From positions 2,450,236 to 2,514,235 of the forward strand of contig OZ252246.1 of the NCBI GenBank assembly GCA_965249625.1: a stretch of DNA of 64,000 nucleotides, read 5' to 3'. This DNA is from Nitrospinales bacterium (GTDB lineage Bacteria > Nitrospinota > Nitrospinia > Nitrospinales > VA-1). Made by a program: the position numbers and the translations under genes. Positions within the stretch are counted from its first letter, which is position 1. Each line of letters opens with the position of its first letter. Below the pieces are notes generated by a model that made no database searches, had not been told where the DNA came from, and worked only from the letters and a program-made list of their open reading frames with translations. This document shows, piece by piece, positions 1-64,000 of this stretch.

Positions 1-1
1 C

Positions 2-1567
2 GATGCGAAAGAGGATTTTAAAAAAGATAAATCGCTTTTATTGATTGCGTTAGAGCTTTGCAGAAAACATCAAGTCGCGCCAGATTACAAGCTTCAGCGG
101 CAAATGCGGCTGAGCAAAAATCTCATTAGCACGCAATTCATGAAGGGAGAAGAGACTCGGGATTTCCTGTTTTCCATTCTGAAAGACAAAGGCACTGAGA
201 AAATCCTGCGGCTGATGCATGAAACACATATCCTGGAACAGATTCTTCCGGAATTCGGGCTGGCACACTGCAAGGTGAATCATGATTTCTATCATCATTA
301 CACCGCCGATGAACATTCCCTGCGCATCATCCGCTTTCTCGATGAACTGGCCATTACCGGCATCACCAATCCCACCGACCTGTCCGCCTTGTATCAGGAT
401 TACTTTCGGAAAGGGATTCTCAAGTTATCAGCCCTTCTGCAATCGGTAGGAGAAATGCGCGAGGGTGAAAAGGGCAAATTTTTAAAATCCATGACCGAAA
501 GACTGAACCTGGAAGAAGCGGATGCGCAAATCCTGCTTTTTCTTCTCGCTAATCCTTACACCATGATCGAAACGGCCTTGCATCAGGATATCCACCAGCC
601 TGGGGTGATCCGGAAATTCGCCAAAACCGTGGTGAACGCAGAGAGGTTAAAGGGACTCTACCTCCTCAGTTATGCCGAGTTGCGGGCGGTGGCACCGGGA
701 ACCCTGACCGCCTGGAAAAAAATATTGCTCTCGGAGTTATATGAAAGGACCCTGAAGTATCTGGAAGACCCAGGTTCTCTGGAACAACAGCTCCGGGCCA
801 CCCGAGTGGGGGTATTCAAAGCCTTGCATCGGGAATTGCCCGTGAACGATATCGAAAAGCACCTTCGCCAGATGCCGGAAGATTATTTGATGACAGTATC
901 CTCTGAAGAGGTGGCACTTCATATCCGTCTCATCCGTTCTTTTAAGGATAAGCTGTTTGTTCTGCATCACCAGTTCCATGAAGAAGGCAACTACCATAAC
1001 CTGACCCTGTGTTGCCCTACCGGCATTGAATCGTTTAAAAAACTGGTGGGAACCGTCACCGCCAAAAGTCTGAACATTCTCGGCGCACAAATCTATCTCA
1101 AACGGGATGGCATCGTGATTGTCACCATACAGGTCGAAGCAGGTGCCAACGCCACAGCCGATGACCTCGAAATCTGGAAAGATATTAAAAATACCCTGGG
1201 CCAGTTGTTTGCCAGGGAAACCAGTTTACAGAAAATGTTGAAATCCCGAACCCGTTACGCTGGCGAGCAGAAAAAGGTGGCGATGGTCCCCAGAGTGCAT
1301 GTTGAAAAAACGGTGGACAATCCGTTCACCGTAATCCGGGTTGAAGCCCGGGACCATATCGGCATGCTCTACAAAGTTGCCACCGTCTTTGCCGATTTTG
1401 GCATTCGCATTCACCGGGCCAAAATTTCCACCCAGGGCGATCGGGCCATCGATGTTTTTTATGTGTCTCTGAAAAGTCCGAATTTTGACCTCAATAAGGT
1501 GATCCTCCGGTTCAAGGAACATATGATCCAGACCTTGATGATCGAAAAACTGGAAGACGTCTCCTAG
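2..1567 (+). CDS. glnD: [Protein-PII] uridylyltransferase/uridylyl-removing enzyme GlnD, C-terminal ~520 aa (5' end lies outside the window)
   Basis: Frame is open from nt 2. HD-domain signature (NHDFYHHYTADEHS) is followed by two C-terminal ACT-like repeats (e.g. IRVEARDHIGMLYKVATVFADFGIRIHRAKISTQGDRAIDVFYV), the usual layout of the GlnD C-terminal half. Confidence 0.75.
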   Translation, partial: DAKEDFKKDKSLLLIALELCRKHQVAPDYKLQRQMRLSKNLISTQFMKGEETRDFLFSILKDKGTEKILRLMHETHILEQILPEFGLAHCKVNHDFYHHYTADEHSLRIIRFLDELAITGITNPTDLSALYQDYFRKGILKLSALLQSVGEMREGEKGKFLKSMTERLNLEEADAQILLFLLANPYTMIETALHQDIHQPGVIRKFAKTVVNAERLKGLYLLSYAELRAVAPGTLTAWKKILLSELYERTLKYLEDPGSLEQQLRATRVGVFKALHRELPVNDIEKHLRQMPEDYLMTVSSEEVALHIRLIRSFKDKLFVLHHQFHEEGNYHNLTLCCPTGIESFKKLVGTVTAKSLNILGAQIYLKRDGIVIVTIQVEAGANATADDLEIWKDIKNTLGQLFARETSLQKMLKSRTRYAGEQKKVAMVPRVHVEKTVDNPFTVIRVEARDHIGMLYKVATVFADFGIRIHRAKISTQGDRAIDVFYVSLKSPNFDLNKVILRFKEHMIQTLMIEKLEDVS

Positions 1568-1638
1568 ACGGAGGACCAGCACTGCATTGCCCGAGAGGCA
1601 GGCGGAACACTCAAGCGCACATGATATTCTACCTAAGC

Positions 1639-1741
1639 TCTCGTGCCCCGGAGGGGTAATACCTCAATTACTCCTCCTCTGCTAAGGGGCGGCGAAGAAT
1701 AAAAATCCCTCTCCCCTCATGGGGAGAGGTTAGGTGAGGGG
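1639..1741. repeat. REP-like hairpin modules in the glnD / cytochrome c intergenic region
   Basis: CTCGTGCCCCGGAGGGGTAAT (1639-1660) is the same GC hairpin module found in the MITE family at 20874, 35736, 37245 and 62245. CCCTCTCCCCTCATGGGGAGAGG...GGTGAGGGG (1707-1741) is palindromic. Confidence 0.5.
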
Positions 1742-1838
1742 TTGACTATGGAGGGAGGGTTGGATTATTTCAAATAAAGCTGGGGTGATTTACATTCAAA
1801 AACCAGACTGGGCTTTTCTTCTGTGACTCTTCTTTAGT

Positions 1839-2150
1839 TTGTCTTTCGCATCGCAAAGCATGGCCGCCGACCTCGAAACCGGGCGCGACATTTTCTACAA
1901 ACATTGCAAAGCCTGCCACGGCGATAAAGGCGACGGCAAAACTTTCGCCGCGAATGTGTTGAATCCAACGCCCAAAAATTTCACCCATGAAGAATCGAAA
2001 AAAGAACTGACCGAAAAACGGATGATTGAATCCGTCACAAAAGGAAGGAAAGGCACCGCCATGATGCCGTGGGAATCGAACCTCACTCGGGAAGAAATCC
2101 GCGCCGTCGTGCATTACATCCGCAAAGAACTGATGAAAACAGATGATTAA
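1839..2150 (+). CDS. Class I c-type cytochrome (single CxxCH haem site); N-terminus problematic, see findings
   Basis: CKACH haem-binding motif with a downstream Met ligand region (GTAMMPW). The ORF as bounded by stops has no signal peptide; an in-frame TGA lies at 1824-1826. Confidence 0.7.
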   Translation: MSFASQSMAADLETGRDIFYKHCKACHGDKGDGKTFAANVLNPTPKNFTHEESKKELTEKRMIESVTKGRKGTAMMPWESNLTREEIRAVVHYIRKELMKTDD

Positions 2151-2220
2151 AAGCTTGTCTCCATTTCAAATAACCTCAAAACATAAAAGCTATCATTTGG
2201 AGTTACCGCTTTGAATTCAA

Positions 2221-2484
2221 TCAGTTCTTTATGCGAAGTGCCGCACACTCCTCTGAAACTTTAAATTTCCTGGAAATGGGTTTGGCTAAATAGGGGGCAA
2301 GGGTTTGGTCATCTGGCAACCTACCTGAACTAAAACTTTCATATTTTGCCAACTCGGCCTTTGCTTTCTCATATTCAGCTATTTCTTCGATTGGAATGGG
2401 GATAGAACCATCAGGATGATGTTCTAATAAAAACTGCTTGGCAGTTTCTTCAATTTCCCGTTGGGGAATAAATTCAGTCACCAA
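2221..2484 (-). CDS. Small hypothetical protein, overlaps the XRE gene stop; resembles the N- and C-terminal ends of ImmA/IrrE proteins but has no HExxH core
   Basis: 87-aa ORF overlapping the stop of the upstream HTH gene by 7 nt. Segments IPIPIEEIAE and KFKVSEECAALRIKN resemble the flanks of COG2856-type proteins. No metalloprotease motif is present. Confidence 0.35.
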   Translation of the reverse strand: MVTEFIPQREIEETAKQFLLEHHPDGSIPIPIEEIAEYEKAKAELAKYESFSSGRLPDDQTLAPYLAKPISRKFKVSEECAALRIKN

Positions 2485-2843
2485 TCTTCCTTGATTGATT
2501 TGATCAAACTTTCCAGCTTTTCTTCATCCAAGCCTTTATTATCCAAAGTTCTTAAGAAAACAGGGAGCTTTTCCAGTAGTTTTTCATCTCTCACATTCTC
2601 GAGTCCATAAGACTTGTTGGATACTTGTGCAAATTGAAAAAATTTCTCAAACCCCTCAGTGCCTTTTTCTAATCCCAAAGCCTTGGCATAATATTCTAAT
2701 TTTTCATTGGATTTGGGAGCACGGATTCTTCCTCTTTCAAGCCTTGAAATATACGCCGGATCCTCCTCAAACTTTTCTGCAAACTTTCTTAAAGTCAGAC
2801 CTTGTCTAATCCTTAATGAATTAAAATACTCACCGAATAGCAT
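2478..2843 (-). CDS. XRE-family helix-turn-helix transcriptional regulator
   Basis: HTH_3-like segment LTLRKFAEKFEEDPAYISRLERG. The internal ATG at 2843 is preceded by GGAGGG 7 nt upstream, so it is preferred over the longer ORF start at 2882. Confidence 0.7.
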   Translation of the reverse strand: MLFGEYFNSLRIRQGLTLRKFAEKFEEDPAYISRLERGRIRAPKSNEKLEYYAKALGLEKGTEGFEKFFQFAQVSNKSYGLENVRDEKLLEKLPVFLRTLDNKGLDEEKLESLIKSIKEDW

Positions 2844-3029
2844 ATGCTCACCCTCCCAAGTGTTGTACTCATTGTACAACAAAAGTCATAAATAGTCGCC
2901 AAGGGGAAGAAAGGCACCGCCATTCCTGCTTATTGGCATCTACACGCTCCCTGATATTTTTTGGTTTGGATGGAGAAAACTTATCTCTGATGGTATAAAT
3001 ATCCGAATTCATTAAAAAATGAGTAGCTA

Positions 3030-5807
3030 ATGCCCTTAAGTTGGACTGAAATAAAAAACCGCGCCCTGAACTTCTCTAAAGAATGGAAGGATGCTCATTA
3101 TGAAAAGGGCGAAACGCAATCTTTCTACAATGACTTTTTTGATGTCTTCGGCATATCTCGGCGTAAGGTTGGCTATTACGAACAATCCATAAAAAAGCTG
3201 AATAACAAACAAGGTTTCATTGACCTGTTCTGGCCAGGAACCTTGCTGGTGGAACAAAAATCTACCGGTCGTTCTCTGAAAGATGCAAAAACGCAGGCAA
3301 TGGATTACCTGCAAACAATCAATGATAACGAATTCCCACGCTATATCCTGCTATCCGATTTTCAGAGTTTCAGACTGTTCGACCTTGAAACAGGAGACCA
3401 GTCTTTTTTCAATCTGCAAGCCCTGCATGAGAATGTACAGCATTTTGCCTTTATCGCCGGATACAAAGCGCAAGTCTATCGCGACCAGGACCCCGCCAAC
3501 ATTGAAGCCTCGGAGCTAATGGGTGAACTGCACCGGCAGTTGGAAATAAGCGGTTATGAAGGGCACGATCTTGAAATGCTGTTGGTGCGACTCATGTTCT
3601 GCCTGTTCGCGGATGATACCGGGATTTTTGAAAGAGACCATTTCCTTTTTTATCTTGAAAACCATACCAAGGGGGATGGTAGCGATTTAGGCGGACATCT
3701 TATCACTTTATTCGATGTTCTCAATACACCTGAAGGCCAGCGGCAAAAAACGCTGGATGAAGACCTTGCCCATTTCCCTTATGTAAATGGTGCCTTGTTT
3801 GAAAGACGGTTACGCCCAGTTTCATTCGATAAGGTTATGCGCGATTCGCTGTTACAGTGCTGTTATTTTGACTGGAGCAAGGTATCGCCTGCCCTGTTCG
3901 GCTCTTTGTTTCAAACTGTCATGTTACCAGCGGAACAACGTAAAAAAGGAGCACATTACACCTCGGAAAAGAACATTTTAAAAGTAATAAAACCACTTTT
4001 TCTGAATGATCTCTGGCGGGAATTTGAAAAGATCAAAGCCAACCATTTAAAGCTAAAAGAATTTCACGAAAGACTGAGCCGGATACGAATCTTTGATCCG
4101 GCCTGTGGTTGCGGTAACTTCCTTATTCTGGCTTACCGGGAATTAAGGGAATTGGAACTTGAAATCCTGAAAAAGGTTTATGCGGGAAAAGCCATGCTGG
4201 ACGTCAGCTATTTCAGCCAAATAGATGTTGACCAGTTTTATGGCATTGAATTGGAGGAGTTTCCCGCACGTATTGCCGAAACGGCCATGTGGCTGATCGA
4301 CCATCAGATGAATATCAAGCTGTCTGAAACATTTGGCCAGGCTTTTGTTCGCCTGCCTCTAAAAAAAACAGCCAGAATATTGCATGGCAATGCCCTGACC
4401 GCAGACTGGAGGGATGTTTTAAATCCTGAACATTGTACTTATATAATTGGCAATCCACCTTTCTTGGGGAAGAAAGAACAAACAAAAGAACAGAAGAATG
4501 AAGTTAAGCAGGTCTTTCAAGGGGTAAAGGGAAACGGAGTAATGGATTACGTTTCCTGCTGGTATCTCAAAGCGGCCAGTTATATGCAGGGCACTGAAAT
4601 CAGAGCGGCATTTGTTTCCACAAAATCTATAGTACAGGGTGAGCAGGTAGGCATTCTATGGAATGAAATGTACAAACGGAACTGCCGAATTTTCTTTGGC
4701 CACCGAACTTTTAAATGGACGATAGACGCAAAAAAAGCCAAAGGTATGAAAATAGCCGCCGTTCATGTTGTCATAGTAGGATTTTCTGCAATAAACATTT
4801 CCTCTAAACATATCTTTGAATATGAAACAATCGTTTCAGACCCACATATGATAAGGGCTGAAACCATAAATGCTTACCTTGTGGATGGTCCGGAGGTAAT
4901 AGTTTTAAGCAGAAGAAGCTCATTGTGCTCTGCACCCGAAATTAAATATGGAAGCATCGGTATTGATGACGGACATCTGGTACTGACAGAACAGGAAAAA
5001 AGCGAAATACTAAAATTAGAACCCCAAGCCGAACCATTCATACGGCCCTTTATCGGCGCGGATGAATATATCAAAAACAAGAGGCGTTACTGCATTTGGC
5101 TCAAAGATATAGCACCCGAAAAACTAAGAACCCTGAAAACAATTTTAGAGCGCGTTGAAAAGGTAAAACTATTCCGGCTAAAAAGTGGTCGTAAAGAAAC
5201 AAATGAACTCGCTAAAACACCTGCCCTGTTTGGAGAAATCAGACAACCTGATAGCGATTACCTGATAATTCCGAAAGTTTCTTCAGAAGGTAGGCGTTAT
5301 ATCCCGATTGGCTATTGTCCGATGGAGTATATAGCCAACGGGAGCAGTCTCATTATTCCAGAGGCCGATGTATATACGTTTGGGATAGTCATTTCTAAAA
5401 TGCACATGGCATGGATGCGCTATGTAGGTGGTAGAACAAAAAGCGACTACCAGTATTCCAGCAGTCTTATTTATAACAATTTTCCGTGGCCGGAACCAAC
5501 CGAGCGACAAAGAATAAAAGTGGGGGAGAAAGCGCAAGCCGTACTGGATGCTCGCGCAAAATTTCCAGACAGTTCCCTGGCAGATTTGTATGACCCGAAT
5601 ACCATGCCCCCCGCCTTGCTAAAAGCGCATCAAGAACTGGATAAGGCCGTTGACACCGCCTACCGCAAAACCCCGTTCAAAGACGAACGCACCCGTATTG
5701 GATTCTTATTCAGCCTCTACCAACAAATCACAGAGCCTTTACTTTCAAAGCAAAAGAAAAAACGGGAAAAAAAAGGTCAGTCACCTGGTAAATCTTTGGC
5801 AACCTGA
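3030..5807 (+). CDS. MmeI-family type IIL restriction-modification enzyme (single-chain endonuclease + N6-adenine methyltransferase + TRD)
   Basis: The N-terminus (MPLSWTEIKNRALNFSKEWKD...FYNDFFDVFGI...FIDLFWPGTLLVEQKS) matches my memory of the MmeI N-terminal D-x12-ExK nuclease domain. SAM motif I is FDPACGCGNFL and motif IV is IGNPPF. At 925 aa it is close to MmeI size. Confidence 0.85.
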   Translation: MPLSWTEIKNRALNFSKEWKDAHYEKGETQSFYNDFFDVFGISRRKVGYYEQSIKKLNNKQGFIDLFWPGTLLVEQKSTGRSLKDAKTQAMDYLQTINDNEFPRYILLSDFQSFRLFDLETGDQSFFNLQALHENVQHFAFIAGYKAQVYRDQDPANIEASELMGELHRQLEISGYEGHDLEMLLVRLMFCLFADDTGIFERDHFLFYLENHTKGDGSDLGGHLITLFDVLNTPEGQRQKTLDEDLAHFPYVNGALFERRLRPVSFDKVMRDSLLQCCYFDWSKVSPALFGSLFQTVMLPAEQRKKGAHYTSEKNILKVIKPLFLNDLWREFEKIKANHLKLKEFHERLSRIRIFDPACGCGNFLILAYRELRELELEILKKVYAGKAMLDVSYFSQIDVDQFYGIELEEFPARIAETAMWLIDHQMNIKLSETFGQAFVRLPLKKTARILHGNALTADWRDVLNPEHCTYIIGNPPFLGKKEQTKEQKNEVKQVFQGVKGNGVMDYVSCWYLKAASYMQGTEIRAAFVSTKSIVQGEQVGILWNEMYKRNCRIFFGHRTFKWTIDAKKAKGMKIAAVHVVIVGFSAINISSKHIFEYETIVSDPHMIRAETINAYLVDGPEVIVLSRRSSLCSAPEIKYGSIGIDDGHLVLTEQEKSEILKLEPQAEPFIRPFIGADEYIKNKRRYCIWLKDIAPEKLRTLKTILERVEKVKLFRLKSGRKETNELAKTPALFGEIRQPDSDYLIIPKVSSEGRRYIPIGYCPMEYIANGSSLIIPEADVYTFGIVISKMHMAWMRYVGGRTKSDYQYSSSLIYNNFPWPEPTERQRIKVGEKAQAVLDARAKFPDSSLADLYDPNTMPPALLKAHQELDKAVDTAYRKTPFKDERTRIGFLFSLYQQITEPLLSKQKKKREKKGQSPGKSLAT

Positions 5808-5819
5808 AAATTTGAAATT

Positions 5820-6128
5820 TTAATCCGCTATGTTTTGTAGCAAGGGGCGGATATTTTTTTCCATCGTGGGCCAATCATCTCGCCTGGCAAGCTTGAGGTC
5901 GTAGCGAGACTGCAAATTCATCCAGAATTCGGCAGTGGTCTTAAAGTATTTTCCCAGTCGTAAAGCACTATTGGCCGTGATACCGCGTCGGGCATGAACA
6001 ATATCGTTGATACGTGCTACAGGGACATCGATATCCCTCGCAAGTTTGTTTTGGCTGATCCCAAAGGGCAACATAAACTCTTCCAGTAGAATTTCTCCCG
6101 GCGTGACCGGCTCCAGTTTTTTTCTCAT
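5820..6128 (-). CDS. higA: HigA-family antitoxin (HTH addiction-module antidote protein)
   Basis: Typical HigA sequence PGEILLEEFMLPFGISQNKLARDIDVPVARINDIVHARRGITANSALRLGKYF. It lies directly downstream of the HigB-like ORF. Confidence 0.85.
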   Translation of the reverse strand: MRKKLEPVTPGEILLEEFMLPFGISQNKLARDIDVPVARINDIVHARRGITANSALRLGKYFKTTAEFWMNLQSRYDLKLARRDDWPTMEKNIRPLLQNIAD

Positions 6129-6140
6129 AATCTACTCGCT

Positions 6141-6425
6141 CTATTTAAAATGATAATCGACGATTTCCACATCATGGGGATGACCATCTTTCCGCTTAAA
6201 ACAAACCCTCCATCGTTCGTTGGTGCGGATACTGTATTGGCCCTTACGGTTTCCCTTTAAAGCTTCTAATCTGTTGTCCGGTGGTTGCAGCAAATCATTA
6301 ATCTCTTTGGCGGTTTCGAACATTTCCAGTTTTCTCCTGGCAACCCTTTCGATATTTCGAAAACGGGAAACCAATTCATCTCGAAACAGGTTTTCCGTGT
6401 CCCTGCAGCGGAAACTTTTAATCAT
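6141..6425 (-). CDS. higB: HigB-family toxin (plasmid maintenance system killer, RelE superfamily)
   Basis: 94 aa with a MIKSFRCRDTENLF start typical of HigB killer proteins, in toxin-first order 12 nt upstream of higA. Confidence 0.8.
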   Translation of the reverse strand: MIKSFRCRDTENLFRDELVSRFRNIERVARRKLEMFETAKEINDLLQPPDNRLEALKGNRKGQYSIRTNERWRVCFKRKDGHPHDVEIVDYHFK

Positions 6426-6494
6426 TCTTTATAGTATTCCTAAAAAAGGAACGCGCCAACAGGAATTCGATAACAGAAATATAGGTTTCTTCCC

Positions 6495-6803
6495 CTACTT
6501 CTTCACCTCTTTACCCAGTTTCTGCTCGATGGAAGCGATTTTGGATTCCAGCCTGCCCGATTTACCCTCCCTATAGTCAATCTTGATGCCGCAGGTGATG
6601 CGTTTGCAATCCTTCTTCATCATCTCGTAACATTGTTTGACCACTCCCATAACTTCATCGAACTCGCCTTCCAGCACCGTTCCCATCGGATTCAACCGAT
6701 ACGGCACACCGCTATCGTCAATAATTTTAAGGGAACGGCTGACCTGTTCGCTGACGCTTTCCCCTTTATCCATGGGACTCATGCTGAACTCAAGTAGTAC
6801 CAT
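6495..6803 (-). CDS. MTH1187/YkoF-family thiamine-binding protein (DUF77)
   Basis: MVLLEFSMSPMDKGESVSEQVSRSLKIIDDSGVPYRLNPMGTVLEGEFDEVM is the canonical family pattern. The ATG at 6803 has GAGGA upstream and avoids overlap with the repeat at 6822. Confidence 0.75.
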   Translation of the reverse strand: MVLLEFSMSPMDKGESVSEQVSRSLKIIDDSGVPYRLNPMGTVLEGEFDEVMGVVKQCYEMMKKDCKRITCGIKIDYREGKSGRLESKIASIEQKLGKEVKK

Positions 6804-6821
6804 ATTCATGTCCTCAAAATT

Positions 6822-6927
6822 CACCAGGCGGAGTACCTCCGCTGGTAATTTGCAATTTCTTTATTTCGCGGGCAAACGTTTTCTCGGCCCAACGAGTCAT
6901 TGCGAGTTGGCCCCACGCCGAGTGGGA
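6822..6927. repeat. Structured ~105-bp repeat, family B, copy 1
   Basis: CACCAGGCGGAGTACCTCCGCTGG...GCGGGCAA.CGT...GGCCCAAC.AGT.ATTGC..GTTGGCCCCACGCC.AGTGGG recurs at 31695-31800, with a partial copy at 31556-31592. It contains hairpins GCGGAG-tac-CTCCGC and CCCAC-n5-GTGGG. Confidence 0.7.
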
Positions 6928-6961
6928 ATTTATTGCTTGCATTTTAGGGCTGAATTATGAA

Positions 6962-8101
6962 ATGATCAACCATCCCGTGCAAGCAATTGCGGGAAATCCA
7001 AGTAAAGGCGGTATTTGTTTTTTGTCCCAGTTAGATGATCTGCGCCAGCAGATTGACAGAATTGACGACCAGCTGGTAAAGCTGATCAGTCGCCGTGGCC
7101 AATTGGCCCGGAAAATCGGTGATGAGAAGTCCCGTCAGAGGAAGACGAACCATTTCCACGTTCCCCAACGCGAACGGGCGATCCTCGAACGGTTGAGGGG
7201 GCTGAACAAGGGCCCTTTCCCCAACTCTTCCATTGAGTCCATTTTTCGCGAACTATTCTCCGCCACGCTCGCTTTAGAAAAGCCTTTGAAGATTGCTTTT
7301 CTCGGGCCAGAAACCACCTTCAGCCATCAGGCGGCAGTACGGCATTTTGGCCATTCCTGCACCTTCAATCCTTGCGAAAATATTGAAACTGTTTTTTCGG
7401 AAATCGAGCTGGGCAACTCCGATTACGGTGTCGTGCCGGTAGAAAATTCCATTGAAGGGGTTATCAACCTGACCCTCGACTGCTTTGTCGATTCCCCTCT
7501 TTATATTTGCAGTGAGACCCGGCTGCCCATCGGGCTTTTTCTTTTATCCACAGTCGCCGACCAGAAAAAGATCAAGAAAATCTATTCACATCCCCAGCCT
7601 TTTGCGCAGTGCAGAAACTGGCTGGACAGTAACCTGCCGGGTGTTGAGCAGGTTCCCGCTTCCAGCACGGCCCAGGCGGCGCAACTGGCCAAACAAAATA
7701 AAAACACAGCCGCCATCGCCGGGGAACTTGCCGCCGAGGTCTATGGACTAAAAACTGTCGCGAAAAATATTCAGGATCGGGCCGAAAACCACACCCGGTT
7801 TCTGGTCATCTCCAAAGACCAGGCTAAAAAAGCCAAGAAAAACAAAACATCGCTCATGTTTTCCATCGCCGACGAATCCGGGTCTTTGCTCAAAACCTTG
7901 CAGTTGTTTGCCAAAAACAAAATCAGTCTATCGAAAATACAATCGCGGCCTCTGCGCAACCGGCCTTGGGAATACTTGTTCTATGTCGATTTCATCGGCC
8001 ATGTTGAAGATAAAACGGTCGAACGCGTTTTAAAAACATTGGGCAAGCAAACTCTGTTTTTGCGGGTGCTGGGCTCTTATCCTGAACAGGGGCAACCATG
8101 A
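6962..8101 (+). CDS. pheA: Bifunctional chorismate mutase / prephenate dehydratase (P-protein)
   Basis: N-terminal CM_2 pattern (LDDLRQQIDRIDDQLVKLISRR), PDT domain (KIAFLGPETTFSHQAA) and a C-terminal ACT region (TSLMFSI...GSLLKTLQLFA). The start codon is not certain. Confidence 0.9.
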   Translation: MINHPVQAIAGNPSKGGICFLSQLDDLRQQIDRIDDQLVKLISRRGQLARKIGDEKSRQRKTNHFHVPQRERAILERLRGLNKGPFPNSSIESIFRELFSATLALEKPLKIAFLGPETTFSHQAAVRHFGHSCTFNPCENIETVFSEIELGNSDYGVVPVENSIEGVINLTLDCFVDSPLYICSETRLPIGLFLLSTVADQKKIKKIYSHPQPFAQCRNWLDSNLPGVEQVPASSTAQAAQLAKQNKNTAAIAGELAAEVYGLKTVAKNIQDRAENHTRFLVISKDQAKKAKKNKTSLMFSIADESGSLLKTLQLFAKNKISLSKIQSRPLRNRPWEYLFYVDFIGHVEDKTVERVLKTLGKQTLFLRVLGSYPEQGQP

Positions 8102-8961
8102 AGCCTTTTGGAAAAATGACCGTCATTGGGGTAGGCCTGTTGGGGGCCTCTTTGGCCAAGGCCTGCAAAGAGCGCGGCCTTGTGGAAGAGATTTCGGGAT
8201 ATGGCAGGAACCGTGAGAACCTGGAAAAAGCTAAGGATTTAAAGATCATCGATCACTGCCCCGCTGATTTGGGTGCGGCGGTCAGCGGTGCCGACCTGAT
8301 CGTGTTGTGCACACCGGTTTCGACCCTTGTTCCCTTGATGCAAAACCTGGCCTCCGAGGTTCGGCCTGGCACGCTGATCACTGATGTCGGCTCGGTGAAG
8401 GAGCCCATCGTCAAGGGCATAGACAAACTGGTTCCCAAAGGCGTTTTTTTTGTCGGGTCGCACCCGATCGCCGGAGGGGAAGACTCAGGACTGGAAGCTT
8501 CCACCGCAGATTTATATCAAGACGCAAAATGCATCGTGACCCCGACAGACGCCACCGATAAAAAAGCTGTGGAAAAAATCAGTGCCCTCTGGCAAGCGGT
8601 TGGCATGAAGGTCGTCAGCTTGTCAGCAGAGGAACATGATTTTATTTTTGGCGCGGTGAGCCATTTGCCTCACATCGTGGCTTACGCCCTGATGAACACT
8701 CTTGGTGCCTTGAGAACCCCCAATGGTTGTGAAGTCACCGCCTATTCAGGGGCTGGACTAAGAGACATCACCCGAATCGCTTCCAGCGACCCGGTTATGT
8801 GGCGGGATATCTGCCTTTCCAATCGCAACCATTCGCTGGATCTGATCGACCGGTTCCAGAACAAACTGGAAGAAATTCGCAGTACCATCGAAAGGGGTGA
8901 CGGGCAGGAATTAAAAAAAGAATTTATAGCCGCGAACAAATACCGGCTGAATGTGATTTGA
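8098..8961 (+). CDS. tyrA: Prephenate dehydrogenase
   Basis: Rossmann motif VIGVGLLGASLA and the SHPIAG motif. ATGA overlap with the pheA stop. Confidence 0.85.
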   Translation: MKPFGKMTVIGVGLLGASLAKACKERGLVEEISGYGRNRENLEKAKDLKIIDHCPADLGAAVSGADLIVLCTPVSTLVPLMQNLASEVRPGTLITDVGSVKEPIVKGIDKLVPKGVFFVGSHPIAGGEDSGLEASTADLYQDAKCIVTPTDATDKKAVEKISALWQAVGMKVVSLSAEEHDFIFGAVSHLPHIVAYALMNTLGALRTPNGCEVTAYSGAGLRDITRIASSDPVMWRDICLSNRNHSLDLIDRFQNKLEEIRSTIERGDGQELKKEFIAANKYRLNVI

Positions 8962-8965
8962 TCGA

Positions 8966-9622
8966 ATGATTATCGCAATAGACGGGCCCGCCGGCAGTGG
9001 CAAAAGCACGGTCGCCAAGTTGGTCGCTAAACGGCTGAACTACCGGTACATCGACACCGGTGCCATGTATCGGGCCGTGGCCTGGACCGCTCAGAAAAAA
9101 GGCCTGGATCTTACCGATGAATCAGTTATGACCAAGATCGCCTTGAGCCTGAATATTGAATTCGTTCCTGGTGCTGAAGGGCAATCGGTATTGGTGGAAG
9201 GTGAAAACGCCACCGCCCTTTTGAAAAATGAAGCGGTGGGACGGGGAGCCGCAACAGTTGCGGCGCAAAAGTTTGTTCGTGAGGTTCTGGTAACGCGGCA
9301 ACGTCAGATCGGCGAGACCGGCAATGTTGTCATGGATGGGCGTGACATTGGGACGGTTGTATTTCCGCAAGCCGACAAAAAATTTTTTTTCGTTGCCGAC
9401 GCAGAGGAACGCGGACGGCGGCGGTATGAAGAACTAAAATTTAAAAACCCGGGTTTGGATTTGAAAACCATTGTCGAGGAAATCCGGCAACGTGACCATG
9501 AAGACCGCAACCGCAAAATTTCTCCACTGGTCAAAGCAGGCGATGCCCTAGAAGTTGATACCACTCGATTAAGTATTGAAGAGGTCACTGATCATATTTT
9601 TAAGAATATAAATAACCTTTAA
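8966..9622 (+). CDS. cmk: Cytidylate kinase
   Basis: IAIDGPAGSGKSTVAK P-loop and YIDTGAMYRA motif, in the classic cmk-rpsA arrangement. Confidence 0.9.
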   Translation: MIIAIDGPAGSGKSTVAKLVAKRLNYRYIDTGAMYRAVAWTAQKKGLDLTDESVMTKIALSLNIEFVPGAEGQSVLVEGENATALLKNEAVGRGAATVAAQKFVREVLVTRQRQIGETGNVVMDGRDIGTVVFPQADKKFFFVADAEERGRRRYEELKFKNPGLDLKTIVEEIRQRDHEDRNRKISPLVKAGDALEVDTTRLSIEEVTDHIFKNINNL

Positions 9623-9654
9623 ACATCCCAAGAGAAAGTGAGAATCAGGAGGTC

Positions 9655-11358
9655 ATGAAAATATCCAAGGAATTGCTAGAGCAAATGGAAAATGATGATA
9701 AAGAGGAACAGGAAGAGCTAACCGCAACCCAGATCGCCGCCTATGAAGAGATGGAAGGCTATTTTAACGAGAGTCTTGGCCGCTTTAAAGCGTCGCAGAT
9801 CATCATGGGAAAGGTGATCGCCATTTCCAACGGACTGGCCACCATCGATGTCGGCTTTAAATCAGAAGGCATGGTCTCGCTTTCCGAATTCCCTGAAAAC
9901 GGCAAAAACCTGCAGCTGGATGAAGAGGTTGAGGTCTTTCTTGAGAAGGTTGAAGACAACGATGGCAATGTAGTCTTATCCAAAGAAAAGGCCAATAAAA
10001 TTAAAATCTGGGATGACCTGGTTCAAACTTATGAAGCGGATGAAACCATTCGGGGTACTGTGGTGGCCAAAGCCAAGGGCGGATTAACCGTCGATATCGG
10101 ACTGAAAGCCTTCCTGCCTGGTTCCCAGATCGACCTTCGCCCGATTCGCAATCTGGAAAAACTGCTGGGCGAAAAATTCGACATGAAAATCATCAAGATG
10201 AATAAAAAACGCGGCAATATTGTCCTGTCGCGAAGAATTCTCCTTGAAGAACAACGCAAACAGATTCGCGAAGGCACTCTGGAAAAAATGAGTGAAGGCA
10301 GCCTCATTGAAGGTATCGTTAAAAATATCACCGAGTACGGAGTGTTCATCGACCTGGGCGGGATTGACGGCCTGCTTCATATCACCGACATGTCATGGGG
10401 CCGGGTCAACCATCCCTCCGAAATGTTTTCCATTGGTGACAAAGTCACGGTCATGGTTCTCAAGTACGATAAAGAAAAAGAGCGCGTCTCGCTCGGTCTC
10501 AAACAAACCAGTGCCGACCCATGGGTGGATGTCGATTCCAAATACCCGGTCAGCACCCAAATTAAGGGACGGGTGGTCAGCATCACCGACTATGGCGTGT
10601 TTGTAGAACTTGAAAAAGGCATTGAAGGGCTGGTCCACATTTCCGAAATGAGCTGGAGCCGTCACGTCAAACACCCGAGCAAAGTGGTTTCGATCGGAGA
10701 TGAAGTGGAAGCCATTGTGCTGACCCTTGATAAAGATAAAAAACGGATTTCTCTCGGCATGAAACAAATCGAGCCCAACCCGTGGGAAAAAATTGAAGAC
10801 AAATATCCCATTGGTTCTGAAGTTGAGGGCACGGTTCGTAACCTGACCGACTTTGGCGCCTTTGTGGAACTGGAAGACGGCGTGGATGGACTTATCCATA
10901 TTTCCGATTTGAGTTGGAAAAAAATCAAACATCCTTCTGAAATCCTGAAGAAAAAGGACAGAGTCACATCAGCCGTGCTCAGCATCGACAAGGAAAACTG
11001 CCGCATCTCTCTTGGGGTTAAACAGTTGCAACCCGACCCATGGGATGATATCGCAGCCAACTATCCTATCGGCACCGGAGTCACCGGCAAGATCATCAAG
11101 GTGACAGGATTCGGAGCGTTCGCGGAATTTGGCGACGGATTAGAAGGCCTGATTCATGTTTCGCAACTCAGTTCTAAAAAGATTACAGATCCTGAGTCTG
11201 TGGTGAAGGTGGACGATGAGATCAAGGCAAAAGTGATCAAAGTGGATACCTCTAACAAAAAGATCGCTTTAAGCATTAAAGCCCATACGGAAAACCTCGA
11301 CATTTCGCAGATCGAAAAAGAACAGGTAGACCTGGAAGGCTTTAAAGAAGAGGAGTAA
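9655..11358 (+). CDS. rpsA: 30S ribosomal protein S1
   Basis: Six tandem S1 domains (repeated G.V..I...G.FV.L..G..GL.H.S patterns), 567 aa. Confidence 0.95.
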   Translation: MKISKELLEQMENDDKEEQEELTATQIAAYEEMEGYFNESLGRFKASQIIMGKVIAISNGLATIDVGFKSEGMVSLSEFPENGKNLQLDEEVEVFLEKVEDNDGNVVLSKEKANKIKIWDDLVQTYEADETIRGTVVAKAKGGLTVDIGLKAFLPGSQIDLRPIRNLEKLLGEKFDMKIIKMNKKRGNIVLSRRILLEEQRKQIREGTLEKMSEGSLIEGIVKNITEYGVFIDLGGIDGLLHITDMSWGRVNHPSEMFSIGDKVTVMVLKYDKEKERVSLGLKQTSADPWVDVDSKYPVSTQIKGRVVSITDYGVFVELEKGIEGLVHISEMSWSRHVKHPSKVVSIGDEVEAIVLTLDKDKKRISLGMKQIEPNPWEKIEDKYPIGSEVEGTVRNLTDFGAFVELEDGVDGLIHISDLSWKKIKHPSEILKKKDRVTSAVLSIDKENCRISLGVKQLQPDPWDDIAANYPIGTGVTGKIIKVTGFGAFAEFGDGLEGLIHVSQLSSKKITDPESVVKVDDEIKAKVIKVDTSNKKIALSIKAHTENLDISQIEKEQVDLEGFKEEE

Positions 11359-11369
11359 AACCTGAAAAA

Positions 11370-11393
11370 TTCTGGACCCGAAAGGGTCCAGAA
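11370..11393 (+). terminator. Perfect 10-bp stem / GAAA-loop hairpin between rpsA and sppA (possible attenuator or weak terminator)
   Basis: TTCTGGACCC-GAAA-GGGTCCAGAA lies 12 nt after the rpsA stop. There is no strong U tract, and it sits 8 nt before the sppA ATG. Confidence 0.4.
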
Positions 11394-11401
11394 TCTTGAA
11401 A

Positions 11402-12301
11402 ATGGAACCTACGATCCAACCTAAACGATCTTTCTTCAAATCTTTTATGCGGTTTGCGACGGGGCTTTTTGTCTTGATGATATTGATAAGCATCGGCTCT
11501 GCCCTGTTGCCGGACCGTTGGAAATCCCCTTCCGGCGAAATCGCCCTGGTCCACGTTCAAGGAGTGCTGATGAATTCCCGGGACATTGTCCGCCAGCTCT
11601 CCGACTATCGCCACAATCCGAAAGTGCGGGGTATCATCCTGCGCATTGATTCTCCAGGCGGAGCGGTTGCACCGGCACAGGAGATTTACAGCGAAATCAT
11701 GAAACTCCGGGCCGGTCATAAAACGGTTTATGCCTCCATGGGAACGGTGGCGGCCTCGGGTGGATATTATATTGCCTGCGCGGCCGATTACGTTTTGGCT
11801 AATCCCGGTACCCTAACGGGGAGCATATCTGCCGTGATGGCTTTTAATAACATTGAGGAACTGACTAAAAAAATTGGCGTTAAACCCAATATCATTAAGA
11901 GCGGTAAGTTCAAAGACATGGGTTCTCCCCTGCGAGCCATGAGTCTGGAGGAACAAAAACTTTTGCAAAATGTCGTGGACGATGTGCACCAGCAATTTGT
12001 GCAGGCTATCGCGAAAGGCCGAAACCTGCCCCTTGCACAGGTTCATAAGATTGCTGATGGAAGGATCATGACTGGCCAACAGGCTCTTAAGCTTAAACTG
12101 ATTGATGAGGTGGGCGGGCTCGAAAAAACCATCGAACTGCTGGCAAAAAAGCTCGGTGTCAAAGGAAGGCCTAAAGTCATTGAACAAAAAGAAAAAATTC
12201 CTTTCCTCGACTGGCTTCTGCAGAGTTCGCTTTCCAGTGGACTGGCCGAAACCTTAATGCCATCCTCCTACCCCCGCTTGCAATATCTTTGGTTTCCCTG
12301 A
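11402..12301 (+). CDS. sppA: Signal peptide peptidase SppA, 36K type
   Basis: N-terminal TM segment, IDSPGGAV motif and ClpP/crotonase-fold pattern. The start may be TTG 11396 or ATG 11402. Confidence 0.85.
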   Translation: MEPTIQPKRSFFKSFMRFATGLFVLMILISIGSALLPDRWKSPSGEIALVHVQGVLMNSRDIVRQLSDYRHNPKVRGIILRIDSPGGAVAPAQEIYSEIMKLRAGHKTVYASMGTVAASGGYYIACAADYVLANPGTLTGSISAVMAFNNIEELTKKIGVKPNIIKSGKFKDMGSPLRAMSLEEQKLLQNVVDDVHQQFVQAIAKGRNLPLAQVHKIADGRIMTGQQALKLKLIDEVGGLEKTIELLAKKLGVKGRPKVIEQKEKIPFLDWLLQSSLSSGLAETLMPSSYPRLQYLWFP

Positions 12302-12458
12302 AAAAACAATGAGTTATGGAACTTGCGCCGCACAGAAAAACTAAAATACCCTCCCCCAATCAGGTCATGCGACCTCGTTAATCCAGACTCCTGAAGGGGG
12401 ACTTCTCAAGCGCAAAACCGGAGCCTTAAAACCGGGTAAACCCATTAAAATATTGGGC

Positions 12459-12486
12459 TTGACTTAATTCCACCTAATGCTATACT
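12459..12486 (+). promoter_or_regulatory. Candidate sigma-70 promoter for ihfB
   Basis: TTGACT (12459-12464), a 16-nt spacer, then TATACT (12481-12486), about 60 nt upstream of the ihfB ATG. Confidence 0.45.
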
Positions 12487-12548
12487 TCCGCGAATTCTTA
12501 TTTCAGAAGCAGTTAAAATGTTTACCGGTGGGGGAGGGAGACTTTTTA

Positions 12549-12851
12549 ATGACTAAAGCAGAGCTTGTCGAAAGAGTGGCCGACCAGATCAACCTGACGA
12601 AAAAACAGACCGAGGTCGTGGTGAATACTGTTTTTTCTAGCATTACTGAATCGCTGGCAGAAGGGAAAAAAGTCGAATTGAGAGGGTTTGGAAGTTTCCG
12701 AATCCGGCAAAGAAATGCCAGGGTGGGACGCAATCCCAAGTCTGGACAAAAAGTGGAGGTTCCCTCTAAAAAAGTGCCTTTTTTCAAGGCCGGAAAAGAG
12801 TTGAGGGAACTGGTGGACAAGCACGAAAAAGCTCAAGAGGTAGAGCCCTAA
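12549..12851 (+). CDS. ihfB: Integration host factor beta subunit-like protein (HU/IHF family)
   Basis: MTKAELVERVA...VELRGFGSFRIRQRNARVGRNPKSGQKVEVPSKKVPFFKAGKELR closely follows the IHF-beta pattern. GGAGGGAG lies upstream of the ATG at 12549. Confidence 0.75.
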   Translation: MTKAELVERVADQINLTKKQTEVVVNTVFSSITESLAEGKKVELRGFGSFRIRQRNARVGRNPKSGQKVEVPSKKVPFFKAGKELRELVDKHEKAQEVEP

Positions 12852-13058
12852 AAGGGATTTTAAAGTTAAATCCCCCACACCTCATTCGTAAAAAAACCGG
12901 GGCCACTGGGGTCCCTTGTGGTGCCCACACCGCACCCCTTCCCCACCCAAAAACAATTAGTCTTTAGTTTTCAATAGTTTCATCTCAGGAATACGCGAGT
13001 GAACGTTCTGTTACCCAGTCGGGGCTCAACAGAAAGAGTTACATTCAGCCTAAAATCT

Positions 13059-14129
13059 ATGTCTGGAAGCACGTTCGGAAAACATTTTAAAATTACCACT
13101 TGGGGCGAGTCTCATGGTGATGGCATCGGGGTTGTCGTGGAAGGTTGCCCGGCCGGATTGCCCCTCAAAGAATCTGATATCCAAAAAGATCTGGACCGAC
13201 GACGAACCGGCCAAAGCAAAGTCACCACCACCCGCAAGGAAGGCGACAAAATCCAAATCATGTCCGGTGTCTTTAAGGGCAAGACCACCGGTACGCCTAT
13301 TTCCATGCGCGTCGATAACAAAGACGCCGATTCCTCAAAATATGAGCTGATCAAACACCTGTACCGTCCCGGTCACGCGGACTACACCTATGATGCGAAA
13401 TACGGCTTTCGCGATTACCGGGGTGGAGGACGGTCCAGCGCACGGGAAACTGTAGGCAGAGTGGCCGCCGGGGCCATCGCTAAAAAACTTTTAGCCCGCG
13501 ATAAAATCACCATCACCGGGTTCACCCGACAGATCGGGCACCAAACAGCAACAACCGTAAACTTCAAGGAAATAGAAAAAAATATTGTGCGTTGTCCTGA
13601 TGCGAAAACCGCCGAAAAAATGGTGGCCGCCATCATGCAGGCACGTAAAAACAGCGACTCACTGGGAGGCATCATCGAAGTGATTGCCAAAGGAGTGCCC
13701 GCGGGATTGGGAGAGCCCGTCTTCGACAGACTGGATGCCGATTTGGCCAAGGCGGTCATGAGCATCCCTGCGGTAAAAGGAATGGAAATTGGCGCAGGAT
13801 TCCAAACCGCCACCATGACCGGCTCGGAGTGTAATGATGTCTTTGTGACGAAAAACAAAAAGGTGATGACCAAAACCAATAACGCCGGGGGGATTCTCGG
13901 TGGCATTTCCAATGGCATGGATATCGTTGTCAAATTGGTGGTGAAACCAACTTCATCCATCAACAAGACGCAAGAAACCATCACCCAAGAAGGAAAAAAA
14001 TCTGAAATCCGCGTTGAAGGCCGACACGATCCCTGCGTCGCTCCAAGAGCCGTTCCTATTGCCGAGGCCATGGTCGCCTTGACCCTCATTGACCACCTGC
14101 TGAGAAACAAAGCTTCCCGGCTGACCTGA
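13059..14129 (+). CDS. aroC: Chorismate synthase
   Basis: FGKHFKITTWGESHG start, plus the RPGHADYTY and GGGRSSARET signatures. Confidence 0.9.
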   Translation: MSGSTFGKHFKITTWGESHGDGIGVVVEGCPAGLPLKESDIQKDLDRRRTGQSKVTTTRKEGDKIQIMSGVFKGKTTGTPISMRVDNKDADSSKYELIKHLYRPGHADYTYDAKYGFRDYRGGGRSSARETVGRVAAGAIAKKLLARDKITITGFTRQIGHQTATTVNFKEIEKNIVRCPDAKTAEKMVAAIMQARKNSDSLGGIIEVIAKGVPAGLGEPVFDRLDADLAKAVMSIPAVKGMEIGAGFQTATMTGSECNDVFVTKNKKVMTKTNNAGGILGGISNGMDIVVKLVVKPTSSINKTQETITQEGKKSEIRVEGRHDPCVAPRAVPIAEAMVALTLIDHLLRNKASRLT

Positions 14130-14140
14130 CCCGAACCCCT

Positions 14141-14938
14141 ATGAGAGTTGGATTCGTTCAAAACAAACCTATTTTTGCAGGGGTTCAGGAAAATCTTGAC
14201 CGGATTGAAGAACTTCTTAAAGGTCAGAGTGCTGACCTGTTTGTCCTGCCCGAACTTTTTGCCACCGGTTATCAGTTCAAAGATATGGAAGAGTCGCGTA
14301 GCCTGGCAGAACTGGTTCCAGGAGGACTCACCACCAGCGCGCTGACTACCATCGCCAAGAAAACCAATGCCACTATCATCGCCGGTCTTGCCGAGATCGA
14401 AGACGATCAGGTCTACAATTCCGCCGTTATCACAGGACCGGATGGCTATATCGGGAAGTATCGCAAGCTCCATCTCTTTGATACGGAAAAGGACTGCTTC
14501 CAACAAGGCAACTTGCCACTCAAGGTTTTTGATATCGCCAGCGCAAAAGTAGGTGTCATGATTTGTTTCGACTGGCGCTTTCCTGAAACCGCCCGAACCC
14601 TGGCACTAATGGGAGCGGATCTGATCGCTCATCCTTCCAACCTGGTCCTGACCCACTGTCCGCAGGCCATGATCACCCGTTGCCTGGAGAACCGTGTCTT
14701 TGCTGTCACCGCCGACCGGGTGGGAATGGAAAATCGTTTAGAGGAGGAACCTCTTAACTTCATGGGCCAGAGTCAGGTGATAGACCCCAATGGCAATATT
14801 TTGGTCCGGGCCTCGATGACCGATGAAGAGGTATCTGTGGTCCAGTTAGACCTCAGTCTGGCCCGTGACAAATTCCTCAACCCCCGCAACCACATTTTCA
14901 ATGACCGCCGTACAGACCTCTACCCCCCCCCCTCTTAA
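14141..14938 (+). CDS. Carbon-nitrogen hydrolase family protein (nitrilase/amidohydrolase superfamily)
   Basis: Glu-Lys-Cys triad contexts are visible: VLPELF, YRKLHLF, MICFDWRFPE. Confidence 0.8.
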   Translation: MRVGFVQNKPIFAGVQENLDRIEELLKGQSADLFVLPELFATGYQFKDMEESRSLAELVPGGLTTSALTTIAKKTNATIIAGLAEIEDDQVYNSAVITGPDGYIGKYRKLHLFDTEKDCFQQGNLPLKVFDIASAKVGVMICFDWRFPETARTLALMGADLIAHPSNLVLTHCPQAMITRCLENRVFAVTADRVGMENRLEEEPLNFMGQSQVIDPNGNILVRASMTDEEVSVVQLDLSLARDKFLNPRNHIFNDRRTDLYPPPS

Positions 14939-15064
14939 TAGATAACAATGGCCCCACTTTGAAATAACCTCACCATAGGTTAAAATAGGGCTACAGTTTA
15001 ATCGAAAAATATTACATATCATCCATCAGCATTCACTGCTTGCTGATTATTTGAGAGGAATAGA

Positions 15065-15496
15065 ATGGGTAACGAAAAATCACGGTTTTTGAAAAGAGAT
15101 GACGGAACTATTTACGATTCTCTGACCAGCGTCACCTGGATGGCGAACGACTCACGGTTGGATCTGGATAAAGAAGTCTCTTATTCGGAAACGGAAGAAT
15201 ACGTAAAATCAATGAACGAAAAAAAAGTGGGCGGCTATGCGGACTGGCGTCTCCCTTCCATCCATGAGGCATCCTCCATTTTTGACAAGGAAAAGTTGAA
15301 CAAAGATTTCAAGGGCACCGACATTCATCTCGACTCTGTGTTTCCTCCCGGTGCGGGTAACTGCACATGGACTTCATCCACTCGCGGCGAGGAAGCGCAA
15401 ATCCTGTTCTACATGAACGGCTGCGCCTACTGGTACGGTAAGAACGACGAAACTATTTCCCACGGGGTACGCCTCGTCCGCCGCGACAACAACTAG
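15065..15496 (+). CDS. DUF1566 (Lcl C-terminal domain)-like protein
   Basis: TWMANDS...GYADWRLPSIHEASSIF pattern typical of DUF1566. Confidence 0.55.
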   Translation: MGNEKSRFLKRDDGTIYDSLTSVTWMANDSRLDLDKEVSYSETEEYVKSMNEKKVGGYADWRLPSIHEASSIFDKEKLNKDFKGTDIHLDSVFPPGAGNCTWTSSTRGEEAQILFYMNGCAYWYGKNDETISHGVRLVRRDNN

Positions 15497-15569
15497 GCGT
15501 TGGGCCAACTAGCAATAAGGTGTTTGACCGACAAACTTCTTCTCGGCTTGAATAGGTTTTACCCAATTC

Positions 15570-15607
15570 TTCCCTCCCTTCATAGGGAGGGACTGAGGGA
15601 GGGTTGG
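15570..15607. repeat. REP-like palindromic element, family C (CCCTCCCT-n-AGGGAGGG type)
   Basis: TTCCCTCCCTTCATAGGGAGGGACTGAGGGAGGGTTGG. Its reverse complement matches the sequence that the MITE at 35736 splits (35705-35735 plus 35943-35955). Confidence 0.6.
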
Positions 15608-15613
15608 CTTTTT

Positions 15614-16402
15614 ATGACTTATAACAAGAAAAGAAAATTTAAATTCTTTCTATGTTTCGTTTTGATATTTTTAATTTGCACCCCTCCCGATGGCATAGCG
15701 AAATGCCCTACAAGAATGGGTTCTTTTTTTACCCCGGACCATTTCCCCGTGATCACGCGCAGGGGCTCGATCACCAAATTCCCAGAAAATACTATTCCCG
15801 CTTTTCAGGAGGTGTTGAACATGGATGGCACCAACTCTCTCGAAGTCGATCTGTTCCCTCGTTAGGGGAGTCAAGATGGAGAAAAAAAGCAAGCAAACTT
15901 ATTTTGGCCGAATTTACAGAACACTACGGATATGAGGATAAAATCACCAACACCAAATCGGATGTTAAGATTCCAACCCTGCAGGATTTAATGGAATGGG
16001 CGGCACAGCGGGATAAACTCAAACTGGTGTTATTGAAATTAAAGATTCCAGCGAACGAAAGTCATTTAGCCCCAATTATGCTCAAAAAAAATAAGGCTGA
16101 TTATTGGCAGCATTTATCCATCCCCAAAATTTCAGCTCATATTGTCAACGCCGCATAAAGAAGTTTTAAATCTGATCAGAAATCGATTTGATGAATTCTC
16201 ATTTTCTTATGACCGGGAAATCCCCCCTGTTGGAATCATAAATTATCATGGGTTTATGGGAAATGGACAGGCAGTCTTTTTCCGCCAGGGCGGGATGAAC
16301 CATCCCCGCCATCAAAAACAGGGTAGCGTTGAAGATGGCGAACTGCTTGCGCATGGGGTTTCCTTTATCAAAAGTGCGCTTAATTCGGCTTTGCGATTTT
16401 GA
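15614..16402 (+). pseudogene. Glycerophosphodiester-phosphodiesterase-like secreted protein, reading frame broken in three pieces
   Basis: Signal peptide plus FPENTIPAFQEVL...LEVDL (GDPD N-terminal pattern) runs in frame 2 until the TAG at 15866. The continuation (IPTLQDLMEW...LKLKIP) is in frame 1 up to 16158. Frame 2 then reopens across the A8 run at 16084-16091. Confidence 0.4.
16199..16354 (-). CDS. Possible small secreted protein, or a truncated paralogue of the upstream gene
   Basis: The MRKQFAIFNATLFLMAGMVHPALAEKDC signal peptide resembles that of the 202-aa neighbour (LMVLGMVAPVFAEEKC). It is antisense to the last GDPD-like piece, so only one of the two is likely to be real. Confidence 0.25.
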   Translation of the reverse strand: MRKQFAIFNATLFLMAGMVHPALAEKDCLSISHKPMIIYDSNRGDFPVIRK

Positions 16403-16988
16403 CATTAGGCACCTTCAATCCAAAGTAGGGAACCAGTTCATTGGGCACCGACAATTTTCGGTATAGAACATGAAATTCCTCATCCGAAATATCCTGTTTC
16501 AGCAGTTGTTGAACCTGCTCGGCAGAAACGATCTGTTGTGAAGGTTCATCAAACATGGTGATGCCAACACCCATCCAATGGGAATGGACAAACTGCTGCT
16601 GCACCAGACTCTCGACACCAGTGCTGTATTCCATGGATTTTTTGATAATGTGCTGGGCGATATAGGCTGGAACGCATCGCCCCACCGCAATCACTTTTGA
16701 GGTCTCGCCCATGGGGTACACCCTCAAGGCCACGCGTGTGAAACCGATCTCAGCAAATTCCTTGAAGACCTGTTTTCTTTGTTTGCGGTAAGATTTGGAA
16801 ATATAGCCCTCAATTTTGATACGTTTTTTATCGACAGGTTCACATTTTTCTTCGGCAAACACCGGGGCCACCATCCCTAAAACCATCAAAACAGGTAATG
16901 CCTGCATTCGGAACCGCTGCCATAACTCACTGAATTGCTGCTTTTTAAATTGCATCATGAAATTTCCTGTTTCTCCGGTTTGAGACAA
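16380..16988 (-). CDS. Hypothetical secreted protein
   Basis: N-terminal signal peptide (KKQQFSELWQRFRMQALPVLMVLGMVAPVFA-EEKC). No family recognised. The start is uncertain (16988 or 16958). Confidence 0.5.
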   Translation of the reverse strand: MSQTGETGNFMMQFKKQQFSELWQRFRMQALPVLMVLGMVAPVFAEEKCEPVDKKRIKIEGYISKSYRKQRKQVFKEFAEIGFTRVALRVYPMGETSKVIAVGRCVPAYIAQHIIKKSMEYSTGVESLVQQQFVHSHWMGVGITMFDEPSQQIVSAEQVQQLLKQDISDEEFHVLYRKLSVPNELVPYFGLKVPNVKIAKPN

Positions 16989-17031
16989 ATCCTCTGTTAT
17001 AATAGTTCAACCCCGATTGACCTTGCTCTAC

Positions 17032-17265
17032 CTATGGGGTCTTGTTGATGAATTCTTCAGCGCTTTGTTCGCTTGAAAAATAATATTCCTTGCCGTTGAC
17101 GGTTTTTTTGATCGCCTCAGATTTTGGGATATACACCCCATTATTGGGGTCCATGACCATTTCTGTAGGTTCCTGTTCCGCAGATGGGCTTTTTGATGGG
17201 AAAATCGCACGCGCAATAAGAATCAGCAGAACTACGGCAATTCCAAATAGTGCTAAACGGACCAT
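17032..17265 (-). CDS. Membrane-anchored small protein with a cysteine-less YHS/TRASH-like domain
   Basis: One N-terminal TM helix, then DPNNGVYIPKSEAIKKTVNGKEYYFSSEQSAEEF. This aligns with the YHS pattern DPVCGM.V....A.....GK.YYFCS..C...F, with all Cys replaced. Confidence 0.5.
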   Translation of the reverse strand: MVRLALFGIAVVLLILIARAIFPSKSPSAEQEPTEMVMDPNNGVYIPKSEAIKKTVNGKEYYFSSEQSAEEFINKTP

Positions 17266-17350
17266 AGGGTCATTTTAAAGTTTTGCCGCACGAAATACAA
17301 CCCGGCAGAAATTGGCGGGAACAGGCATTTATTAAATCATACTTCAAACT

Positions 17351-18268
17351 ATGAACGACGAAAAAACCACAGACAAGGCAGATAAATCCCGGTTGCCAGC
17401 GGTTCGGACCAAAGGTTCACTGGTCCCGCTCGACCCTTATTCGGCTTATCTTCAGGAAGTCCGTAAATACCCGCTTCTGACGGAAGAGGAGGAGAAAGAT
17501 CTGGCCATCCGTTACAAAGAAACCGGTGATCTTGAGGCTGCCTATAAACTGACCACCGCCAACCTGATGCTGGTCATTAAAATCGCCATGACGTTCAAGC
17601 GTGAATGGCAGAACCTGATGGACTTGATTCAGGAAGGCAATGTTGGCCTGATGAAAGCGGTTAAAAATTTCGACCCCTTTCGCGGAGTGCGTCTTTCTGC
17701 CTATGCCACATGGTGGATCAAGTCATATATTCTGAAACATATTCTCGATAACTGGCGGCTGGTGCGTGTGGGCACCACCAACGCACGGCGAAAACTGTTG
17801 TTCAACCTGAAAAGGGAAAAGGAAAAGCTCGAGCAAGAGGGGTTTGACCCCACCACCAAGCTGCTGGCCGAACGGTTTGGGGTTGATGAGGGAGAAATCA
17901 TCGATGTCTCCGCCAGCATTGGTGCGATGGATGTTTCTATCGACACCCCCACCCACCCCGACAGCACCATGACTCCAGCACAAACTCTTACGGACGGGAA
18001 ATCTGTTGAAGCCAATGCGGAGCTCAACCAGTTCCGAGAAATTCTCAATAAAAATATTGAAAATTTTAAAACCGATTTAAACGCCAACGAAATAGAAATT
18101 CTCAACCAGCGCGTTCTTTCCGAGGACCCTTTATCGCTGCAGGAAATCGGCGACCAGAGAGGAGTCACGCGAGAAGCCGTGCGCCAGGCCGAACAAAGAT
18201 TATTAAAAAAATTTAAAACTTTTATCGAAGAAAATATGCCGGAAGCTGCAGACTATTTTAAAACCTGA
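17351..18268 (+). CDS. rpoH: RNA polymerase sigma-32 (heat-shock sigma factor RpoH)
   Basis: Sigma-70 region 2 ([34 protein letters not shown]) followed by an RpoH-box-like [14 protein letters not shown], plus region 4. Confidence 0.85.
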
Positions 18269-18279
18269 GGAGGAGCATT

Positions 18280-19668
18280 ATGAGTACCCGGACCGAAACC
18301 GACAGCATGGGAGAGATCGATGTCCCGGCCAGCAGTTACTATGGAGCCCAAACCGCGCGATCATTGATCCATTTTGATATTGGTACCGAAACCATGCCAC
18401 GCGAAATCATCCGGGGAATGGGCATCCTGAAAAAGGCTTCGGCCATGGTCAATGCCGAGTTAGGGCTCATGCCTGAAAATGTCAAAGACCTGATCTGCCA
18501 GGCCGCCGATGAAGTGATAGATGGGGCACTGGATGAACATTTTCCTTTAAGAGTCTGGCAAACGGGTAGCGGAACGCAGTCCAACATGAACACCAACGAA
18601 GTCATCGCCAACCGGGCTATTGAAATAGCGGGCGGGACCCTCGGCTCCAAGGACCCGGTGCACCCCAACGATCATGTTAATATGGGCCAGTCTTCCAACG
18701 ACACCTTTCCCACCGTCATGCATATTGCGGCGGTGGAGCGCATTCGTGACACGCTCATCCCCTCTATATCGACCTTGGCCAAATCGTTTCACAAAAAAAC
18801 CGACGAGTTTCAAGACATCATAAAAATCGGCCGCACTCATCTGATGGATGCCACCCCGCTCACCCTGGGCCAGGAATTCAGCGGATACACGACTCAGTTG
18901 GAATACGCACTCGACCGCATTAACAATTGCATGCCCAGAATGTATCAAATCGCGCTGGGTGGAACCGCAGTAGGAACCGGCCTCAACTCGCACAAGGATT
19001 TCGCCGTGAAAGTTGCCAAACAAATTTCCGACCTCACCGGCTGCCCTTTTGTCACCGCGCCCAATAAATTTGAGTCCCTCGCGGCGCACGATGCCATTGT
19101 TGAGACCAGCGGCGCTTTAAAAACCATCGCCTGTTCACTCATGAAAATCGCCAACGATATTCGCTGGCTCGGGTCAGGCCCACGATGCGGAATCGGGGAA
19201 ATCGTTTTACCGGCCAATGAACCGGGAAGCTCGATCATGCCGGGCAAAGTCAACCCGACCCAGTCTGAAGCAATGACCATGGTCGCGGCACAGGTGATCG
19301 GTAATGACACCACCATCAATGTCGGGGGATCCTCCGGGAATTTCGAACTCAATGTTTTCAAACCGGTGATGATTTACAATCTTCTGCAGTCCATTCGCCT
19401 GCTTGCCGATTCCTGTCGGTCTTTCAACGACCATTGCGTGGTGGGCATTGAACCTAATAAAATACAGATCGAAAAACATCTTAATGGCTCGCTCATGCTG
19501 GTTACGGCTCTCAATCCGCATATCGGCTATGACAACGCGGCGAAGGTGGCCAAGAAGGCCTATCAGGATAACAGCACTTTGAAAGAAGCGGCGGCGGCTT
19601 TGAACCTGCTCACGCCAGAGGAGTTTGACGAAAAAGTGCGGCCTGAAAAAATGACCGGCCCAAAATAA
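18280..19668 (+). CDS. fumC: Class II fumarate hydratase
   Basis: [16 protein letters not shown] signature, 462 aa. Confidence 0.95.
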
Positions 19669-19705
19669 AGGATTGCTCGAAATTTATAAATTTTGAGGTT
19701 CTAAA

Positions 19706-20365
19706 ATGAAAAATGTTCTCAGTCCATCCCGAAGAAATTTTCTAAAAAGTTCCGTGGCACTGGGAAGCCTGCTCGGCACTGAATTCCTGAACCCGCTTTC
19801 CGCCTTTCCGGCTTGCATCCCAACCCCATGGGAAACTTCGGGCCCCTTTTATCCCAGGACATTTCCACTGGACGACGATAATGATCTTACTTTTTTGAAA
19901 AGCAAAGCAGAAAAAGCTCAGGGAGATGTTATTTTTATCGAAGGAGTGGTTCGGGATGAAAAATGCCAGCCTGTTCCCGGAGCATCGATAGAAATCTGGC
20001 AGGCATGTGCTACGGGAAAATATAATCACCCGGAAGATCGAAACTCCGCAGAACTCGACCCGCATTTCCAATATTGGGGGAAAGCCATTTCCAATGATAA
20101 AGGTGAATATGGCTTTAAAACTATAAAGCCTGGTTCTTATCCTGTCAGTTGGTTCTGGACGCGCCCACCGCATATTCACTTTGCGGTTCACTCCCGCAAT
20201 TTTCATCCTTTTACCACCCAAATGTACTTTTTGGGAGAACCGTTAAATAAAAAGGACCGCCTTCTGGGGAACCACCCAAAGGAAGAACAGGAGCGATACA
20301 TTGTTCCCTTTCAGGAAATCAACGACATTCGATTGGGAAAATTGGACCTGACCCTGAAAAAATGA
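19706..20365 (+). CDS. Intradiol ring-cleavage dioxygenase family protein (protocatechuate 3,4-dioxygenase beta-like) with a Tat signal
   Basis: SRRNFLKSS twin-arginine leader. IEIWQA...GKYNH and RPPHIHFAV motifs. Confidence 0.75.
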   Translation: MKNVLSPSRRNFLKSSVALGSLLGTEFLNPLSAFPACIPTPWETSGPFYPRTFPLDDDNDLTFLKSKAEKAQGDVIFIEGVVRDEKCQPVPGASIEIWQACATGKYNHPEDRNSAELDPHFQYWGKAISNDKGEYGFKTIKPGSYPVSWFWTRPPHIHFAVHSRNFHPFTTQMYFLGEPLNKKDRLLGNHPKEEQERYIVPFQEINDIRLGKLDLTLKK

Positions 20366-20393
20366 CCGTCCCCAAGGGATAAAGGAGGAAGAT

Positions 20394-20477
20394 ATGTTTC
20401 AAAACTGGGAAAATTTTATAGGAATTATTGTCGTGCTCGCCATCCTGCTTCCCATTATTCTAAAGAAAATGTATTAA
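20394..20477 (+). CDS. 27-aa single-TM small protein (not in the ORF track)
   Basis: AGGAGG lies 6 nt upstream of the ATG. Sequence is MFQNWENFIGIIVVLAILLPIILKKMY. Confidence 0.4.
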   Translation: MFQNWENFIGIIVVLAILLPIILKKMY

Positions 20478-20487
20478 AAGGGATTCC

Positions 20488-20856
20488 TCAAAGAGAGGAA
20501 GGCTGGCTGTTTAAATTGTTCAAAGAAACTACTCCGAGAAGCACCCCATTCGGGTTGGTCACCGCAATAAAATCCACATCATGTTCCGCTATGATTTCCG
20601 TCGCTCGGGCCTCGGATTCATTGCTCTTAATCATCAGCAGAGGCTCCATATATTCGCGGATTGTAGAGCCAGACATATCTTCCGACTTGTAATTTCCCAG
20701 TCATTGACTCGTCGCGATAATGCCTGCCATTTTATCTTCATGCTGGACAAAGGCATGATCGCAATCATTGAGAATCATATATTCGATGGCGTCAAAAATG
20801 GTGATTTTTGAATCCAGAGTCGGTGTGGACGAAGCAAACTCTCCTATTAAAGACAT
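20488..20856 (-). pseudogene. CBS-pair domain protein interrupted by one in-frame TGA (20701-20703)
   Basis: ATG at 20856 with AGGAGGAGG upstream. 51 codons encode the first CBS domain (DAIEYMILNDCDHAFVQHEDKMAGIIATSQ). After the TGA, the second CBS domain continues in the same frame (the 62-aa track ORF). Confidence 0.55.
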
Positions 20857-20873
20857 GGCCTCCTCCTAGCGGG

Positions 20874-21104
20874 GAGACCTTTGCATAACCCCGGATTACC
20901 CCTGCGGGGCACGAAGTTTAAGGAAAAATATCACGTCTTCGTCACCTTGTTCCTCAGAATGACAAATAGCCTTGTATTGTCATTCTGAATGCTTCGGCTT
21001 CGCTCAGCACAGGCTCCGTGAAGACGTGATGTTTAACTCAAGCCCTCGTGCCCCGAAGGGGTAATCTCGCTTTTCTGTTTTTTTTCGACTTACGCAAAGC
21101 TCTC
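20874..21104. mobile_element. MITE-like element, family A, full copy 1 (231 bp) with a 9-bp target-site duplication
   Basis: Terminal inverted repeats GAGACCTTTGCATAA / TTACGCAAAGCTCTC. Nested long inverted arms (GATTACCCCTnCGGGGCACGA...ATCACGTCTTC). Central palindrome CAGAATGACAA-n-TTGTCATTCTG. Flanked by CCTAGCGGG at 20865-20873 and 21105-21113. Confidence 0.75.
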
Positions 21105-21162
21105 CCTAGCGGGAGCAGGTGGATTGCCATACTTTAATCTCGCGCTCAATCGGCCTTTCGGC

Positions 21163-22179
21163 TTAATGGGCTGAGTAACGGAACATCTGGTTGACACATT
21201 GGAGGGCGCGATTCTGAGTTTCCGGGTCAAGGGTGATGGTGTTTTCGGGACCAGGGTTTTCGAGGACATTGAGTATATCTTCCAAAGAATTGGACTTCAT
21301 ATATTTGCAGAGTGTACAACTTCCGGCAAAGGTTTTTTGCGGGAACTCGGATTGCAGAACACCGGTCAACCCGCATTCGGTGAGCAAAAAGAACGAGTCC
21401 CGCTTCGATTCACGCACATGGTTGAGCATCTGGCTAGTACTTCCCACATAATCGGCCTTGCCCACCACTGAAGAACTGCATTCGGGGTGAACGAGAATTT
21501 CCACACCCTCAAAGTTTCTCCGCACTTGGTCTATGCTTTCCGGCTGATATTCTTCATGAACGTAGCAGGTGCCATCCCAGAGTTGGATATCCTTATTCAG
21601 GCCCTTGGATTTGAAATGGTTGATCATATTTTCACCCATGAGCCGGTCGGGCAGAAAATAAATCTTGTTATTGGAAATTTTTTCAATGATAGTGTAAACA
21701 TTCGAAGAGGTGACGCACACATCACACTGGGCTTTCACCTCGGCGGTCGTGTTGATGTAGCAGACGAATGTGTGATCGGAAAACTCTTTGCGGAGCCTTA
21801 TGACATCTTTCGCCGTTATGCCGTCGGCCAGGGAGCAACCACCATTGGGATTGGGATCGAGCACAGTTTTTTGAGGATTGAGAATCTTGGCGGTCTCAGC
21901 CATAAAGCGCACCGCCGCAAAAACGATGATATCGGCATTGGATTCCTTGGCTTTTTTCGACAGGCCATAAGAGTCGCCGGTGTGATCGGCGACACTATAA
22001 TAAATTTGCGGCGCGACATAATTATGCACGAGGATGATGGCATTCTTTTCGCGCTTGAGGTCTTCAATCTTTCTGATGGTGGGGAGCAACAGCTCGCAAT
22101 TTTCCTGAGTGAACCGGCAAATAGGATTGCCCGCCTGAATATCTTTAAGCTTTTCGTATAATTGTTCTGCGGTAACCAT
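21163..22179 (-). CDS. nadA: Quinolinate synthase
   Basis: 338 aa with typical NadA blocks (ILVHNYV, FMAETAKIL, CSLAD, VCYINT, HPEC). Confidence 0.9.
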   Translation of the reverse strand: MVTAEQLYEKLKDIQAGNPICRFTQENCELLLPTIRKIEDLKREKNAIILVHNYVAPQIYYSVADHTGDSYGLSKKAKESNADIIVFAAVRFMAETAKILNPQKTVLDPNPNGGCSLADGITAKDVIRLRKEFSDHTFVCYINTTAEVKAQCDVCVTSSNVYTIIEKISNNKIYFLPDRLMGENMINHFKSKGLNKDIQLWDGTCYVHEEYQPESIDQVRRNFEGVEILVHPECSSSVVGKADYVGSTSQMLNHVRESKRDSFFLLTECGLTGVLQSEFPQKTFAGSCTLCKYMKSNSLEDILNVLENPGPENTITLDPETQNRALQCVNQMFRYSAH

Positions 22180-22183
22180 TTTT

Positions 22184-22528
22184 CTAGCCCGGCGGCCAGT
22201 TCATGGCACGACCGCCTAAAAGATGATAATGAATATGATACACCGACTGCCCGGCCCCGGCACCACAATTGACCACCAGCCGAAACCCTGATTTATCGAG
22301 TCCCCTCTCCTTCGCCAGTTGGTTTGCCACACTGATCACCGAACCCATCAACGTATGATCCTTCTCCTCGACATCCAGCAAGGTAACCTTATGGATTCGG
22401 GGGATGATCAGGATATGCGTAGGAGCTTGCGGGTTGATATCATTAATCGCGAACAAGGTGTCCGACTCATAAACCTTATTTGAAGGGGTAGTCCCCTCGC
22501 TGATTTTGCAGAACAGGCAATCACTCAT
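22184..22528 (-). CDS. HIT-family (histidine triad) nucleotide hydrolase
   Basis: CLFCKI start and the HIHYHLLGG histidine triad. The ATG at 22528 overlaps the pafA-like stop by 8 nt. Confidence 0.85.
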   Translation of the reverse strand: MSDCLFCKISEGTTPSNKVYESDTLFAINDINPQAPTHILIIPRIHKVTLLDVEEKDHTLMGSVISVANQLAKERGLDKSGFRLVVNCGAGAGQSVYHIHYHLLGGRAMNWPPG

Positions 22529-24023
22529 AAGGTTTTTTTCCGCGTCGCTCCGGGTTTCCCATATTCTGTTTATTTTCCTGGTGGGGGAGAGAATCAAACT
22601 GCTCAAGATGTTCTATGATTTCTTCTCTATAGGAGATGAATGGATCGAGCATCAGAAACGGTTCGTCAGTTTTACTCAGGCGAAATCCGATCCAGTCTAT
22701 GAGATAACCCATGTGAGAATGCTGGTTCATGAGCCTTTTAACAAGCTCTCCCCGGCCATGTGCCCGGGTTCCTCTTGGAGGATTGACTTTTGAGAAGTCG
22801 ACCGCCTCATCGGTGGTCTTGCGGTAACCATCGCCACTGGCTTCCAACCCCCAGAACAAACCGGTTTCCTTATTCAGGTTATGGTATTCCAGATCCAGGC
22901 TTTTGAGCCAGGGGTCATGCCATTCCAGGTTTTCTTCGTTTCTAAACTCGTTGAGCATCCAATACTTGCTGGCCCAGTCCACTCGGCCGATCACCGCTTC
23001 CGGTCCTTTGGGTAAATCGGTCAAGACCGATTCCCAGCCCTCCAGAATCCAGTCGGTCTCCCGGTTTGTCCCAGCCAGATGTTCCTTACAGGTATTTAAA
23101 ATATCCCATTGCAGTTCCAAAGCGGTGGAAGATTTTCCCGAAGCCAGTTTCACCTCCCATTTAAAATCCGGATCGCGAGAAATAGAACGCATGGCAAAAA
23201 CCGAGTCCGCAAGAATCCATTCCCGTTTGGCGACCCCCAACTGCATGATTTCCAGCACGAGCGTTGTGGTTCCCATCTTCATGGCGGTGGCAAACTCACT
23301 CATCGTCGAGTCACCGACCAAAAGATGAATGCGCCGGTATTTGCTCGGGTCCGACAATGGTTCATCGCGGGTGTTGACAATCGCCCGGTTATATTGCACC
23401 CACCGATAAGATTCATTGGGAATGTGGTCAGCCCTTTGTGACAGCTGAAAGCTCACCTCATCCCCCTGGTTTTCATAAGGTGTGATGCCATCCCAATCCC
23501 GAGACGGGTGGGGATCGCAGGAACCGATGCGGCCCGCACCGCAATAAATCAGTCGAGTAGTTAAAAAGGAAGAAAGCAGTTTCAGGTTGTCGCGCTCATC
23601 GAAAGGGAATCCTCTACCGACCAGATAATTCTCGTGGCAGCCGAACGTCGCGCTGGTTTCAAGATCTACATTGTTCTTGATAAATGAAACATGATCGGCC
23701 CAGCCCAACTCCTCCACCGCTTCCTGGATCAGCGTGTCGCCGGCGCGGTCAAAAGTCACCAGGTCAACAAGATTGGAACACTCCGGAGAGGCGTATTCCA
23801 AATGCCCCATATCGAGATACAAGCGCCCACCGTTAAGCAGAAACCCGCCGTTACCGGGGGGCTCATCGTTAGCACGGTAGTGAAGGTCCAGCACACCATG
23901 ATTTTTTGAGAAAACATGGTTCTTGACCTTGTTGGCCGCTTCTATCGAATCGAGAGGGAACTCCGCATCATTTTTGATCAGTAGGCCGTATTCCGTTTCG
24001 ATGCCGTAGATGCGTTTTTTCAT
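22521..24023 (-). CDS. pafA: PafA-like Pup/UBact ligase (carboxylate-amine ligase family)
   Basis: IYGIETEYG start and NGGRLYLDMGHLEYASPEC, like PafA and without the long insertion seen in the other paralogue. Also FQLSQRADH and NTRDEPL...YRRIHLLVGDS. Confidence 0.75.
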   Translation of the reverse strand: MKKRIYGIETEYGLLIKNDAEFPLDSIEAANKVKNHVFSKNHGVLDLHYRANDEPPGNGGFLLNGGRLYLDMGHLEYASPECSNLVDLVTFDRAGDTLIQEAVEELGWADHVSFIKNNVDLETSATFGCHENYLVGRGFPFDERDNLKLLSSFLTTRLIYCGAGRIGSCDPHPSRDWDGITPYENQGDEVSFQLSQRADHIPNESYRWVQYNRAIVNTRDEPLSDPSKYRRIHLLVGDSTMSEFATAMKMGTTTLVLEIMQLGVAKREWILADSVFAMRSISRDPDFKWEVKLASGKSSTALELQWDILNTCKEHLAGTNRETDWILEGWESVLTDLPKGPEAVIGRVDWASKYWMLNEFRNEENLEWHDPWLKSLDLEYHNLNKETGLFWGLEASGDGYRKTTDEAVDFSKVNPPRGTRAHGRGELVKRLMNQHSHMGYLIDWIGFRLSKTDEPFLMLDPFISYREEIIEHLEQFDSLPHQENKQNMGNPERRGKKPYE

Positions 24024-24042
24024 TTCAGGGTGCCTTTAATAT

Positions 24043-24843
24043 TCAACCCCGTTTTAAAGAAGACTTGCACAGTTTCGCCAGATCCTTATCGTTCAAAAAC
24101 TGGTACCCCGCCTCGGTGACCAATGCCACGGTAGGAAAAATTTCATCTTCCGGACGGGCTTTGCCGGTTGCAGAATCAAACTGCGCCGCAGTCTGCAAAA
24201 GCCGGATGGCCAAGGTGACCGCATCGCTTTCCGACCTTTCTACCAGGGGCTTATCTCCCCAGAGGTCTTCATGTTCCAGAATTCCCCGAATGGTCGGCGA
24301 ACCAGAGCCGGTCGCGGTATGGGTGCTGATCCTGAAATCGGCTCCCAACATATCGTAAAAATGTATCGCCGCCTTTTTGGATTTCAAATCGTAAGTGGCA
24401 AATATTGGACTCACCGCTCCCAGCCCCTGCACCGCCATCCCGACATTCTCTTTCAGCAGTTTTGATAAGGCGCGGATTTTCCCTTCTACACTCATGGTCT
24501 GCATCTGTGACCGCCGGTAGTATTCAAAATTATGCGTGAGAACCCGTGCCATCTCGAAAGCCGTAGCAGGAACCCCGGCAATCGCCATGAGCGTATAATC
24601 GTCGATGGGAATGACCTTGTCGCAACGTTCATACATGATACTGTTGCCCGCCGTGGCCCGTCGGTCGCCGGCAACAATCACGCCATCCTTAAAGTGAAAG
24701 GCAAGAACCGTAGTGCCCTGGGTTACTGTAATCCCACTTGGCACCTGCGAAGAATCGACGCGGGTACGCCAGCGATAGCCGGATTTTTCCAGTAGCTCGA
24801 AAAAATCTCCGGGCGAAGTATGAGCATCGGCTTGAAAACTCAT
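24043..24843 (-). CDS. prcB: Proteasome beta subunit with propeptide
   Basis: TQG/TTVLAFHFKDGVIVAGDRRAT: an Ntn-hydrolase catalytic Thr after a propeptide of about 43 aa. ATGA overlap with the modifier gene stop. Confidence 0.85.
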   Translation of the reverse strand: MSFQADAHTSPGDFFELLEKSGYRWRTRVDSSQVPSGITVTQGTTVLAFHFKDGVIVAGDRRATAGNSIMYERCDKVIPIDDYTLMAIAGVPATAFEMARVLTHNFEYYRRSQMQTMSVEGKIRALSKLLKENVGMAVQGLGAVSPIFATYDLKSKKAAIHFYDMLGADFRISTHTATGSGSPTIRGILEHEDLWGDKPLVERSESDAVTLAIRLLQTAAQFDSATGKARPEDEIFPTVALVTEAGYQFLNDKDLAKLCKSSLKRG

Positions 24844-25016
24844 TGACCGGTTCTCTGTTTGTATTTTTCAGATTGTTTCGGGTCCACCTTTTTCATCCGC
24901 TTCAAAAGATTATCCTTTCCCGGCCGTGAAGGTTCCGGGCTGGAAGGGCCGGAATCATCGCGATCTGGACTGGTTTCTTTTTTTTCTTCCCTTCTCAGGG
25001 GATCATTCATTTCCAT
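24840..25016 (-). CDS. 58-aa Pup-like / UBact-like prokaryotic ubiquitin-like modifier (hand-found, below the ORF-track cutoff)
   Basis: AAGGAG lies 8 nt upstream of the ATG at 25016. Product is MEMNDPLRREEKKETSPDRDDSGPSSPEPSRPGKDNLLKRMKKVDPKQSEKYKQRTGQ: disordered, charged, with a C-terminal Gln. It sits between the proteasome subunit genes. Confidence 0.7.
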   Translation of the reverse strand: MEMNDPLRREEKKETSPDRDDSGPSSPEPSRPGKDNLLKRMKKVDPKQSEKYKQRTGQ

Positions 25017-25066
25017 GGGATCAACTCCTTTTGTTGCCAGGTCGTTTCTGCCTTATCACCCGAGCA

Positions 25067-25801
25067 TTAACCGACCGATGATTTTAACTTACCAATCTCT
25101 TCTTTCGTAAGCACTCTGTAAATGGCTCTTCGCTCCACCTTCCCAGATAAAACGGCAGCCTCAAGATACCATTGATCTAAAGCCTCTTTCAAAGTCTTGG
25201 GCATATTTTCATCGTCTTCTTCCTGCTTTCTACTTTCATCCCAAAGGCGGCAGGTTTCCTTTAAAGCTTTATTCAGAGGAAACGTCGCAAAGGGGGTATC
25301 CTGAATTTTTTTCTGCACCTCCTCCACGACTTTTTCATTACCGGCGATAACGGTTCCATTTTTAAATGTTTCCCAATGTCCATCATAGTTCACACGGAAA
25401 AAGTGGGGATAGCCATCACCGTCCAGTTCAGCAAGAAGAAGGCGAATGATATAAGGAGCCCGTTGGATTTCCTCAAAGTTCTGTTTGAGTGCGGGAGCGA
25501 TGCCAAACTGTAGCAACCTTGCCAATGTCACATCTTGAGCCGAACGATTGAATCCTTCCAGATGCGCCATATCCAAAAGCGTCATGCGCAACCGTTCCAC
25601 ATCAGCAGGGTGACCCACGCCGCCCAGAGCGATGCGGTCATAGACTTCGAATATTTTGCCCGGCTGGGGAGCAAACCCCATAATCAGCACCCCTTCATTG
25701 AAAGGAACCGATAATACCGGCTGACCCATTTTCAGCTTTTCCTGAACATAGCTGTGGCGGGTGGAAACCGCCTCCATCCAGCGATACGGCTCTTCAAACA
25801 T
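25067..25801 (-). CDS. prcA: Proteasome alpha subunit
   Basis: Bacterial PrcA pattern (KIFEVYDRIALGGVGHPADVERLR...DVTLARL...YIIRLLLAEL) with no catalytic Thr context. Confidence 0.85.
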   Translation of the reverse strand: MFEEPYRWMEAVSTRHSYVQEKLKMGQPVLSVPFNEGVLIMGFAPQPGKIFEVYDRIALGGVGHPADVERLRMTLLDMAHLEGFNRSAQDVTLARLLQFGIAPALKQNFEEIQRAPYIIRLLLAELDGDGYPHFFRVNYDGHWETFKNGTVIAGNEKVVEEVQKKIQDTPFATFPLNKALKETCRLWDESRKQEEDDENMPKTLKEALDQWYLEAAVLSGKVERRAIYRVLTKEEIGKLKSSVG

Positions 25802-25884
25802 TTTTAACTGTCCCCTCTAATCCCATAGCAAGTTTTCCCTTAAAGTGAGGATACTTAAAAACCCCTCACTCTTCCTCTGTTGTT

Positions 25885-27345
25885 CTAAACCAATTGTTCG
25901 CTGGAGTTGAGAATCTCTTCAACCTCTTCGGAGCCGATGACTCCAGTCAAATCGAGAATCTCTCCGTTCATAAACTCAACTCCGGTCCAATGAATACTTT
26001 TTATTTTCTCCGCTCCTTGAGCCACCGCCTGCCCTCTTATCTGGGCGCGGGTTCCTACCGGAGGCGACTCAACAGCCCGGGCGATTTCTTCTTCACTGAG
26101 CAGGGAATAAACATCCCCCTCCTGCTGCAATCCCAGATACAATCCGCGATCAGGGTCCAGATTATGGTATTCCAAATCCAGGCTCTTGAGCAAGGGGTCA
26201 TCCCAGCCAATGCCCTCGGACTGCATGAACCCGGTAAATAGTTTTTCCTTGATCGCCCAGTCAATGCGATCCGAAAGTTTTTCCGGGCTGTGCCGAAGTT
26301 CATCTAGTGTCTTTTCCCATTCCGCAAGAATCCAGTCCCACTCGCGATCCTTTCCGGCAAAGGCTTTTTCTACCGCCTCTAAATACGCTTCCTGAATCTC
26401 AAGAGCCGTGATAGTACCACCAGTCTTGCGACGTAAAACTGCAGTTTTGTCGAGAGACACTCTTAACACATCGGCCACTGGGTCCGCCAATTCCAAATGG
26501 AGAAGTTTCTCCCCACGGGCGATCAGATTGAGAACCAGCGATGTACTCCCCACCTTCAGGGCCGTGGCATAAGCGGACATATTGGCATCGCCGAGAATTA
26601 AATGCAAACGCCGATACCGACTGCTCACCGCATGCGGTTCGTCCCGGGTATTGATGAGGGGACGCTTCGTCATGGTCTCGATGCTTAAAACTGTCTCGAT
26701 AAAGTCGGGCCGCTGGGCCAACTGCAATCCTTGAAAATCACTAGTGTTTTCCGATCCCACTTTTCCCGCCCCGGCATACAACTGGCGCGTCACCAGAAAA
26801 GGAGCCAGTCCTTTTACCACATCTTCGAAGGGAGTTGCTCTGGGGATGAGATAGTTATCATGAGTTCCATAACTATGGCCGCTGTAATCGGTATTATTCT
26901 TGAACACCTGAAGCGGTTTGCCCTCCAGCTCGCGGTTGCGAATGGCCACGCATTCGGCGACAATCCGCTCGCCCGCCACATCATGCGCCACCAGAGATAA
27001 CACCGACCGGCATTCCGGGGTGCTGTATTCCGGATGAGTATGATCATTATAAAACCGGGCACCATTTGTCAAAACCCGGTCGCACTTCATATCTAAATAA
27101 GAATAAGGCCTTTTACGATCTTCGGCGCAAAAAGCATCTTCTTCTTCATCCTGAGCCAAAGACCCCACCCGAAACCCACGCATATCCAGATGCGAGTTCT
27201 CCCGCGAGTAGGCCCATTTGCCAAAAACACTTTTGCGCTCGCAGGCCTTTAGGAGTTTCATGGACTCTTCAACCGGGTCGGAATTTTCCATATCTTCCCG
27301 GACTATCCCATACTCGGTCTCCATACCCAGGAGAGAAACACTCAT
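25885..27345 (-). CDS. dop: Dop-like depupylase/deamidase
   Basis: GMETEYGI start. A long acidic insertion precedes LTNGARFYNDHTHPEYSTPEC (Dop-loop-like). Also VFKNNTDYSGHSYGTHDNYL, LQLAQRPDFIE and INTRDEPHA..SRYRRLHLILGDANM. ATGA overlap with mpa. Confidence 0.8.
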   Translation of the reverse strand: MSVSLLGMETEYGIVREDMENSDPVEESMKLLKACERKSVFGKWAYSRENSHLDMRGFRVGSLAQDEEEDAFCAEDRKRPYSYLDMKCDRVLTNGARFYNDHTHPEYSTPECRSVLSLVAHDVAGERIVAECVAIRNRELEGKPLQVFKNNTDYSGHSYGTHDNYLIPRATPFEDVVKGLAPFLVTRQLYAGAGKVGSENTSDFQGLQLAQRPDFIETVLSIETMTKRPLINTRDEPHAVSSRYRRLHLILGDANMSAYATALKVGSTSLVLNLIARGEKLLHLELADPVADVLRVSLDKTAVLRRKTGGTITALEIQEAYLEAVEKAFAGKDREWDWILAEWEKTLDELRHSPEKLSDRIDWAIKEKLFTGFMQSEGIGWDDPLLKSLDLEYHNLDPDRGLYLGLQQEGDVYSLLSEEEIARAVESPPVGTRAQIRGQAVAQGAEKIKSIHWTGVEFMNGEILDLTGVIGSEEVEEILNSSEQLV

Positions 27346-28964
27346 ATGATAGACCTGCGAATCGTATTTTCGGTGGTCTTATCCGATTCGCTGGGCTTTC
27401 TTACCCGCACAACATTTTTTGACTCCATATCCAAAAGTTGAAGCCAGTCTTCCATATTGGATTCTGCAGGAAGCAGGCTGCCTTCCTCAAATTCAGCCTC
27501 CAGTGAAACAATAAGATCGTCCACCGTCATGCACAGCGTTTCACCCTGAATCGCCCGCTCAATGGCTCTCTCTTTAGCGCGTTTCATGATTCCCTCAATG
27601 ACCGCGCCGGAAATGAAATCGTTCCAATACAGTTTTTTGGTGCCGCCGCTTCTCAAAGTCAACACCAGCACTTCCTGTTCCGAACTGCGGTCAAACAAAC
27701 GATCCAGAAAAGGTTCGGCCATGGCGTCAAAATCTTCATGTTCGCGGGGCAGCCCTTCTTTCAGATAAACACGCAGGATAGCCTTAGACTCTTCGCGGTT
27801 GGGGCGCGACACTTTGATCTTCCTGTCAATTCTTCCAGGCCGGATGACGGCCGGATCGATCAGGTCGGGCCGGTTGGTCGCCAGAATCACCACCGTTTCG
27901 CGAAGGGACTGGATGCCATCCATCTCCGCGCAAAACATGGGAACCACCGTGTTGCTGATGTTCGATCCGCGCCACGCCTGTCGGATTCCCAGAATGGATT
28001 CCGCTTCATCTATGAATATGAAAGGAATCTGACCTTTTTCTTTATAGTCCCGGGCTTTCTTGAAAATTTCGCGGATTTTACGTTCCGATTCCCCCAACCA
28101 CATATTGAGGATCTCCGGTCCTTTGACATGAATGAACCGGCCCTGTAGTTCGGAATTTTCCTGTTCGGAAAGTTTGCGGATCACTTCGGTGAGAATCGCT
28201 TTTCCTATGAGAGTTTTTCCGCAACCCGGAGGACCATAGAACAAAAATCCTTTGGGCACCTGATATTCCATCTGGCTCAGAATTTCTTTGTGCAGGAGCG
28301 GATATTCGAGGACTTTGCGCACCTCTTCTTTTACTTTTTCCTGTCCGCCCACCTGTGACCATTCCACATGTTCATAATCGTCTTCGACCAGAGTGCGGGA
28401 CTCGCGCTTAGAAAGTTTGCCTAAAATAACCCTTTGGTTACTGTCGAGAAAAATTTCTTCCCCCTCTTTCAGCCCGGTTTCATCCAAGCCATCTCGGACC
28501 AGAACAATCGCCTCGGTATTGCCGGTCGCCGCCTGCACCAGCCATTGCCCACCAGCAAGCTTTCCGGCAATTTTTGCAAGTGGCCCCTGAGTGGGGAAAG
28601 GTAGCCGGGCAATCACCACAAATCCTTCATTCAGCGCGACCTGATCACCGGTTTTCAATCCCTCATTTTCCGCCAGTTCTGGGACGACCGCGGCTTGGTA
28701 TTCCGTGCCCCCGGAAACCAGACGCACCAGACCGTCCTCCCCCTGGCCCAGAATCGTGCCAATGCGATGGGCGGGAGACTTCAACTTTTCAATGGCTTCC
28801 TCCAAGGTCTTGATTTTCAATGCATACTGCTGGGCAGACTGCTGGGCCTGAAACAGAGCATCCCTGAGATCAAGAATCTTTTCCTGCAACTGTGGTCGAT
28901 CCTGGGTTTCATTTAAAACCTGGTCGATCAACTCTACGATATGGGTCGGGTCTCCCATGAACAA
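27342..28964 (-). CDS. mpa: Proteasome-associated AAA+ ATPase (Mpa/ARC homologue)
   Basis: N-terminal coiled coil, an OB-like region, Walker A GPPGCGKT and Walker B FIFIDEAE. First gene of the proteasome cluster. Confidence 0.85.
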   Translation of the reverse strand: MFMGDPTHIVELIDQVLNETQDRPQLQEKILDLRDALFQAQQSAQQYALKIKTLEEAIEKLKSPAHRIGTILGQGEDGLVRLVSGGTEYQAAVVPELAENEGLKTGDQVALNEGFVVIARLPFPTQGPLAKIAGKLAGGQWLVQAATGNTEAIVLVRDGLDETGLKEGEEIFLDSNQRVILGKLSKRESRTLVEDDYEHVEWSQVGGQEKVKEEVRKVLEYPLLHKEILSQMEYQVPKGFLFYGPPGCGKTLIGKAILTEVIRKLSEQENSELQGRFIHVKGPEILNMWLGESERKIREIFKKARDYKEKGQIPFIFIDEAESILGIRQAWRGSNISNTVVPMFCAEMDGIQSLRETVVILATNRPDLIDPAVIRPGRIDRKIKVSRPNREESKAILRVYLKEGLPREHEDFDAMAEPFLDRLFDRSSEQEVLVLTLRSGGTKKLYWNDFISGAVIEGIMKRAKERAIERAIQGETLCMTVDDLIVSLEAEFEEGSLLPAESNMEDWLQLLDMESKNVVRVRKPSESDKTTENTIRRSII

Positions 28965-29206
28965 GTCCTTTATTTTCGTTGTGAACTCTCAATTGTATGA
29001 ACAAAAAATTTTATAAATCAAGTCAATTTTCTCAAAGGTTTAGTAGAGAAAACCTTGTCATTATATTAGGATGGAAGCTTCTATTGATTATTGTCCTGAA
29101 AAACTTTCACTCAAATTTTTCGTATTCCAGAGCCCGGCAAAATCCCAGGTGGTGCCAAGACCACCTTTAACGTGAAAGTGATTTCTGACAACAAGTTTTT
29201 GATTTT

Positions 29207-30517
29207 ATGATCTTTGCGAACAACAAAACCCCTATCGAAAAATGCATCATCAGTTTCAGCCATAACAAATATTCCACCCGTAAAGAAGCCGATGCGTTGA
29301 GCCTTGCCAAGGCAGAACGTGAAATTGCCGCCGGGAAAAATGGCATCAGCCATCTTATTCTAAGAGCTGAGGATGACGACATTGATCGACTGAAATTTCT
29401 TTTTTTGATCCGTGGAGTTCCCATCATGTGTTACGCGCTGGGGAACCTGCTGAACTCCAGCTTGCGCGAAATCGTGGTCGTCGGCTCTGAGGAAGTCAAA
29501 AAAGTTATGGACCGCTTCCTCGACATTGTGGGCACCTGCGGAAAAACCATTCGGTTTGTCCGGGAAGATGCCCAACACCTCAATCTGGTCCACACCATGA
29601 ATCTGGGCCGAGAGTTGCTTTCTCTTTCTCCCGACGAACTGGTTTTGTTCCAACCCGGTGACCTGCCTTTTCTATACGACCTGGAAAAAGTATTGTGCTT
29701 GCCCGACAACAAAAAATATAACCTGGTGCTCTGGCTGAACTCCCGACAAACGGTGTTCCCGGATTTTGCAAAGAATCCGGACAGCGAATTCGTCAAACGC
29801 AATTACCATTACCGCTCTTTCAGCGAAAATGAAGACAGCCTGCTGGATCTTAAAGAACCCAATTTATATCCCATTAATTTTGCAATGATGGATTCGGATA
29901 TCATTGACCACCTGCACTCTTCCCGCAAGGACGGACAAATAATTCACGCGGGCATCCAAACCGCTTTGCAAAAACCCTTACGCTTACTCAAGGTTCTGCC
30001 TTATGTCATGGACCATCTGTTGACGTTCCGGACGAATGTAAACCGCATCAGGCCCGGTGACCGGTATCATTTCGGCATGTCCCGAAAAAATTTTCATAAA
30101 GGCATCTCCCGCTTGCTCAATACTCCCTTGACCACCACGTTGCATGACGACCCGGCTTTCGTTTCCGATGTCGATGCATTGGAAGATTGGGAAGATTTTG
30201 AGTCTCTCACCCATCATGCGGAAACAACCCACGGCCGGGAGGGACTGGAGACCATCCACCCGTTTGGACAATCCCTGGCCCGGTTTCGTGAAGAGGGCAT
30301 GCCTCAGTTGAAAACAGAGATTCCCATGTATCGGGATTTCCCTTCATACCTCAACTCTATTTATGAAACGCTCAAGATGGGTTATGTGCCCTTTGGCAGG
30401 GACAACCAATACATCTCGCCCAACGCGAACTTAAAAGAAGTGGAATTCGCATACCGCTGGTATAAACAAAAATGTGCACTGCTGAAACAAACTCATGAGA
30501 ACCGGCAACGGGCCTGA
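29207..30517 (+). CDS. Hypothetical protein with a weak MobA-like nucleotidyltransferase-fold N-terminus
   Basis: HLILRAEDDDIDRLKFLFLIRGVPIMCYALGNLLNSSLREIVVVG follows the NTP_transf_3 layout, but the Gly-rich loop is degenerate. The start codon is uncertain. Confidence 0.4.
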   Translation: MIFANNKTPIEKCIISFSHNKYSTRKEADALSLAKAEREIAAGKNGISHLILRAEDDDIDRLKFLFLIRGVPIMCYALGNLLNSSLREIVVVGSEEVKKVMDRFLDIVGTCGKTIRFVREDAQHLNLVHTMNLGRELLSLSPDELVLFQPGDLPFLYDLEKVLCLPDNKKYNLVLWLNSRQTVFPDFAKNPDSEFVKRNYHYRSFSENEDSLLDLKEPNLYPINFAMMDSDIIDHLHSSRKDGQIIHAGIQTALQKPLRLLKVLPYVMDHLLTFRTNVNRIRPGDRYHFGMSRKNFHKGISRLLNTPLTTTLHDDPAFVSDVDALEDWEDFESLTHHAETTHGREGLETIHPFGQSLARFREEGMPQLKTEIPMYRDFPSYLNSIYETLKMGYVPFGRDNQYISPNANLKEVEFAYRWYKQKCALLKQTHENRQRA

Positions 30518-30633
30518 CCGGAAAAACCGCTGGCGTTATCCGCAGACCCGCTTTCTGTAAACCAAAAATAACGCTATAATACAGACTATGATTTTGCAGG
30601 GTAAAGTTTAAGCACGCGGGCAAACGAGCCAAA

Positions 30634-31557
30634 ATGCCAAAACCATGGCAGGGAAATAGTTTATTGAACCGAACCCGATTATCCGGGTTTATCCTTTTAG
30701 CGCTGGGCATTCACATAACATCGGTGATCGCACACATGGCGATCCCCGCCGCGAAAGAAAAAGTAAAGGGACCTCCCCCGATCCGGGTGAAATATATTGA
30801 GCCGGAGAAACCCCCGCCGCCCTCAAAAATTGAGAAACCCAAAAACAAAGATCTGCTGGCAAAATTTGACAGCCGGGCCCATTCCAATATCAAAAAGAAA
30901 ACTGCAAAAACCTATCAGCGCAAAAAAACCGTGGTGCCGAAATCGAAAGGGTCGGTGGGCAAAACAGGTACCGCGCCCGTTCGAGAAAAGAAAGTCGCAC
31001 GCAAATCTCACAAACGTGCCGCGATTGAGCCGGGAAGAAGACTCCTACCGGAATCAGATATTGGAAAATATAAATCCGTTATCAGGAAAAAACCCAAACC
31101 CACGGCGTCCTCCGCCAATCCCAAGGCAGGCACAGGTAGCACCTTGGCTCTTCTGGACGGGTTTGACCCCGAACCCTTCGCATCGCTCAGCACAGAGGAT
31201 CTCGAAAACATTGATGATGACGAACCGGTTTCCCTCGATACAACAGAAGTCAAATACGCTTCTTACTTCGCGAGGATCAAGCACCAGATTGAACGGGTGT
31301 GGATTTATCCCACCGAGGCCGCACAACGTGGTATCAGTGGCGATCTCACGTTGACGTTCAGGATTTCCAAGGACGGCAACCTTCTTGGGGTGCAGCTGTT
31401 GGACCGGTCAGGCTATGAAATTCTGGATGTGGCCGCACTCAAAGCCGTGAAGGAAGCGGCTCCCTTTTATCCCTTCCCGGCAACCATTGACCGGGAGAAG
31501 TTATCCATCCAGGCCAATTTCGTTTACACCTCCCAATTCAAATCCCTAGCCCCCTAG
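30634..31557 (+). CDS. TonB-family energy transducer
   Basis: N-terminal TM anchor, a Pro/Lys-rich spacer (EPEKPPPPSKIEKPK) and a C-terminal TonB_C domain (YPTEAAQRGISGDLTLTFRISKDGNLLGVQLLDRSGYEILDVAALKAV). Confidence 0.75.
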   Translation: MPKPWQGNSLLNRTRLSGFILLALGIHITSVIAHMAIPAAKEKVKGPPPIRVKYIEPEKPPPPSKIEKPKNKDLLAKFDSRAHSNIKKKTAKTYQRKKTVVPKSKGSVGKTGTAPVREKKVARKSHKRAAIEPGRRLLPESDIGKYKSVIRKKPKPTASSANPKAGTGSTLALLDGFDPEPFASLSTEDLENIDDDEPVSLDTTEVKYASYFARIKHQIERVWIYPTEAAQRGISGDLTLTFRISKDGNLLGVQLLDRSGYEILDVAALKAVKEAAPFYPFPATIDREKLSIQANFVYTSQFKSLAP

Positions 31558-31592
31558 GCGGAGTACCTCCGCTGGTAACTGGCAATATCTCT
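31556..31592. repeat. Family B repeat, partial copy (5' third only)
   Basis: AGGCGGAGTACCTCCGCTGGTAACTGGCAATATCT matches the first ~37 nt of the copy at 6822. Confidence 0.6.
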
Positions 31593-31612
31593 TAAGTGCT
31601 AGCAACCGTTAA

Positions 31613-31671
31613 CTCGGCTTAAAAAGGGACGCCATCAAACGGCACTTTAAGCCGAGAAGAAGTTTGTTTTT
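31613..31671 (+). terminator. Candidate rho-independent terminator downstream of the tonB-like gene
   Basis: 11-bp stem CTCGGCTTAAA / TTTAAGCCGAG (31613-31623 and 31646-31656) followed by AAGAAGTTTGTTTTT. Confidence 0.4.
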
Positions 31672-31694
31672 CAGATAGGGCTATTGCCCATCGC

Positions 31695-31800
31695 CACCGG
31701 GCGGAGTACCTCCGCGGGCAGGCTGCAATGTGTTTATCTTGCGGGCAATCGTACTGGCGGCCCAACAAGTTATTGCTCGTTGGCCCCACGCCTAGTGGGG
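31695..31800. repeat. Family B repeat, full copy 2
   Basis: Collinear with 6822-6927 and has the same two hairpins. It overlaps the last ~10 codons and the stop of the dinG-like gene. Confidence 0.7.
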
Positions 31801-33773
31801 AAGAAGTCTCGGACTTCGTCCAGATGGGTCGTTACCGGACAAGGAGGCAGTGAGGCGATGAACTGTTTGCCATACCCACGCCGCCTCATGCGGGAATCAA
31901 GAATAGAAACCACACCGCTGTCGGTCTTCTTGCGGATCAACCGGCCAAACCCCTGCTTCAACTGAAGGATCGCCCGGGGAATCTGGTAATGCCTGAACGG
32001 GTCGATATGTTGCCGACGCAATTCTTCAATCCGGGCTTCTGTCAACGGTTCTTTGGGAACGTCAAAGGGAAGTTTAGTAATGATGACACTTTGCAACGCG
32101 TCGCCGGGTATGTCTACCCCCTGCCAGAAAGAGTTGGTTCCGAAAATCACTGAGGGTTCCTGCTTGAACTTTTTGATCATCTGGACGGTGGGCATTGCTC
32201 CCTGACGGATGAGCGGGAACTGGAACTGAAGTTCGTCCAGTCTTTCATAAACCTGATTGAGAAGCACATAACTTGTAAACAGGATAAATGTTTTACCGCC
32301 GGAAGCCTCCACCAGTTCCCGGCACCGGTTAGCAATACCCTCTACATAAACTCCTGTTTCATCCCCCGGTTCGGGGAGATCATCAGGAACATAGAGCAGG
32401 GCTTGGCGGGGGTAATCGAAAGGTGCCTCCAAAGACAACTCCTCATCCGGCTGATAACCAGTACGCTCTTTAATAAAATCGAATCCTTTGGAAGTGGTCA
32501 ATGTCGCCGAGGTCATGACCACCCGGTCAATTTTATCGAACACCTGTTCGTGCAGCTCTTCCGCAACATGAATGGGAACCCCGCGCAAGACCACACGGGC
32601 AAAACGTTTTCTTGGCGTGATTTCCAACCAATAAACATATCCGCGCATGTGCTGGTTGAGAATGGCAGACAGGGCGTTATTGAACTCAAAGCAACGCTCG
32701 GCGGCAGATGAAACATCAACCCGGTCTTCCTCTGAATGCAGACCCCCTTCCAAAGATTTCAATGCTTGACGCAGGGTTTCGAGCGGAACATACACACCGT
32801 TATCCAACACCGGCGGTTTGTAGAACCGTAAGACCCGGTCGTTTTTTCCATACTCTTCCAGAATTTGATTGAAAAAAGCATCGGCCGCCTGACGTGCGGA
32901 CACCACCAACTTGCGAAGATACAGCACCGAGTCGTGATCGATGCGAGCCAACAATCCCCGTTTGGTACGCGGGTTATGCAACCGATCGAGAAAATAGATC
33001 AAACTGGAATTGGAAATTTCCAGCCCCAGAAACTGGGTGGCCGCTTCTTCCAGATTCTGAGCCTCGTCAAAAACCACCGCGTCGAAAGCCGGCAGCACCG
33101 CTCCGGCGTTGGCAACGTTGGCAAAAAATAAATGGTGGTTGACAATTAAAAGATGGGCACCGAACCATTTCTTGCGGGCCTTGAAATAAAAGCAGGACGA
33201 ATGTGTTTCACAGTTTTTTCCCAGACACAGGTCTTTCTGCCGCCCCACCTCTTCCCATACCTGAGGAAGCACCTCAAAAGGCAGGTCACTGCGAAACCCG
33301 GTCTCAGTCTCTCCAGCCCAGTTGAAAATTCCTTCCCATTGGTTTTCCTCATCGGACTGGGTGAACAACCCCGCCTGCGCCGACCGTTTCAACCGCCTGA
33401 GCGACAGATAGTTTTCGTTGCCCATGCACAAGGCGTAGCGAAAGGCTATTCCCAACTTGTCGCGAAGCAGAGGAATATCGTGATTGAGAATCTGATGCTG
33501 GAGCGTCTTGGTATAAGTGGAGATGACCACCTTCTTGTTATTTTCCACGGCCCATAAAATGGCAGGGATGAGGTAGGCCAAACTTTTACCCGTTCCCGTG
33601 CCCGCCTCGACGATCAGGTGCCGGGCATTGCCAAACGCCTCCTCCACCGCCTCCGCCATATCCATTTGCTGGTGGCGGAACTCGAATCCCTCCAACCTTG
33701 AAGAAAGAATGCCCTCTTTACCGAGATAGTTTTCCGCCCGCTTTGCTGTCATGACCGTGCATGGTACGTGCAC
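31770..33773 (-). CDS. dinG: DinG/XPD(Rad3)-family ATP-dependent DNA helicase with Fe-S cluster cysteines
   Basis: Walker A EAGTGTGKS and DEAQN (DEAH-type) box. A Cys cluster lies in the insert (YALCMG..., CLGKNCETHSSCFY). Helicase C-terminal motifs FTSY...GVDIPGD...QGFGRLIR. Confidence 0.8.
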   Translation of the reverse strand: MHVPCTVMTAKRAENYLGKEGILSSRLEGFEFRHQQMDMAEAVEEAFGNARHLIVEAGTGTGKSLAYLIPAILWAVENNKKVVISTYTKTLQHQILNHDIPLLRDKLGIAFRYALCMGNENYLSLRRLKRSAQAGLFTQSDEENQWEGIFNWAGETETGFRSDLPFEVLPQVWEEVGRQKDLCLGKNCETHSSCFYFKARKKWFGAHLLIVNHHLFFANVANAGAVLPAFDAVVFDEAQNLEEAATQFLGLEISNSSLIYFLDRLHNPRTKRGLLARIDHDSVLYLRKLVVSARQAADAFFNQILEEYGKNDRVLRFYKPPVLDNGVYVPLETLRQALKSLEGGLHSEEDRVDVSSAAERCFEFNNALSAILNQHMRGYVYWLEITPRKRFARVVLRGVPIHVAEELHEQVFDKIDRVVMTSATLTTSKGFDFIKERTGYQPDEELSLEAPFDYPRQALLYVPDDLPEPGDETGVYVEGIANRCRELVEASGGKTFILFTSYVLLNQVYERLDELQFQFPLIRQGAMPTVQMIKKFKQEPSVIFGTNSFWQGVDIPGDALQSVIITKLPFDVPKEPLTEARIEELRRQHIDPFRHYQIPRAILQLKQGFGRLIRKKTDSGVVSILDSRMRRRGYGKQFIASLPPCPVTTHLDEVRDFFPTRRGANEQ

Positions 33774-33901
33774 AACTTAAAAAGCGCAAAATTAAATTTG
33801 CACACCGGCCATAAAGACGTCGATTATTTCTGGCTCAACGAGGTTGAATTGTGTGGCGGACTTCCTTTATAGTAGACATAGGTAACTTAACTGGAGCCAG
33901 C

Positions 33902-34600
33902 ATGAAAACCCTCAGCATCATCCTCACACTTTTTTTTACATCCACTGCCTGGGCTCAGGATGGCGATGGCGCCCAACAACGAAAATTATTGCGAACCGGG
34001 CAACTGGTTCTGGAAGAAATTAAAAATTCTCCCGACCAGAAAATTCCCACCGGGTTGATCGCCAAAGCCAAGGCCATCATTGTCTTTCCCACTATGGTAA
34101 AAGCGGGATTTTTTGTCGGCGCACGATACGGAAAAGGGTTTGCCTCGGTACGCGCCAAGGAATCTGGTGAATGGGGCGCTCCGGCTTTTCTTTATACCGT
34201 CGGCGGCAGTTTCGGCTTTCAATTTGGTGCAGAAGCGGTGGACCTGATCTTGCTCGTTATGACGCAAAGGGGAGTGGAAGGGTTGCTCAGCGAAAAGTTC
34301 ACGTTGGGCGGAGACATCGCCCTGGTGGTGGGACCCATTGGCCGTCATGCGGAAGCGGCGGTAGATGTCTTTATGCAGGGAGAAATTTACTCCTATTCCA
34401 GAGCCAAGGGAATTTTTGGGGGAATTTCCGTGAAAGGCACCATCATCACTTCCGATGTCGATGCCAATCAAGCTTATTATGGAAAACCCCTAACAGCAGA
34501 GAACATCCTGCTTTCCAGTCAGGCCGGGGAAATTCCTGAATCCGGAAAACAATTCATAAAAATATTCAACCACCTGGCTCCCTACAAAAAAGGGAAATAG
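33902..34600 (+). CDS. SYLF (Ysc84/DUF500) lipid-binding domain protein, secreted
   Basis: Signal peptide MKTLSIILTLFFTSTAWA. AKAIIVFP..VKAGFFVGARYGKG and GGSFGFQFGA patterns. Confidence 0.7.
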   Translation: MKTLSIILTLFFTSTAWAQDGDGAQQRKLLRTGQLVLEEIKNSPDQKIPTGLIAKAKAIIVFPTMVKAGFFVGARYGKGFASVRAKESGEWGAPAFLYTVGGSFGFQFGAEAVDLILLVMTQRGVEGLLSEKFTLGGDIALVVGPIGRHAEAAVDVFMQGEIYSYSRAKGIFGGISVKGTIITSDVDANQAYYGKPLTAENILLSSQAGEIPESGKQFIKIFNHLAPYKKGK

Positions 34601-34605
34601 CAACA

Positions 34606-34863
34606 CTACACTCCATCTGATTCCGGCGAGCTAAAACTACAGAAGCTTTTTGAACCTCGGTCAAGGTCAATCCCGCTTGGCGAACGATTGCCCCCCATGG
34701 TGCCTTTTGCTATTTCTTTATGATTAGGGATGGTTAACCTACGATGAGGTGGATCGGGTTTTCTCAGAATAAGATGGCTTCCGGTTTGGCGATCCAGCAC
34801 ATAACCCGGTTTCCGGAAAACCTTGCAGGCTTCTTTTCCGGAAAGAACGGGGAATTGACTCAA
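34606..34863 (-). CDS. hicA: HicA-family toxin; its C-terminus appears frameshifted at a C6/G6 run
   Basis: SGKEACKVFRKPGYVLDRQTGSHLILRK...TIPNHKEIAKGTMG is HicA-like. The canonical end (AIVRQAGLTLTEV) is readable only in another frame, beyond 34691-34696. Confidence 0.6.
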   Translation of the reverse strand: MSQFPVLSGKEACKVFRKPGYVLDRQTGSHLILRKPDPPHRRLTIPNHKEIAKGTMGGNRSPSGIDLDRGSKSFCSFSSPESDGV

Positions 34864-35072
34864 ATGGGAATCTCGACAATTTCTTCTTCAATCGGTGGGG
34901 GAATCGGCTCATCGTGTTCCTTTAAGCTATCCAGATATCCTTTGACAGCATCCTGAATATTTTCCAGAGCCTCAGAACGGGTGCTCCCCTGTGAAACACA
35001 ACCCGGCAAAGACGGACATTCCGCCACAAACACACCCTCTTCATCTTTTTCTATTAGAATTCTGAACTTCAT
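34860..35072 (-). CDS. hicB: HicB-family antitoxin (UPF0150)
   Basis: MKFRILIEKDEEGVFVAECPSLPGCVSQGSTRSEALENIQDAVKGYL is the canonical HicB N-domain. 4-nt overlap with hicA. Confidence 0.75.
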   Translation of the reverse strand: MKFRILIEKDEEGVFVAECPSLPGCVSQGSTRSEALENIQDAVKGYLDSLKEHDEPIPPPIEEEIVEIPI

Positions 35073-35149
35073 AATGTCTAGAGTTTAAAAGGGAGAACCA
35101 TTAAGCCTTGGTTAAATTCTAACCAACCGCCCCCTTAAAATCAACAGCA

Positions 35150-35291
35150 ACCTTTGTCGTTATCCCCCGAAACACGGTCGACTGCATCATCGCCGCCATT
35201 ATGTATCGAAAACAAACAGACACTTCTGCACCACGATAACGATTTTGACCAGATCGCATCGTGCACGACTTTGAAGTGTTTTAAGGGATGA
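35150..35291 (+). pseudogene. Remnant of a PIN-domain (VapC-like) toxin gene, C-terminal fragment with a frameshift
   Basis: TVDCIIAAI, then after a 1-nt shift IENKQTLLHHDNDFDQIASCTTLKCFKG-stop, which is the usual VapC C-terminal pattern. There is no N-terminal part and no antitoxin. Confidence 0.4.
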
Positions 35292-35574
35292 TCCCTGCTA
35301 GAGACCAACTTACCCCATATCGAATTACACTAAAAATTATTTATTGTTTATGTAAGTAAGATTAAGTCGTTTATTAAGTAAGTCAGAAAAACCATGTTTA
35401 CAAATAAAAGCTAACAACAGTTTACACTCCGGAAGTCCATCCCTATTCTCCCATTGAACCCATTTGAACCCATTCTGAAAAAATCACCTCCGGTAGTTTT
35501 GTTTTCATAGAGACCCTTCATAAGTGTATTAATGCATTATTTCTTTAATTATCGGATAAGCCAAATTCTACTTA

Positions 35575-35684
35575 GTCGTCTTTGCGAGCGACTGGAAGGA
35601 GCGCGGCAATCCAGCCTTGCAATATTAATTCAATGCCCAATGAAAAAACCTGGATCGCCGCGCCGCTTCGCGACTCGCGATGAC
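35575..35684. repeat. Imperfect long palindromic element, family D
   Basis: GTCGTCTTTGCGAGCGACTGGAAGGAGCGCGGCAATCCAG pairs with the reverse complement of CTGGATCGCCGCGCCGCTTCGCGACTCGCGATGAC, around an AT-rich loop. Confidence 0.55.
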
Positions 35685-35735
35685 AAAACTCCGGGCGGTC
35701 AATCCAACCCTCCCTAAGTCCCTCCCTATGAAGGG

Positions 35736-35942
35736 GAGACCTTTGCATAACCTTGGGTTACCCCTTCGGGGCACGAAGTTTAAGGAAAAATATCACGTCT
35801 TCGTCACCTTGTTCCTCAGAATGACAAATAGCCTTGTATTGTCATTCTGAACGCAGTGAAGACGTGATGTTTAACTCAAGCCCTCGTGCCCCGAAGGGGT
35901 AATCTCGCTTTTCTGTTTTTTTTCGACTTACGCAAAGGTCTC
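35736..35942. mobile_element. MITE-like element, family A, full copy 2 (207 bp) with a 9-bp TSD, inserted inside a family C palindrome
   Basis: Same termini as copy 1 (GAGACCTTTGCATAA ... TTACGCAAAGGTCTC). Flanked by TATGAAGGG at 35727-35735 and 35943-35951. Removing the element and one TSD copy recreates the family C repeat seen at 15570-15607. Confidence 0.8.
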
Positions 35943-36044
35943 TATGAAGGGAGGGAATCTTTTATCTCTGTTCATCGGTGTTTGTGATATCCCCAACACT
36001 AACATCATGCCCCGAAGGGGTACATCTGTGGCTAATTGTTTTTA

Positions 36045-37196
36045 TTATTGCACCCGGGCGCGGATTTTTGCACTCAGGGTGTCGAGCGTGACCACCACAA
36101 TAGCGATGGCAAGTAACGCCGTCCCAGCTTCGTTGTATTTGAGCAGGTTGATCCATTGTTGCAGCAAAAATCCAATCCCCCCTCCCCCGACGAAACCAAT
36201 GATCGTGGACATGCGCACATTAATATCCCAGCGATAAAAACTGAGTGCCAGAAATGGAAGAATCACCTGCGGCAACACACCGAAAAAAACCACCTGCAAT
36301 GGTCTGGCACCCACAGCGGTGATCGCCTCGACCGGCCCCGGGTCAATACACTCTATCTGTTCCGAAAACAATTTCCCCAAAGCCGCAACAGAATGCAGCC
36401 CCAACGCCAGCACCCCGGCAAAAGGACCAATGCCCACCCAGACCACAAACAGGATCGCCATGATCAACGGCTCGATGGATCGCAAAACATTCAAACCGGT
36501 TCGCACACCATAATAGACAAAGGTGCCCATCCGGTTCCTGGTCATGAGATTGCGGGCTCCGAGAAAACTTAAAGGTAGTGCCACCAGCACGCCAAAAGTA
36601 GTCGCCATCAACGCCAGAAAAACCGTTTCCACCATCTTCTCAATGGTCAGACTCAAAGTCTCGCTGACCTGCCAGCCGCCCTCGTCCCAACTCAACACTG
36701 CCTTCACGGTCTGGCGCAGACCGCGCGCGCTGGGCGGCACGATGATCTCTTTCTGGAACGCGCCGGACACATCGGTGGTAAACGTTCCCAGCGGGAACTC
36801 CTGCTCAATGGCATTGACCCAATAGAGAACGCCCGACTGCTGCGGTTTCAGGTTGAGACCGCGAACGGTTACCGCGTCCGAAATTTCACCGGACTGACGG
36901 GATAAAACCAGCTTAGGATTTGCGCCTTCAATATCCTGGGGAATATTTTCCCTATGGTTCTGCGACAGGAAAAATTCTTTTTCAACAGTTTGGGATTTTT
37001 TCTCGCGGGTAAACAGGTCAGGGTTAGCAAGTTCTCTGGCAAGCGGTTTGACAAGATGGAAGTCGCTGAACAGTTCCCCCACCTCAATTTCCGTCACCTT
37101 CCATCCATAACTGTAAACGGCCAGCACAGCCAGAGCGATAAACAGAAATTTCGTTTTGCCGTAGAAAGGAGAACTCTCCTTTTCAGGATTGGTCAT
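36045..37196 (-). CDS. phnE: PhnE-type phosphonate ABC transporter permease with a large extracytoplasmic insert
   Basis: C-terminal half matches the PhnE pattern (GPFAGVLALGLHSVAALGKLFSEQIE.IDPGPVEAI...YRWDINVRMSTIIGFVGGGGIG). No phnC or phnD is adjacent. Confidence 0.7.
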   Translation of the reverse strand: MTNPEKESSPFYGKTKFLFIALAVLAVYSYGWKVTEIEVGELFSDFHLVKPLARELANPDLFTREKKSQTVEKEFFLSQNHRENIPQDIEGANPKLVLSRQSGEISDAVTVRGLNLKPQQSGVLYWVNAIEQEFPLGTFTTDVSGAFQKEIIVPPSARGLRQTVKAVLSWDEGGWQVSETLSLTIEKMVETVFLALMATTFGVLVALPLSFLGARNLMTRNRMGTFVYYGVRTGLNVLRSIEPLIMAILFVVWVGIGPFAGVLALGLHSVAALGKLFSEQIECIDPGPVEAITAVGARPLQVVFFGVLPQVILPFLALSFYRWDINVRMSTIIGFVGGGGIGFLLQQWINLLKYNEAGTALLAIAIVVVTLDTLSAKIRARVQ

Positions 37197-37244
37197 AGAG
37201 GTGCCTCCCTGCGTAGTATTCCTTCCTTGGCATTCATGCCCCGG

Positions 37245-37460
37245 AAGCGAGATTACCCCTTCGGGGCACGAGGGCTTGAGTTAAACATCACGTCTTCACT
37301 GCGTTCAGAATGACAATACAAGGCTATTTGTCATTCTGAGGAACAAGGTGACGAAGACGTGATATTTTTCCTTAAACTTCGTGCCCCGAAGGGGTATGTG
37401 ATATCCTCTTCATTAAACTTCATGCCCCGAAGGGGTAATCTGGGGTTATGCAAAGGTCTC
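37245..37460. mobile_element. MITE-like element, family A, copy 3 (reverse orientation, one outer end missing, internal 41-bp module duplicated)
   Basis: Collinear with the reverse complement of copies 1 and 2, from AAGCGAGATTACCCCTTCGGGGCACGAGGG to GGGGTTATGCAAAGGTCTC. Confidence 0.65.
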
Positions 37461-37615
37461 TGCTTCAGGCAGAACGCCACCGCGTTTTTGGGAAAAGAAG
37501 CATCGTGCTTCTTGCGAGTGAACCATTCCTCCTGCGCCGCAGCGATAATTTCACCGTCTTGCACCAGACAGGCTGCGGAGCCATGGTAAAACGCTGATAT
37601 CCCGAGTATGTTCAT
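37461..37615 (-). pseudogene. N-terminal ~52 codons of a NodU/CmcH-family carbamoyltransferase, truncated by the MITE
   Basis: MNILGISAFYHGSAACLVQDGEIIAAAQEEWFTRKKHDASFPKNAVAFCLKQ is the canonical family N-terminus. The ORF then runs straight into the MITE terminal repeat. Confidence 0.6.
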
Positions 37616-37703
37616 AATCAGCTAGATGATTAAATTTTTTGAGAACGCTATTTATTCTCTAAGGCAAGCAGAAGTTCATTAAACCGAGAGTATCGTTGCC
37701 CAG

Positions 37704-38084
37704 CTAAAAGCTATTGTTAGTCGGGTCCAGCGTCACGCTGGTCAGCCAGAGCAACCAGAGTCCGGCAAAAAGAACCGCCGCATTCAACTTGACCGACAAA
37801 GAATGTAGGGTTTTGAAGCGGGCTTCAAGGTCAGGCTTTTCCGTTTCGGGGGCATCTTGCAATTTTTCTTTAAGAACTTTTGCTCTAGGATTAACTCCCA
37901 GACCTGCACTGGCTGTTCCCAACATCATGATGCCCCAGGCGCACCATTTGAGGCCGACTGACCCGTTCAGCAGAAGCACCAGCAATATCAGAACGCCGCA
38001 CACATAACCGATCATGTAGTACCGGGGGAAAATGATACCAACCACTTCCCCGGCTTTTTCCCGCTCAAGGGTTTTAAAGACCAC
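37704..38084 (-). CDS. Integral membrane protein (DUF4149/TMEM205-like), start uncertain
   Basis: Three to four predicted TM helices. The frame stays open upstream of the GTG at 38084 (FIYLLSLVCWIGSIIFFSFFVAP), suggesting a longer N-terminus with an unclear start codon. Confidence 0.4.
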   Translation of the reverse strand: MVFKTLEREKAGEVVGIIFPRYYMIGYVCGVLILLVLLLNGSVGLKWCAWGIMMLGTASAGLGVNPRAKVLKEKLQDAPETEKPDLEARFKTLHSLSVKLNAAVLFAGLWLLWLTSVTLDPTNNSF

Positions 38085-38158
38085 AGGAGCGACAAAAAAG
38101 GAGAAAAAGATAATGCTGCCTATCCAGCAAACCAGACTTAACAGGTAAATAAAATTTA

Positions 38159-38881
38159 TTAACGTGGAGTTGATTGTATTTCCTCAATGATTTTTTGCGC
38201 CGCTTCTCTTGGATCTTGGGCATCGCGAATAGGCCTGCCGACCACAATCATATCCGCCCCATCCTCTATCGCCTGGGAGGGAGTTGCGATGCGGTTCTGG
38301 TCGTCACCCGAAACCTCAGCCCACTGCGGACGGATTCCCGGAACGACAATTTTGAATCCTTCACCACATTTTTGTTTGACCAGACTTGCTTCCTCTCCCG
38401 AACAAATAACCCCGGCGCATCCGGAATTTTGCGCCCGCACCGCGCGATCCAGGACAAGAACGGCCACATTAATATCTTCACGAATCCCCAGACTCGCCAG
38501 AGAAGACGCACTCGTACTAGTGAGCACCGTCACCGTCAGAACTTCCAGTCCTGAGCCTTTCACTTCCTCGGCCGTCTCAAGAATCGTCTCACCCTCTGTG
38601 GAGTGGATCGTGATGTACCGCACTCCCAATTTCTCGGCGGATCGCAACGCGCCCCGGACCGTAACGGGAATATCGTGCAACTTGAGATCAAGAAAAATAT
38701 TTGCCGCGGAATGATCCTGAATCATTTTAACCACATCAGGGCCTTCACTGATAAACAGTTCCAAACCGATCTTGAAACAACCGACCACCCCTTCCAGCAA
38801 TTGGACGTAACGCTTTGCCTCCTTTTTTCCTGGAACATCCAGAGCAAAGATCAACCGGTCTTGTGGATTCATTGTATTCAT
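38159..38881 (-). CDS. pyrF: Orotidine 5'-phosphate decarboxylase
   Basis: LIFALDV, FKIGLELF and DLKLHDIP signatures. Confidence 0.9.
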   Translation of the reverse strand: MNTMNPQDRLIFALDVPGKKEAKRYVQLLEGVVGCFKIGLELFISEGPDVVKMIQDHSAANIFLDLKLHDIPVTVRGALRSAEKLGVRYITIHSTEGETILETAEEVKGSGLEVLTVTVLTSTSASSLASLGIREDINVAVLVLDRAVRAQNSGCAGVICSGEEASLVKQKCGEGFKIVVPGIRPQWAEVSGDDQNRIATPSQAIEDGADMIVVGRPIRDAQDPREAAQKIIEEIQSTPR

Positions 38882-38925
38882 AAAGTAACCACGAAAAATT
38901 TAGGAAAGTATATCAGGACTCACAA

Positions 38926-39336
38926 TTAATGATGAAAAATACTCTCGGGATATCGAGTCATGACCGAATGATTCTGGATGCCCGGCCTTTTGGAGTCCAA
39001 CTCCTGCTTTGAAATATATGGTGGGGATATTTTTTCATGGTCACCGTAGTCCTCCATGACAAACTGGTTCTTACTGCCTTCGCCCCGACGTGGTTTGGCG
39101 ATGAAGGGAAACGAGAACGAGGTCTCTAATTTTCCCGGCAAAAATGTTTGTGGGGTGTCGAATCCCTCATCTTTCAAAAACTCAAACAGTTTCCACTTAT
39201 CGTGACAAATCTCGATAGCATCATTTTCAGGTATCCACAAACGTCGGCCATTCGATTGGAGTTTAGCGTCTTGGAACACCTGGATCAGGGAAACCCTCCA
39301 ATACGAAGCCAGAAATAGGATTTTTAAAGTTTCCAT
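38926..39336 (-). CDS. ATP-grasp family protein, N-terminal fragment only (probably truncated)
   Basis: KILFLASYWRVSLIQVF..., DKWKLFEFLKDEGFDTPQTF and FPFIAKPRRGEGSKN are the pre-ATP-grasp and early ATP-grasp blocks. The ORF ends about 45 nt before pyrF without the catalytic C-terminal half. Confidence 0.4.
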   Translation of the reverse strand: METLKILFLASYWRVSLIQVFQDAKLQSNGRRLWIPENDAIEICHDKWKLFEFLKDEGFDTPQTFLPGKLETSFSFPFIAKPRRGEGSKNQFVMEDYGDHEKISPPYISKQELDSKRPGIQNHSVMTRYPESIFHH

Positions 39337-39362
39337 TTAAATATGTGCTCTTTCCTGAGTTT

Positions 39363-39917
39363 CTAATACATCGCAAGATGTCCTATCTGGTTGAGAATCT
39401 TTGCCGACGCACCCCAGATTCTATGATGCTGAAACCAGTACATCACCCCTTGCTCAGCAGGCTTGCTCCCGACATCCCGCTGTTGCGTGGCAAGCAAGGA
39501 TGTGAAAGGAATTTCTAAAACTTCATCCACCTCATCCTCTGCAAGTTCATATTCGGGTGCAGAAGACAAAACGGAAACAAAAGGGGTGATTTCAAATCCC
39601 AACCGCGTACTGACCATAGGAAGTCGGCCTGGTACATCTTCAGGTTCAATTTCAATAGCAACTTCCTCCTCGGTTTCTCTTAAAGCCGTAGCCAGCAGGT
39701 CGCCATCCTCATCTTCTTCAAACACCCCGCCGGGGAAACCCACTTCCCCCGCATGATACTTGAGGTGCATGGCTCGTTTGGTCATCAACACATGGGTCTT
39801 ATTGTGTCGGGGATAAAGCATGACCATCACCGCGGCCCGCATGGGATGCGCGGTGGTCACTTCCCGCACCAGAGGGAAATCACGCTGGAGTTTGTGTTTG
39901 ATTAAAAACAGGTCCAT
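39363..39917 (-). CDS. NUDIX hydrolase, CoA-pyrophosphatase-like
   Basis: Nudix box GGVFEEDEDGDLLATALRETEEEVAI, preceded by an HAGEVGFPGG context. Confidence 0.8.
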   Translation of the reverse strand: MDLFLIKHKLQRDFPLVREVTTAHPMRAAVMVMLYPRHNKTHVLMTKRAMHLKYHAGEVGFPGGVFEEDEDGDLLATALRETEEEVAIEIEPEDVPGRLPMVSTRLGFEITPFVSVLSSAPEYELAEDEVDEVLEIPFTSLLATQQRDVGSKPAEQGVMYWFQHHRIWGASAKILNQIGHLAMY

Positions 39918-39923
39918 CGATCC

Positions 39924-40265
39924 CTACCAAACCTTTTTGTATTCTTCGATGTCGAACCCAACAGTGATTTTATTTTTATCCACTGCAATCGGGCGTTTGA
40001 CCAACCTTCCGTTAGAGGCCAGCAAGTCTATCGCCTGGCTTTCGGTCATGGTCGCCAGTTTATCTTTGATCTTCAACTCGCGATACTGAACTCCACTGGT
40101 ATTGAACAACTTTTTCATTCCCTTGGCTTTCATCGCCGCTTTAAGGATCTGCTTGGTCGGCGGCGTCTCGGTAATATCGAACAGCTCAAACTTAACCTTC
40201 CTGTCTTCCAGAAACCGGATCACCTTACGACAGGTTCCACATTTATTATAAGAGTACAACTTCAT
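39924..40265 (-). CDS. ArsC/Spx/YffB-family thioredoxin-fold protein
   Basis: MKLYSYNKCGTCRKVIRFL start and a LVKRPI motif, 113 aa. Confidence 0.8.
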   Translation of the reverse strand: MKLYSYNKCGTCRKVIRFLEDRKVKFELFDITETPPTKQILKAAMKAKGMKKLFNTSGVQYRELKIKDKLATMTESQAIDLLASNGRLVKRPIAVDKNKITVGFDIEEYKKVW

Positions 40266-40379
40266 CTGAAAACCTCCTTCTTTGTGGAGAACCGCAGGCC
40301 AGCGTGACGCTTCGCTGACACTATAAACCCGAGGTTACGCATTTTCTACGTCAAGACTGGTCCGAAGTCGCAGAATTAT

Positions 40380-43070
40380 TTATGAAATAACGTCAAAACA
40401 AATTAACCTTAATCTTTCCTGATCGAGTGATAACGCATTTGATGAAAATGCGGTATAGTCCTTTTCAAAATCTGGATTAAAAGTTTGCCTAAGGTTATAC
40501 AATGAAACCATCAACAGCTTCACATTTTCCTGGATTTGAAAATCTTTATAAAATTTCCGTAGTTCTTTGACCTGAACATGAAGCATAGGCTGATTCAAAA
40601 ATTTAATCAGTTCTATGCACTGTGTACGCTCTACATCCGGGTGATTGATGTAACCTTGAATGGTTGTGGCGATGGTTTGCTGGATGGGATCAACGGTTCG
40701 CGGAGCGGCTTCTAATGATTTTTGTTCTTGATAGGAACATAATATATCATCCATGATTTTTTCTTGCAGGTCAAAAATTGAATGGAATATCTCTTGCTCT
40801 ACAATTCTCGGGGTTTCCTTATCGCATGCTATTAAATTAGCGATCACATAGCGATTATCAATAATTTTATTCTCTTTAAGATCAAAATATTTCCAGAAAT
40901 GGAATACCTCATTGGCTTGGCTGTTGGTTTGAAAATAGAAAAATACTCCCTTTGATCCAGGTCGAATGAGACCAGAGTGAATTCCATCGGGTAAAGTTTC
41001 CAACATTTCCTGCCCGCCCGAATCTAGTAATCCCTGCAATTGTTGCTTGAGAAATTCGTTGCTGGCCAGTTCCGTAAATTGCTCCTCTTCTTCGATCACC
41101 GAACCGTCCTCATCCATAATTCTTCTAAGAGTGTTAAAGTTTCTTGGATTTATGGTTTCCCCGAGAACGCTGGCATCCAGAAATCCCGCTTGATCGATAG
41201 ATGCAATCTTTGTTGTTAAACTTTCTACAAGTCCTAACAGTCTTTCTAATCCTTCATCGGGAAACATATTAAAAATGGAAAGAGTATCAAACTCCGTCCC
41301 AAGACGGTCAATTCGGCCTGCCCTCTGGATCATCCGGGTAGGATTCCAGTGAAGGTCGTAATTTATTAGATGACCGCAATCCTGAAGATTTTGCCCCTCA
41401 GACAACACATCTGAAGAAACTAAAATATCTATTTCTTTATCTGTCCCTATCCAGTCCTCTTTTTCATTAGCCTTTGGAGCAAAACCCTGAACCAGTTTTT
41501 CTTTTTCCTTTGGGTTAGCACCACTATCCATTCTACGAATTGCCGCATTGTCCAGTTGCTCAAGAAATTCCACAGCAGAGGGGTTTTTAAAATCACCAAT
41601 ATTTTTAAATAAATACCGGACTGTATCTTTATAGTGACTGAAAATCAGGACTTTTTTGCCACGGAGTTCCCCTGACAAATGCTCCTTAAGGCATTCCAGT
41701 TTTACGTCTTTTTCAGGCCCGATATCTTTTATGCGCTGCCAAATATTGGTTAGAATATCTCGGTCCTGTTGCAATGCATCATGAAGCCTCCTCAAATCAT
41801 ATAAAGAAGGATCAATCGTTTCCATTCCTTCTAATATATGTTTGGCCTCTTCGCTGGCATCCAAATCCTCAGCCAAGGATGATGGAACCGCATCATCCTC
41901 TTCATCTTCCCGTTCGAGGTATCTCAAGGCCTTATGAAATTCACTGCTTCTCAATAATTTCCCATCTAAAACGTAACTTTCAAAAGTTTTGAGAAATGCC
42001 AAAGCTCGTCGAATACTGATCCGAAATGCTTCTATACTGGACTCAAACCGCTTCAGGTAACGACTTTTAAAAATACCCACTAAAGCCTGTTCGCGGCCAA
42101 CTTCAAACTCATCGATTTCAGCCCCTTCTTTCTTATAATTCTCCAAATTGTATTGAGCGAATCTGAGACTATCGACACCCGATACTATATCCTCATAGAT
42201 TCCGGCATAAGTTGCTTCCAGGTTATATTGAATAGTTCGTAATCTTCGTTTAGGAAAATGTATTTTTTTGCCATTAATGGTGGCATCGGGATAAGCTCTG
42301 CGAATAAAAGGGCGCGTTCTGCGAACGACAATCTCTTCAAGAAGGTTGAAAAGGGCAATGGCGCTATTTCCCATCCTTGAGTCTCTGCGGACTTGCAAAA
42401 AATATCTGCGCAAATCGCCAATGCCACAGGCCGAGAAATAACTTTGGTCCCCACGGGTAATAAGACAAAGCTGGTTGTAAAGATCAAACAAATCGTTGTT
42501 GATGGGAGTTGCCGTCAATAGAATTATTTTTTTCCTGGCCCCTTCACGGCCTCGCCCACCATTAGCGCCTAAAACAAGTTCCAGATTTAAATATCTATTA
42601 GACCCCTTATTGCGAAAATTGTGGGATTCATCGATTAAAATAACATCTACATCTCCATAGGGTTCTGGGTCAAACTCATCTCTTCCCAAAGCTTCTTGAG
42701 ATAAAATTTTACCCGCAATGGAAGCATGGTTTAATTCACGCTCCCACATCTCCCTTAAAGCGGCGGGACATACGATAAGAGCCTTTTGCCGGAGATGGTA
42801 AGCGAAATCTTCCAAAAGCTTTTTCCCGATCCAGGTTTTTCCAAGGCCTACAGAATCGGCAATCATTACACCGTCATATCGCAATAAAATCTTTCTGGCT
42901 TTCTTGACCGCATCCTCCTGGAATTCGGCCAGTTCCACCGCGGACCGGGTGCCCGCTGACTCTTCTGAAGAAAGGTCTCCCTGAAAATACTCATAAAGGG
43001 CCTTCATATAGACTTGATAGGGAGTGTATTCGGTTCGGCCAAACTTGGAATCGTCCAGAAGCTGGATCAA
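40380..43070 (-). CDS. SNF2-family helicase/translocase, the downstream part of a split HKD-SNF2 gene (frame stays open up to ~43279)
   Basis: Motif I DSVGLGKTW, motif II ILIDESHNFRN, motif III LLTATPINN, motifs V/VI LSEGQNLQD...NYDLHWNPTRMIQRAGRIDRLG. The upstream in-frame sequence LEQWYQRQWDDSVDF continues the PLD-domain protein. Confidence 0.85.
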   Translation of the reverse strand: MIQLLDDSKFGRTEYTPYQVYMKALYEYFQGDLSSEESAGTRSAVELAEFQEDAVKKARKILLRYDGVMIADSVGLGKTWIGKKLLEDFAYHLRQKALIVCPAALREMWERELNHASIAGKILSQEALGRDEFDPEPYGDVDVILIDESHNFRNKGSNRYLNLELVLGANGGRGREGARKKIILLTATPINNDLFDLYNQLCLITRGDQSYFSACGIGDLRRYFLQVRRDSRMGNSAIALFNLLEEIVVRRTRPFIRRAYPDATINGKKIHFPKRRLRTIQYNLEATYAGIYEDIVSGVDSLRFAQYNLENYKKEGAEIDEFEVGREQALVGIFKSRYLKRFESSIEAFRISIRRALAFLKTFESYVLDGKLLRSSEFHKALRYLEREDEEDDAVPSSLAEDLDASEEAKHILEGMETIDPSLYDLRRLHDALQQDRDILTNIWQRIKDIGPEKDVKLECLKEHLSGELRGKKVLIFSHYKDTVRYLFKNIGDFKNPSAVEFLEQLDNAAIRRMDSGANPKEKEKLVQGFAPKANEKEDWIGTDKEIDILVSSDVLSEGQNLQDCGHLINYDLHWNPTRMIQRAGRIDRLGTEFDTLSIFNMFPDEGLERLLGLVESLTTKIASIDQAGFLDASVLGETINPRNFNTLRRIMDEDGSVIEEEEQFTELASNEFLKQQLQGLLDSGGQEMLETLPDGIHSGLIRPGSKGVFFYFQTNSQANEVFHFWKYFDLKENKIIDNRYVIANLIACDKETPRIVEQEIFHSIFDLQEKIMDDILCSYQEQKSLEAAPRTVDPIQQTIATTIQGYINHPDVERTQCIELIKFLNQPMLHVQVKELRKFYKDFQIQENVKLLMVSLYNLRQTFNPDFEKDYTAFSSNALSLDQERLRLICFDVIS

Positions 43071-43258
43071 CTGATCCTTGAAATCAACCGAGTCATCCCA
43101 TTGCCTTTGGTACCATTGTTCTAAATCAATGATGGCACGCGCTCCGACTTCACTTTTTATCAGTTGTCGATTGGAATCTTTTATTTGAGGACTGGGACTT
43201 TGATCGGCGAGCCAGGAGACGGCTTGTTGCGCATGAATATCATTTGCCTCGGAAGGGT

Positions 43259-43780
43259 CTAATAAAAAATCTTGTGGGCCAAATTAAGTTCGCGGTTAGA
43301 AGTTAAACCAGGAGTGGTAAAATTTGAGGAACCAACAATGGCCACAACAGGGCGAAATCGCTCGAAGAGCATTTGCTGACCAGGCCGGTCAGAATAAAAC
43401 AGCCAGCATTTGGCATGAAGAAATCCCTTATCATACATCTTGACTTCTACCTTCTGGTTTTGAAGGTAGGCAATCAGGTCTTCAATGAGTTTTAGAGTTT
43501 TTTCCTCAAATGGTAGAATCTCCAAATCTTTTTTTATAAGACCCTGAACATTATCTGGTCCTGGCTTAAGCCCTACTTGCTCACCAGAAGTAGGTTCGGC
43601 TCCAAGGAGCAATCGGAAAGAACCCAGAGAATTGAGGCCATTTTCCAAAAGCCCAAATCCCCCGACCGTAAAATAAGCCGTCGCCACATCCAGAGACTGG
43701 CCTTTATATTCTTCAAGAAGCCCGCTCAGAACCTTAGCGAGAATATGCTCTTGGTTATCTATGACGTATGGGATTTTCAA
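43259..43780 (-). CDS. Single-HKD phospholipase-D-family nuclease domain, the upstream part of the split HKD-SNF2 gene
   Basis: FLHAKCWLF...VGSSNFT (the HxK...GSxN motif). It ends at a TAG immediately after a T6 run (plus-strand A6 at 43264-43269). Confidence 0.8.
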   Translation of the reverse strand: MKIPYVIDNQEHILAKVLSGLLEEYKGQSLDVATAYFTVGGFGLLENGLNSLGSFRLLLGAEPTSGEQVGLKPGPDNVQGLIKKDLEILPFEEKTLKLIEDLIAYLQNQKVEVKMYDKGFLHAKCWLFYSDRPGQQMLFERFRPVVAIVGSSNFTTPGLTSNRELNLAHKIFY

Positions 43781-43861
43781 AGTATTCTATTTATCCTCAA
43801 GCCATTTTCCCTAGTGTTTCATAGCATAGAACTGATATTTCAAATAAAGCGAACCTCATTT

Positions 43862-44875
43862 TTACTTAATCCCCCATCGCCGACTACCTGTGCGGGTTGG
43901 AGAACCACATTGACTTAGCAATTGTCTATATCGAGCTGGTTCAAGCGATTTTTTTATTACTTCAAAGTAAACTCTCCCACCGGAACGTCTTCGAAAAAGA
44001 ATTAAACAGGGCCTATCCCGATAATCCAGTTCGTGAATTACTAAACGAGTCGTGTGATTGGAGTATCGTGTCATAGTCAGGTGGTGATCTTCCTTAGTTG
44101 CTCGGTTTTGTAAATGCACAGTGATACTTCCCCCTTGAAGATTAGGCAGACCAAAAAATGGTTTAGCTGCTTCCATTGGTATTTGTATTTGACTACCACC
44201 AGCCCCTGTTTCTCTATCCATAATCTCAAGGATCAGATCCCCCTTACGAGCTCCTCCAAAACCCCTAGAACCTGTTCCATTACCACCTCTTCGCTTACTC
44301 CAGGTAAATGTTGAAGCAACACGCGCCTCTGCTCTTTTAACCCCAAAGTCCTCCTTCTCTTTCCTGTAACTATCAAGTAGTGAAGAAGTTAGGGTTTCAC
44401 TGGATGATTCAATCATGCTGTGCCACATTAAAAGGCTTTTATTAGGATTGGAAAAATTCATTACAGTCGCGAATTCAATATTGTGCTTAAGTCCGTCGAG
44501 AGAAAGATTATTGCTTCCAACAATAATAGTTCCAGAATCATTAAGGACAAACCAAACAACTTTGGGATGGAAGATTCCATTATAATGCACTAGAAGTTTT
44601 ACGGTAACTCCATCTGTTTGCATATTTGCCAAGGCATTTGGGTCTGTAATTCCATGATCTGTACCAACATATGCTATGATTTCCCTGTTATTTTTTCTCT
44701 TTAACCAACTTTTTGCAGCTTTTCTGACCAAGCTCCATCCTGGATTCGTTACAGCATAAAAATACAAGCGTAATTCTGAGGCTTCCCGGTCTGAAGATAA
44801 TTTTTGAATAAACGTGTCATGAAAATTGGTAAGGGTCCAAGTTGCACCCTGGGCAGTTGGAAGAAAGTTTTTCAT
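43862..44875 (-). CDS. Single-HKD PLD-family endonuclease (NgoFVII/BfiI-like architecture) with an uncharacterised basic C-terminal domain
   Basis: FHPKVVWF...IIVGSNNLS HKD motif in the N-terminal half. ATGA overlap with the methyltransferase stop (44872-44875). Confidence 0.7.
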   Translation of the reverse strand: MKNFLPTAQGATWTLTNFHDTFIQKLSSDREASELRLYFYAVTNPGWSLVRKAAKSWLKRKNNREIIAYVGTDHGITDPNALANMQTDGVTVKLLVHYNGIFHPKVVWFVLNDSGTIIVGSNNLSLDGLKHNIEFATVMNFSNPNKSLLMWHSMIESSSETLTSSLLDSYRKEKEDFGVKRAEARVASTFTWSKRRGGNGTGSRGFGGARKGDLILEIMDRETGAGGSQIQIPMEAAKPFFGLPNLQGGSITVHLQNRATKEDHHLTMTRYSNHTTRLVIHELDYRDRPCLILFRRRSGGRVYFEVIKKSLEPARYRQLLSQCGSPTRTGSRRWGIK

Positions 44876-47800
44876 TTCATGCTCCTGATTTCATTTGCTA
44901 GATTTTTATCGACACTGCCGATTTGATCTTCAAGTGCTTCATTAAATTTGGTTGTAGCTTCGGTAATGGCACGTTTGTTGGGTTTAGTGTTAAGTAATTC
45001 GTGAAATTCGGTTCCGATATGCTCAGCCCATGGTTGGTCCAAAAATGGAATTGGAATATCTTCAAGATGGGTTATTTTTAACTCGGCAAAAAGTTTGCCT
45101 GTGCGTGGCTGGATTGATCTGAAAAACCACGTAGCAAAACGCGAGTTTAGAACTGCACAAATATAGATTGCAGCCTTCCATTTCATCTTTGGTAGTGGTA
45201 CACAAATGAAAAAATTGTTAGAGAAAAAGTAGCCTTCAGTGTCGATTGCGGCAAGAATGTAATCTCCCGTTCTTCTCACAATGATTTTATGGGATTTATA
45301 GAGGTTAGAATCACCAAGGTTGAAGTATTCACCTTCCTCTCGTTTGAAAACAAGTGGGTCCAGTTGAATATACTTACCTTCCCAAGTTATCTGCATTGGG
45401 GAAATCTCATCGCGCCCAAAAATGAGGGGTTCGCAGAAATCCCCAACAATTTTTTCTAGGAATAGCTTTTCTCGAACGTTTCCCGAATGTATGCCCTCGC
45501 GAAGCGTGAATATCTTGCCCATTGGAACGCCAATAGAACACGCAATATCCAGCAATTCTTGAAGGCGTGGCGAAAGACATAAGTTGAAACGAAACTGTTT
45601 GGTCGTTTTGAAAGTAGATTGTTTAATGAGGTTTACAAGTGATGTCTGGATTTGTCCATCTGGGACCTCGGGAATGCAGCGAATCAGGTGTTCCTCTTTT
45701 GGTATGTAAGCTTTAGCCACCAACGAACACACATCAATACTGGCTTGGTCGAAGGCTTTTCCCCAATGCGCAATTTCCACTATTGAGGTTCGTTGTAATA
45801 AGAGCTGGCGAATACTAGGGTAATTCTTCAAAAGTATAATGTCGGGCAATAGCAAGCCAATAAATCCATCCGATATTACCAAATCGGACGATAGCTCAGA
45901 AAAAATAGCAAACGTATCGACTAATCCCTGTTGCGAGCCCTCAAATTGGAAACGGATAAGGTCTTTTGTTTGAGGGGAGATATAAGCACCCCATGGTGGA
46001 TTCCCAATTACTGCGTCGAACCCGCCATGTTCCATTTTTTGGATTACCTGGGTAGTTCCAGAATCGGGACCGTAAAAAACTTCAGGGAATTCCAATTCCC
46101 AATGGAAAAAGCGGTTAATTTCGAAATCTTTTATTGTATTGCTAACAATTTTCCTAGATTGGTCTGTAAGACCATCCGTTTTAAATTTAACATCCAGCCA
46201 TTCCTGAGATTCTTGTGATTTCAAGAAATCCACAGCGTCCCTGACTTCTTTCTTATTTTTGCCTTTTCCTACTTTTCGAATGGGGTTGCTGAACCATTGG
46301 CTCGTATAAATATCAAGGATTCGTTTGAACGGAACCAAAGCATCCGAGGCTTTATTAAATTCCTCTCGTGACTGTTTTACTTGAGCGCTGGTGACATCGG
46401 ACAACTCGCCGACATGACGCATCAAACCTGTTGCCAACATCAAACCGGTAAACTGGCTTCCGCCAAAAAGCAGAGATTGACCCTTTTCAATTTCCTTCTG
46501 AGCTTCCTCCACATTTGAGCCAATCAAGGAGTTTCCGCATTTCATATGATGATCCAGGAAAGACAGGGGAGCACCCAGTGTGAAACAATCCAACCACAAA
46601 GAAACTTTAGCCAGTTCCACCGCCATGGGATTGAGGTCCACGCCGTATATACAACGTTTGAGCACATATCTTTTAAGAAGATTGACATCGGTCAGGCGGT
46701 TACGGTCGATGGTAATCCTCTGTTCGTCCATCTCTTTGAGAATGGTCTGGCGGGTTTCCTCCAAATGGGCGAAAACAGGATTCCAGGGAAACTTGTTTAA
46801 GAAATCAATGATCTTGTCTGTGATGAAATCAACCGCCTCCACGAGAAAGTGACCTGACCCCATAGCCGGGTCGAGAACTTTGATGTTGAATAATTCATCC
46901 ACGACATGGCGGTAGGTGAATGCGACTTTTTCAGGGTCGTCCTCTTTCATTTTTTGCTTTTCAAAAGCTTCCTTCCGCTTAACGGCCTCCTTGTAGGCTT
47001 GTTGAGCTTCCCGAAATTTGCTCCGCATCTCTTGTTCGAATTTTTCTTCCAGCACCGGACCTACAGCGTTTTCGATGATGTATTCAACGATATGATCCGG
47101 CGTGTAATAGGACCCCGTGGCTTTACGCTCGTGTTTATCGTTTTCAAGATAGACGGTTCCTTTCGATAGAGTACGTTCTTTCGCGTTTTTTCCCCGGCCT
47201 ATGGTAAGGATTTTCTGATTATCTGCTTGTTTGTAAGGAATAATGAGTTCTGTTTTCTTTCCTTTAACCACCGCCATCTTTTCAGGAGCAATGCGAACCT
47301 TGAATTCCAACAAACCTTCATAAATAGAACCCAATTGGCGAACGCCAAGGGATTTGAAATCGATGGATACCAAATCCTGCCTCTTATCATCGATATCTCG
47401 TGTCAATAGGTTGATGGCTTTGGCAAGTTGGAGGTCGGGAACTTTGTTGGAATTAAGAAACCGGGCGTTCTCGGCCTCGGGGCTTGTATCATTATCGTGA
47501 ACGTCGTTCAGGAAAAGGCCGCCGTTATATACCGGAACATTGAGATTAGCATCTCCCCGATCAATGATTTCAAACAAACGTGTTAATCTTTCATAAAGCG
47601 TATATTGATTATTCTTATAATGTTTTTTGAGTTTGGAGTCCGCTTCATCGACTAAGGTTCCTGCCACACCCGCAATTTCTGTTTTGAGCTTATGCAAACT
47701 GGCTTCAAAATAACCACGGGTTTCCTTGACGGGCAATAAATCCCTCGCTTCCGCGTATAGGAGAAACAATAACCGATAAAGAAAAGTGAGGGTCCCTTGA

Positions 47801-49158
47801 AAAACCTTATCCAAATTTTCCTGAGAAAATTCCGCATGCAATCCTTCTCTATCCCGCGCATGGGCAACGAATCCCTCTGAAAGGTGAGGAAATATCTTTT
47901 CAAATACCCTTTCCTTAAGCCGCTTCCCAAGTTCCTTTGCATAATTCTTGCTTTCTGTCAGGAGTCTGTCCAGAAAAGTGGTGGTTTTCTCTTCTCCTTC
48001 AATCGTTAGAGTGGTTGGTTCAAATGACTGCCTGCGAAATAACAGCCAAAAATATCTAAAGGCTTCGGCGGGGTCTCCCACCCTTTGTCCACTTTGAGCC
48101 AGGACTTCTTCCAAATCGATTTGATAATAGTTGGTTGCCCTGGAATGGGCATGCCGGGAATAAAGCCTCCAGATTTTTCCATTAGTCACTATGGCCCATG
48201 GGGCTTCTCCCACTTCCAGCAAGCTGACAACAACCGCTCCGGGGTTTTCTTCAGGACTTTCCTTATCCCTTTCAGGGTCTTTTCCATCCAGGGAACGACC
48301 CCAAGGGTAAACCAAAGAGAAAGCGAGAGGCTGGCTATCGCTGGTTGAAGCCATTAGACGGTAGTCTGGTTCGGCAATATCGCTTCCCGCTTTTTTCCCT
48401 ACCTTATATGAGAAACCTAGTATTTTTAATGTGGACTCCAGGAGTTCTTTTCTCAGAACTTCTTCCTTTTGTCCCCTCATTTTTGGAGACTTCTCTAAAA
48501 ACAGTTTGTTCAATTCTAAAAATGCAGGTTTCGGGTTCTCCGACCATTCAGGGAAATCCCGGAGCCTCTCTATAAGGTAATAATCCGAAAATAAAGCGCG
48601 GTTATTGAAGAATTCTTCCGACCAATCGGCAATGGCATAAGCAGAGATAAACTTATCGTACTGAGCAAAGGGATCGCTTTCTGTATAGGTGAATCTCTTT
48701 AAAACCCGCAGGTGAACGCGAGAAGGTTTTTTCCGTTCAACAGTTAAAGTTCGTGGGCGAATTCCCACTTGGGGAGAACCTATTGTCTTTTTTGAGGGGC
48801 TGGTTAAGGGAAGATATTTTTCCAGCAAAACAAAATCGATTCGTTCGTAGTCGCTGGTCAGAACTAAAAGATAGTTTCCGGTCCTGTTACGAAAGTTCCG
48901 GGCAAGCGCACGGGTATGAGTTACGGTAACGCTGGTTAATTCGAATAAGTAGACTTGAAAAAGGCCATCCTCGTCAGCGAGCAACTCAATTTTCTTAATG
49001 GGCCGGAGAGTTCCTTCCGCGGAAATCCCCAGATTGCTGGCAGTCTGTACAATACGGCTATTTGTATTGAACCCCAAGCTTGAGAAAAAACCTTCCAAAG
49101 CATCGGCACTGGAAAGTTGTTGAATATCATGGAGGGTAAGGTCTCGGTCAAATATCAT
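44872..49158 (-). CDS. Giant (1428 aa) type IIG-like gamma-class N6-adenine DNA methyltransferase with a degenerate N-terminal nuclease-like domain
   Basis: ALFSDYYLIERL...PDYRL...WAIVTNGKIWRLY N-terminal module. YYTPDHIV, motif I LDPAMGSGHFLVEAV and motif IV VIGNPPWG. A C-terminal region of about 390 aa is a presumed TRD. Confidence 0.85.
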   Translation of the reverse strand: MIFDRDLTLHDIQQLSSADALEGFFSSLGFNTNSRIVQTASNLGISAEGTLRPIKKIELLADEDGLFQVYLFELTSVTVTHTRALARNFRNRTGNYLLVLTSDYERIDFVLLEKYLPLTSPSKKTIGSPQVGIRPRTLTVERKKPSRVHLRVLKRFTYTESDPFAQYDKFISAYAIADWSEEFFNNRALFSDYYLIERLRDFPEWSENPKPAFLELNKLFLEKSPKMRGQKEEVLRKELLESTLKILGFSYKVGKKAGSDIAEPDYRLMASTSDSQPLAFSLVYPWGRSLDGKDPERDKESPEENPGAVVVSLLEVGEAPWAIVTNGKIWRLYSRHAHSRATNYYQIDLEEVLAQSGQRVGDPAEAFRYFWLLFRRQSFEPTTLTIEGEEKTTTFLDRLLTESKNYAKELGKRLKERVFEKIFPHLSEGFVAHARDREGLHAEFSQENLDKVFQGTLTFLYRLLFLLYAEARDLLPVKETRGYFEASLHKLKTEIAGVAGTLVDEADSKLKKHYKNNQYTLYERLTRLFEIIDRGDANLNVPVYNGGLFLNDVHDNDTSPEAENARFLNSNKVPDLQLAKAINLLTRDIDDKRQDLVSIDFKSLGVRQLGSIYEGLLEFKVRIAPEKMAVVKGKKTELIIPYKQADNQKILTIGRGKNAKERTLSKGTVYLENDKHERKATGSYYTPDHIVEYIIENAVGPVLEEKFEQEMRSKFREAQQAYKEAVKRKEAFEKQKMKEDDPEKVAFTYRHVVDELFNIKVLDPAMGSGHFLVEAVDFITDKIIDFLNKFPWNPVFAHLEETRQTILKEMDEQRITIDRNRLTDVNLLKRYVLKRCIYGVDLNPMAVELAKVSLWLDCFTLGAPLSFLDHHMKCGNSLIGSNVEEAQKEIEKGQSLLFGGSQFTGLMLATGLMRHVGELSDVTSAQVKQSREEFNKASDALVPFKRILDIYTSQWFSNPIRKVGKGKNKKEVRDAVDFLKSQESQEWLDVKFKTDGLTDQSRKIVSNTIKDFEINRFFHWELEFPEVFYGPDSGTTQVIQKMEHGGFDAVIGNPPWGAYISPQTKDLIRFQFEGSQQGLVDTFAIFSELSSDLVISDGFIGLLLPDIILLKNYPSIRQLLLQRTSIVEIAHWGKAFDQASIDVCSLVAKAYIPKEEHLIRCIPEVPDGQIQTSLVNLIKQSTFKTTKQFRFNLCLSPRLQELLDIACSIGVPMGKIFTLREGIHSGNVREKLFLEKIVGDFCEPLIFGRDEISPMQITWEGKYIQLDPLVFKREEGEYFNLGDSNLYKSHKIIVRRTGDYILAAIDTEGYFFSNNFFICVPLPKMKWKAAIYICAVLNSRFATWFFRSIQPRTGKLFAELKITHLEDIPIPFLDQPWAEHIGTEFHELLNTKPNKRAITEATTKFNEALEDQIGSVDKNLANEIRSMK

Positions 49159-49354
49159 TTCAAAATACTAAAATTCGATCAGCGTGGGGCCAATGAGTAA
49201 TAACTCTTCTGGCAAGTAACTATGTTATCGGCTTATTAAGCCCTCTGCCCAGTTTCCACCGGGCGCGTGGTACTTACCTCACCTTAGCTTTCATGCCCCG
49301 GAGGGGTATGGCGGATACAATATGTTGTGGGCTGGGCCTCAAAGTATACCAAAC

Positions 49355-49363
49355 ATGGTATAA
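49355..49363 (+). promoter_or_regulatory. Candidate extended -10 promoter upstream of smc
   Basis: TGgTATAAT (TG at 49355-49356, TATAAT at 49358-49363), about 90 nt upstream of the smc ATG. No good -35 element. Confidence 0.3.
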
Positions 49364-49453
49364 TTTCACTTTACAATATCTCAGGATTGGGATAATCTTC
49401 CTTCCAGAATATATGACTCAAAAGATCCGATAATCCCCGGAGCCCCACCAAAT

Positions 49454-52400
49454 ATGTACCTGAAAAACTTAGAATTAGAAGGTTTCAAATCGTTTGTCGA
49501 TTCCACCAATCTGGAGTTTGGAAACGGTTTTACGGCCATTGTCGGCCCCAACGGTTGCGGAAAGAGCAATGTCTCCGACGCGATTCGCTGGGTCATCGGC
49601 GAGCAAAGGTCCAAAACCCTGCGTAGCACCCGTATCACGGATCTCATATTCAATGGCAGCAGCAGCCGAAAACCGGTGAACCGAGCAGAAATCTCCCTGA
49701 CCTTATCCAATGTACCAGCGGGAATCCGGATCGCCGGAATTTCCAATACAGCCGAAGATGTCAAAGTCACCCGTTGCTACCATCGTTCCGGCGAAAGCGA
49801 ATTTTATATCAACCAGATTCCATGCCGCTTGAAGGATATCACGGATTTCCTTTTGGATGCGGGGATCAGCCCAAAAGTCCTGACCATTATTGAGCAGGGC
49901 CATATTCAGGACATCATCACTTCCAAACCGGAAGAAAGGCGTATTCTGATTGAAGAAGCTGCGGGAACCCTTAAATTCAAACACCGCAAAAACGAAGCCA
50001 TCCGCAAGCTCGACAGCTCGCGCCAGAATTTGGAACGGGTGGCGGATATCGTTCAGGAACTGTCGCGACAGGTCGAATCGTTAAAGCGCCAGGCCGCCAA
50101 GGCGGAACGCTATAAAAAATACAAAGCCGAGGTCAAGGAACTTTCCCTCAAGCTTTTCTCCATCAAAGTCCGCCGCTACCAGTCGCAACTGCTGACGATA
50201 GAAGCGGAGTTAGAGGAGCAAACAGAAAAGAAATCCGAGTGGAATGCCCGTCTCTCCACCTTAGAAAATCAGATTGCCCAACTCAATGTCGAAATCGAAG
50301 AATCGTTGAGCCGGTTGAATGAAGCACGCGAAACCATTCACCAGTTGAACTCCCAAATCGGAAACAGCGAACAAAGCATTGCTTTCAAAAAAGAGCAGAA
50401 ATCTGAAGCAGAAACGGATATCGAGTCCGCCACAGGAGAAATCTCCCAGATGGAAGGGGAAATTAGCAGCCTGGCAAACCAGATCGAAAACGAAAGGCAA
50501 AACCTTTCTGCCACCTCACAGGAAATCAACGAGCAGGAAATTGTGCTGGATCAACGCAAAGCTGAAAACGAGCAGAAACGGGATGCGTTGCAGGAAATTC
50601 AGGAGCAGGTTCTCAGCAGCGAAAAAAATGTTCACAACTTATTCCAGCAGACAGCCCAATCGGAAAACCAGATGACCGCTCTGGATACCCGTATCCAGGG
50701 ATTGGAAACCGGTCAGAAAAAACTAGTGACAGAAAAGGAAGAAATCTATTTCCAAATTCAGGAAAACCAATCGAGTCTGGAGCAAAGAGAATCAGAACAC
50801 CGGCAGAAAACCGAGGAACTTGCGCGTTTAAAAGAACAGCAAGAGACATCGCGGCAGGAAACCACCTCCTACTCGCAACAATTCCAAGCTGAAACAGACC
50901 GTCATAGCTCCAAAAAAGAGGACTATTTTCATAAAGCCTCCCTTCTCGGCACATTGGAAAAACTGAGAAACCAGTTTGAGGGATTTCATGAGGGCGTTAA
51001 ATCCCTTATGAACAAACAAAACGGCGAACGCATTCCAGGAATCCGGGAAGTGCTGGTCGATGTGTTACAAACGCCGGCGGAATATGAAGTGGCCATCGAA
51101 ACAGCCCTGGGTGAAAAACTGCAAAGCGTTATTGTCAATTCCTATTCCGATTCGCTGGAGGCCATCGGCTATCTTAAGAATCATCAGTCCGGTCGGGGCC
51201 TGTTCGCTCCTCTCAATCCGAAAGCAACTCCTTCCGCACCCCTTTATATGAATGGCACACAGGGAATCGTGGGCAAGGCCCTCAACTTTGTCGAATGTCA
51301 GGAAGAGTATCGGCCTGTTATCGAATTGTTACTGAAAAGCGTTGTCATCGTTCAGGATATGGATGTCGCCCTGCACCTGCATCAAGAGCCAGAATTTCAG
51401 GGTACCGTTGTCACCTTGAACGGAGAAATGATTGATGCTAACGGATTCGTCACCGGAGGCTCACTGGAAAATGATTCCTCAAGTCTGCTGGCCAGGAACC
51501 GGGAAATAGAAACTCTCACCCGTAGTGTCGGTAGCGTTGAAGAGGAATTGGATGCCTCGCAGGAAAATATCGAAAATAAAAAACAGGGCCTTTCCCAACT
51601 TGAGGCCAACCTGAGGCAACTGGGCCAGCAGACTCATACCACCGAGATCGCAACGAATAACAAACTCCGCGATCTGGAACAATCGCGTCAGGAAGCAGAA
51701 CGCCTTGGCAGCAAAAGCTCCTCCATTGACGAGGAAATTTCGGCCATAGACCAAGAAAGAGAAAAACTGGTCGCGGAGAAATCTTCACTGGACCAACAAT
51801 TGGAATCCGCCGAGCAAAAAAGGGTTGAGGAAGAAGTGCTTTTAACCGGCTATCGGGAAGAACTGGAACAGAGCCGGTCTGGCCTTGAGGAAATTTCATC
51901 CGAGATCAGCCGACTCAAAGTTCTGATCGCATCGCTGATCGGCCGGCGAGAAAACACACTCACAGAAATCAAACGACTGGAACTCCAGCAACAAAACCTG
52001 AAACAGCAAATTGAAAGGCGCGAGTCGGACCGCGTTTCCAACCAGAACAGAATTACTGAAATTGATGGCGAAATTTCAACCCTGGAAAGCACAGTCCTCA
52101 AACTTTCCCGGGAAAAAGATCAGCTGACCGAAACAGCCGCTCAGGAAGAAGAGTCCCTGCGGCAGAAGGAAGAGGATCAAAAGGGTATGGAACAGGACAC
52201 CCGCGAACTTTCCCGAAAAATTCAGGAAATCACCGAGACCCTTTCTCAAATTGAAATCAAGCGATCTGAAAACCGCCTGCAAATCGCCCACTTGGAAGAA
52301 CGCACTTACGAAGACTTTAACGCAACACGGGAAGAGTTACAGTCGGCCTACGACGAGACCATTGATGAGAGCGAAACGGACGAACAGGTTAAAGAACTCA

Positions 52401-53011
52401 AGGAAAAGGTGGCAAAATTAGGTGAGGTCAATCTGGCCGCGCTTGCGGATTTTGAAAAAACCAACGAGCGTTACACCTTCCTGAAAAAACAGCAGGACGA
52501 TCTGGCCGAGTCCATCGAACTACTCCATTTAACCATTGAAAAAATAAACCGCACCACCAAACAACGGTTTCTCGATACCTTCGAATTGGTGAACGTAAAT
52601 TTCAAGGAAATTTTTGCGCGTCTCTTTCAAGGTGGAAAAGCAAACCTGACCCTGGTTGACAAGGCTAACCCTCTCGATTCGGGAATTGAAATCACCGCAA
52701 ATCCTTTAGGAAAAAGCCTGCAAAGTCTGGCTCTGATGTCCGGAGGAGAAAAAGCCATGACCGCCATCGCTCTGATGTTTGCGGTATTCAAAGTCCGGCC
52801 CAGCCCCTTCTGCCTGTTGGATGAAGTGGATGCCCCGCTGGATGAAGCCAATGTGGTCCGCTTCCAGGAAATGCTCAAAGAAATGGCTGTTAACACACAA
52901 TTCATCATCATCACCCACAACCAAAAAACCATGTCTTTTGCCAACGCACTCTACGGCATCACCATGGAAGAACAGGGTGTCTCCAAAGCAGTCTCCGTCC
53001 ACTTCAACTAG
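49454..53011 (+). CDS. smc: Chromosome partition protein Smc
   Basis: MYLKNLELEGFKSF...VGPNGCGKSN Walker A. Long coiled coils with a central hinge. C-terminal LSGGEKAMTAIAL signature and LLDEVDAPLD Walker B. Confidence 0.95.
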   Translation: MYLKNLELEGFKSFVDSTNLEFGNGFTAIVGPNGCGKSNVSDAIRWVIGEQRSKTLRSTRITDLIFNGSSSRKPVNRAEISLTLSNVPAGIRIAGISNTAEDVKVTRCYHRSGESEFYINQIPCRLKDITDFLLDAGISPKVLTIIEQGHIQDIITSKPEERRILIEEAAGTLKFKHRKNEAIRKLDSSRQNLERVADIVQELSRQVESLKRQAAKAERYKKYKAEVKELSLKLFSIKVRRYQSQLLTIEAELEEQTEKKSEWNARLSTLENQIAQLNVEIEESLSRLNEARETIHQLNSQIGNSEQSIAFKKEQKSEAETDIESATGEISQMEGEISSLANQIENERQNLSATSQEINEQEIVLDQRKAENEQKRDALQEIQEQVLSSEKNVHNLFQQTAQSENQMTALDTRIQGLETGQKKLVTEKEEIYFQIQENQSSLEQRESEHRQKTEELARLKEQQETSRQETTSYSQQFQAETDRHSSKKEDYFHKASLLGTLEKLRNQFEGFHEGVKSLMNKQNGERIPGIREVLVDVLQTPAEYEVAIETALGEKLQSVIVNSYSDSLEAIGYLKNHQSGRGLFAPLNPKATPSAPLYMNGTQGIVGKALNFVECQEEYRPVIELLLKSVVIVQDMDVALHLHQEPEFQGTVVTLNGEMIDANGFVTGGSLENDSSSLLARNREIETLTRSVGSVEEELDASQENIENKKQGLSQLEANLRQLGQQTHTTEIATNNKLRDLEQSRQEAERLGSKSSSIDEEISAIDQEREKLVAEKSSLDQQLESAEQKRVEEEVLLTGYREELEQSRSGLEEISSEISRLKVLIASLIGRRENTLTEIKRLELQQQNLKQQIERRESDRVSNQNRITEIDGEISTLESTVLKLSREKDQLTETAAQEEESLRQKEEDQKGMEQDTRELSRKIQEITETLSQIEIKRSENRLQIAHLEERTYEDFNATREELQSAYDETIDESETDEQVKELKEKVAKLGEVNLAALADFEKTNERYTFLKKQQDDLAESIELLHLTIEKINRTTKQRFLDTFELVNVNFKEIFARLFQGGKANLTLVDKANPLDSGIEITANPLGKSLQSLALMSGGEKAMTAIALMFAVFKVRPSPFCLLDEVDAPLDEANVVRFQEMLKEMAVNTQFIIITHNQKTMSFANALYGITMEEQGVSKAVSVHFN

Positions 53012-53122
53012 CCGGCGTAACCGCCGCTGGCAATAAGGCGGTGATACCCCCCTCCGGGCATGAAGACAAATGATGGAGATACCACACGCACGCGACCGCC
53101 CAAAGCATAAATTTATTGCTCA

Positions 53123-53152
53123 TTGCTACCGGCGGCTACGCCGGGGTATAAT
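53123..53152 (+). promoter_or_regulatory. Candidate sigma-70 promoter for the LRR gene
   Basis: TTGCTA (53123-53128), an 18-nt spacer, then TATAAT (53147-53152), 31 nt upstream of the ATG at 53183. Confidence 0.3.
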
Positions 53153-53182
53153 CCGCTTCATATTAACTAATTGTATCTTGCT

Positions 53183-54535
53183 ATGGCGGAAGCGAAAGAC
53201 ATTGACGACAGCTTGGAGTTCCTCCGGTATTTTGAAAAAAACACCGAGAACTCCGACCTCGGTACTCTCATCCGGGAGAAGTTGAGTTTCGACAAAAAAT
53301 CTCTGAATCTTTTAGGTTGTCAGCTTAAAGAAGAGGATTTCAAAATCATCGCTGGAGCCAGTCCTCTTAAATCTCTTTCTTTCCTGAATCTTGAACAAAC
53401 AGGTTTGAATTCTAGTGGACTGCAATCGCTCAGCGCTTCCGACTGTTTTTGTAATCTGGAAAACCTTTCGCTGGCCAACAATAATCTCGACGACGAAGCC
53501 TTATTCTTCCTTTCCAAGTGCCGGGCACTGACGCTTCTGAAAGACTTGAGTTTATCCAGCAACGAAATCGGCGTACTGGGGGCCAAGGTTCTTTCTTTGG
53601 CAGAAGGCATGAACAATCTGGAGCGGTTGGACCTTTCTTACAACCGTTTGGAACCACTTGGCATTAAATCGCTTGCCGACTCAAAACTTGGCCGCCAAAT
53701 AACCGATATCAATCTTCGCGACACGGGGATTGGTGATGAGGGTTTAAGGTTTTTAACAAAGGCACCCCCTCTTGAAAAGATTCTCACGGTTGATCTTTCC
53801 GATAATGGTTTGACCCATGAAGGAATGGAGGCTCTGGCGCAGTCGCAGGTGTTTCCTAATCTCAAAGTTTTGATTCTGAACAACAACCATCTTGGAGATG
53901 ATGGAGTCTATGCCATGGCCGAGTCTCCCATGCTAGCAAAACTCGAAATCCTGATCATGCACAATAACGGATTGACCACCGATAGTGCCATTTCCCTTTC
54001 CACCTCTAAATCGATCACTCAACTTAAAACACTGGACCTGAATAACAACGATCTTCGTGCCGAGGGAGTGAAGGCACTGGCGGAATCCGCAAATATGAAA
54101 AATATGGAAACGCTGGATCTCGGCGAGAATAAAATCGGCCACAAGGGCGCAGAGGCCTTGGCGCAATCTCCTCATTGCGCCAGCCTGAAATCTTTGCGAC
54201 TGAACAACAATAATATTGCCGATCAGGGGGCCACGGCGTTGGCCTGTTCTACCACCCTGACTCAATTGGAATCTTTATACCTGGAAAACGAAAACTGGAT
54301 TCGTGCACAAGGTACCAAGGCAATTGCCGAGTCCAAAAATTTGTCCAGCCTTCGCCGGTTGGTACTCGCCTTGAATGCCATTGGCGATGAAGGCGCAATT
54401 TATCTGGCCAATTCCCACCCACTCTCCGGCCTGCATTTTTTAAACGTAGCGGGCAGCAAGCTGAGCCCCAGAGGGGAAGATGCCCTGCAAAAATCCGCAG
54501 CACTGACCAATCTTCAAGTTCTTGAAATTGTTTGA
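53183..54535 (+). CDS. Ribonuclease-inhibitor-type (RNI-like) leucine-rich repeat protein
   Basis: About 14 tandem 28-aa repeats of the form L..L.L..N.IGD.GA.ALA.S..L..L. No signal peptide seen. Confidence 0.8.
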   Translation: MAEAKDIDDSLEFLRYFEKNTENSDLGTLIREKLSFDKKSLNLLGCQLKEEDFKIIAGASPLKSLSFLNLEQTGLNSSGLQSLSASDCFCNLENLSLANNNLDDEALFFLSKCRALTLLKDLSLSSNEIGVLGAKVLSLAEGMNNLERLDLSYNRLEPLGIKSLADSKLGRQITDINLRDTGIGDEGLRFLTKAPPLEKILTVDLSDNGLTHEGMEALAQSQVFPNLKVLILNNNHLGDDGVYAMAESPMLAKLEILIMHNNGLTTDSAISLSTSKSITQLKTLDLNNNDLRAEGVKALAESANMKNMETLDLGENKIGHKGAEALAQSPHCASLKSLRLNNNNIADQGATALACSTTLTQLESLYLENENWIRAQGTKAIAESKNLSSLRRLVLALNAIGDEGAIYLANSHPLSGLHFLNVAGSKLSPRGEDALQKSAALTNLQVLEIV

Positions 54536-54792
54536 TAAACCGGTTTGGCTCATCGCGTTGCGCCGGGTCGGCGAAGAGGAACGTTGTCGAGGTTGCCAGC
54601 ATAGGTCAAAGCGTTAAGAATCCTCCAGGTAGAGTGCCTCTACAGGCTATAGCAATGGCTTTTTTACCCCTCCGTGGCACGAAGTACCCCCGTGCCGGGC
54701 ATGAAGTTTAAGGAAGAGGACATCACAGCTACGGAAGAATATCACGTCCGCTTGCACAGCAGGTTGTTTCTCGGCACAAAGGAGTAAAATGA

Positions 54793-54813
54793 CCCCTCTT
54801 TATCAAAGAGGGG
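54793..54813 (-). terminator. Hairpin downstream of elbB (candidate terminator)
   Basis: CCCCTCTTT-atc-AAAGAGGGG, a 9-bp stem about 40 nt after the elbB stop, followed on the minus strand by TCATTTTA. Confidence 0.4.
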
Positions 54814-54854
54814 CTGGGGTGATTGACCTTCCGGGGTGTTATCTTTTCAATAAA

Positions 54855-55520
54855 TTAAGGAGTCATTTCAACCAACTTTTTGATGGTTTTTTCAATGCCT
54901 TCGGCCACTTCCGAGATGCTTTGCCCTGTCATATAGGCCGGGGTCGAGACGATTTTGTTCTCCGCATCCAGCACAAAATCAGTGGTGGCGCAGTCCTGAT
55001 GTTTGCTGCCCATCATTTCGATCTTGCCACTGCATTCCTTGTCGTTGCCGATGGTCAAGACCGGTTTGGCCGGTTCACTTTCATAGATTTTTGCCATCAT
55101 GGCCGGGGCGATGCACAAAACTGCCTGCGGTTTTTGTTTGGCGGCAAACTCCTTCACCAGCCGCATCACTTCCGGGTGGACGTCGCAGTTTTCACCTTTG
55201 ACCGCGAAACTGGAGAGATTTTTTGCCGCGCCGAATCCACCGGGGAACACCAGCGCGTCAATATCATCCGCTTTGACAGTAGCGATATCTTTGATCTCGC
55301 CCCGGGCGATGCGTGCCGCTTCGACCAGAACATTGCGTTTTTCTCCCGCCGCTTCTTCACCCGTGAGATGGTTGACCACATGCATCTGATCGACATTGGG
55401 GGCCATGCACACCGCCTCGGCTCCAGCCCGGTTGATCGCAAGTAAAGTTATGACCGACTCGTGGATCTCCGCACCGTCATACACCCCGCAACCCGAAAGC
55501 ACCACACCAATCTTTTTCAT
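54855..55520 (-). CDS. elbB: ElbB-type DJ-1/PfpI-family protein (glyoxalase III-like / isoprenoid biosynthesis protein ElbB)
   Basis: MKKIGVVLSGCGVYDGAEIHESV start and the CIAP nucleophile-elbow context. Confidence 0.85.
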   Translation of the reverse strand: MKKIGVVLSGCGVYDGAEIHESVITLLAINRAGAEAVCMAPNVDQMHVVNHLTGEEAAGEKRNVLVEAARIARGEIKDIATVKADDIDALVFPGGFGAAKNLSSFAVKGENCDVHPEVMRLVKEFAAKQKPQAVLCIAPAMMAKIYESEPAKPVLTIGNDKECSGKIEMMGSKHQDCATTDFVLDAENKIVSTPAYMTGQSISEVAEGIEKTIKKLVEMTP

Positions 55521-55724
55521 GATTGTCCCCCCATCAAAATAAAAATTGAGTTTAGTTTTAAATTGAAACGTTCAACTAATTTTACCACCCACTGGGCGTG
55601 GGTCCAACTTAAAACCACTCTTAGAAGAAAGGACAAAAAGGGGCTTGGCAATGAGATAACAAATAATTTTCAAAATTGAAGCAAAGGCTGAGTTAACTTC
55701 ACTCACAAGCCAATAAAAAACTAA

Positions 55725-58700
55725 TTACCGTACTTTTTCTTTTTTAGCAGTTAGGGTAGAAGTTTTTTTGAATGGTATACCAAGCCAACCACAAACTTGC
55801 TGCCTGAGTTGATAATCCTCTTCAAAAAGCAAAAAATGCATTGAGGTAAGTATTTGTAAAATTCTATTATTAAAAGGCTCGTTTTTAAGTTCCTTAATTA
55901 AACCTTTTACCTCTGAAGTAGGGAATGACTGAAAATGATCATATTTAATTGAAATATCAACAAACCTGTTTCCAATATTTCCGTCACTTTTCAAAATTTC
56001 CGCGAAGGTCAATCGAAGATTTGGAGAACCAACCGATGAAGATACTTTTTTTATAAAAGAAATAATTGCAATTTGCGAAAGGAAATAAATTAACCCTCTT
56101 ATTAGTTTTTTTATTCTCTTTTCATCTGCCTTTGAATTTTCCTTTTTTATTTCTTCATAAAAACTTTCAATAAAGTCGTCAAGAGAAGACTCTAGGAGAA
56201 CAGAAAAGGATTTAATTGCTCTCATCCCCAAAGCATAACAAGCATTAGCCAAGTCAATTTTTTTCGCACTTTCCAACGAGCCCGCATAACTTCTTAAAAT
56301 TTGACCGGATACTTGAAGAGCTTTTGTAGCTCTGTTAAAATCTGAAGAATCGGAATCAGAACTAACTTCACTTGAGGATCTTTGTTCAATCTCATCTTTT
56401 GCTTTATTTAATTCCTGTCTGACCTCTCTGGGAGAAGTATCCTCTAAATTAATTAACTCAACATCAATTTTGTCATCCAAACCATCTAAAAATTTAAAGT
56501 CCTCAGAAAAATCACAAGGAGGGTATTGTTTAAATGTTCCATTTGTTTGTTCTAGTACCGTCTCAAGAATTAGAGGGTCCTTGCTGAAATGACTTAATAA
56601 TATTATTATGTTTGCATAATCCTCTCTGTGCAGACCGAGAGCAATTTTGTTAAATATGTTTTTGATCTCATCTTCATGGAAATGGTCAGCCAAATACTTT
56701 GCAAGGAAATAGTAAAAAGAAAACTGGTACTTAAAACAAAATAAATTATTTATTTCAGAGAGTATTGTTGCAAAACATAAGTGTTCAACAACCTTACCAA
56801 AATTCAAATTTAATGCGAATTTCTTATTATGCGAATTATGAAATTCTTCGAATTCTTCTTTTCCTATTGCTGTACTTTCATTTTCAAATAATATGTAAGC
56901 CAGCTCTGACAAATAAGTATTTAAAGTTACCAAATCGACCTTGCCAATATTAGACTCCCGAAGCTTGGCAGATATCAAAAACTCAAATAATTCCCCATAC
57001 GACCCGGAAATCAGAATATGCTTTTTATTAGCCTCTATTTGCTGAAGTAATGTCAAAATAAATACAGGGACCGCAGGAAACATCCTTGAAGCCAAAACGC
57101 TTGACAACAATCTATCTATCCGATCAACCTCCCTGATAAACTCCTGCCCATTGCATGAATATTCCTGACCTAAAATCAACCATTTTTCCACCATTTCACA
57201 TCTCAAGTAATTTTTAAATGGCATAATTTCTAAATTGATGAAATCTTTAAATGGATTTTCTTCTTTTTTGGAATATTTCAATTTTTCAAAATTCAAGGAG
57301 TCATCTGCAACTAAAAAGAATTTTGTGAAATATTGCCTTAACTTTTCAACGATTTTCACTTTTCCCGCATCGTTGACTTCAAACAAATGAACATTATCTA
57401 TAATAGCGACTTTTTTCTCCTTTTCTAATTGCCTATATTTTCCCCAATCAGTATTGTCATATTGCTCCACAAAACATTCCTCTATATATTTTTCAAACTT
57501 CCCATCTTTCAACAAGTGTTCATTAAATCTTGAGCCGTCAAAATAAATTGGAACTAACCCATTTTTCCTAAAAATCGAAAAAGCTTGTTTTGTTAATGCC
57601 GTTTTACCAGAAAACCGCTCCCCTACAACCAACAGGTTATTACTTAAAATATAATCTGGGACCTCTTCACTTGAGATATATTTGACCGGGTTAGAATCGC
57701 CTGAAAGGTCCCCTCCTTCCAAACACCTAAGATCCGGAAACACAAATATATCATCAAGGGAAACATGCGACTTTCTTGGATGTGAATATGTAGTTCCTAA
57801 ATCTTCAATGAATTCAGAAATATTCTTTCCAAACTGAAATGTATTTTTGACAAGAACAGGGTTTCTCTTAAACTCTAGCCACTCTGTTGACTTTTCACGA
57901 ATTTCCTTATATCCACATATTTTATTTTCAAATTCATAAAATAATTTCTTTTGCTTTCGGTTTTTAAAATCAATTAAAACTACATTGAAAGAACTATTAA
58001 GTGAGTTTTTGGAGTCATTCAAAACGCCCCCTTCAAAAAATTCATTCCTTGACGAATGAGTAAACTCTTTCGAGAAACTTCCAGGAACATGCTCATGCCC
58101 GGTTAGTATTAAATCTGAGCTTTCTTCCACCATACCTTTAAAAACTCTCGAATTATTAGATTCAAGCCAACTATATGGATGGTGAAAAACTGAGATTATC
58201 AAAGAGTTTGGAGGCGATTTTAAAGTGATTTCAACCGGAAAAAGCAATGTGCCCTGTTGTTCTTTTTTTGTAGAAATCCATGCCGTGTTGAAACAATTTA
58301 TAATAATCTTTTCCTGTTCAAACTCAAATTCGCGAGTCCAATAAATTTTATTTTTTATATTTTGGTCCTCAACTTGCTCAATAAAATTGAAAAAATTTGT
58401 TTGAGGCTCAATTACGATATCTACCAATTCCTTTTTGAATGTTTTTTTATCTTTTATTTTTTCAATAATTGTGTCTCTAACTATATTTTCATTTGATATG
58501 TCACAATCATGATTACCCGGAACAAATATTGTTTTGACTGGGATGTCCTTAAATCTGCTTTCAACCTCACAAAGCAACTCGAAAAAAAACTCTTCAGCTA
58601 TGTCAAATTGTTCTTTTTTACCGGAAAACGAAATATCCCCTGTAAATATTAATAAACAACCTTTGACTTCGGGGTCAACATTTGCGATTGCGTTTATTAA

Positions 58701-58778
58701 ATGTGGGAGTTTTTTATGAATTGGTTCATTGGCCTTTTCAATATGGATATCGCTTAAATGAATTATTTGGATTTTCAT
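55725..58778 (-). CDS. 1017-aa fusion protein: calcineurin-like metallophosphoesterase + P-loop NTPase + ~550-aa helical C-terminal region (candidate single-gene defence/conflict system)
   Basis: All MPE motifs are present: D10-x-H12 (LSDIH), G47-D48 (FTGD), GNHD 88-91, HH 199-200 and GHEH 227-230. Walker A is GERFSGKT (386-393) and Walker B-like is VAIIDN (457-462). The gene is strikingly AT-rich relative to its neighbours. Confidence 0.8.
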   Translation of the reverse strand: MKIQIIHLSDIHIEKANEPIHKKLPHLINAIANVDPEVKGCLLIFTGDISFSGKKEQFDIAEEFFFELLCEVESRFKDIPVKTIFVPGNHDCDISNENIVRDTIIEKIKDKKTFKKELVDIVIEPQTNFFNFIEQVEDQNIKNKIYWTREFEFEQEKIIINCFNTAWISTKKEQQGTLLFPVEITLKSPPNSLIISVFHHPYSWLESNNSRVFKGMVEESSDLILTGHEHVPGSFSKEFTHSSRNEFFEGGVLNDSKNSLNSSFNVVLIDFKNRKQKKLFYEFENKICGYKEIREKSTEWLEFKRNPVLVKNTFQFGKNISEFIEDLGTTYSHPRKSHVSLDDIFVFPDLRCLEGGDLSGDSNPVKYISSEEVPDYILSNNLLVVGERFSGKTALTKQAFSIFRKNGLVPIYFDGSRFNEHLLKDGKFEKYIEECFVEQYDNTDWGKYRQLEKEKKVAIIDNVHLFEVNDAGKVKIVEKLRQYFTKFFLVADDSLNFEKLKYSKKEENPFKDFINLEIMPFKNYLRCEMVEKWLILGQEYSCNGQEFIREVDRIDRLLSSVLASRMFPAVPVFILTLLQQIEANKKHILISGSYGELFEFLISAKLRESNIGKVDLVTLNTYLSELAYILFENESTAIGKEEFEEFHNSHNKKFALNLNFGKVVEHLCFATILSEINNLFCFKYQFSFYYFLAKYLADHFHEDEIKNIFNKIALGLHREDYANIIILLSHFSKDPLILETVLEQTNGTFKQYPPCDFSEDFKFLDGLDDKIDVELINLEDTSPREVRQELNKAKDEIEQRSSSEVSSDSDSSDFNRATKALQVSGQILRSYAGSLESAKKIDLANACYALGMRAIKSFSVLLESSLDDFIESFYEEIKKENSKADEKRIKKLIRGLIYFLSQIAIISFIKKVSSSVGSPNLRLTFAEILKSDGNIGNRFVDISIKYDHFQSFPTSEVKGLIKELKNEPFNNRILQILTSMHFLLFEEDYQLRQQVCGWLGIPFKKTSTLTAKKEKVR

Positions 58779-58917
58779 AGCCTTACCTTAAAGAAAATCA
58801 ATTCCGAATTTGGATGCTACTCCGTTTTTGGGGGAAATGCTAGTGAGTAACCCTTCAATCGTCTCCGGATTACTTATAGGCGGTCGCGGGAGCGTCACCG
58901 CCAAACTGGCCCCGCGC

Positions 58918-60651
58918 CTAGCGGCGGGTAATTGGAAGGCGCCTGTCTTTGCCGAAGGCTTTGGGGGTGATTTTTACGCCCGGGGGACCCTGCCGGCGTT
59001 TGTATTCATTAAGATCCACCAGCCGCGCGATGCGCTGGATTTCGGATTTGGAAAGTCCCTTCACCTTTATTTCGTCGACCGGCAAATCTTCTTCGATATA
59101 ACGCAACAGGACCGGGTCGAGCAGGTCGTAAGGCGGTAACGAGTCGGTGTCTTTTTGATCGGGTCGAAGTTCCGCCGAAGGTTCTTTGGTGAGAACATTG
59201 CTGGGGATGATTTCTGTTTCTTCGTTGAGCCAATGAGAAAGTTTATAGACGAGGATTTTCGGCACGTCTTTGATCACGGCGAATCCGCCAGCCATATCGC
59301 CATAGAGCGTGCAGTAACCGACACTGACTTCCGATTTGTTGCCCGTCGTTAAAACCATCCAGCCGAATTTGTTGGACAGCGCCATCAATATATTGCCGCG
59401 AATGCGAGCCTGCAGGTTTTCTTCCGCCAGACCGGATTCTGTATCTTTGAATAATTTTTTCAGCGTGTATTCGTAAGCCTTCATGGCCCCGGCGATGGGA
59501 AAGATGTACTTCTTTATCCCCAGGTTTTTCGCCAGCGTTTTGGAATCGTCGATACTGCCCTGGGAGGAATGGAGAGACGGCATCAGCACACCAATTACGT
59601 TTTCGGCGCCCAATGCCCCTACCGCTATAGCGGCGGTCAGGGATGAATCGATGCCGCCGCTCAAACCCAGAACCACTTTGGAGAATCCGTTTTTGTGAAT
59701 ATAGTCGCGGGTGCCCAGCACCAGAGCGGAATAAACTTCCTCCTCTTCCGACCTGTCCTGATAGGTATGCGCGGGAAGTGCTGGAACTTTTTTTGCTTTT
59801 TCTTTCGATAACGATGCAGGGGCCTTGACGCTTTTAATTCCCGAAGCCTTCGTCTTATTTGATTTCGGCGACAAGGTCACGTCGGCAAAAATGATTTCTT
59901 CCTCGAAGGAGTTTCCCTGCGTGATGATTTTTCCTTTAGCGTCCACCACCAGACTCTCGCCGTCGAACACCAGTTCGTCCTGCCCGCCGACCAGGTTGAC
60001 ATAGGCAATCGGGCATTTATAACTTTTGGCGCGTTTGATGATTATTTGCCGTCGAGCTTTGCCCTTGCCTTTGTGGTAAGGCGAGGAAGAGATATTGAGC
60101 AGAAGGTCAATATGTTTGCTTAAAGTTTTCCCTGGTCCCGATTCTTCCCAGATGTCTTCGCAGATGGTCAGTCCAATCTGCACTCCTTTTAAAGAAAAGC
60201 GCAGGGGTTCGTCGCCTTCGCTGAAGTAGCGTTTTTCATCGAACACGCCGTAATTGGGCAGGAGCATTTTGCGGGCAGTTGCCACATGTTTGCCATCGTG
60301 TATCAGGGCGGCAGAGTTATAAAGATGTTTGCCTTGTTGTTCGGCGAATCCGATCACGGCTGTCAGACCACGTGTGCAGGGAGCGATTTTTTTTAAAGTT
60401 TGCCGGCAATCTTTGATGAAACTTTTTTTCAGCAGTAAATCTTCCGGCGGGTAACCGGTGATCATCAGTTCCGGGAACAGCACCACATCGGCGCCCATTT
60501 TCAGGGCTGTGGCGCAGGCCGATTCCACCTTCCTGGCATTGGCCTCGAATCCCCCGACCAGTCCGTTAACCTGGGCCAGGGCAAGGCGAACTCCCTCCCG
60601 AGAGACGGGTGTCTGGCTCTTTCTCGATTTAGAGACTTTTTTTATAGCCAT
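58918..60651 (-). CDS. nadE: Glutamine-dependent NAD+ synthetase
   Basis: N-terminal CN-hydrolase domain (FPEL..., CEDIW) and a C-terminal synthetase domain with the LGLSGGIDSS PP-loop. Confidence 0.9.
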   Translation of the reverse strand: MAIKKVSKSRKSQTPVSREGVRLALAQVNGLVGGFEANARKVESACATALKMGADVVLFPELMITGYPPEDLLLKKSFIKDCRQTLKKIAPCTRGLTAVIGFAEQQGKHLYNSAALIHDGKHVATARKMLLPNYGVFDEKRYFSEGDEPLRFSLKGVQIGLTICEDIWEESGPGKTLSKHIDLLLNISSSPYHKGKGKARRQIIIKRAKSYKCPIAYVNLVGGQDELVFDGESLVVDAKGKIITQGNSFEEEIIFADVTLSPKSNKTKASGIKSVKAPASLSKEKAKKVPALPAHTYQDRSEEEEVYSALVLGTRDYIHKNGFSKVVLGLSGGIDSSLTAAIAVGALGAENVIGVLMPSLHSSQGSIDDSKTLAKNLGIKKYIFPIAGAMKAYEYTLKKLFKDTESGLAEENLQARIRGNILMALSNKFGWMVLTTGNKSEVSVGYCTLYGDMAGGFAVIKDVPKILVYKLSHWLNEETEIIPSNVLTKEPSAELRPDQKDTDSLPPYDLLDPVLLRYIEEDLPVDEIKVKGLSKSEIQRIARLVDLNEYKRRQGPPGVKITPKAFGKDRRLPITRR

Positions 60652-60740
60652 AATATATGAATGGGTGTTTTGAGTATCTTTAGATTATACTATGCTTCTG
60701 AACAAACCCAATTCAATATTGAGGCATCATAAGAACGATC

Positions 60741-61187
60741 ATGAGCGAAACTGAATCTAATTCCGCTGAAGAAAGCATCAAGCACTCCATTCGCAAGAAT
60801 GGGTTTCCGGAGAAGATTGTCCGCCTGCCTTTTAAGCCAGTTTATGATGCCTGTAAAAAACACGGGACCTCGTTGTCGGATGTTTTGGACAAACTTCAGG
60901 ATGAACAGATTTTCGGCAAAATCACTGGCAACCATCTTGAGTTCCGCTCGCGGGAGAAAATTGATTTCAAGGTGCCAGCCGAAAATGCTCCGGCCTCCGA
61001 CAAGTTTTCATGGATCAAGGGTGCCGCCAACCTGAAAGGGTTTCAGGAAGCCGCCAAGAACGCCATGGGAGAAATGACAGCGGAAAAATTAGCCGAAGCC
61101 CGCAAAATGATCAATGGTATGAGCGATGAAGAAAAAATGAATATGCTGAAAATGTTCGCCCAGCGCTTTGATCCCGGAAAAAAATAA
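60741..61187 (+). CDS. Hypothetical protein
   Basis: 148-aa ORF with plausible coding character. No recognisable motif. Confidence 0.45.
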   Translation: MSETESNSAEESIKHSIRKNGFPEKIVRLPFKPVYDACKKHGTSLSDVLDKLQDEQIFGKITGNHLEFRSREKIDFKVPAENAPASDKFSWIKGAANLKGFQEAAKNAMGEMTAEKLAEARKMINGMSDEEKMNMLKMFAQRFDPGKK

Positions 61188-61208
61188 CCAGAGAATATAA
61201 ATCACACG

Positions 61209-62066
61209 ATGTTAATTTTCGCTAAAGATATCAGTCAACGCGACCACCGGCACGCGCTGGAAGACAAGCTGCCTGAATTGAAACAGTATATGGAATACCA
61301 GCGCAAACTGTTTCCCTACACAATAGTGCGGGCGGGACTGGACCTGGCATACAAGGAACTCGACGATATTATGAATTTTGTCGACAACGATTATCGACCG
61401 CCGGCAGACTCTTCGAGGCAGGAATACCCCGCTGATGTCGATCAATGGTATAAAAGCCGGTTTCCCTGGTCATCGGCCTTTCTGAAAATGGAGGACATGC
61501 ATTTCGCCCTGGTCATTCTCGTCAAGGCGATGGATTCGTTTCGCACTCACGAATCGGCCAACACCTATCACTGGGCCGTGCTCTATGATTCCGTTCATAA
61601 TATCGTTCAGGTTTACAACGACCTGATTCGGAACGACCCTGGTAATTCCCGTGATATTCATTTGAGCAATGCAGTGGAAGTCAACTTCGATGACTTCATC
61701 AACAACTACTGGCATGATCTGGATTTCATGATTTTTTCCCAGGCCGATTATCCTCACGCCCGGCATCAGGAAAGAAAAAATTCTATAGAAGAAGAAATCC
61801 AGGACATCATGTCGGAAGGTGTGGAGCCCCTGACCGCCCTGGAAAAACTGGACACCCCGCTCGACGCGTCCACTTTAAAACTTCTCCGGCGCGACCCGGT
61901 CGAAACCCGGTCTCTGGAATTAAAAAGCGTTCCGGATACCGGCAAAGAGTTCAACAAAATCCATAAAGAATATTTGGAAGACCCTCAACACGGCAGGTTG
62001 AGTGTTATTGATGCGGAATATATTGTTAGTTGTGGACACGCTCCCACCCCTGTGGGAGGGAGTTAG
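61209..62066 (+). CDS. Hypothetical protein
   Basis: 285-aa ORF 21 nt downstream of the previous gene. No recognisable motif. Confidence 0.45.
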   Translation: MLIFAKDISQRDHRHALEDKLPELKQYMEYQRKLFPYTIVRAGLDLAYKELDDIMNFVDNDYRPPADSSRQEYPADVDQWYKSRFPWSSAFLKMEDMHFALVILVKAMDSFRTHESANTYHWAVLYDSVHNIVQVYNDLIRNDPGNSRDIHLSNAVEVNFDDFINNYWHDLDFMIFSQADYPHARHQERKNSIEEEIQDIMSEGVEPLTALEKLDTPLDASTLKLLRRDPVETRSLELKSVPDTGKEFNKIHKEYLEDPQHGRLSVIDAEYIVSCGHAPTPVGGS

Positions 62067-62244
62067 CGTAGCCTTGTTACAACCTACCTGCGGAGTTTTC
62101 CGCCCACTCACCGTGGAGGCAATGAGCAAGAACTCCTTAAGCCGCGAATAGTATCCCAGACGCAACCTCTGGGTAAAGTCCCATTCAGTTGAAACGGAAC
62201 AATGCCACACCCGATGGTTCAAGGTGCTGAAAAACTCCCGAAGT

Positions 62245-62950
62245 TGTCATCCTTGAGGAGCCGAAGCATTCAGAATGACAATACAAGGCTATTTTGTCAT
62301 TCTGAGGAACAACGTGACGAAGAATCCCGCCTTGCATAGACCCGGGATTACCCCTTCGGGGCACGAAGGTTAAGGAAAAATATCACGTCTTCACGGAGCC
62401 TGTGCTGAGCGAAGCCGAAGCATTCAGAATGACAATACAAGGCTATTTTGTCATTCTGAGGAACAACGTGACGAAGAATCCCGCCTTGCATAGACCCGGG
62501 ATTACCCCTTCGGGGCATGAAGTTTAATGAGGAGGATATCACATACCCCTTCGGGGCACGAAGGTTAAGGAAAAATATCACGTCTTCACGGAACCTGTGC
62601 TGAGCGAAGCCGAAGCATTCAGAATGACAATACAAGGCTATTTTGTCATTCTGAGGAACAACGTGACGAAGAATCTCGCCTTGCATAGACCCGGGATTAC
62701 CCCTTCGGGGCATGAATTTAGCGGAGGGGATATCACAGGCTCACGAAGGTTAAGGAAAAATATCACGTCTTCACGGAGCCCGTGCTGAGCGAAGCCGAAG
62801 CATTCAGAATGACAATACAAGGCTATTTTGTCATTCTGAGGAACAACGTGACGAAGAATCTCGCCTTGCACTAACCCTGAGATTCTTCACTTCGTTCAGA
62901 ATGACAATGCGGAGCCTGTGCTGAGCCCGCCGAAGCATTCAGAATGACAC
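62245..62950. repeat. Tandem array of family A MITE modules (four full units plus one partial, unit length about 150-195 bp)
   Basis: The unit GCCGAAGCATTCAGAATGACAATACAAGGCTATTTTGTCATTCTGAGGAACAACGTGACGAAGAATC.CGCCTTGCATAGACCCGGGATTACCCCTTCGGGGCA.GAAGGTTAAGGAAAAATATCACGTCTTCACGGAGCCTGTGCTGAGCGAA starts at about 62260, 62413, 62609, 62794 and 62929. Confidence 0.8.
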
Positions 62951-63093
62951 CCAAAAATAGTTTTTCAGCACCCTGCCAGTACCCAATTTGATGAATTTTT
63001 ATACAACCTTTTCCCCTGTCACACATCACACCCAGGTTGAGTTGCACGCTAAAGAATTTCACTTTGACAACGGGCAGGACCAGTCCGTGCGGA

Positions 63094-64000
63094 TTATTTG
63101 CTTGATGGTTTCCAGTCTCTTGCCATTTCCTGCGCCTTTTCTATTTGGGCTGGAGACATTAGCTTTTCCACCGTGTTTCTCATCTTTATGGCGTCTTTGT
63201 CCCCCTTAGAAGCCGCGAGATTGAACCACATATGCGCTGACATGTAGTCTTGTGGAACTCCTTTTCCCTGGTACATCGCACCCAGGCTGTTTTGCGCGTA
63301 AATATGTCCCTGTTCCGCTGCAAGACGATACCATTTAACTGCTTCCTGATCGTCTTGTCGAACTCCTTCTCCCTTCTGATACATCACACCCAGTTTGTAT
63401 GCGTAATCACCGCCATTTTCCGCTGCAAGACGAAACCATTTAAGTGCTTCCTGGTAGACTTGTGGAACTCCCCATCCATGGCGATACATCTCACCCAGGT
63501 CGTATTGCGCGGAAGCATTTCCCTGTTCCGCTGCAAGACGAAACCATTTAAGTGCTTCCTGGTCGTCTTCTGGAACTCCCCATCCATAGCGATGCATCGT
63601 ACCTAGGTTGTTTTGCGCTAGAGCATTTCCCTGTTCCACTGCAAGACGAAACCATTTAAGTGCTTCCTGGTCGTCTTCTGGAACTCCCCGTCCATAGCGA
63701 TGCATCGTACCCAGGTTGTTTTGCGCTCGAGCATTTCCCTGTTCCGCTGCAAGACGAAACCATTTAAGTGCTTCCTGGTCGTCTTCTGGAACTCCCCGTC
63801 CATAGCGATACATCGTACCCAGGTTGTTTTGCGCTAGAGCATTTCCCTGTCTCGCTAATAGAAACCATAGCTTGTATGCTGTTCTATAGTCTTTTCTGTC
63901 ATACGCATCATACGCATCATACACATCGATACTATCCTGGGGGTCATCACCGGGGTCATCACCAAACGCGGGAGAAGAACTGCAAAACAGAAAAACAACA
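63094..64000 (-). CDS. Sel1-like repeat (SLR/TPR-like) lipoprotein, 5' end outside the window
   Basis: At least 7 Sel1 repeats (A..WYRLAAEQG.A.AQ..LG.MY..G.GV.QD). The frame stays open to the window edge and reads VVFLFC-SSSPAFGDD, a lipobox-like signal end. Confidence 0.8.
   Translation of the reverse strand, partial: VVFLFCSSSPAFGDDPGDDPQDSIDVYDAYDAYDRKDYRTAYKLWFLLARQGNALAQNNLGTMYRYGRGVPEDDQEALKWFRLAAEQGNARAQNNLGTMHRYGRGVPEDDQEALKWFRLAVEQGNALAQNNLGTMHRYGWGVPEDDQEALKWFRLAAEQGNASAQYDLGEMYRHGWGVPQVYQEALKWFRLAAENGGDYAYKLGVMYQKGEGVRQDDQEAVKWYRLAAEQGHIYAQNSLGAMYQGKGVPQDYMSAHMWFNLAASKGDKDAIKMRNTVEKLMSPAQIEKAQEMARDWKPSSK

Follow-up and report, generated by a model that had tools for sequence, protein, structure and literature searches.

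A complete UBact-proteasome locus of marine Nitrospinaceae with the alpha-subunit gene ahead of the tag gene

UBact-proteasome loci of Gram-negative phyla were reportedly described by Lehmann, Udasin, Livneh and Ciechanover in 2017 (BBRC 483:946). The locus analysed here shares with these the six components, the C-terminal block of UBact, the type of ATPase tail and the ligase clades. It differs in three respects: prcA-UBact-prcB replaces UBact-prcB-prcA, UBact neither adjoins nor overlaps dop, and pafA is joined to a HIT-family hydrolase gene by an 8-nt overlap.

The actinobacterial Pup-proteasome system (mpa/arc, dop, pup, prcB, prcA and pafA; M. tuberculosis Rv2115c-Rv2097c) has homologous enzymes and a homologous architecture. 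Both have a coiled-coil AAA ATPase with OB domains, a Dop that carries the Dop loop, a PafA, a beta subunit with Thr1, and a short disordered tag whose C-terminus is G-[Q/E]. The tag of the present locus ends in RTGQ and belongs to a separate Pfam family, whereas actinobacterial Pup ends in GGQ or GGE, and the ATPase ends in SII where actinobacterial Mpa ends in GQYL. Unlike the actinobacterial genes, those studied here lie side by side in a single operon. None of the five large proteins reaches its NCBIfam equivalog cut-off; the models behind these cut-offs were trained on actinobacterial Pup systems. The gene order of Pup systems has been called 'rigidly conserved' (PMC3511204), and the Pup gene is said to lie 'invariably' adjacent to a PafA-family gene (PMC2588565). 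The present locus breaks both the pattern and the rule.

The locus was read as the UBact-proteasome system of marine Nitrospinaceae, the diderm counterpart of the actinobacterial Pup-proteasome system (probability roughly 0.85). It is a complete copy of the described UBact system and is ordinary except that the alpha gene stands ahead of the tag gene. Public annotation already names UBact in Nitrospinota, including 'ubiquitin-like protein UBact [Nitrospina watsonii]' from a cultured species. The system itself is therefore known and catalogued, this locus brings in no biology of a new kind, and an earlier reading made from the sequence alone (the sequence-only reading) had over-rated its novelty. 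That reading did itself list Nitrospinae among the phyla with reported clusters.

Layout and genomic setting

The window (the whole stretch of DNA that was analysed, 64,000 nucleotides) carries six same-direction ORFs on the minus strand at 22521-28964. The features of the region are as follows.

28965..29206, minus strand: divergent, AT-rich intergenic region of 242 nt between mpa and a conserved 436-aa upstream gene
27342..28964, minus strand: Mpa/ARC-type proteasomal AAA+ ATPase (mpa), 540 aa from TTG
25885..27345, minus strand: Dop-like deamidase/de-conjugase (dop-like), 486 aa
25067..25801, minus strand: 20S proteasome alpha subunit (prcA), divergent, 244 aa
24840..25016, minus strand: UBact, Pup-like modifier, 58 aa
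24043..24843, minus strand: 20S proteasome beta subunit (prcB), 266 aa
22521..24023, minus strand: PafA-like ligase (pafA-like), 500 aa
22184..22528, minus strand: HIT-family hydrolase gene (Pfam HIT, 83.6 bits)
21163..22179, minus strand: nadA, quinolinate synthase (Pfam NadA, 347 bits)

The co-oriented order mpa, dop, alpha, 58-aa modifier, beta and PafA-like ligase, as first proposed from the sequence, was confirmed by the ORFs and by family profiles, whose matches lie well outside what chance would give. Both of the ATGA overlaps claimed with it are real (mpa/dop at 27342-27345, UBact/prcB at 24840-24843), and the remaining gaps within the cluster measure 83, 50 and 19 nt. An alternative ATG at 28958 shortens the mpa product to 538 aa; the same start is called in a 95%-identical relative (L002), and this ATG is the likely true start. 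The cluster runs past 22521, where the ATG of the HIT gene lies on the 3' end of pafA, and nadA starts 4 nt beyond the HIT gene. The HIT gene is probably co-transcribed with the cluster. It stands outside the conjugation machinery and is a conserved neighbour only within the Nitrospinaceae, in which synteny also identifies nadA as a conserved downstream neighbour. The six genes very probably form one tightly packed operon, which in this lineage would continue into the HIT hydrolase gene and nadA.

The intergenic region 28965..29206 is the likely site of the operon promoter. A consensus scan, the only method applied here, picked out promoter-like hexamers at two sites (29035-29008 and 29021-28992); over its full length the region shows no enrichment of them over shuffled sequence. 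Metatranscriptome contigs 95-99% identical to the window match stretches of mpa, dop, prcB and pafA and read across the junction of prcA and UBact; these contigs are short, and DNA carry-over among them is possible.

Proteins 89-91% identical to those of the window carry the label Nitrospina sp. or Nitrospinae bacterium, the UBact matches include N. watsonii, and the nearest genome loci are those of Nitrospinaceae. All three place the host in the Nitrospinaceae (Nitrospinota), which supports the proposed diderm host; an actinobacterial host was rejected on the same grounds. The neighbouring genes first cited for a diderm host fared unevenly. TonB was found at 30634-31557. A Sel1-repeat protein is present (63094-63924), but the N-terminus of the called ORF has neither a signal peptide nor the lipobox that had been claimed. 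HigBA was not recovered; a HicA/HicB pair is found at 34606-35072 instead, together with an Xre-type HTH gene at 2478-2882.

The neighbourhood of TonB, 436-aa gene, cluster, HIT gene and nadA is conserved across the Nitrospinaceae and is the same in the cultured relative N. watsonii. The six genes have a GC content of 0.46-0.53, against 0.47-0.52 in adjacent sequence. The locus is therefore resident rather than a recent import. It has been proposed that Nitrospirae, Nitrospinae and other groups received pupylation horizontally from Actinobacteria (PMC7947786), and this lends some weight to a recent horizontal acquisition of the cluster from Actinobacteria into this genome. Such an event is effectively refuted, with almost no probability left to it, by the matching GC content, by flanking synteny that is conserved in Nitrospinaceae down to 65% Dop identity, and by the placement of both ligase paralogues in UBact-type clades (approximately 100% support) distinct from every Pup-type sequence. 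A transfer, if there was one, therefore lies far back and did not affect this genome alone.

The tag, its enzymes and the proteasome core

The modifier is a bona fide member of the UBact family, scoring above the curated cut-offs of both Pfam (PF20513, 71.8 bits; cut-off 27.8) and NCBIfam (equivalog NF033388, 73.8 bits; cut-off 35). Its C-terminus reads KYKQRTGQ directly before the stop codon and carries the R-[T/S]-G-[E/Q] ending. Of the 62 metagenomic Nitrospinaceae UBact ORFs scored, 60 share the RTGQ ending of the window, and the C-terminal block LLKRM+KVDPxQxxxY+QR[TS]G[EQ] is common to several phyla. The gene has its own AAGGAG ribosome-binding site, and its stop overlaps the prcB start. 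Homologues of Mpa, Dop, PafA and both 20S subunits are all adjacent to it in this diderm host.

Both ligase-family products gave strong matches to the Pup_ligase profile (PF03136; 508 bits for the dop-like product, 419 bits for the PafA-like product) and to solved Dop and PafA structures, in support of the original calls. The dop-like product scores best with the Dop model (TIGR03688, 430.4 bits, below the cut-off of 492.3; PafA model, 353.8 bits). It aligns over its full length with solved Dop (5lrt/4b0r, E ~1e-95), loop region included, and carries an FYNDH motif, which holds the conserved Asp of the Y-x-D-H strand. Its GxETEY-to-NGxRxYxD segment is 81 aa long, close to that of Dop (65-75 aa) and unlike that of PafA (37-39 aa); the corresponding segment of the PafA-like product is 51 aa. 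The Dop-type insertion is thus confined to the mpa-adjacent paralogue. The pafA-like gene, which lacks the Dop loop, is the last of the six and lies downstream of the 20S genes. Its product scores just 15 bits higher with the PafA model (TIGR03686, 318.3 bits, below the cut-off of 551.3) than with the Dop model (303 bits). Residues 3-476 align end-to-end with residues 10-473 of solved PafA (4b0t, E 1e-65), whereas solved Dop aligns only from residue 53. Generic glutamine-synthetase-like ligases were rejected, both paralogues being full-length Dop/PafA homologues at these E values. Neighbour-joining trees of the ligase family resolved four clades, each approximately 100% monophyletic. At the deep quartet of these distance trees, bootstrap values were 69-81% for joining the two UBact-type paralogues and 18-31% for the topology expected from orthology.

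The mpa product has an N-terminal helical, coiled-coil-like region (judged from the sequence), followed by two OB domains (Prot_ATP_ID_OB_N, 46.3 bits, residues 67-128; Prot_ATP_ID_OB_C, 28.6 bits, residues 136-184) and one AAA module (Pfam AAA, 111.6 bits, residues 241-386). It scores 380.3 bits with TIGR03689, below the cut-off of 504.75. The prcB product matches Pfam Proteasome from residue 40 (105.3 bits) and scores 163.6 bits with TIGR03690, below the cut-off of 191.9. A 43-aa propeptide with cleavage at G43|T44 (TQG|TTVLAF) is predicted to expose T44 as the mature Thr1. With D60 and K76 read from the translation as Asp17 and Lys33, the beta subunit is in all likelihood catalytically competent. 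The prcA product was called as a putative alpha subunit that is divergent from the actinobacterial equivalog. It scores 30.2 bits with Pfam Proteasome and 60.4 bits with TIGR03691 20S_bact_alpha (E 1.7e-16, residues 13-233; below the cut-off of 139), and its top solved-structure matches are the PrcA chains of Rhodococcus and M. tuberculosis.

We infer every biochemical step of the UBact mechanism by homology only. UBact would be made with a C-terminal glutamine. Since it ends in Gln, a deamidase would be needed, as is established for mycobacterial Pup-Gln (PMC3511204). The Dop-like enzyme would convert this Gln to Glu and probably also strip UBact from substrates. The PafA-like ligase would use ATP to activate the gamma-carboxylate of the Glu and attach UBact to the side chains of lysines in target proteins. 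With its N-terminal helical region, the hexameric Mpa/ARC-type ATPase would then recognise the tag; it would unfold the substrate and pass it into a 20S core of one alpha type and one catalytically competent beta type.

The literature search returned no experimental study of any UBact system and none of UBact conjugates, and the latter would suit a 58-aa product that merely resembles Pup and acts as a non-covalent cofactor or assembly factor of the proteasome or ATPase. This is very improbable given the invariant G-[E/Q] placed right at the stop codon across phyla, the constant company of both ligase-type and deamidase-type Pup_ligase enzymes, and a Gln/Glu terminus that is exactly what Pup chemistry requires (PMC2588565; PMC3511204).

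The tail of the ATPase (RRSII) lacks the GQYL of Pup-type Mpa. Among UBact-type ATPases, 81 of 81 have a tyrosine-free x-[I/V/M/T]-[I/V] terminus; x-Y-L ends 18 of 22 Pup-type ATPases. The Tyr-less tail would imply a mode of 20S docking unlike the GQYL/HbYX paradigm, and predicts that UBact-type ATPases, if they dock on the 20S core, would do so differently from Mpa. The same tail, together with the non-degradative roles of pupylation in actinobacteria that lack a proteasome (PMC3511204), could instead mean that UBact tagging is mainly regulatory, or that substrates do not pass straight from the ATPase into the 20S core. We consider this improbable, as the 20S genes sit inside the operon with UBact translationally coupled to prcB, alpha and beta genes are kept in essentially all complete UBact loci, and the beta active site is intact. 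The conserved hydrophobic tail may yet insert into the alpha-ring pockets.

Gene order in the Nitrospinaceae

The window reads dop-prcA-UBact-prcB-pafA, and its modifier adjoins no Pup_ligase-family gene. The sequence-only reading had noted that alpha-modifier-beta differs from the actinobacterial order, which is correct; comparison of synteny with other UBact loci showed that it differs from nearly all of these as well. The canonical order dop-modifier-prcB-prcA-pafA was found in 28 complete Nitrospinaceae loci (N. watsonii included) and 8 more partial ones, in 19/19 informative UBact loci of other phyla and in most Pup loci. The permuted order was confined to one Nitrospinaceae sub-lineage of 27 loci: that of the window and those of 26 marine relatives within the family, whose Dop is at least 73% identical. 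We are confident that the window order is specific to this lineage and derives by permutation from dop-UBact-prcB-prcA-pafA, the order conserved elsewhere.

Nine related loci, which read dop-prcB'-prcA-UBact-prcB, have a second beta gene (prcB') upstream, either intact or in decay. It is intact and retains Thr1 in L003, L111 and L114, and carries a Thr1-to-Arg change with frameshifts in L108, L109, L110 and L142. In L115, L116, L118, L119 and L121 the dop-prcA spacer holds an N-terminal remnant of prcB' of approximately 100 nt with an in-frame stop (tblastn, E 1e-8 to 1e-13). No remnant was detectable by tblastn in the 83-nt dop-prcA spacer of the window itself. For part of the clade at least, the remnants document a loss step that led to the permuted order.

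The 20S proteasome of Rhodococcus erythropolis has two alpha- and two beta-type subunits. L003, L111 and L114 are similar in encoding two distinct betas, both with Thr1 intact, beside one alpha. The window differs in having a single beta gene, as do its relatives in that their second beta is decaying in several lineages.

The permuted order may have arisen by circular permutation of the operon. As the comparative data suggest, UBact-prcB(-prcA) would most likely have been duplicated in tandem in the ancestor of one marine Nitrospinaceae clade, and the outer copies lost. The transient two-beta state, dop-prcB'-prcA-UBact-prcB, would survive in some lineages; elsewhere prcB' would have been inactivated and, as the final step, deleted. 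By-products would include loss of the translational coupling of UBact to dop, gain of its own strong ribosome-binding site, and compaction of the operon onto HIT-nadA. In the permuted clade pafA and the HIT gene are spaced by -11 to +12 nt, against 37-261 nt in Nitrospinaceae of canonical order. In the beta tree, prcB' forms a long, basal branch among the Nitrospinaceae betas and is not sister to the downstream prcB, which counts against the duplication step.

A single transposition could instead have moved prcA upstream of UBact, with prcB' inserted or duplicated independently and later, within one sub-lineage. The prcB' loci are indeed nested within the 73-76% sub-clade of the beta tree, beside loci that lack prcB', and the window's own sub-clade (Dop at least 81% identical) holds no remnant in its 16-159-nt spacers. 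Nevertheless prcB' is deep-branching and highly divergent from the local prcB (307 versus 444 bits to the window beta), which is hard to fit with a recent local duplication. It also carries AFHY(E/K)DG like the betas of canonical-order Nitrospinaceae, where the permuted clade has AFHF in its downstream prcB, and the decaying copies and remnants amount to repeated loss rather than gain. A single transposition is regarded as rather unlikely. The joint reading, in which circular permutation by duplication and loss is combined with UBact-class 20S docking unlike GQYL/HbYX, was given an even chance.

If the permutation reading is true, the stoichiometry of tag to enzymes could change. The class-wide difference in the ATPase tail offers a second handle, on the 20S docking of UBact-type ATPases. 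Both points are modest and mainly concern specialists in bacterial proteasomes and operon evolution. The natural series from canonical through two-beta and decaying second beta to permuted loci indicates that a 'rigidly conserved' order can be rearranged with all components kept, and the locus provides a clean, complete, single-operon example of UBact from the ecologically important marine nitrite-oxidising Nitrospinaceae.

Genes of the cluster and their assignment

Six ORFs of the same orientation were read from the window at 22521-28964 on the minus strand. All six proteins were assigned by Pfam and NCBIfam profiles.

Genes of the cluster, with the profiles matched
27342-28964, minus strand: AAA ATPase (mpa), 540 aa; Pfam / NCBIfam
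25885-27345, minus strand: Pup_ligase-family protein (paralogue 1, Dop-like), 486 aa; Pfam / NCBIfam
25067-25801, minus strand: proteasome-type protein (alpha, prcA), 244 aa; Pfam / NCBIfam
24840-25016, minus strand: UBact ORF, 58 aa; PF20513 / NF033388
24043-24843, minus strand: proteasome-type protein (beta, prcB), 266 aa; Pfam / NCBIfam
22521-24023, minus strand: second Pup_ligase-family protein (paralogue 2, PafA-like), 500 aa; Pfam / NCBIfam

Two ATGA start/stop overlaps, already noted in the sequence-only reading, were seen at 27342-27345 and 24840-24843. The other intergenic gaps were 83, 50 and 19 nt. The ATPase ORF as listed begins with TTG; an ATG two codons downstream (28958) agrees with the 538-aa gene call in L002, a relative at 95% identity. 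GC content of the six genes was 0.46-0.53, and the surroundings matched. Consensus promoter and terminator sites in the cluster interior were no commoner than in shuffles, and an Rfam scan of the entire window returned zero non-coding RNA matches. An inverted repeat (AGTGAGG…CCTCACT; 7-bp stem, 13-nt loop) lies in the 83-nt dop-prcA spacer (25802-25884, minus strand) and was not picked up by the terminator search.

The 58-aa ORF is UBact: for PF20513 and NF033388 alike its score exceeds the curated cut-off, and its C-terminus reads …KYKQRTGQ. NCBIfam equivalog cut-offs, from models built on actinobacterial Pup systems, were reached by none of the five large proteins. As judged from sequence, these five are relatives of the actinobacterial Pup-system families and not curated members. 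The ATPase comprises one AAA module and both proteasomal-ATPase OB domains (Pfam), and its best NCBIfam model was the Pup-system proteasome ATPase. In translation, the beta subunit has a 43-aa propeptide, Thr1 (T44), Asp17 and Lys33. The 244-aa protein is predicted to be an alpha subunit, of divergent sequence; among solved structures, its best matches are PrcA of Rhodococcus and M. tuberculosis. Sequence matches to solved structures were decisive in assigning the folds.

Paralogue 1 scored 430 bits against the NCBIfam Dop model and 354 bits against PafA, and aligned over its full length with solved structures of Dop, Dop-loop region included (E 2e-95). Paralogue 2 aligned end to end with solved PafA, and with Dop from residue 53 only. 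The segment from the N-terminal GxETEY motif to NGxRxYxD measures 81 aa in paralogue 1 and 51 aa in paralogue 2, paralleling the contrast in Pup-type systems (Dop, 65-75 aa; PafA, 37-39 aa). The earlier proviso that both might be generic glutamine-synthetase-like ligases lacking the Pup-binding groove was rejected, since the matches to solved structures of Dop and PafA extend over the full length. Both UBact-type paralogues formed clades apart from all Pup-type Dop and PafA, in a comparison set that included Pup-type systems of Poribacteria and Nitrospirales. Neighbour-joining trees with four distance corrections did not decide the orthology of each UBact-type paralogue to Dop and PafA, respectively. 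The Dop and PafA labels of the window paralogues are therefore putative, and are based on three features: the loop insertion, the preferred profile and the position of the gene.

Gene order and origin of the permuted arrangement

Gene order was compared in 80 genome loci across phyla, 80 metagenomic Nitrospinaceae loci and N. watsonii, with cross-phylum synteny taken from 162 loci. Comparison loci were annotated with profiles built from the window proteins. The canonical order mpa-dop-modifier-prcB-prcA-pafA was found in 19/19 informative UBact loci outside Nitrospinaceae (Nitrospirota, Verrucomicrobiota, Armatimonadota, Poribacteria and Bipolaricaulia) and in most Pup-type loci retrieved. It was also found in 28 complete and 8 partial Nitrospinaceae loci, N. 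watsonii included, whose Dop was at most 69% identical to that of the window. The permuted order dop-prcA-UBact-prcB-pafA was shared by the window with 26 further loci of Nitrospinaceae, in which Dop was at least 73% identical. The suggestion that the order departs from the actinobacterial one thus holds, and is stronger than first stated because the order also differs from that of other UBact loci. The permuted order contradicts both PMC3511204, where the locus order is called 'rigidly conserved', and PMC2588565, according to which the tag gene lies 'invariably' next to a gene of the PafA family.

UBact has its own AAGGAG site in the permuted clade; in N. watsonii, of canonical order, it overlaps dop by 10 nt. 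At its stop, pafA has an 8-nt overlap with a HIT-family hydrolase gene (22184-22528), which nadA (21163-22179) follows at a distance of 4 nt. Spacing between pafA and the HIT gene was -11 to +12 nt in the permuted clade and 37-261 nt in canonical-order Nitrospinaceae; by this comparison, only the permuted clade is so tightly packed.

An additional beta gene (prcB') was found between dop and prcA in nine permuted-clade loci with approximately 76% Dop identity. It was intact, with the processing site GTTV, in the following three.

Intact prcB' in relatives of the window organism
L003, 8380-9180
L111, 8470-9285
L114, 2308-3108

In L108, L109, L110 and L142 the catalytic threonine (Thr1) was replaced by arginine and frameshifts were present. 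In five loci lacking prcB' (L115, L116, L118, L119 and L121), the dop-prcA spacer, 208 nt long, still contains approximately 100 nt that encoded the prcB' N-terminus and include an in-frame stop (tblastn, E 1e-8 to 1e-13). A tblastn search of the window's 83-nt spacer with prcB' found no remnant. The series of intact, decaying and remnant copies therefore documents, in at least one sub-lineage, a step of decay and deletion from dop-prcB'-prcA-UBact-prcB to dop-prcA-UBact-prcB. The earlier step would have been a tandem duplication of UBact-prcB-prcA followed by loss of the outer copies. We infer and favour this operon-level circular permutation. In the neighbour-joining beta tree, prcB' was placed inside the Nitrospinaceae betas with 100% support and on a long basal branch, a position not decisive for prcB' as a duplicate of the local prcB.

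Contrast with Pup systems, proposed mechanism and expression

Among loci L002-L163 and the window, the C-terminus of the UBact-type ATPase was x-[I/V/M/T]-[I/V], without tyrosine, in 81 of 81 sequences scored; it can be summarised as S/Q-I/V-I/V and is SII in the window (C-terminal coding stretch 27342-27420). The Pup-type ATPases had x-Y-L in 18/22 cases, mostly as Q-Y-L. This contrast in the tail presumed to dock on the 20S core is class-wide. Both system types were found in Poribacteria (L042, L045, L048, L052 and L059 versus L024 and L026) and in Nitrospirota (L039 and L068 versus L008-L017); the types are therefore not divided by phylum. In the Pup-type loci of these two groups the tag ends in GGQ or GGE, and the ATPase tail was x-Y-L where inspected.

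The reconstituted Pup pathway (PMC3511204) serves as the model for the UBact steps. By homology, a glutamine-terminal UBact would need deamidation by the Dop-like enzyme. The PafA-like enzyme would then use ATP to link this new glutamate, through its gamma-carboxylate, to lysines of the substrate; the ATPase would recognise the tag and unfold the substrate, and the 20S core would degrade it. Nitrospinaceae UBact C-termini examined were RTGQ, except for one RTGE; those of Nitrospirota were mostly RTGE. Short metatranscriptome contigs, 95-99% identical, covered parts of mpa, dop, prcB and pafA, and two crossed the prcA/UBact junction. Though thin, this evidence is consistent with the permuted operon being expressed in nature.

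Organism, neighbourhood and relation to the described system

Taxonomic placement of the window rests on close homologues. The Dop-like enzyme was 89-91% identical to proteins labelled Nitrospina sp. or Nitrospinae bacterium, UBact homologues were labelled Nitrospinaceae (cultured Nitrospina watsonii among them), and the nearest genome loci were Nitrospinaceae. Sequence related to the stretch with the proteasome cluster (window 22100-29200) occurs in sponge metagenomes. Throughout Nitrospinaceae, to 65% Dop identity, the cluster lies between a divergent gene pair on its upstream side (TonB and a 436-aa gene) and HIT and nadA on its downstream side. Because these flanks stay, the cluster is a resident feature of the family. 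Recent transfer from Actinobacteria was ruled out by composition, conserved flanks and the tree.

The diderm context had been read from TonB, HigBA and a Sel1 lipoprotein with a lipobox. TonB was found, as was a Sel1-repeat protein, but no lipobox was found on the ORF of the latter. HigBA was not found in the window; a HicA toxin/HicB antitoxin pair (34606-35072, minus strand, 4-nt overlap) is there instead and may be what was so named.

Other features of the window
3030-5807, plus strand: complete MmeI-family type IIG restriction-modification enzyme
40380-49158, minus strand: defence-island-like block
53171-54535, plus strand: 454-aa leucine-rich-repeat (LRR) protein, directly downstream of smc
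55725-58778, minus strand: 1017-aa protein, calcineurin-like phosphoesterase and STAND NTPase

The MmeI-family enzyme matched 5/5 MmeI Pfam domains and PADLOC REase_MTase_IIG (1188 bits), in a stretch of lower GC (0.42). The block at 40380-49158 resembles a partial class 1 DISARM. It comprises an SNF2 helicase, for which HKD+Snf2 and DrmD were the best PADLOC models; two ORFs of PLD-like type, of which one is weakly DrmC-like; and an Eco57I/TaqI_C methyltransferase of 1428 aa, DrmMI or type IIG-like. DrmA and DrmB were not seen in it. The LRR protein (LRR_6, 127 bits; no PADLOC match) is eukaryote-like and unusual for a free-living bacterium. The 1017-aa protein scored 267 bits against PDC-S60, a candidate defence family. 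GC content at its site (56-58 kb) is the window's lowest, 0.33, which suggests horizontal acquisition of the gene.

The UBact family was reportedly named in 2017 by Lehmann et al. Models of it exist in Pfam and NCBIfam, and its name appears in public annotation of Nitrospina. Dop and PafA homologues have been noted in Nitrospinae (PMC7947786), in a paper that also mentions a planctomycete homologue present as a single copy. The cluster is therefore a further instance of a described system. In the one close relative used for gene-call comparison (L002), the equivalent of the window's UBact ORF (10332-10508) was missed by the gene caller used for the public contig table, and the window UBact had no 100% match in the protein collection; so small an ORF may therefore escape automated annotation. 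The permuted order, its evolutionary trail and the ATPase-tail contrast, for which no description was found in the literature searched, are incremental additions.

Follow-up and report, generated by a model that had tools for sequence, protein, structure and literature searches.

What kind of system is encoded by the three genes that lie, in the 64,000-nucleotide stretch of Nitrospinales DNA analysed here (the window), between an arsC-family/glutaredoxin-family gene with a NUDIX gene on one flank and smc on the other? A preliminary description had seen in them an N6-adenine methyltransferase (MTase), a 337-aa PLD-family nuclease (here PLD-B3) and a fusion of an HKD nuclease domain with an SNF2-family helicase (HKD-SNF2), and had left two readings: (a) one integrated ATP-dependent system, or (b) a type II-like pair of MTase and PLD nuclease next to an independent SauUSI-like type IV enzyme. 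In our judgement the region is probably a horizontally acquired three-gene defence cassette of restriction-modification (R-M) type, in which one N6-adenine MTase is common to two PLD-family restriction arms. Its parts are known ones in a new combination; it is an ATP-dependent R-M variant, with its nearest counterparts in CglI/NgoAVII and BfiI, and not a new kind of system.

An insertion between arsC and smc

The open reading frames are exactly those claimed before, three co-oriented genes on the minus strand (Table 1), and the accompanying observations held as well: the ATGA stop/start overlap of the MTase and PLD-B3 genes, the 81-bp gap separating the latter from the HKD-SNF2 gene, and a composition more AT-rich than that of the flanks, the GC content being 0.425 in the island and 0.484 in the rest of the window (minimum among 63 equal-length windows elsewhere, 0.460). 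In relatives with about 80-85% nucleotide identity (L199-L201), arsC and smc adjoin each other across a spacer of 340 bp, and the block in the window is therefore an insertion, which holds only the three genes; synteny with L200 ends at position 40278 and restarts near 49183 ('GCGTGGGGCCAA'). The three-gene unit is horizontally acquired. Searches at the cassette for an integrase, a tRNA gene or direct repeats at its flanks gave nothing. Only about 22 bp of the sequence 5' of the first ATG derive from the cassette, and its promoter is probably provided by the native arsC-smc intergenic region. Neighbouring genes of the source genome are also truncated in comparison with its relatives.

Table 1. 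Features of the insertion and its surroundings (window coordinates; for the PLD-B3 domains, residues of the protein)
Feature	Position	Strand	Basis or remark
Three-gene cassette (island), 8.9 kb	40282..49182	(-)	synteny break against L200, empty site in L199-L201, low GC
HKD-SNF2 gene, 3' part: SNF2-family SF2 ATPase and conserved C-terminal region	40380..43268	(-)	ORF 40380-43070(-) = 896 aa
HKD-SNF2 gene, 5' part, 173 aa: HKD (PLD) nuclease domain	43259-43780	(-)	TTG start at 43780; premature stop from frameshift
Six-T run where the reading frame is lost	43264-43269	(-)	in HKD-SNF2 gene; real slip mutation or assembly error
PLD-B3 gene, 337 aa	43862-44875	(-)	ORF call; start overlaps MTase stop as ATGA
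PLD-B3, N-terminal single-HKD PLD domain	~residues 10-185		H102, K104, G119-S-N-N122
PLD-B3, C-terminal B3-like DNA-binding pseudobarrel, predicted	~residues 210-336		AF2 model and Foldseek
N6-adenine MTase gene, 1428 aa	44872-49158	(-)	ORF call
MTase residues 1130-1428, C-terminal target-recognition domain (TRD, TaqI_C type)	44875..45771	(-)	Pfam TaqI_C; co-inherited with PLD-B3 gene
MTase residues 651-1129, gamma-class N6-adenine methyltransferase core	45772..47208	(-)	motif I (VLDPAMGSGHFL), motif IV (NPPW), Pfam, PADLOC
MTase residues 1-650, family-specific N-terminal region ending in MmeI-type helical spacer	47209..49158	(-)	homologue alignment
Native arsC-smc intergenic region, now separating MTase start from smc	49183..49453	(.)	aligns with L199-L201 intergenic region

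The one frameshift postulated in the HKD-SNF2 gene, with a product of about 1130 aa once repaired, was likewise confirmed: a single T added in the six-T run gives a protein of 1133 aa reading '...AHKIFLLDP...', where homologues have 'AHKVLLDP'. The intact homologues measure 1131-1134 aa, reach an identity of 88% at 100% coverage and agree with the repaired protein at the N-terminus ('IPYVIDNQ'), while the publicly available annotation of the source genome has only an 875-aa product (P0122). With the motor gene interrupted, only the arm formed by MTase and PLD-B3 looks intact in the source genome, where the cassette may therefore be partly decayed. One could go further and regard the whole locus as a decaying remnant, an orphan methylase with relics and no present restriction function, invoking the frameshift together with the truncated neighbours. 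We hold this to be improbable: the MTase and PLD-B3 genes have undamaged reading frames that keep every catalytic residue, both halves of the split gene are otherwise open and conserved, and the frameshift is a lone one in a homopolymer, within a 2.86-Mb assembly that may hold homopolymer errors.

The methyltransferase and its SNF2-family partner

The MTase matches Eco57I (4.7e-23), N6_Mtase and TaqI_C (2.7e-23) in Pfam, and DrmMI (1.6e-86) as well as type IIG models in PADLOC; motifs I and IV can be read off the translation, and the alignment shows both to be conserved. Residues 1-650 are strongly conserved among 40 homologues, and this region has 1499 relatives in a library of cluster representatives; its sole Pfam match is a weak one to MmeI_hel (MmeI_Mtase is also weak for the MTase), and its AF2 model (pLDDT 85) matched no PDB fold at an E-value under 0.02. 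In type IIG/IIL enzymes, an E-x-K motif is expected in an N-terminal PD-(D/E)XK nuclease domain. The preliminary description had called the MTase 'nuclease-dead', a label to be read as conjecture. The N-terminal region of the cassette's MTase does have a 'PDY...TNG..WRLY' scaffold, but the position equivalent to E-x-K is L-V-Y in all homologues; Foldseek returned weak matches only (Hjc 2eo0, E = 0.16, probability 0.57; splicing endonucleases, ThaI, RecU), and residues 1-450 gave no match to any family, nucleases included, in Pfam or in a profile search of the PDB.

In HKD-SNF2, Pfam recognises PLDc_2 (1.3e-7), SNF2-rel_dom and Helicase_C. The nuclease motif H122-x-K124 with GSSN is invariant across 24 homologues, and so among homologues are the ATPase motifs (GLGKT, DESH, TATP, QRAGRIDR). 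PADLOC matches are C3a139 'HKD+Snf2' (7e-66; PMC6546367) and DrmD (5e-34); among PDB sequences RapA matches best, and the H-subunit of CglI is absent among the matches listed.

In every locus examined, HKD-SNF2 adjoins an MTase of the window's family. The two genes are adjacent without PLD-B3 in L034, L035, L036, L119 and L120, and a comparison of match tables paired an MTase match with a helicase match on contigs of identical length in at least 16 further cases. Between L034 and the window, residues 1-650 of the MTase are 85% and the HKD-SNF2 proteins 87% identical while the TRDs are unrelated; the N-terminus of the MTase up to residue 650 thus varies in step with the helicase. A word-indexed search yielded at least 7614 SNF2-family matches to the latter, the best 120 of them all at least 64% identical, and judging by such matches the pair of MTase and HKD-SNF2 is widespread in many taxa. 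Neither PADLOC 2.0 nor NCBIfam 20.0 contains a specific model for either protein; a pair so widespread and without its own model apparently constitutes a common, undescribed ATP-dependent R-M-like family. The slot between the two genes accepts unrelated inserts, an AbiE-like pair being found there in L120.

The co-occurrence and conserved order of the three families, on which the preliminary description had made its proposal depend, do exist elsewhere: the complete trio recurs in the same order at five further independent loci (L031/L093, L037, L098, L203, L205), not counting L014 and L204, whose contigs stop after the PLD gene. The cassette consists of two nested two-gene units that have the MTase in common, one formed with HKD-SNF2 and the other by TRD and PLD-B3. 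Each of the two earlier readings thus survives in part. Integration (a) applies to HKD-SNF2, whose coupling to the MTase is indicated by the five loci lacking PLD-B3 and by the N-terminal co-variation; of reading (b), the cognate pair of MTase TRD and PLD nuclease stands, also occurring alone (L097), and the independent type IV enzyme does not.

For two independent systems, the second an autonomous, modification-dependent PLD-helicase unrelated to the MTase, one may cite the TRD/PLD-B3 coupling and the stand-alone L097 pair (both treated below), the SauUSI PLD domain among the best PLD-family domain matches, and the unrelated inserts between MTase and HKD-SNF2 genes. SauUSI-like type IV enzymes comprise a PLD domain, an SF2 helicase and the modified-cytosine reader DUF3427 and are unlinked to a methylase, as type IV logic requires of a modification-dependent enzyme. 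HKD-SNF2 was considered as a candidate of this type and rejected: Pfam detects in it neither DUF3427, SRA nor another domain that reads modified bases, and in all loci examined the gene lies next to a window-family MTase. In view of the missing reader and of the linkage to a methylase, the independent type IV enzyme is unsupported. The co-variation with the MTase N-terminus also argues against it, and a modification-dependent nuclease fixed beside an active methylase would be self-toxic; we regard two independent systems as very unlikely.

The PLD-B3 nuclease and its partner TRD

The sequence match of the 337-aa protein to PLDc_2 is weak; its H102, K104 and GSNN residues are invariant across 32 homologues. 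With its AF2 model (pLDDT 88.9), Foldseek retrieved BfiI over the full length (2c1l, 1e-13) and R.NgoAVII (4rct, 1.8e-6), and further the C-terminal domain of BfiI with DNA (3zi5), the UbaLAI B3 domain, NucT and the SauUSI PLD domain, while a profile search against PDB sequences gave BfiI (3e-5) and SauUSI (2e-5). BfiI is both the best full-length structural match and the best restriction-enzyme profile match, at an identity of only about 13%. The model therefore predicts a BfiI/R.NgoAVII architecture, a PLD nuclease followed by a B3-like domain, which went unrecognised in the preliminary description. Mean pairwise identity in the family is 52% for the B3-like and 47% for the PLD domain; being as conserved as the nuclease, the B3-like domain could serve non-specific DNA binding or protein contact and not sequence reading.

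PLD-B3 stands beside an MTase in about 90 loci, of which about 66 are type III R-M loci and 7 have the arrangement SNF2-DrmMI-PLD-YprA, the remainder adjoining IIG-type MTases. It takes a DrmC-like position in the SNF2-MTase-PLD-YprA(DEAD+MZB) loci L001, L003, L020 and L042, and in L097, flanked by housekeeping genes, it forms a bare pair with an MTase and no motor gene. The type III/SNF2/DUF4391 systems that can host PLD-B3 mostly do without it. From this distribution, PLD-B3 is a facultative plug-in of type III R-M systems, DISARM-like loci and bare MTase + PLD-B3 pairs.

Its presence follows a single TRD family rather than the core of the MTase. Among IIG-type MTases adjacent to PLD-B3, 15 of 17 have a TRD like that of the window (34-65% identical), even where the cores are only about 31% identical, whereas in all five examined without PLD-B3, with cores 49-71% identical, such a TRD is absent or weakly similar (15/17 vs 0/5; Fisher p = 8e-4). 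The type III Mod proteins behave correspondingly, the TRD segment being present in 10/11 with and 2/9 without PLD-B3 (p = 0.005); in both comparisons the loci are related and non-independent, several being duplicated between collections. The coupling is independent of gene order (L021, L040), and when MTases were chosen solely for a window-like C-terminus, PLD-B3 was found downstream in 3/3. Exceptions occur on both sides: L069 and L087 are IIG-type MTases adjoining PLD-B3 without a window-like TRD, and L138 and L139 are type III systems with the PLD-B3-linked Mod TRD but without PLD-B3. Between the PLD-B3-linked TRDs of type III Mod and of IIG-type MTases, no homology was detectable.

A BfiI-like PLD nuclease, co-inherited with a methylase TRD, has been fitted into three or more distinct defence architectures. 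A bolder proposal, which we put forward tentatively and as the less probable outcome, is that the PLD-B3 gene and its matching TRD form a portable 'specificity + effector' cassette, repeatedly grafted onto unrelated ATP-dependent modification systems, where it would add a second, BfiI-like arm reading the sites of the host methylase and maybe borrowing the resident SF2 motor. Such grafts would have been received by the MTase + HKD-SNF2 pair, by DISARM/ARMADA-like loci and by type III Mod/Res systems that contain SNF2/DUF4391. If nuclease and TRD recognise one sequence, they would be a natural case of specificity and effector swapped as a single module; the CglI/NgoAVII paradigm would then extend to SNF2 and type III motors, and methylome motifs would offer a direct means of predicting the targets of PLD-family restriction enzymes.

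Proposed mode of action and relation to known systems

In the cassette with two restriction arms that we favour, the MTase would mark host DNA at a motif set by its C-terminal TRD, and its conserved N-terminal region would probably couple it to the HKD-SNF2 helicase-nuclease, which on unmodified DNA would translocate with ATP and cut with a dimeric HKD site, following the logic of type I, III and ISP enzymes. In the second arm, the PLD domain of PLD-B3 would dimerise to form one active site and the B3-like domain would bind DNA. Moving among systems together with one TRD family, PLD-B3 would most likely read, or be recruited to, sites methylated via its partner TRD; it may cut autonomously as BfiI does, as the existence of stand-alone MTase + PLD-B3 pairs suggests, or with the help of a motor as in CglI/NgoAVII.

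With type IIG/IIL (Eco57I, MmeI) and ISP (LlaGI) enzymes, the MTase shares the sequence of N-terminal region, MmeI-type spacer, gamma-class MTase and C-terminal TRD, the last two being identified by Eco57I and TaqI_C. Unlike those enzymes, the MTase revealed no nuclease domain that could be recognised; nuclease and motor are encoded apart from it as one further polypeptide, HKD-SNF2, whose nuclease is of the PLD type in place of PD-(D/E)XK/Mrr. By analogy, MTase and HKD-SNF2 would functionally resemble a Type ISP enzyme divided over two genes. PLD-B3 in turn is BfiI-like in its predicted PLD and B3-like domains and in adjoining a methylase (ATGA overlap; L097 pair), but BfiI, a type IIS enzyme whose sequence-specific cleavage needs neither metal nor ATP, has small separate methylases and no motor, whereas the partner of PLD-B3 is a giant IIG-like methylase, usually in motor-containing systems.

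Hma-like (type-2 BREX-related) systems have as their effector a Swi2/Snf2 helicase that carries an HKD endonuclease at its N-terminus and is accompanied by an N6-adenine methylase (PMC12839542, PMC10853773), and type-2 BREX-related systems encode a DUF499 AAA+ ATPase and DUF3780 beside them (PMC12839542). The cassette likewise has HKD-SNF2 and N6-MTase, as the C3a139 match reflects, but it lacks the DUF499/BrxC-like ATPase, DUF3780 and a CxC-ABC/DndE partner, HmaA matches at only 1.7e-23, and its methylase has the family-specific 650-aa N-terminal region. As for BREX itself, the cassette contains neither PglZ nor BrxC, in agreement with the preliminary description, and the NCBIfam BREX-1 PglX model reaches 85 bits where its cut-off is 500.

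CglI and NgoAVII consist of M, R (PLD + B3) and H (helicase), the R2H2 complex performing ATP-dependent cleavage (PMC5861437, PMC4267653, PMC4267654). The three-gene layout of methylase, nuclease and helicase-like ATPase is similar, and one could imagine a strictly integrated machine of this kind, reading (a) at its strongest, in which PLD-B3, as the sole site-reading R subunit, could cut only in an R2H2-like complex with the SNF2 motor and would form one obligate enzyme accompanied by its methylase. The predicted R.NgoAVII/BfiI architecture of PLD-B3, the dependence of CglI on its helicase subunit (PMC5861437, PMC4267653), the SF2 motor (SNF2 or type III Res) encoded in most PLD-B3 loci and the tight gene spacing, with ATGA overlap and 81-bp gap, would all accord with it. 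However, PLD-B3 is dispensable to the MTase/motor pair, which is common and complete without it, and can occur motorless, as in L097 between housekeeping genes; the motors vary (SNF2 with HKD, SNF2 without HKD, Res), none being DEAD-Z1 like H.CglI, and HKD-SNF2 has an intact nuclease motif of its own. Unlike the 632-aa DEAD-Z1 helicase of CglI, the motor of the cassette belongs to the SNF2 family, is 1133 aa long and has an HKD nuclease domain; the methylase is a gamma-class N6-adenine MTase of 1428 aa with a TaqI_C TRD and not a C5-cytosine enzyme, and PLD-B3 has no detectable sequence similarity to R.CglI/R.NgoAVII outside the PLD core. Such a machine we therefore consider unlikely.

Some likeness exists to class 1 DISARM, the MTase and helicase being distant relatives of DrmMI and DrmD next to a PLD nuclease. 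A degenerate or minimal form, DrmMI + DrmC + DrmD after loss of DrmA/DrmB, might explain why the best PADLOC matches are DrmMI (1.6e-86), DrmD (5e-34) and, weakly, DrmC (5e-7), and why the PLD-B3 family can take the DrmC-like position. The probability of this is slight. The insert holds exactly three genes, and tblastn with a DEAD+MZB protein found no DrmA/DrmB (DUF1998/MZB) match within the 64-kb window, consistent with the absence of DISARM hallmark genes from the cassette noted earlier; NCBIfam scores stay far below their cut-offs (DrmD 143 vs 610, DrmC 15.5 vs 133), the DrmMI value denoting distant homology only. Moreover, the MTase + HKD-SNF2 pair is conserved by itself in many taxa, the MTase cores of DISARM-like loci share only about 31% identity with that of the window, and the cassette helicase, unlike that of DISARM, carries an HKD domain. 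DrmC possesses a 4-helix bundle (PMC12458937), in the place of which PLD-B3 has its predicted B3-like domain.

Insertion and gene layout

Three contigs from related organisms (L199-L201), located by means of a protein with over 90% identity to the window's arsC-family product, are fully syntenic with the window at about 80-85% nucleotide identity; there, smc and the arsC-family gene are adjacent and diverge from each other across just 340 bp. Junction alignment puts the insertion point some 20 bp upstream of the start codon of arsC and delimits an island at about 40282-49182, which is an insertion of exactly the three cassette genes. Its GC content is 42.5% versus 48.4% in the remaining window, equal-sized windows elsewhere all having at least 46.0%, so that the AT-richness formerly judged by eye is borne out. 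Neither an integrase, a tRNA gene nor flanking direct repeats were found at the island boundaries, which also showed no convincing terminator or promoter enrichment, and scanning the window against Rfam gave no match. The cassette brought along only about 22 bp upstream of the first ATG of the methylase (MTase) gene and its transcription therefore probably starts within the native arsC-smc intergenic region. An ORF check agreed with the preliminary description in all lengths and coordinates, including the overlap and gap between the genes (see the table).

Open reading frames of the cassette (window positions)
Feature	Coordinates	Strand	Length	Remark
MTase	44872-49158	-	1428 aa	
PLD-B3 (PLD nuclease with B3-like domain)	43862-44875	-	337 aa	start overlaps MTase stop as ATGA
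HKD-SNF2, 5' part	43259-43780	-	173 aa	81 bp after PLD-B3 gene
HKD-SNF2, 3' part	40380-43070	-	896 aa	

A single frameshift, located in a stretch of six T (43264-43269), splits the HKD-SNF2 gene. With one more T, the protein is restored to 1133 aa, close to the approximately 1130 aa expected previously, and intact homologues comprise 1131-1134 aa with up to 88% identity across the full length. In this genome, the arm formed by MTase and HKD-SNF2 is interrupted while MTase and PLD-B3 are intact, a state resembling the stand-alone pair of locus L097, unless the frameshift is an assembly error. In the neighbourhood of the cassette (37331-37615 / 38926-39336), a carbamoyltransferase gene is cut to 94 aa (604 aa in the syntenic L199/L200) and an ATP-grasp gene is shortened to 136 aa (311 aa in L199/L200); these point to deletions near the cassette, which bear on the question whether the frameshift represents real decay.

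The three proteins

The MTase core is of the gamma-class Eco57I/N6_Mtase type (motif I DPAMGSGHFL, motif IV NPPW), followed by a TaqI_C specificity domain at the C-terminus. Its top models are DrmMI and type IIG (PADLOC) and the BREX protein PglX (NCBIfam), all far under the family cut-offs, and a direct sequence search against PDB likewise led to BREX PglX. Residues 1-650 are strongly conserved across the family (1499 representative clusters), their sole Pfam match being a weak one to the MmeI helical spacer. The AF2 model of this N-terminal region is confident (pLDDT 85); Foldseek returned no PDB fold with E <0.02, PD-(D/E)XK-like folds being weakly hinted at, and the search for a nuclease gave nothing significant by Foldseek against PDB, by PDB sequence profile or in Pfam at E <=10. 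From the position of the region, the earlier designation of the MTase as "nuclease-dead" is a plausible but putative label. The exact window MTase is present in the protein collection; that the homologue listing gives no 100% match for it is a database artefact, its 90% cluster being represented by a 50-aa fragment.

The 337-aa protein is predicted to combine a PLD nuclease with a DNA-binding pseudobarrel of the B3-like type, based on an invariant H-x-K...GSNN motif, on fold matches and on profile matches. Its AF2 model (pLDDT 88.9) resembles BfiI along its entire length (E = 1e-13), with further fold matches to R.NgoAVII, the DNA-bound C-terminal domain of BfiI, the UbaLAI B3 domain, NucT and the SauUSI PLD domain; the sequence profile led to BfiI and SauUSI, and the direct sequence search against PDB to SauUSI alone, marginally. 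Single-HKD PLD nucleases (Nuc, BfiI, R.NgoAVII) dimerise to make one active site.

HKD-SNF2 combines an N-terminal HKD domain (invariant H122, K124 and GSSN) with a SNF2-family ATPase with complete helicase motifs. Direct search against PDB yielded RapA and generic helicases; among named models, the best is C3a139 'HKD+Snf2', which stands for a candidate accessory protein of type III CRISPR systems (PMC6546367).

Two nested pairs

Full trios in the same gene order are present in five more loci (L031/L093 from Pirellulales, L037, L098, L203 and L205), and in two others (L014, L204) the contig breaks off behind the PLD gene. Such recurrence shows that the three genes do not lie side by side by chance, which answers the question of co-occurrence raised by the preliminary description. 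The trio consists of two nested pairs, MTase with HKD-SNF2 and the target-recognition domain (TRD) of the MTase with PLD-B3.

Regarding the first pair, a word-indexed search with the helicase among up to 8000 candidates gave at least 7614 matches at E <=0.001, and other SNF2 proteins may account for many of them; the best 120 of these 7614 are each at least 64% identical. A family MTase is followed immediately by the helicase gene, with nothing in between, in L034, L035 and L036, and comparison of both match lists revealed at least 16 more cases of an MTase match and a helicase match on contigs of equal length. Between L034 and the window, the N-terminal 645 aa of the MTase are 85% and the helicases 87% identical, whereas the MTase C-termini are unrelated. 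By this adjacency and co-conservation, the helicase-nuclease belongs with the methylase, whose N-terminal region is likely the coupling surface to it. Viral contigs scanned with a single helicase sequence gave no match; an alignment-based scan of them mostly returned another family (SNF2/DUF4391/type III), used as PLD-B3-negative control.

The slot between MTase and HKD-SNF2 is a hotspot for other inserts. Unrelated inserts keep the two genes apart in L120 (5192-7989; an AbiEi/AbiEii-like antitoxin/toxin pair, judged by eye, and a small Zn-ribbon ORF) and L119 (3070-3954; an uncharacterised protein of 295 aa), and the same slot holds a DUF3644 protein in L203 (12299-12825) and a DUF4926 protein in L205 (12361-12630).

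Genome and metagenome scans revealed about 90 PLD-B3 loci, almost always with an adjoining methylase gene; in L040, PLD-B3 follows the Res gene rather than lying beside a methylase. In about 66 loci it is found between or beside type III R-M Mod and Res genes, where DUF4391 and an upstream SNF2 gene are frequent companions; seven loci are ordered SNF2, DrmMI-like MTase, PLD-B3 and YprA-like DEAD+MZB. The remaining contexts are trios and bare MTase + PLD-B3 pairs such as L097, which has homocitrate synthase and IF-2B-family genes as neighbours at one end and yebC-ruvC-ruvA at the other; this stand-alone pair rules out that PLD-B3 is always accompanied by a motor. Since the same type III/SNF2/DUF4391 systems usually lack PLD-B3, it is a facultative plug-in. 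The five-gene-type layout of SNF2 helicase, DUF4391, type III Mod, optional PLD-B3 and type III Res with RE_endonuc is very common (L006, L010, L126-L148 and many others) and frequent among the contigs of IMG/VR; in the literature searched, just two papers mention DUF4391.

Comparison of the MTases indicates that PLD-B3 follows the TRD. Most MTases adjoining PLD-B3 share 49-65% identity with the window MTase in its C-terminal 300 aa, even where the core is just 31-34% identical (the DISARM-like L003, L020 and L042, and L039). Conversely, five MTases without PLD-B3 have cores 49-71% identical to that of the window, but their C-termini are undetectably similar (L034, L036, L120) or only weakly so (L035, L119; 23-35% over 84-132 aa). 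Among loci that are related to one another and in some cases duplicated between collections, a window-like TRD occurs in 15/17 IIG-type MTases beside PLD-B3 versus 0/5 without it (Fisher p = 8e-4), and the central TRD segment of type III Mod proteins in 10/11 versus 2/9 (p = 0.005), with L069, L087, L138 and L139 as exceptions to the coupling. Most PLD-B3-linked Mods conserve this segment across lineages and gene orders (L021, L040); most PLD-B3-free Mods carry another one, though identity in SNF2 and Res is 64-97%. Reciprocal HMM searches detected no homology between the Mod TRD and the C-terminal TRD of the IIG type. A window-like C-terminus was found in 14 of about 165 family MTases examined, and three MTases picked solely for this feature all have PLD-B3 immediately downstream. 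The identity of PLD-B3 tracks that of the TRD (rho 0.61), not that of the core (rho -0.30). For the PLD and B3 domains taken separately, the correlation with TRD identity is only moderate (rho 0.45 and 0.31), and a shared DNA site is therefore not separated from protein docking. This portable TRD + PLD-B3 module is the most interesting result of the analysis.

Known systems and possible mode of action

The cassette contains neither DrmA nor DrmB of DISARM, its model scores being under the cut-off, nor PglZ or BrxC of BREX, as already supposed, and it differs from the Type-2 BREX-related/Hma systems (PMC12839542) in lacking DUF499 and DUF3780. The proposal of an independent SauUSI-like type IV enzyme is not supported: HKD-SNF2 has no reader domain and is fixed beside a methylase. 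Motor and methylase both differ from those of CglI/NgoAVII, so the cassette is not a member of that family; a PLD domain in H.CglI is ruled out by its published description. Its closest functional analogues would be CglI/NgoAVII and BfiI on the one hand, and a split type ISP or the type I/III-like HKD-helicase systems on the other. Neither PADLOC nor NCBIfam offered a specific model of the pair or the trio, and the literature searched for a named system with this layout gave related classes only, with no paper describing either.

In the mode of action we propose, the MTase would mark self DNA at the sites read by its TRD. In the first arm, the methylase would recruit HKD-SNF2 to unmodified sites, followed by translocation and cutting; fusions of HKD and SF2 helicase are credited with the restriction function in type I/III-like systems (PMC10853773, PMC12839542). 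In the second, PLD-B3 would recognise the sites of the TRD, or dock at them, and cut as a dimer. This arm may be autonomous, as L097 suggests, or helped by a motor as in CglI, where the R2 dimer reads GCCGC via its B3 domains and cutting requires the H2 helicase dimer and ATP (PMC5861437).

In L001 (11108-16201; also upstream in L020 and L042), PLD-B3 stands after SNF2 and a DrmMI-like MTase and is followed by a YprA-like protein of 1697 aa (DEAD + Helicase_C + MZB). Such loci resemble DISARM/ARMADA/BRIGADE-type systems (PMC12458937), with the BfiI-like nuclease replacing the 4-helix-bundle DrmC. Relatives of the cassette are located in defence or mobile-element neighbourhoods: L034 (16039-17971 and 2788-5139) carries a CBASS-like SMODS gene, ArdC and TraG-like genes, L036 (16756-22413) a Prim-Pol gene, an integrase and a RelE/MqsA pair, and L038 (3419-4753) a GmrSD_N gene directly downstream of PLD-B3. 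Across smc from the cassette, the window holds a second low-GC block (55725-58778, minus strand; GC 0.32) consisting of a single 1017-aa ORF with calcineurin-like phosphoesterase, AAA_14 and nSTAND_NTPase4 domains; it matches PDC-S60, a candidate defence protein of PADLOC (8e-80), and probably represents a STAND defence island of one gene that was acquired independently.

Follow-up and report, generated by a model that had tools for sequence, protein, structure and literature searches.

What is encoded by a long, AT-rich gene that lies alone between two housekeeping genes of a marine Nitrospinota bacterium, and what would it do there? A preliminary description of the window (the whole stretch of 64,000 nucleotides that was analysed) read the gene as a recently acquired fusion of a metallophosphoesterase with an NTPase, and proposed it as a candidate for an undescribed, unnamed defence system. 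The novelty does not survive comparison with current databases, while the general logic does: with a probability of roughly 0.85, the 1017-aa gene encodes a Nitrospinota representative of DS-8 / PDC-S60, a family of STAND (NACHT-like) immune proteins that act singly against phages by sensor, switch and effector. DS-8 is already named and experimentally validated, and the copy found here extends a known family to a host phylum that is new for it. Its value as a discovery is small, since annotation resources already list the protein and experiments have confirmed the function of the family; it does, however, document DS-8 in the Nitrospinota, a group of uncultured marine nitrite oxidisers on whose phage defences there has been little work. 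The features of the locus are collected in Table 1.

Table 1. Features of the locus, with coordinates in the window, strand and supporting evidence.
Feature	Coordinates	Strand	Evidence
elbB (glyoxalase ElbB), flanking gene	54855..55520	-	NF008747, 331 bits, cutoff 180
Promoter-like box upstream of elbB, where native sequence resumes	55579..55606	-	TGGACC-16-TAAAAT, extended TG
Low-GC insert of ~3.3 kb, as compared with related Nitrospinaceae genomes	55591..58878	.	blastn, GC 0.328
Anti-phage gene of the DS-8 family (probable), 1017 aa and stop codon	55725..58778	-	NF053861.1 DS8_antiphage, PADLOC PDC-S60
All-helical conserved C-terminal domain, residues 685-1017, presumed sensor/regulatory	55728..56726	-	AlphaFold model
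Helical and winged-helix subdomains of the STAND NTPase, residues 523-684	56727..57212	-	Pfam nSTAND_NTPase4 (PF24406) 9.6e-11, residues 639-692
P-loop nucleotide-binding domain, STAND/NACHT-like NTPase, residues 370-522	57213..57671	-	Pfam AAA_14 (weak), Foldseek
Linker / pre-NTPase region, residues 296-369, with LxDIFVxPDL motif (341-350)	57672..57893	-	Family consensus
N-terminal metallophosphoesterase (calcineurin-like) effector, residues 1-295	57894..58778	-	Pfam Metallophos 1e-11, residues 4-232
nadE (glutamine-dependent NAD+ synthase), flanking gene	58918..60651	-	NF010588, 734 bits, cutoff 479

Membership of the DS-8 family

The assignment is carried by profile matches, one of them over the whole protein. 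The NCBIfam equivalog model NF053861.1 (DS8_antiphage) scores 929.4 bits against a cutoff of 790 (2.3e-279) and aligns from end to end, residues 7-1001 of the protein covering positions 1-994 of the 994 in the profile. The PADLOC comparison that the preliminary description had recommended returns the candidate system PDC-S60, through PDLC05050 (8.4e-80, residues 283-1007) and PDLC05051 (1.7e-31, residues 3-906). PDC-S60, from PADLOC-DB v2.0.0 (2023), was proposed computationally, has no mechanism assigned to it and pools versions with phosphoesterase and with TIR effectors; both of its models match the 1017-aa protein, and TIR-fused relatives match this candidate too.

DS-8 itself is an E. coli protein (WP_032203427.1) with a metallophosphatase and a NACHT domain, shown to block phages in the work on DefensePredictor (bioRxiv 2025 / Science 2026; PMC13092281). 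The same study reports that each of the substitutions D52A, N84A and K375A abolished defence, and its Table S7 gives -log EOP values of 5.6 for Bas1, 4.1 for Bas19 and 3.7 for Candy, among others, within a range that also spans SECphi17, T4 and T5 (PMC13092281). The effector combination, which the preliminary description had not placed in any named system, has thus already been validated, and by catalytic and Walker A substitutions of the type suggested there. Fusions of calcineurin-like effectors to STAND NTPases had been listed still earlier by comparative genomics (PMC8195603). The main text of a 2026 Nature survey of STAND receptors is silent on phosphoesterase effectors.

Like the E. coli protein, the Nitrospinota copy is a single polypeptide (DS-8 has ~1015 aa) with a collinear metallophosphatase, NACHT-like NTPase and helical C-terminus, and it keeps all three essential residues, D52, N84 and K375 aligning to D48, N89 and K392. 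The two differ in host, a marine Nitrospinota instead of a member of the Enterobacterales, and in sequence: BLASTP against the first 399 aa of E. coli DS-8 gives 29% identity (E 2e-41), with the N-terminal 416 residues compared. Broad protection against phages, dependent on the active site of the phosphoesterase and on the lysine of Walker A, is shown for this E. coli member, and may hold, at 29% identity, for the protein studied here. A second described system, the two-gene DS-9, offers a more distant likeness, as its DS-9A component has a related phosphoesterase domain (NCBIfam DS9_1, 4.4e-11, residues 4-173). The 1017-aa protein nevertheless scores only 42 bits against a cutoff of 420 for DS-9A, and DS-9 lacks an NTPase, its metallophosphatase being paired with a HAD phosphatase.

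The wider family was collected as 1,840 cluster representatives (50% identity clusters, E<=1e-30). Among the best 150 of these, almost all are collinear with the query and measure about 1,000-1,060 aa. The neighbourhoods of homologues, which the preliminary description had singled out as informative, proved to be defence islands or mobile elements. They contain Gabija-like genes with type IV secretion genes; a TIR protein, integrases and Cas9; pAgo with transposases; or AbiEii, type III restriction-modification genes and HepT/MNT, and one homologue lies inside a RepB/DUF3560 element. Seven homologue loci have no neighbouring gene in common, in keeping with a system that consists of one gene. 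A search for conserved housekeeping synteny among the homologues found none, and the nearest homologue, in another Nitrospinaceae genome, has unrelated flanks.

Predicted domain architecture

The AlphaFold model of the full protein (pLDDT 85.6, pTM 0.68) shows a predicted three-module fold, consisting of a metallophosphoesterase, a NACHT-like NTPase and an all-helical C-terminus. The phosphoesterase and Walker motifs named earlier are all present, and most of their positions are invariant in a 56-member family alignment. For the phosphoesterase these comprise D10/H12, G47-D48, G88-N89-H90-D91, H199-H200 and G227-H228-E229-H230, invariant in the 56 homologues. The boundaries, on the other hand, had to be redrawn: the phosphoesterase fold reaches to about residue 295, beyond the ~235 aa first assigned to it, and the linker, put at ~150 aa, measures ~75 aa. 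Within the linker, L341 and P348 of the LxDIFVxPDL motif are invariant in the alignment.

In the NTPase, the Walker A motif GERFSGKT has an invariant G391, and K392 is a lysine in 52 of 56 members; in the Walker B motif VAIID461-N462, D461 is an aspartate in 55 of 56. The second acidic position of Walker B is an asparagine here, as in 9 of the 56 (16%), whereas the family majority reads D-D, and this substitution could alter hydrolysis. No match to Pfam NACHT (PF05729) was obtained for the 1017-aa protein, only nSTAND_NTPase4 and a weak AAA_14, although a faint NACHT match is recorded in one homologue (P0095). Despite this, the NTPase is predicted to have an NLR-like fold: Foldseek searches with the model retrieve NOD2 (5e-8), NLRC4 (1e-7) and NLRP3, all three within E 5e-8 to 2e-6. 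The secondary structure of the model shows a winged-helix pattern at residues 616-682, which together with the NLR matches supports the STAND subdomains. An HHblits run by the authors of DS-8 likewise tied that protein to bNACHT01 (PMC13092281).

The final ~550 aa had been described as one helical region. A helical C-terminal domain does stand, with a length of ~330 aa, but ~165 aa of that stretch (residues 523-684) belong to the STAND helical and winged-helix subdomains. Modelled separately, residues 690-1017 give a pLDDT of 90.1 and a pTM of 0.88. This domain has no significant fold match in the PDB (best E 0.41) or among viral predicted structures (best E 0.69). It is conserved as strongly as the catalytic domains, with 33% mean pairwise identity, little variation in length and no repeats. 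A tblastn search of phage genomes likewise returned no match. The protein thus resembles the Avs / bNACHT STAND proteins in its N-terminal effector, central NLR-like STAND NTPase, C-terminal module and effector swaps, but departs from them in a C-terminus that is compact, evenly conserved and non-repetitive, unlike a TPR-like or diversifying sensor. Since the domain is even, without repeats or a structural relative, and unlike typical Avs sensors, the role of sensor given to it is an assumption.

The effector swap is seen in a V. parahaemolyticus plasmid protein, in which a TIR domain precedes a stretch that aligns collinearly to residues 322-1017 of the Nitrospinota protein (26% identity, E 1e-59), the linker segment thus being shared as well, and which also scores as PDC-S60. 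Either a phosphoesterase or a TIR domain can thus be found on one NTPase and C-terminal chassis, which, as judged from sequence comparison, shows effector modularity. Together with the NACHT-type Foldseek matches, the invariant motifs and the genomic contexts, this swap upholds the logic of effector, NTPase switch and C-terminal module put forward in the preliminary description.

Effector chemistry and proposed mechanism

By this logic, the DS-8 protein would be an autoinhibited monomer in the uninfected cell. The conserved helical C-terminal domain would read an infection cue, upon which the ATP-bound NACHT-like NTPase would drive oligomerisation; the resulting clustering would switch on the N-terminal metallophosphoesterase domains, and these, by hydrolysing a phosphoester substrate, would bring the replication of the phage to a halt, for which the infected cell would probably be sacrificed.

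With regard to the substrate, where the preliminary description had taken the effector for a probable nuclease or nucleotide phosphodiesterase, the structural matches of the model favour small-molecule phosphoesterases over Mre11/SbcD nucleases. Foldseek matches of the phosphoesterase domain include SMPDL3B (5e-7), GpdQ (5e-7), SMPDL3A (1e-5), Rv0805 (TM 0.62), purple acid phosphatases (TM 0.55-0.61) and Lmo2642, and the phosphoesterase matches among the best 50 are all small-molecule enzymes. A literature search on YydB/YydD, the top structural match of the model, found no functional account, and this match is a tentative lead. The domain shares with the small-molecule metallophosphoesterases (SMPDL3A/B, GpdQ, Rv0805/Icc class III and purple acid phosphatases) the fold and a complete set of metal-ligand motifs, but differs from them in being only ~10-13% identical and in serving, within the 1017-aa protein, as an effector fused to an NTPase switch. 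No one metallophosphoesterase is clearly the closest, and therefore a substrate cannot be transferred from any of them. The best guess is an abundant small molecule of nucleotide type (an NTP or dNTP, an NAD-like molecule or some other diester of a nucleotide), in preference to DNA ends, because the domain resembles small-molecule phosphoesterases and is interchangeable with TIR; small-molecule nucleotide hydrolysis as the effector chemistry is given about even odds. Hypotheses on the substrate of the DS-8 phosphoesterase and on C-terminal sensing are narrowed by the relatives that carry TIR in its place and by the lack of similarity to Mre11.

Many Avs and STAND effectors are nucleases, and the same sensor and switch could instead control an Mre11/SbcD-like nuclease that degrades phage DNA or RNA, that of the host, or both. 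In addition to the frequency of such effectors in this class, weak profile matches point this way, as a sequence search of the PDB, which gave weak partial matches only, includes an Mre11/SbcD match over the motif I-III region (E 3e-3) and the NCBIfam model TIGR00619 (sbcd) is reached at E 0.039. The latter match, however, reaches 13.8 bits where the cutoff lies at 77.65, Mre11/SbcD is absent among the best 50 Foldseek matches, no SbcC/Rad50-like partner accompanies the gene, and a TIR domain fills the equivalent slot in relatives, so that a nuclease appears unlikely. On the same grounds of score, fold and neighbours, an SbcCD-type repair complex, which the preliminary description had named as an example of a family whose match would speak against defence, was looked for and rejected. 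The SMC gene near the 1017-aa gene is the chromosomal SMC (TIGR02168, 1058 bits).

A further proposal is that the phosphoesterase degrades a specific signal, such as a cyclic nucleotide, and not a bulk metabolite. The DS-8 authors suggest signal degradation by analogy with SMPDL3A, which cleaves cGAMP, on the basis of an HHpred and AlphaFold3 comparison with SMPDL3A/B (PMC13092281). In agreement with it, Foldseek finds SMPDL3A/B and two phosphodiesterases of cyclic nucleotides, Rv0805 and Lmo2642. A specific closeness to SMPDL3A (TM 0.37-0.41) was nevertheless discarded, as GpdQ, Rv0805 and purple acid phosphatases match as well or better (TM 0.55-0.63). Moreover, family members have no conserved neighbour that encodes a cyclase or otherwise makes a signal, it is not obvious how the loss of a signal would block phage, and the TIR swap suggests an effector that arrests the cell. 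Degradation of a signal is for these reasons considered somewhat less probable still than a nuclease, and a similarly low chance is left for a chemistry other than small-molecule hydrolysis, nucleic-acid cleavage or the degradation of cyclic-nucleotide signals.

A more far-reaching proposal concerns both ends of the protein. The orphan C-terminal domain may be a new kind of STAND sensor, which reads a conserved cue, possibly non-protein or host-derived, instead of one given phage protein, and is coupled to an undescribed effector chemistry in which a specific metabolite or nucleotide pool is hydrolysed. The proposal, put forward tentatively, agrees with the breadth of phages that E. coli DS-8 acts on (Bas1, Bas19, Candy, SECphi17, T4 and T5).

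The low-GC insertion between nadE and elbB

The 1017-aa ORF has a GC content of 0.324 and a GC3 of 0.287, against a GC of 0.475 in the rest of the window and a GC3 of 0.52-0.63 in the neighbouring genes. No other 3-kb stretch in the 64 kb is as low in GC, this one lying ~4 SD under the mean of 0.467 (SD 0.036), so that the contrast in composition first noted by eye is borne out by calculation (32% vs 47.5% GC). The names given to the flanking genes, elbB and nadE, both on the same strand as the ORF, are likewise upheld by their profile scores. Homology to related genomes in blastn stops at ~58879 on the nadE side and restarts at ~55590 on the elbB side, and the 1017-aa gene is the only cargo of the segment so delimited. 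In three relatives (L004-L006) the nadE-elbB site is empty, and in three others (L001-L003) it carries different, unrelated cargo; the promoter-like box upstream of elbB, GGGTGGTAnAAT, is kept at the empty sites. Composition and the empty or differently filled site thus support the horizontal acquisition proposed at the outset, here into a variable site between core genes. Searches around the insert for flanking direct or inverted repeats, tRNA, integrase and Rfam elements found nothing convincing, and the default assumption is that the conserved flanks served for its insertion by homologous recombination.

The position between two same-strand housekeeping genes might also suggest a housekeeping repair or metabolic enzyme, such as an SbcCD-like complex or a phosphatase, instead of an immune protein. 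Against this stand the site itself, empty or differently occupied in relatives, the non-syntenic homologues in defence islands and mobile elements, and the experimentally tested family member, which is an anti-phage protein; such a role is accordingly regarded as highly improbable.

More weight is due to the view that the gene is a mere passenger, silent or without function, in recently acquired AT-rich DNA that this host does not express or in which it is inactive. The 139-nt region upstream of the gene contains no sigma-70-like promoter, the GC3 mismatch with the host is extreme, and Walker B reads D-N instead of D-D. The ORF, on the contrary, is intact over 1017 codons from its ATG start, shares the segment 55725-58778 with no other long ORF and retains all residues that are invariant in the family, and D-N at Walker B recurs in other members, as noted above. 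A Shine-Dalgarno-like box, AAGGTAAGG, lies closely 5' of the ATG and rates as a good ribosome-binding site. No terminator was found between the gene and nadE, nor between the gene and elbB, and read-through from nadE is possible because none separates the two. A passenger is therefore judged improbable, and an active DS-8 member is preferred.

The immediate neighbours of the 1017-aa gene in the window are housekeeping genes, none of them related to defence. In this lineage, the nadE-elbB gap is a recombination hotspot for accessory cargo. The elbB-LRR gap was considered as a defence hotspot and set aside, as in L005 it holds sugar-modification genes and a GGDEF-PilZ gene.

Family identity of the window protein

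The AT-rich gene between nadE and elbB encodes a 1017-aa member of an already known family of anti-phage proteins, of which it is an instance in a new host lineage. Three profile libraries concur at the sequence level: Pfam reports Metallophos over residues 4-232 (1e-11) and nSTAND_NTPase4 over residues 639-692 (9.6e-11), both PDC-S60 models of PADLOC-DB v2 (2023) match (8.4e-80 and 1.7e-31), and the NCBIfam equivalog NF053861.1 (DS8_antiphage) scores 929 bits (cutoff 790), end to end, pairing residues 7-1001 with profile positions 1-994 of 994. NCBI annotation rules would already label such a protein 'anti-phage protein'. PDC-S60 is a PADLOC candidate single-gene system dating from 2023.

DS-8 was named in the DefensePredictor study (bioRxiv January 2025; Science April 2026; PMC13092281). 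In E. coli it is one 1014-aa protein with metallophosphatase and NACHT domains (WP_032203427.1) that protects MG1655 against phages. Protection needs both the phosphoesterase active site and the lysine of Walker A, and the D52A, N84A and K375A mutants lose it (PMC13092281). The primary screen gave -log EOP values of 5.6 (Bas1), 4.1 (Bas19), 3.7 (Candy), 2.2-2.6 (Bas11, Bas25, Bas26, SECphi17) and 1.2-1.3 (T4, T5) (PMC13092281). The window protein aligns with the first 399 residues of WP_032203427.1 at 29% identity (BLASTP, E 2e-41), and the essential D52, N84 and K375 find their counterparts in D48, N89 and K392, so that the mutant experiment proposed in the preliminary description had already been carried out for another member of the family. 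That description presented the system as a candidate undescribed one; its reading of the sequence as such was correct, yet it rediscovers a family named as PDC-S60 in 2023 and, with mutants, as DS-8 in 2025/2026.

Searched exhaustively, 1.84 billion cluster representatives yield 1,840 family hits at E<=1e-30, and nearly all of the best 150 are collinear proteins of ~1,000-1,060 aa. Among the phage genomes searched, none carries a relative.

Module structure, effector exchange and proposed mode of action

Across 56 diverse homologues sharing 27-58% identity with the window protein, D10, H12, G47-D48, P87-G88-N89-H90-D91-C92, H199-H200, G227-H228-E229-H230 and G391 are invariant, which bears out the complete phosphoesterase motif set; K392 is conserved in 52 and D461 in 55, so the active sites are intact. 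The position after D461 is N in the window protein and in 9/56 homologues, versus D in 46/56, and with this D-N form of Walker B some family members could hydrolyse ATP more slowly.

The full AlphaFold2 model built on this alignment (pLDDT 85.6, pTM 0.68) contains two parts recognisable by Foldseek against the PDB. The centre resembles the NACHT modules of NLRs (NOD2, 5e-8; NLRC4, 1e-7; NLRP3, about 1e-6), and the N-terminus resembles many small-molecule metallophosphoesterases about equally, including SMPDL3B and GpdQ (both 5e-7), Rv0805 (TM 0.62), purple acid phosphatases (TM 0.55-0.61), Lmo2642 and SMPDL3A (1e-5, TM about 0.4). The third module, residues 690-1017 modelled separately, is all-helical (pLDDT 90.1, pTM 0.88), with nothing significant in the PDB (best E 0.41) or among viral predicted structures (best E 0.69). 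Conservation is even along the protein and length varies little, mean pairwise identity being 0.36 in the phosphoesterase, 0.30 in the nucleotide-binding domain and 0.33 both in the helical/winged-helix part and in the C-terminal domain. The order of phosphoesterase, NTPase and C-terminus described earlier stands (Pfam, Foldseek), but its boundaries shift: the phosphoesterase fold reaches about residue 295 in the model rather than ~235, the linker spans about 75 aa instead of ~150, and the 'final 550 aa' divide into STAND subdomains and a C-terminal domain some 330 aa long. The top PDB match of the whole-protein model (window 55728-58778) is 9a6c_B, an integrative model of B. subtilis YydD-YydB (E 1e-15, TM 0.55 on the target); this pair, for which no literature on function was found, may be a relative in which the phosphoesterase-NTPase architecture is split over two genes.

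Effector modularity is apparent on plasmids, where tblastn finds five full-length homologues (one in Paenisporosarcina, three in Clostridium botulinum plasmids, one in Jeotgalibaca) and TIR-annotated proteins from Vibrio parahaemolyticus, Streptococcus and Lactococcus that match residues about 300-1017 only. The Vibrio protein (873 aa) carries an N-terminal TIR_2 domain (ThsB-like match, 1.2e-20), runs collinear with residues 322-1017 of the window protein (26% identity, E 1e-59), LxDxFVFPDL segment included, and scores 9.4e-97 on PDC-S60. One NTPase and C-terminal chassis therefore bears either a phosphoesterase or a TIR domain, and PDC-S60 pools at least two effector types. Of the evidence gathered, this swap speaks most strongly for the phosphoesterase being the effector; together with the NACHT-type matches it supports the effector and NTPase-switch logic first proposed. 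Earlier comparative genomics had already listed calcineurin-like domains among the effectors that are joined to STAND NTPases (PMC8195603).

The window protein would be autoinhibited until its C-terminal domain detects infection; ATP-dependent oligomerisation via the NACHT-like module would then cluster the phosphoesterase domains, which would become active, hydrolyse a phosphoester substrate and halt infection. A nucleotide-type small molecule is the favoured substrate, given that the structural matches are all small-molecule enzymes and that the slot is interchangeable with TIR. Nuclease activity is a less probable alternative, Mre11/SbcD being missing from the top 50 Foldseek PDB matches; so is the cyclic-nucleotide target envisaged by the DS-8 authors, SMPDL3A being no closer to the window phosphoesterase than GpdQ, Rv0805 or purple acid phosphatases. 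Even C-terminal conservation and the broad phage range of E. coli DS-8 hint, speculatively, at a conserved cue as trigger rather than one phage protein. The substrate and trigger of DS-8, the fold-orphan C-terminal domain and the nadE-elbB hotspot in Nitrospinaceae are where the remaining value of the finding lies.

Genomic context

Coordinates of the features discussed
Feature	Location	Strand	Remarks
DS-8 family ORF, 1017 aa	window 55725..58778	minus	only long ORF in segment
Walker B D-N (D461-N462)	window 57393-57398		family majority D-D
Second likely defence operon	window 40380-49158	minus	GC 0.41-0.44
Leucine-rich-repeat (LRR) protein, 454 aa	window 53171-54535	plus	adjoins smc
Cargo gap, relative L001	L001:11711-13657		HigA-like antidote gene, truncated killer gene, UDG-superfamily gene
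nadE 3' duplicate in L001 cargo	L001:12540-12700		NadE residues 537-575
Cargo gap, relative L002	L002:11663-13524		ion channel, Gp49/HTH toxin-antitoxin pair
Cargo gap, relative L003	L003:10930-13053		two unknown proteins
Adjacent protein pair in L003	L003:11153-12674		290 aa, weak CDC48_N-like match; 227 aa
elbB-LRR gene cluster, ~7 kb	L005:12713-19403		equivalents in L002, L006
TIR-fused chassis gene, V. parahaemolyticus plasmid	L089:5482-8100 (NZ_CP034287.1)		also hits H9, H10

The ORF, preceded immediately upstream of its ATG by a ribosome-binding-like box, AAGGTAAGG, stands alone as described, on the same strand as elbB (NF008747, 331 bits, cutoff 180) and the glutamine-dependent NAD+ synthase gene nadE (NF010588, 734 bits, cutoff 479). 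Its AT-richness, noted by eye, is confirmed by computation: GC is 0.324 versus 0.475 in the window remainder and GC3 0.287 versus 0.52-0.63 in neighbouring genes, with a sharp compositional break around what is the lowest-GC 3-kb stretch of the 64-kb window. Family genes lie below flank GC by 3-18 percentage points in all 7 loci examined (from L081-L088 and the window), in hosts of 30% to 63% GC; low GC is a family-wide AT bias and not solely a sign of recent transfer here.

Relatives of the window nadE are Nitrospinota (best match 83%, Nitrospinales genome OZ253582.1). The site is empty in three related genomes (L004-L006; nadE to elbB 140-180 bp) and holds 1.9-2.1 kb of unrelated cargo in the three closest relatives (L001-L003). 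Since nucleotide homology stops at about 58879 and restarts at about 55590, at a conserved promoter-like box upstream of elbB, GGGTGGTAnAAT, the insert is estimated at about 3.3 kb, bearing only the DS-8 gene; neither repeats of note nor a tRNA, integrase, terminator or Rfam element was found to mark it. The duplicated nadE 3' fragment in L001 points to recurrent recombination where nadE ends; no such duplicate occurs in the window. The nadE-elbB site is a cargo hotspot in Nitrospinaceae. The two adjacent L003 proteins, the 227-aa one without a match in Pfam or PADLOC, may together form an accessory or defence pair not yet characterised. The elbB-LRR cluster, which neither the window nor L001 has, comprises genes for an epimerase/dehydratase, WbqC, two radical-SAM/SPASM proteins, a GT2 glycosyltransferase, a methyltransferase and a GGDEF-PilZ protein.

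The family is mobile and its surroundings are of defence type: elsewhere, homologues lie among defence-type genes or mobile elements and without shared synteny. They adjoin Gabija-like and type IV secretion genes, or pAgo and transposases; lie near a TIR protein, integrases and Cas9 in Bacillus thuringiensis; or sit within a RepB/DUF3560/SLT element or amid AbiEii, type III restriction-modification genes, HepT/MNT and DUF3800. No neighbour gene is common to these loci, and the closest homologue, P0002 from another Nitrospinaceae genome (58% amino-acid and 66.6% nucleotide identity, GC 0.32), has flanks unrelated to those in the window.

Other features of the window

The second operon, ~6.5 kb from DS-8 with smc, the LRR gene and elbB intervening, encodes a 1428-aa protein resembling PADLOC DrmMI/type IIG restriction-methyltransferase (1.6e-86), a 337-aa protein that weakly matches DrmC, a 173-aa protein of unknown function and an 896-aa SNF2-like helicase resembling 'HKD+Snf2' (6.3e-54) and DrmD; its NCBIfam matches (DISARM DrmD, BREX PglX) all fall under their cutoffs. 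The LRR protein has no PADLOC match and a below-threshold STM4015-family match, and is kept in relatives at 72-91% identity.
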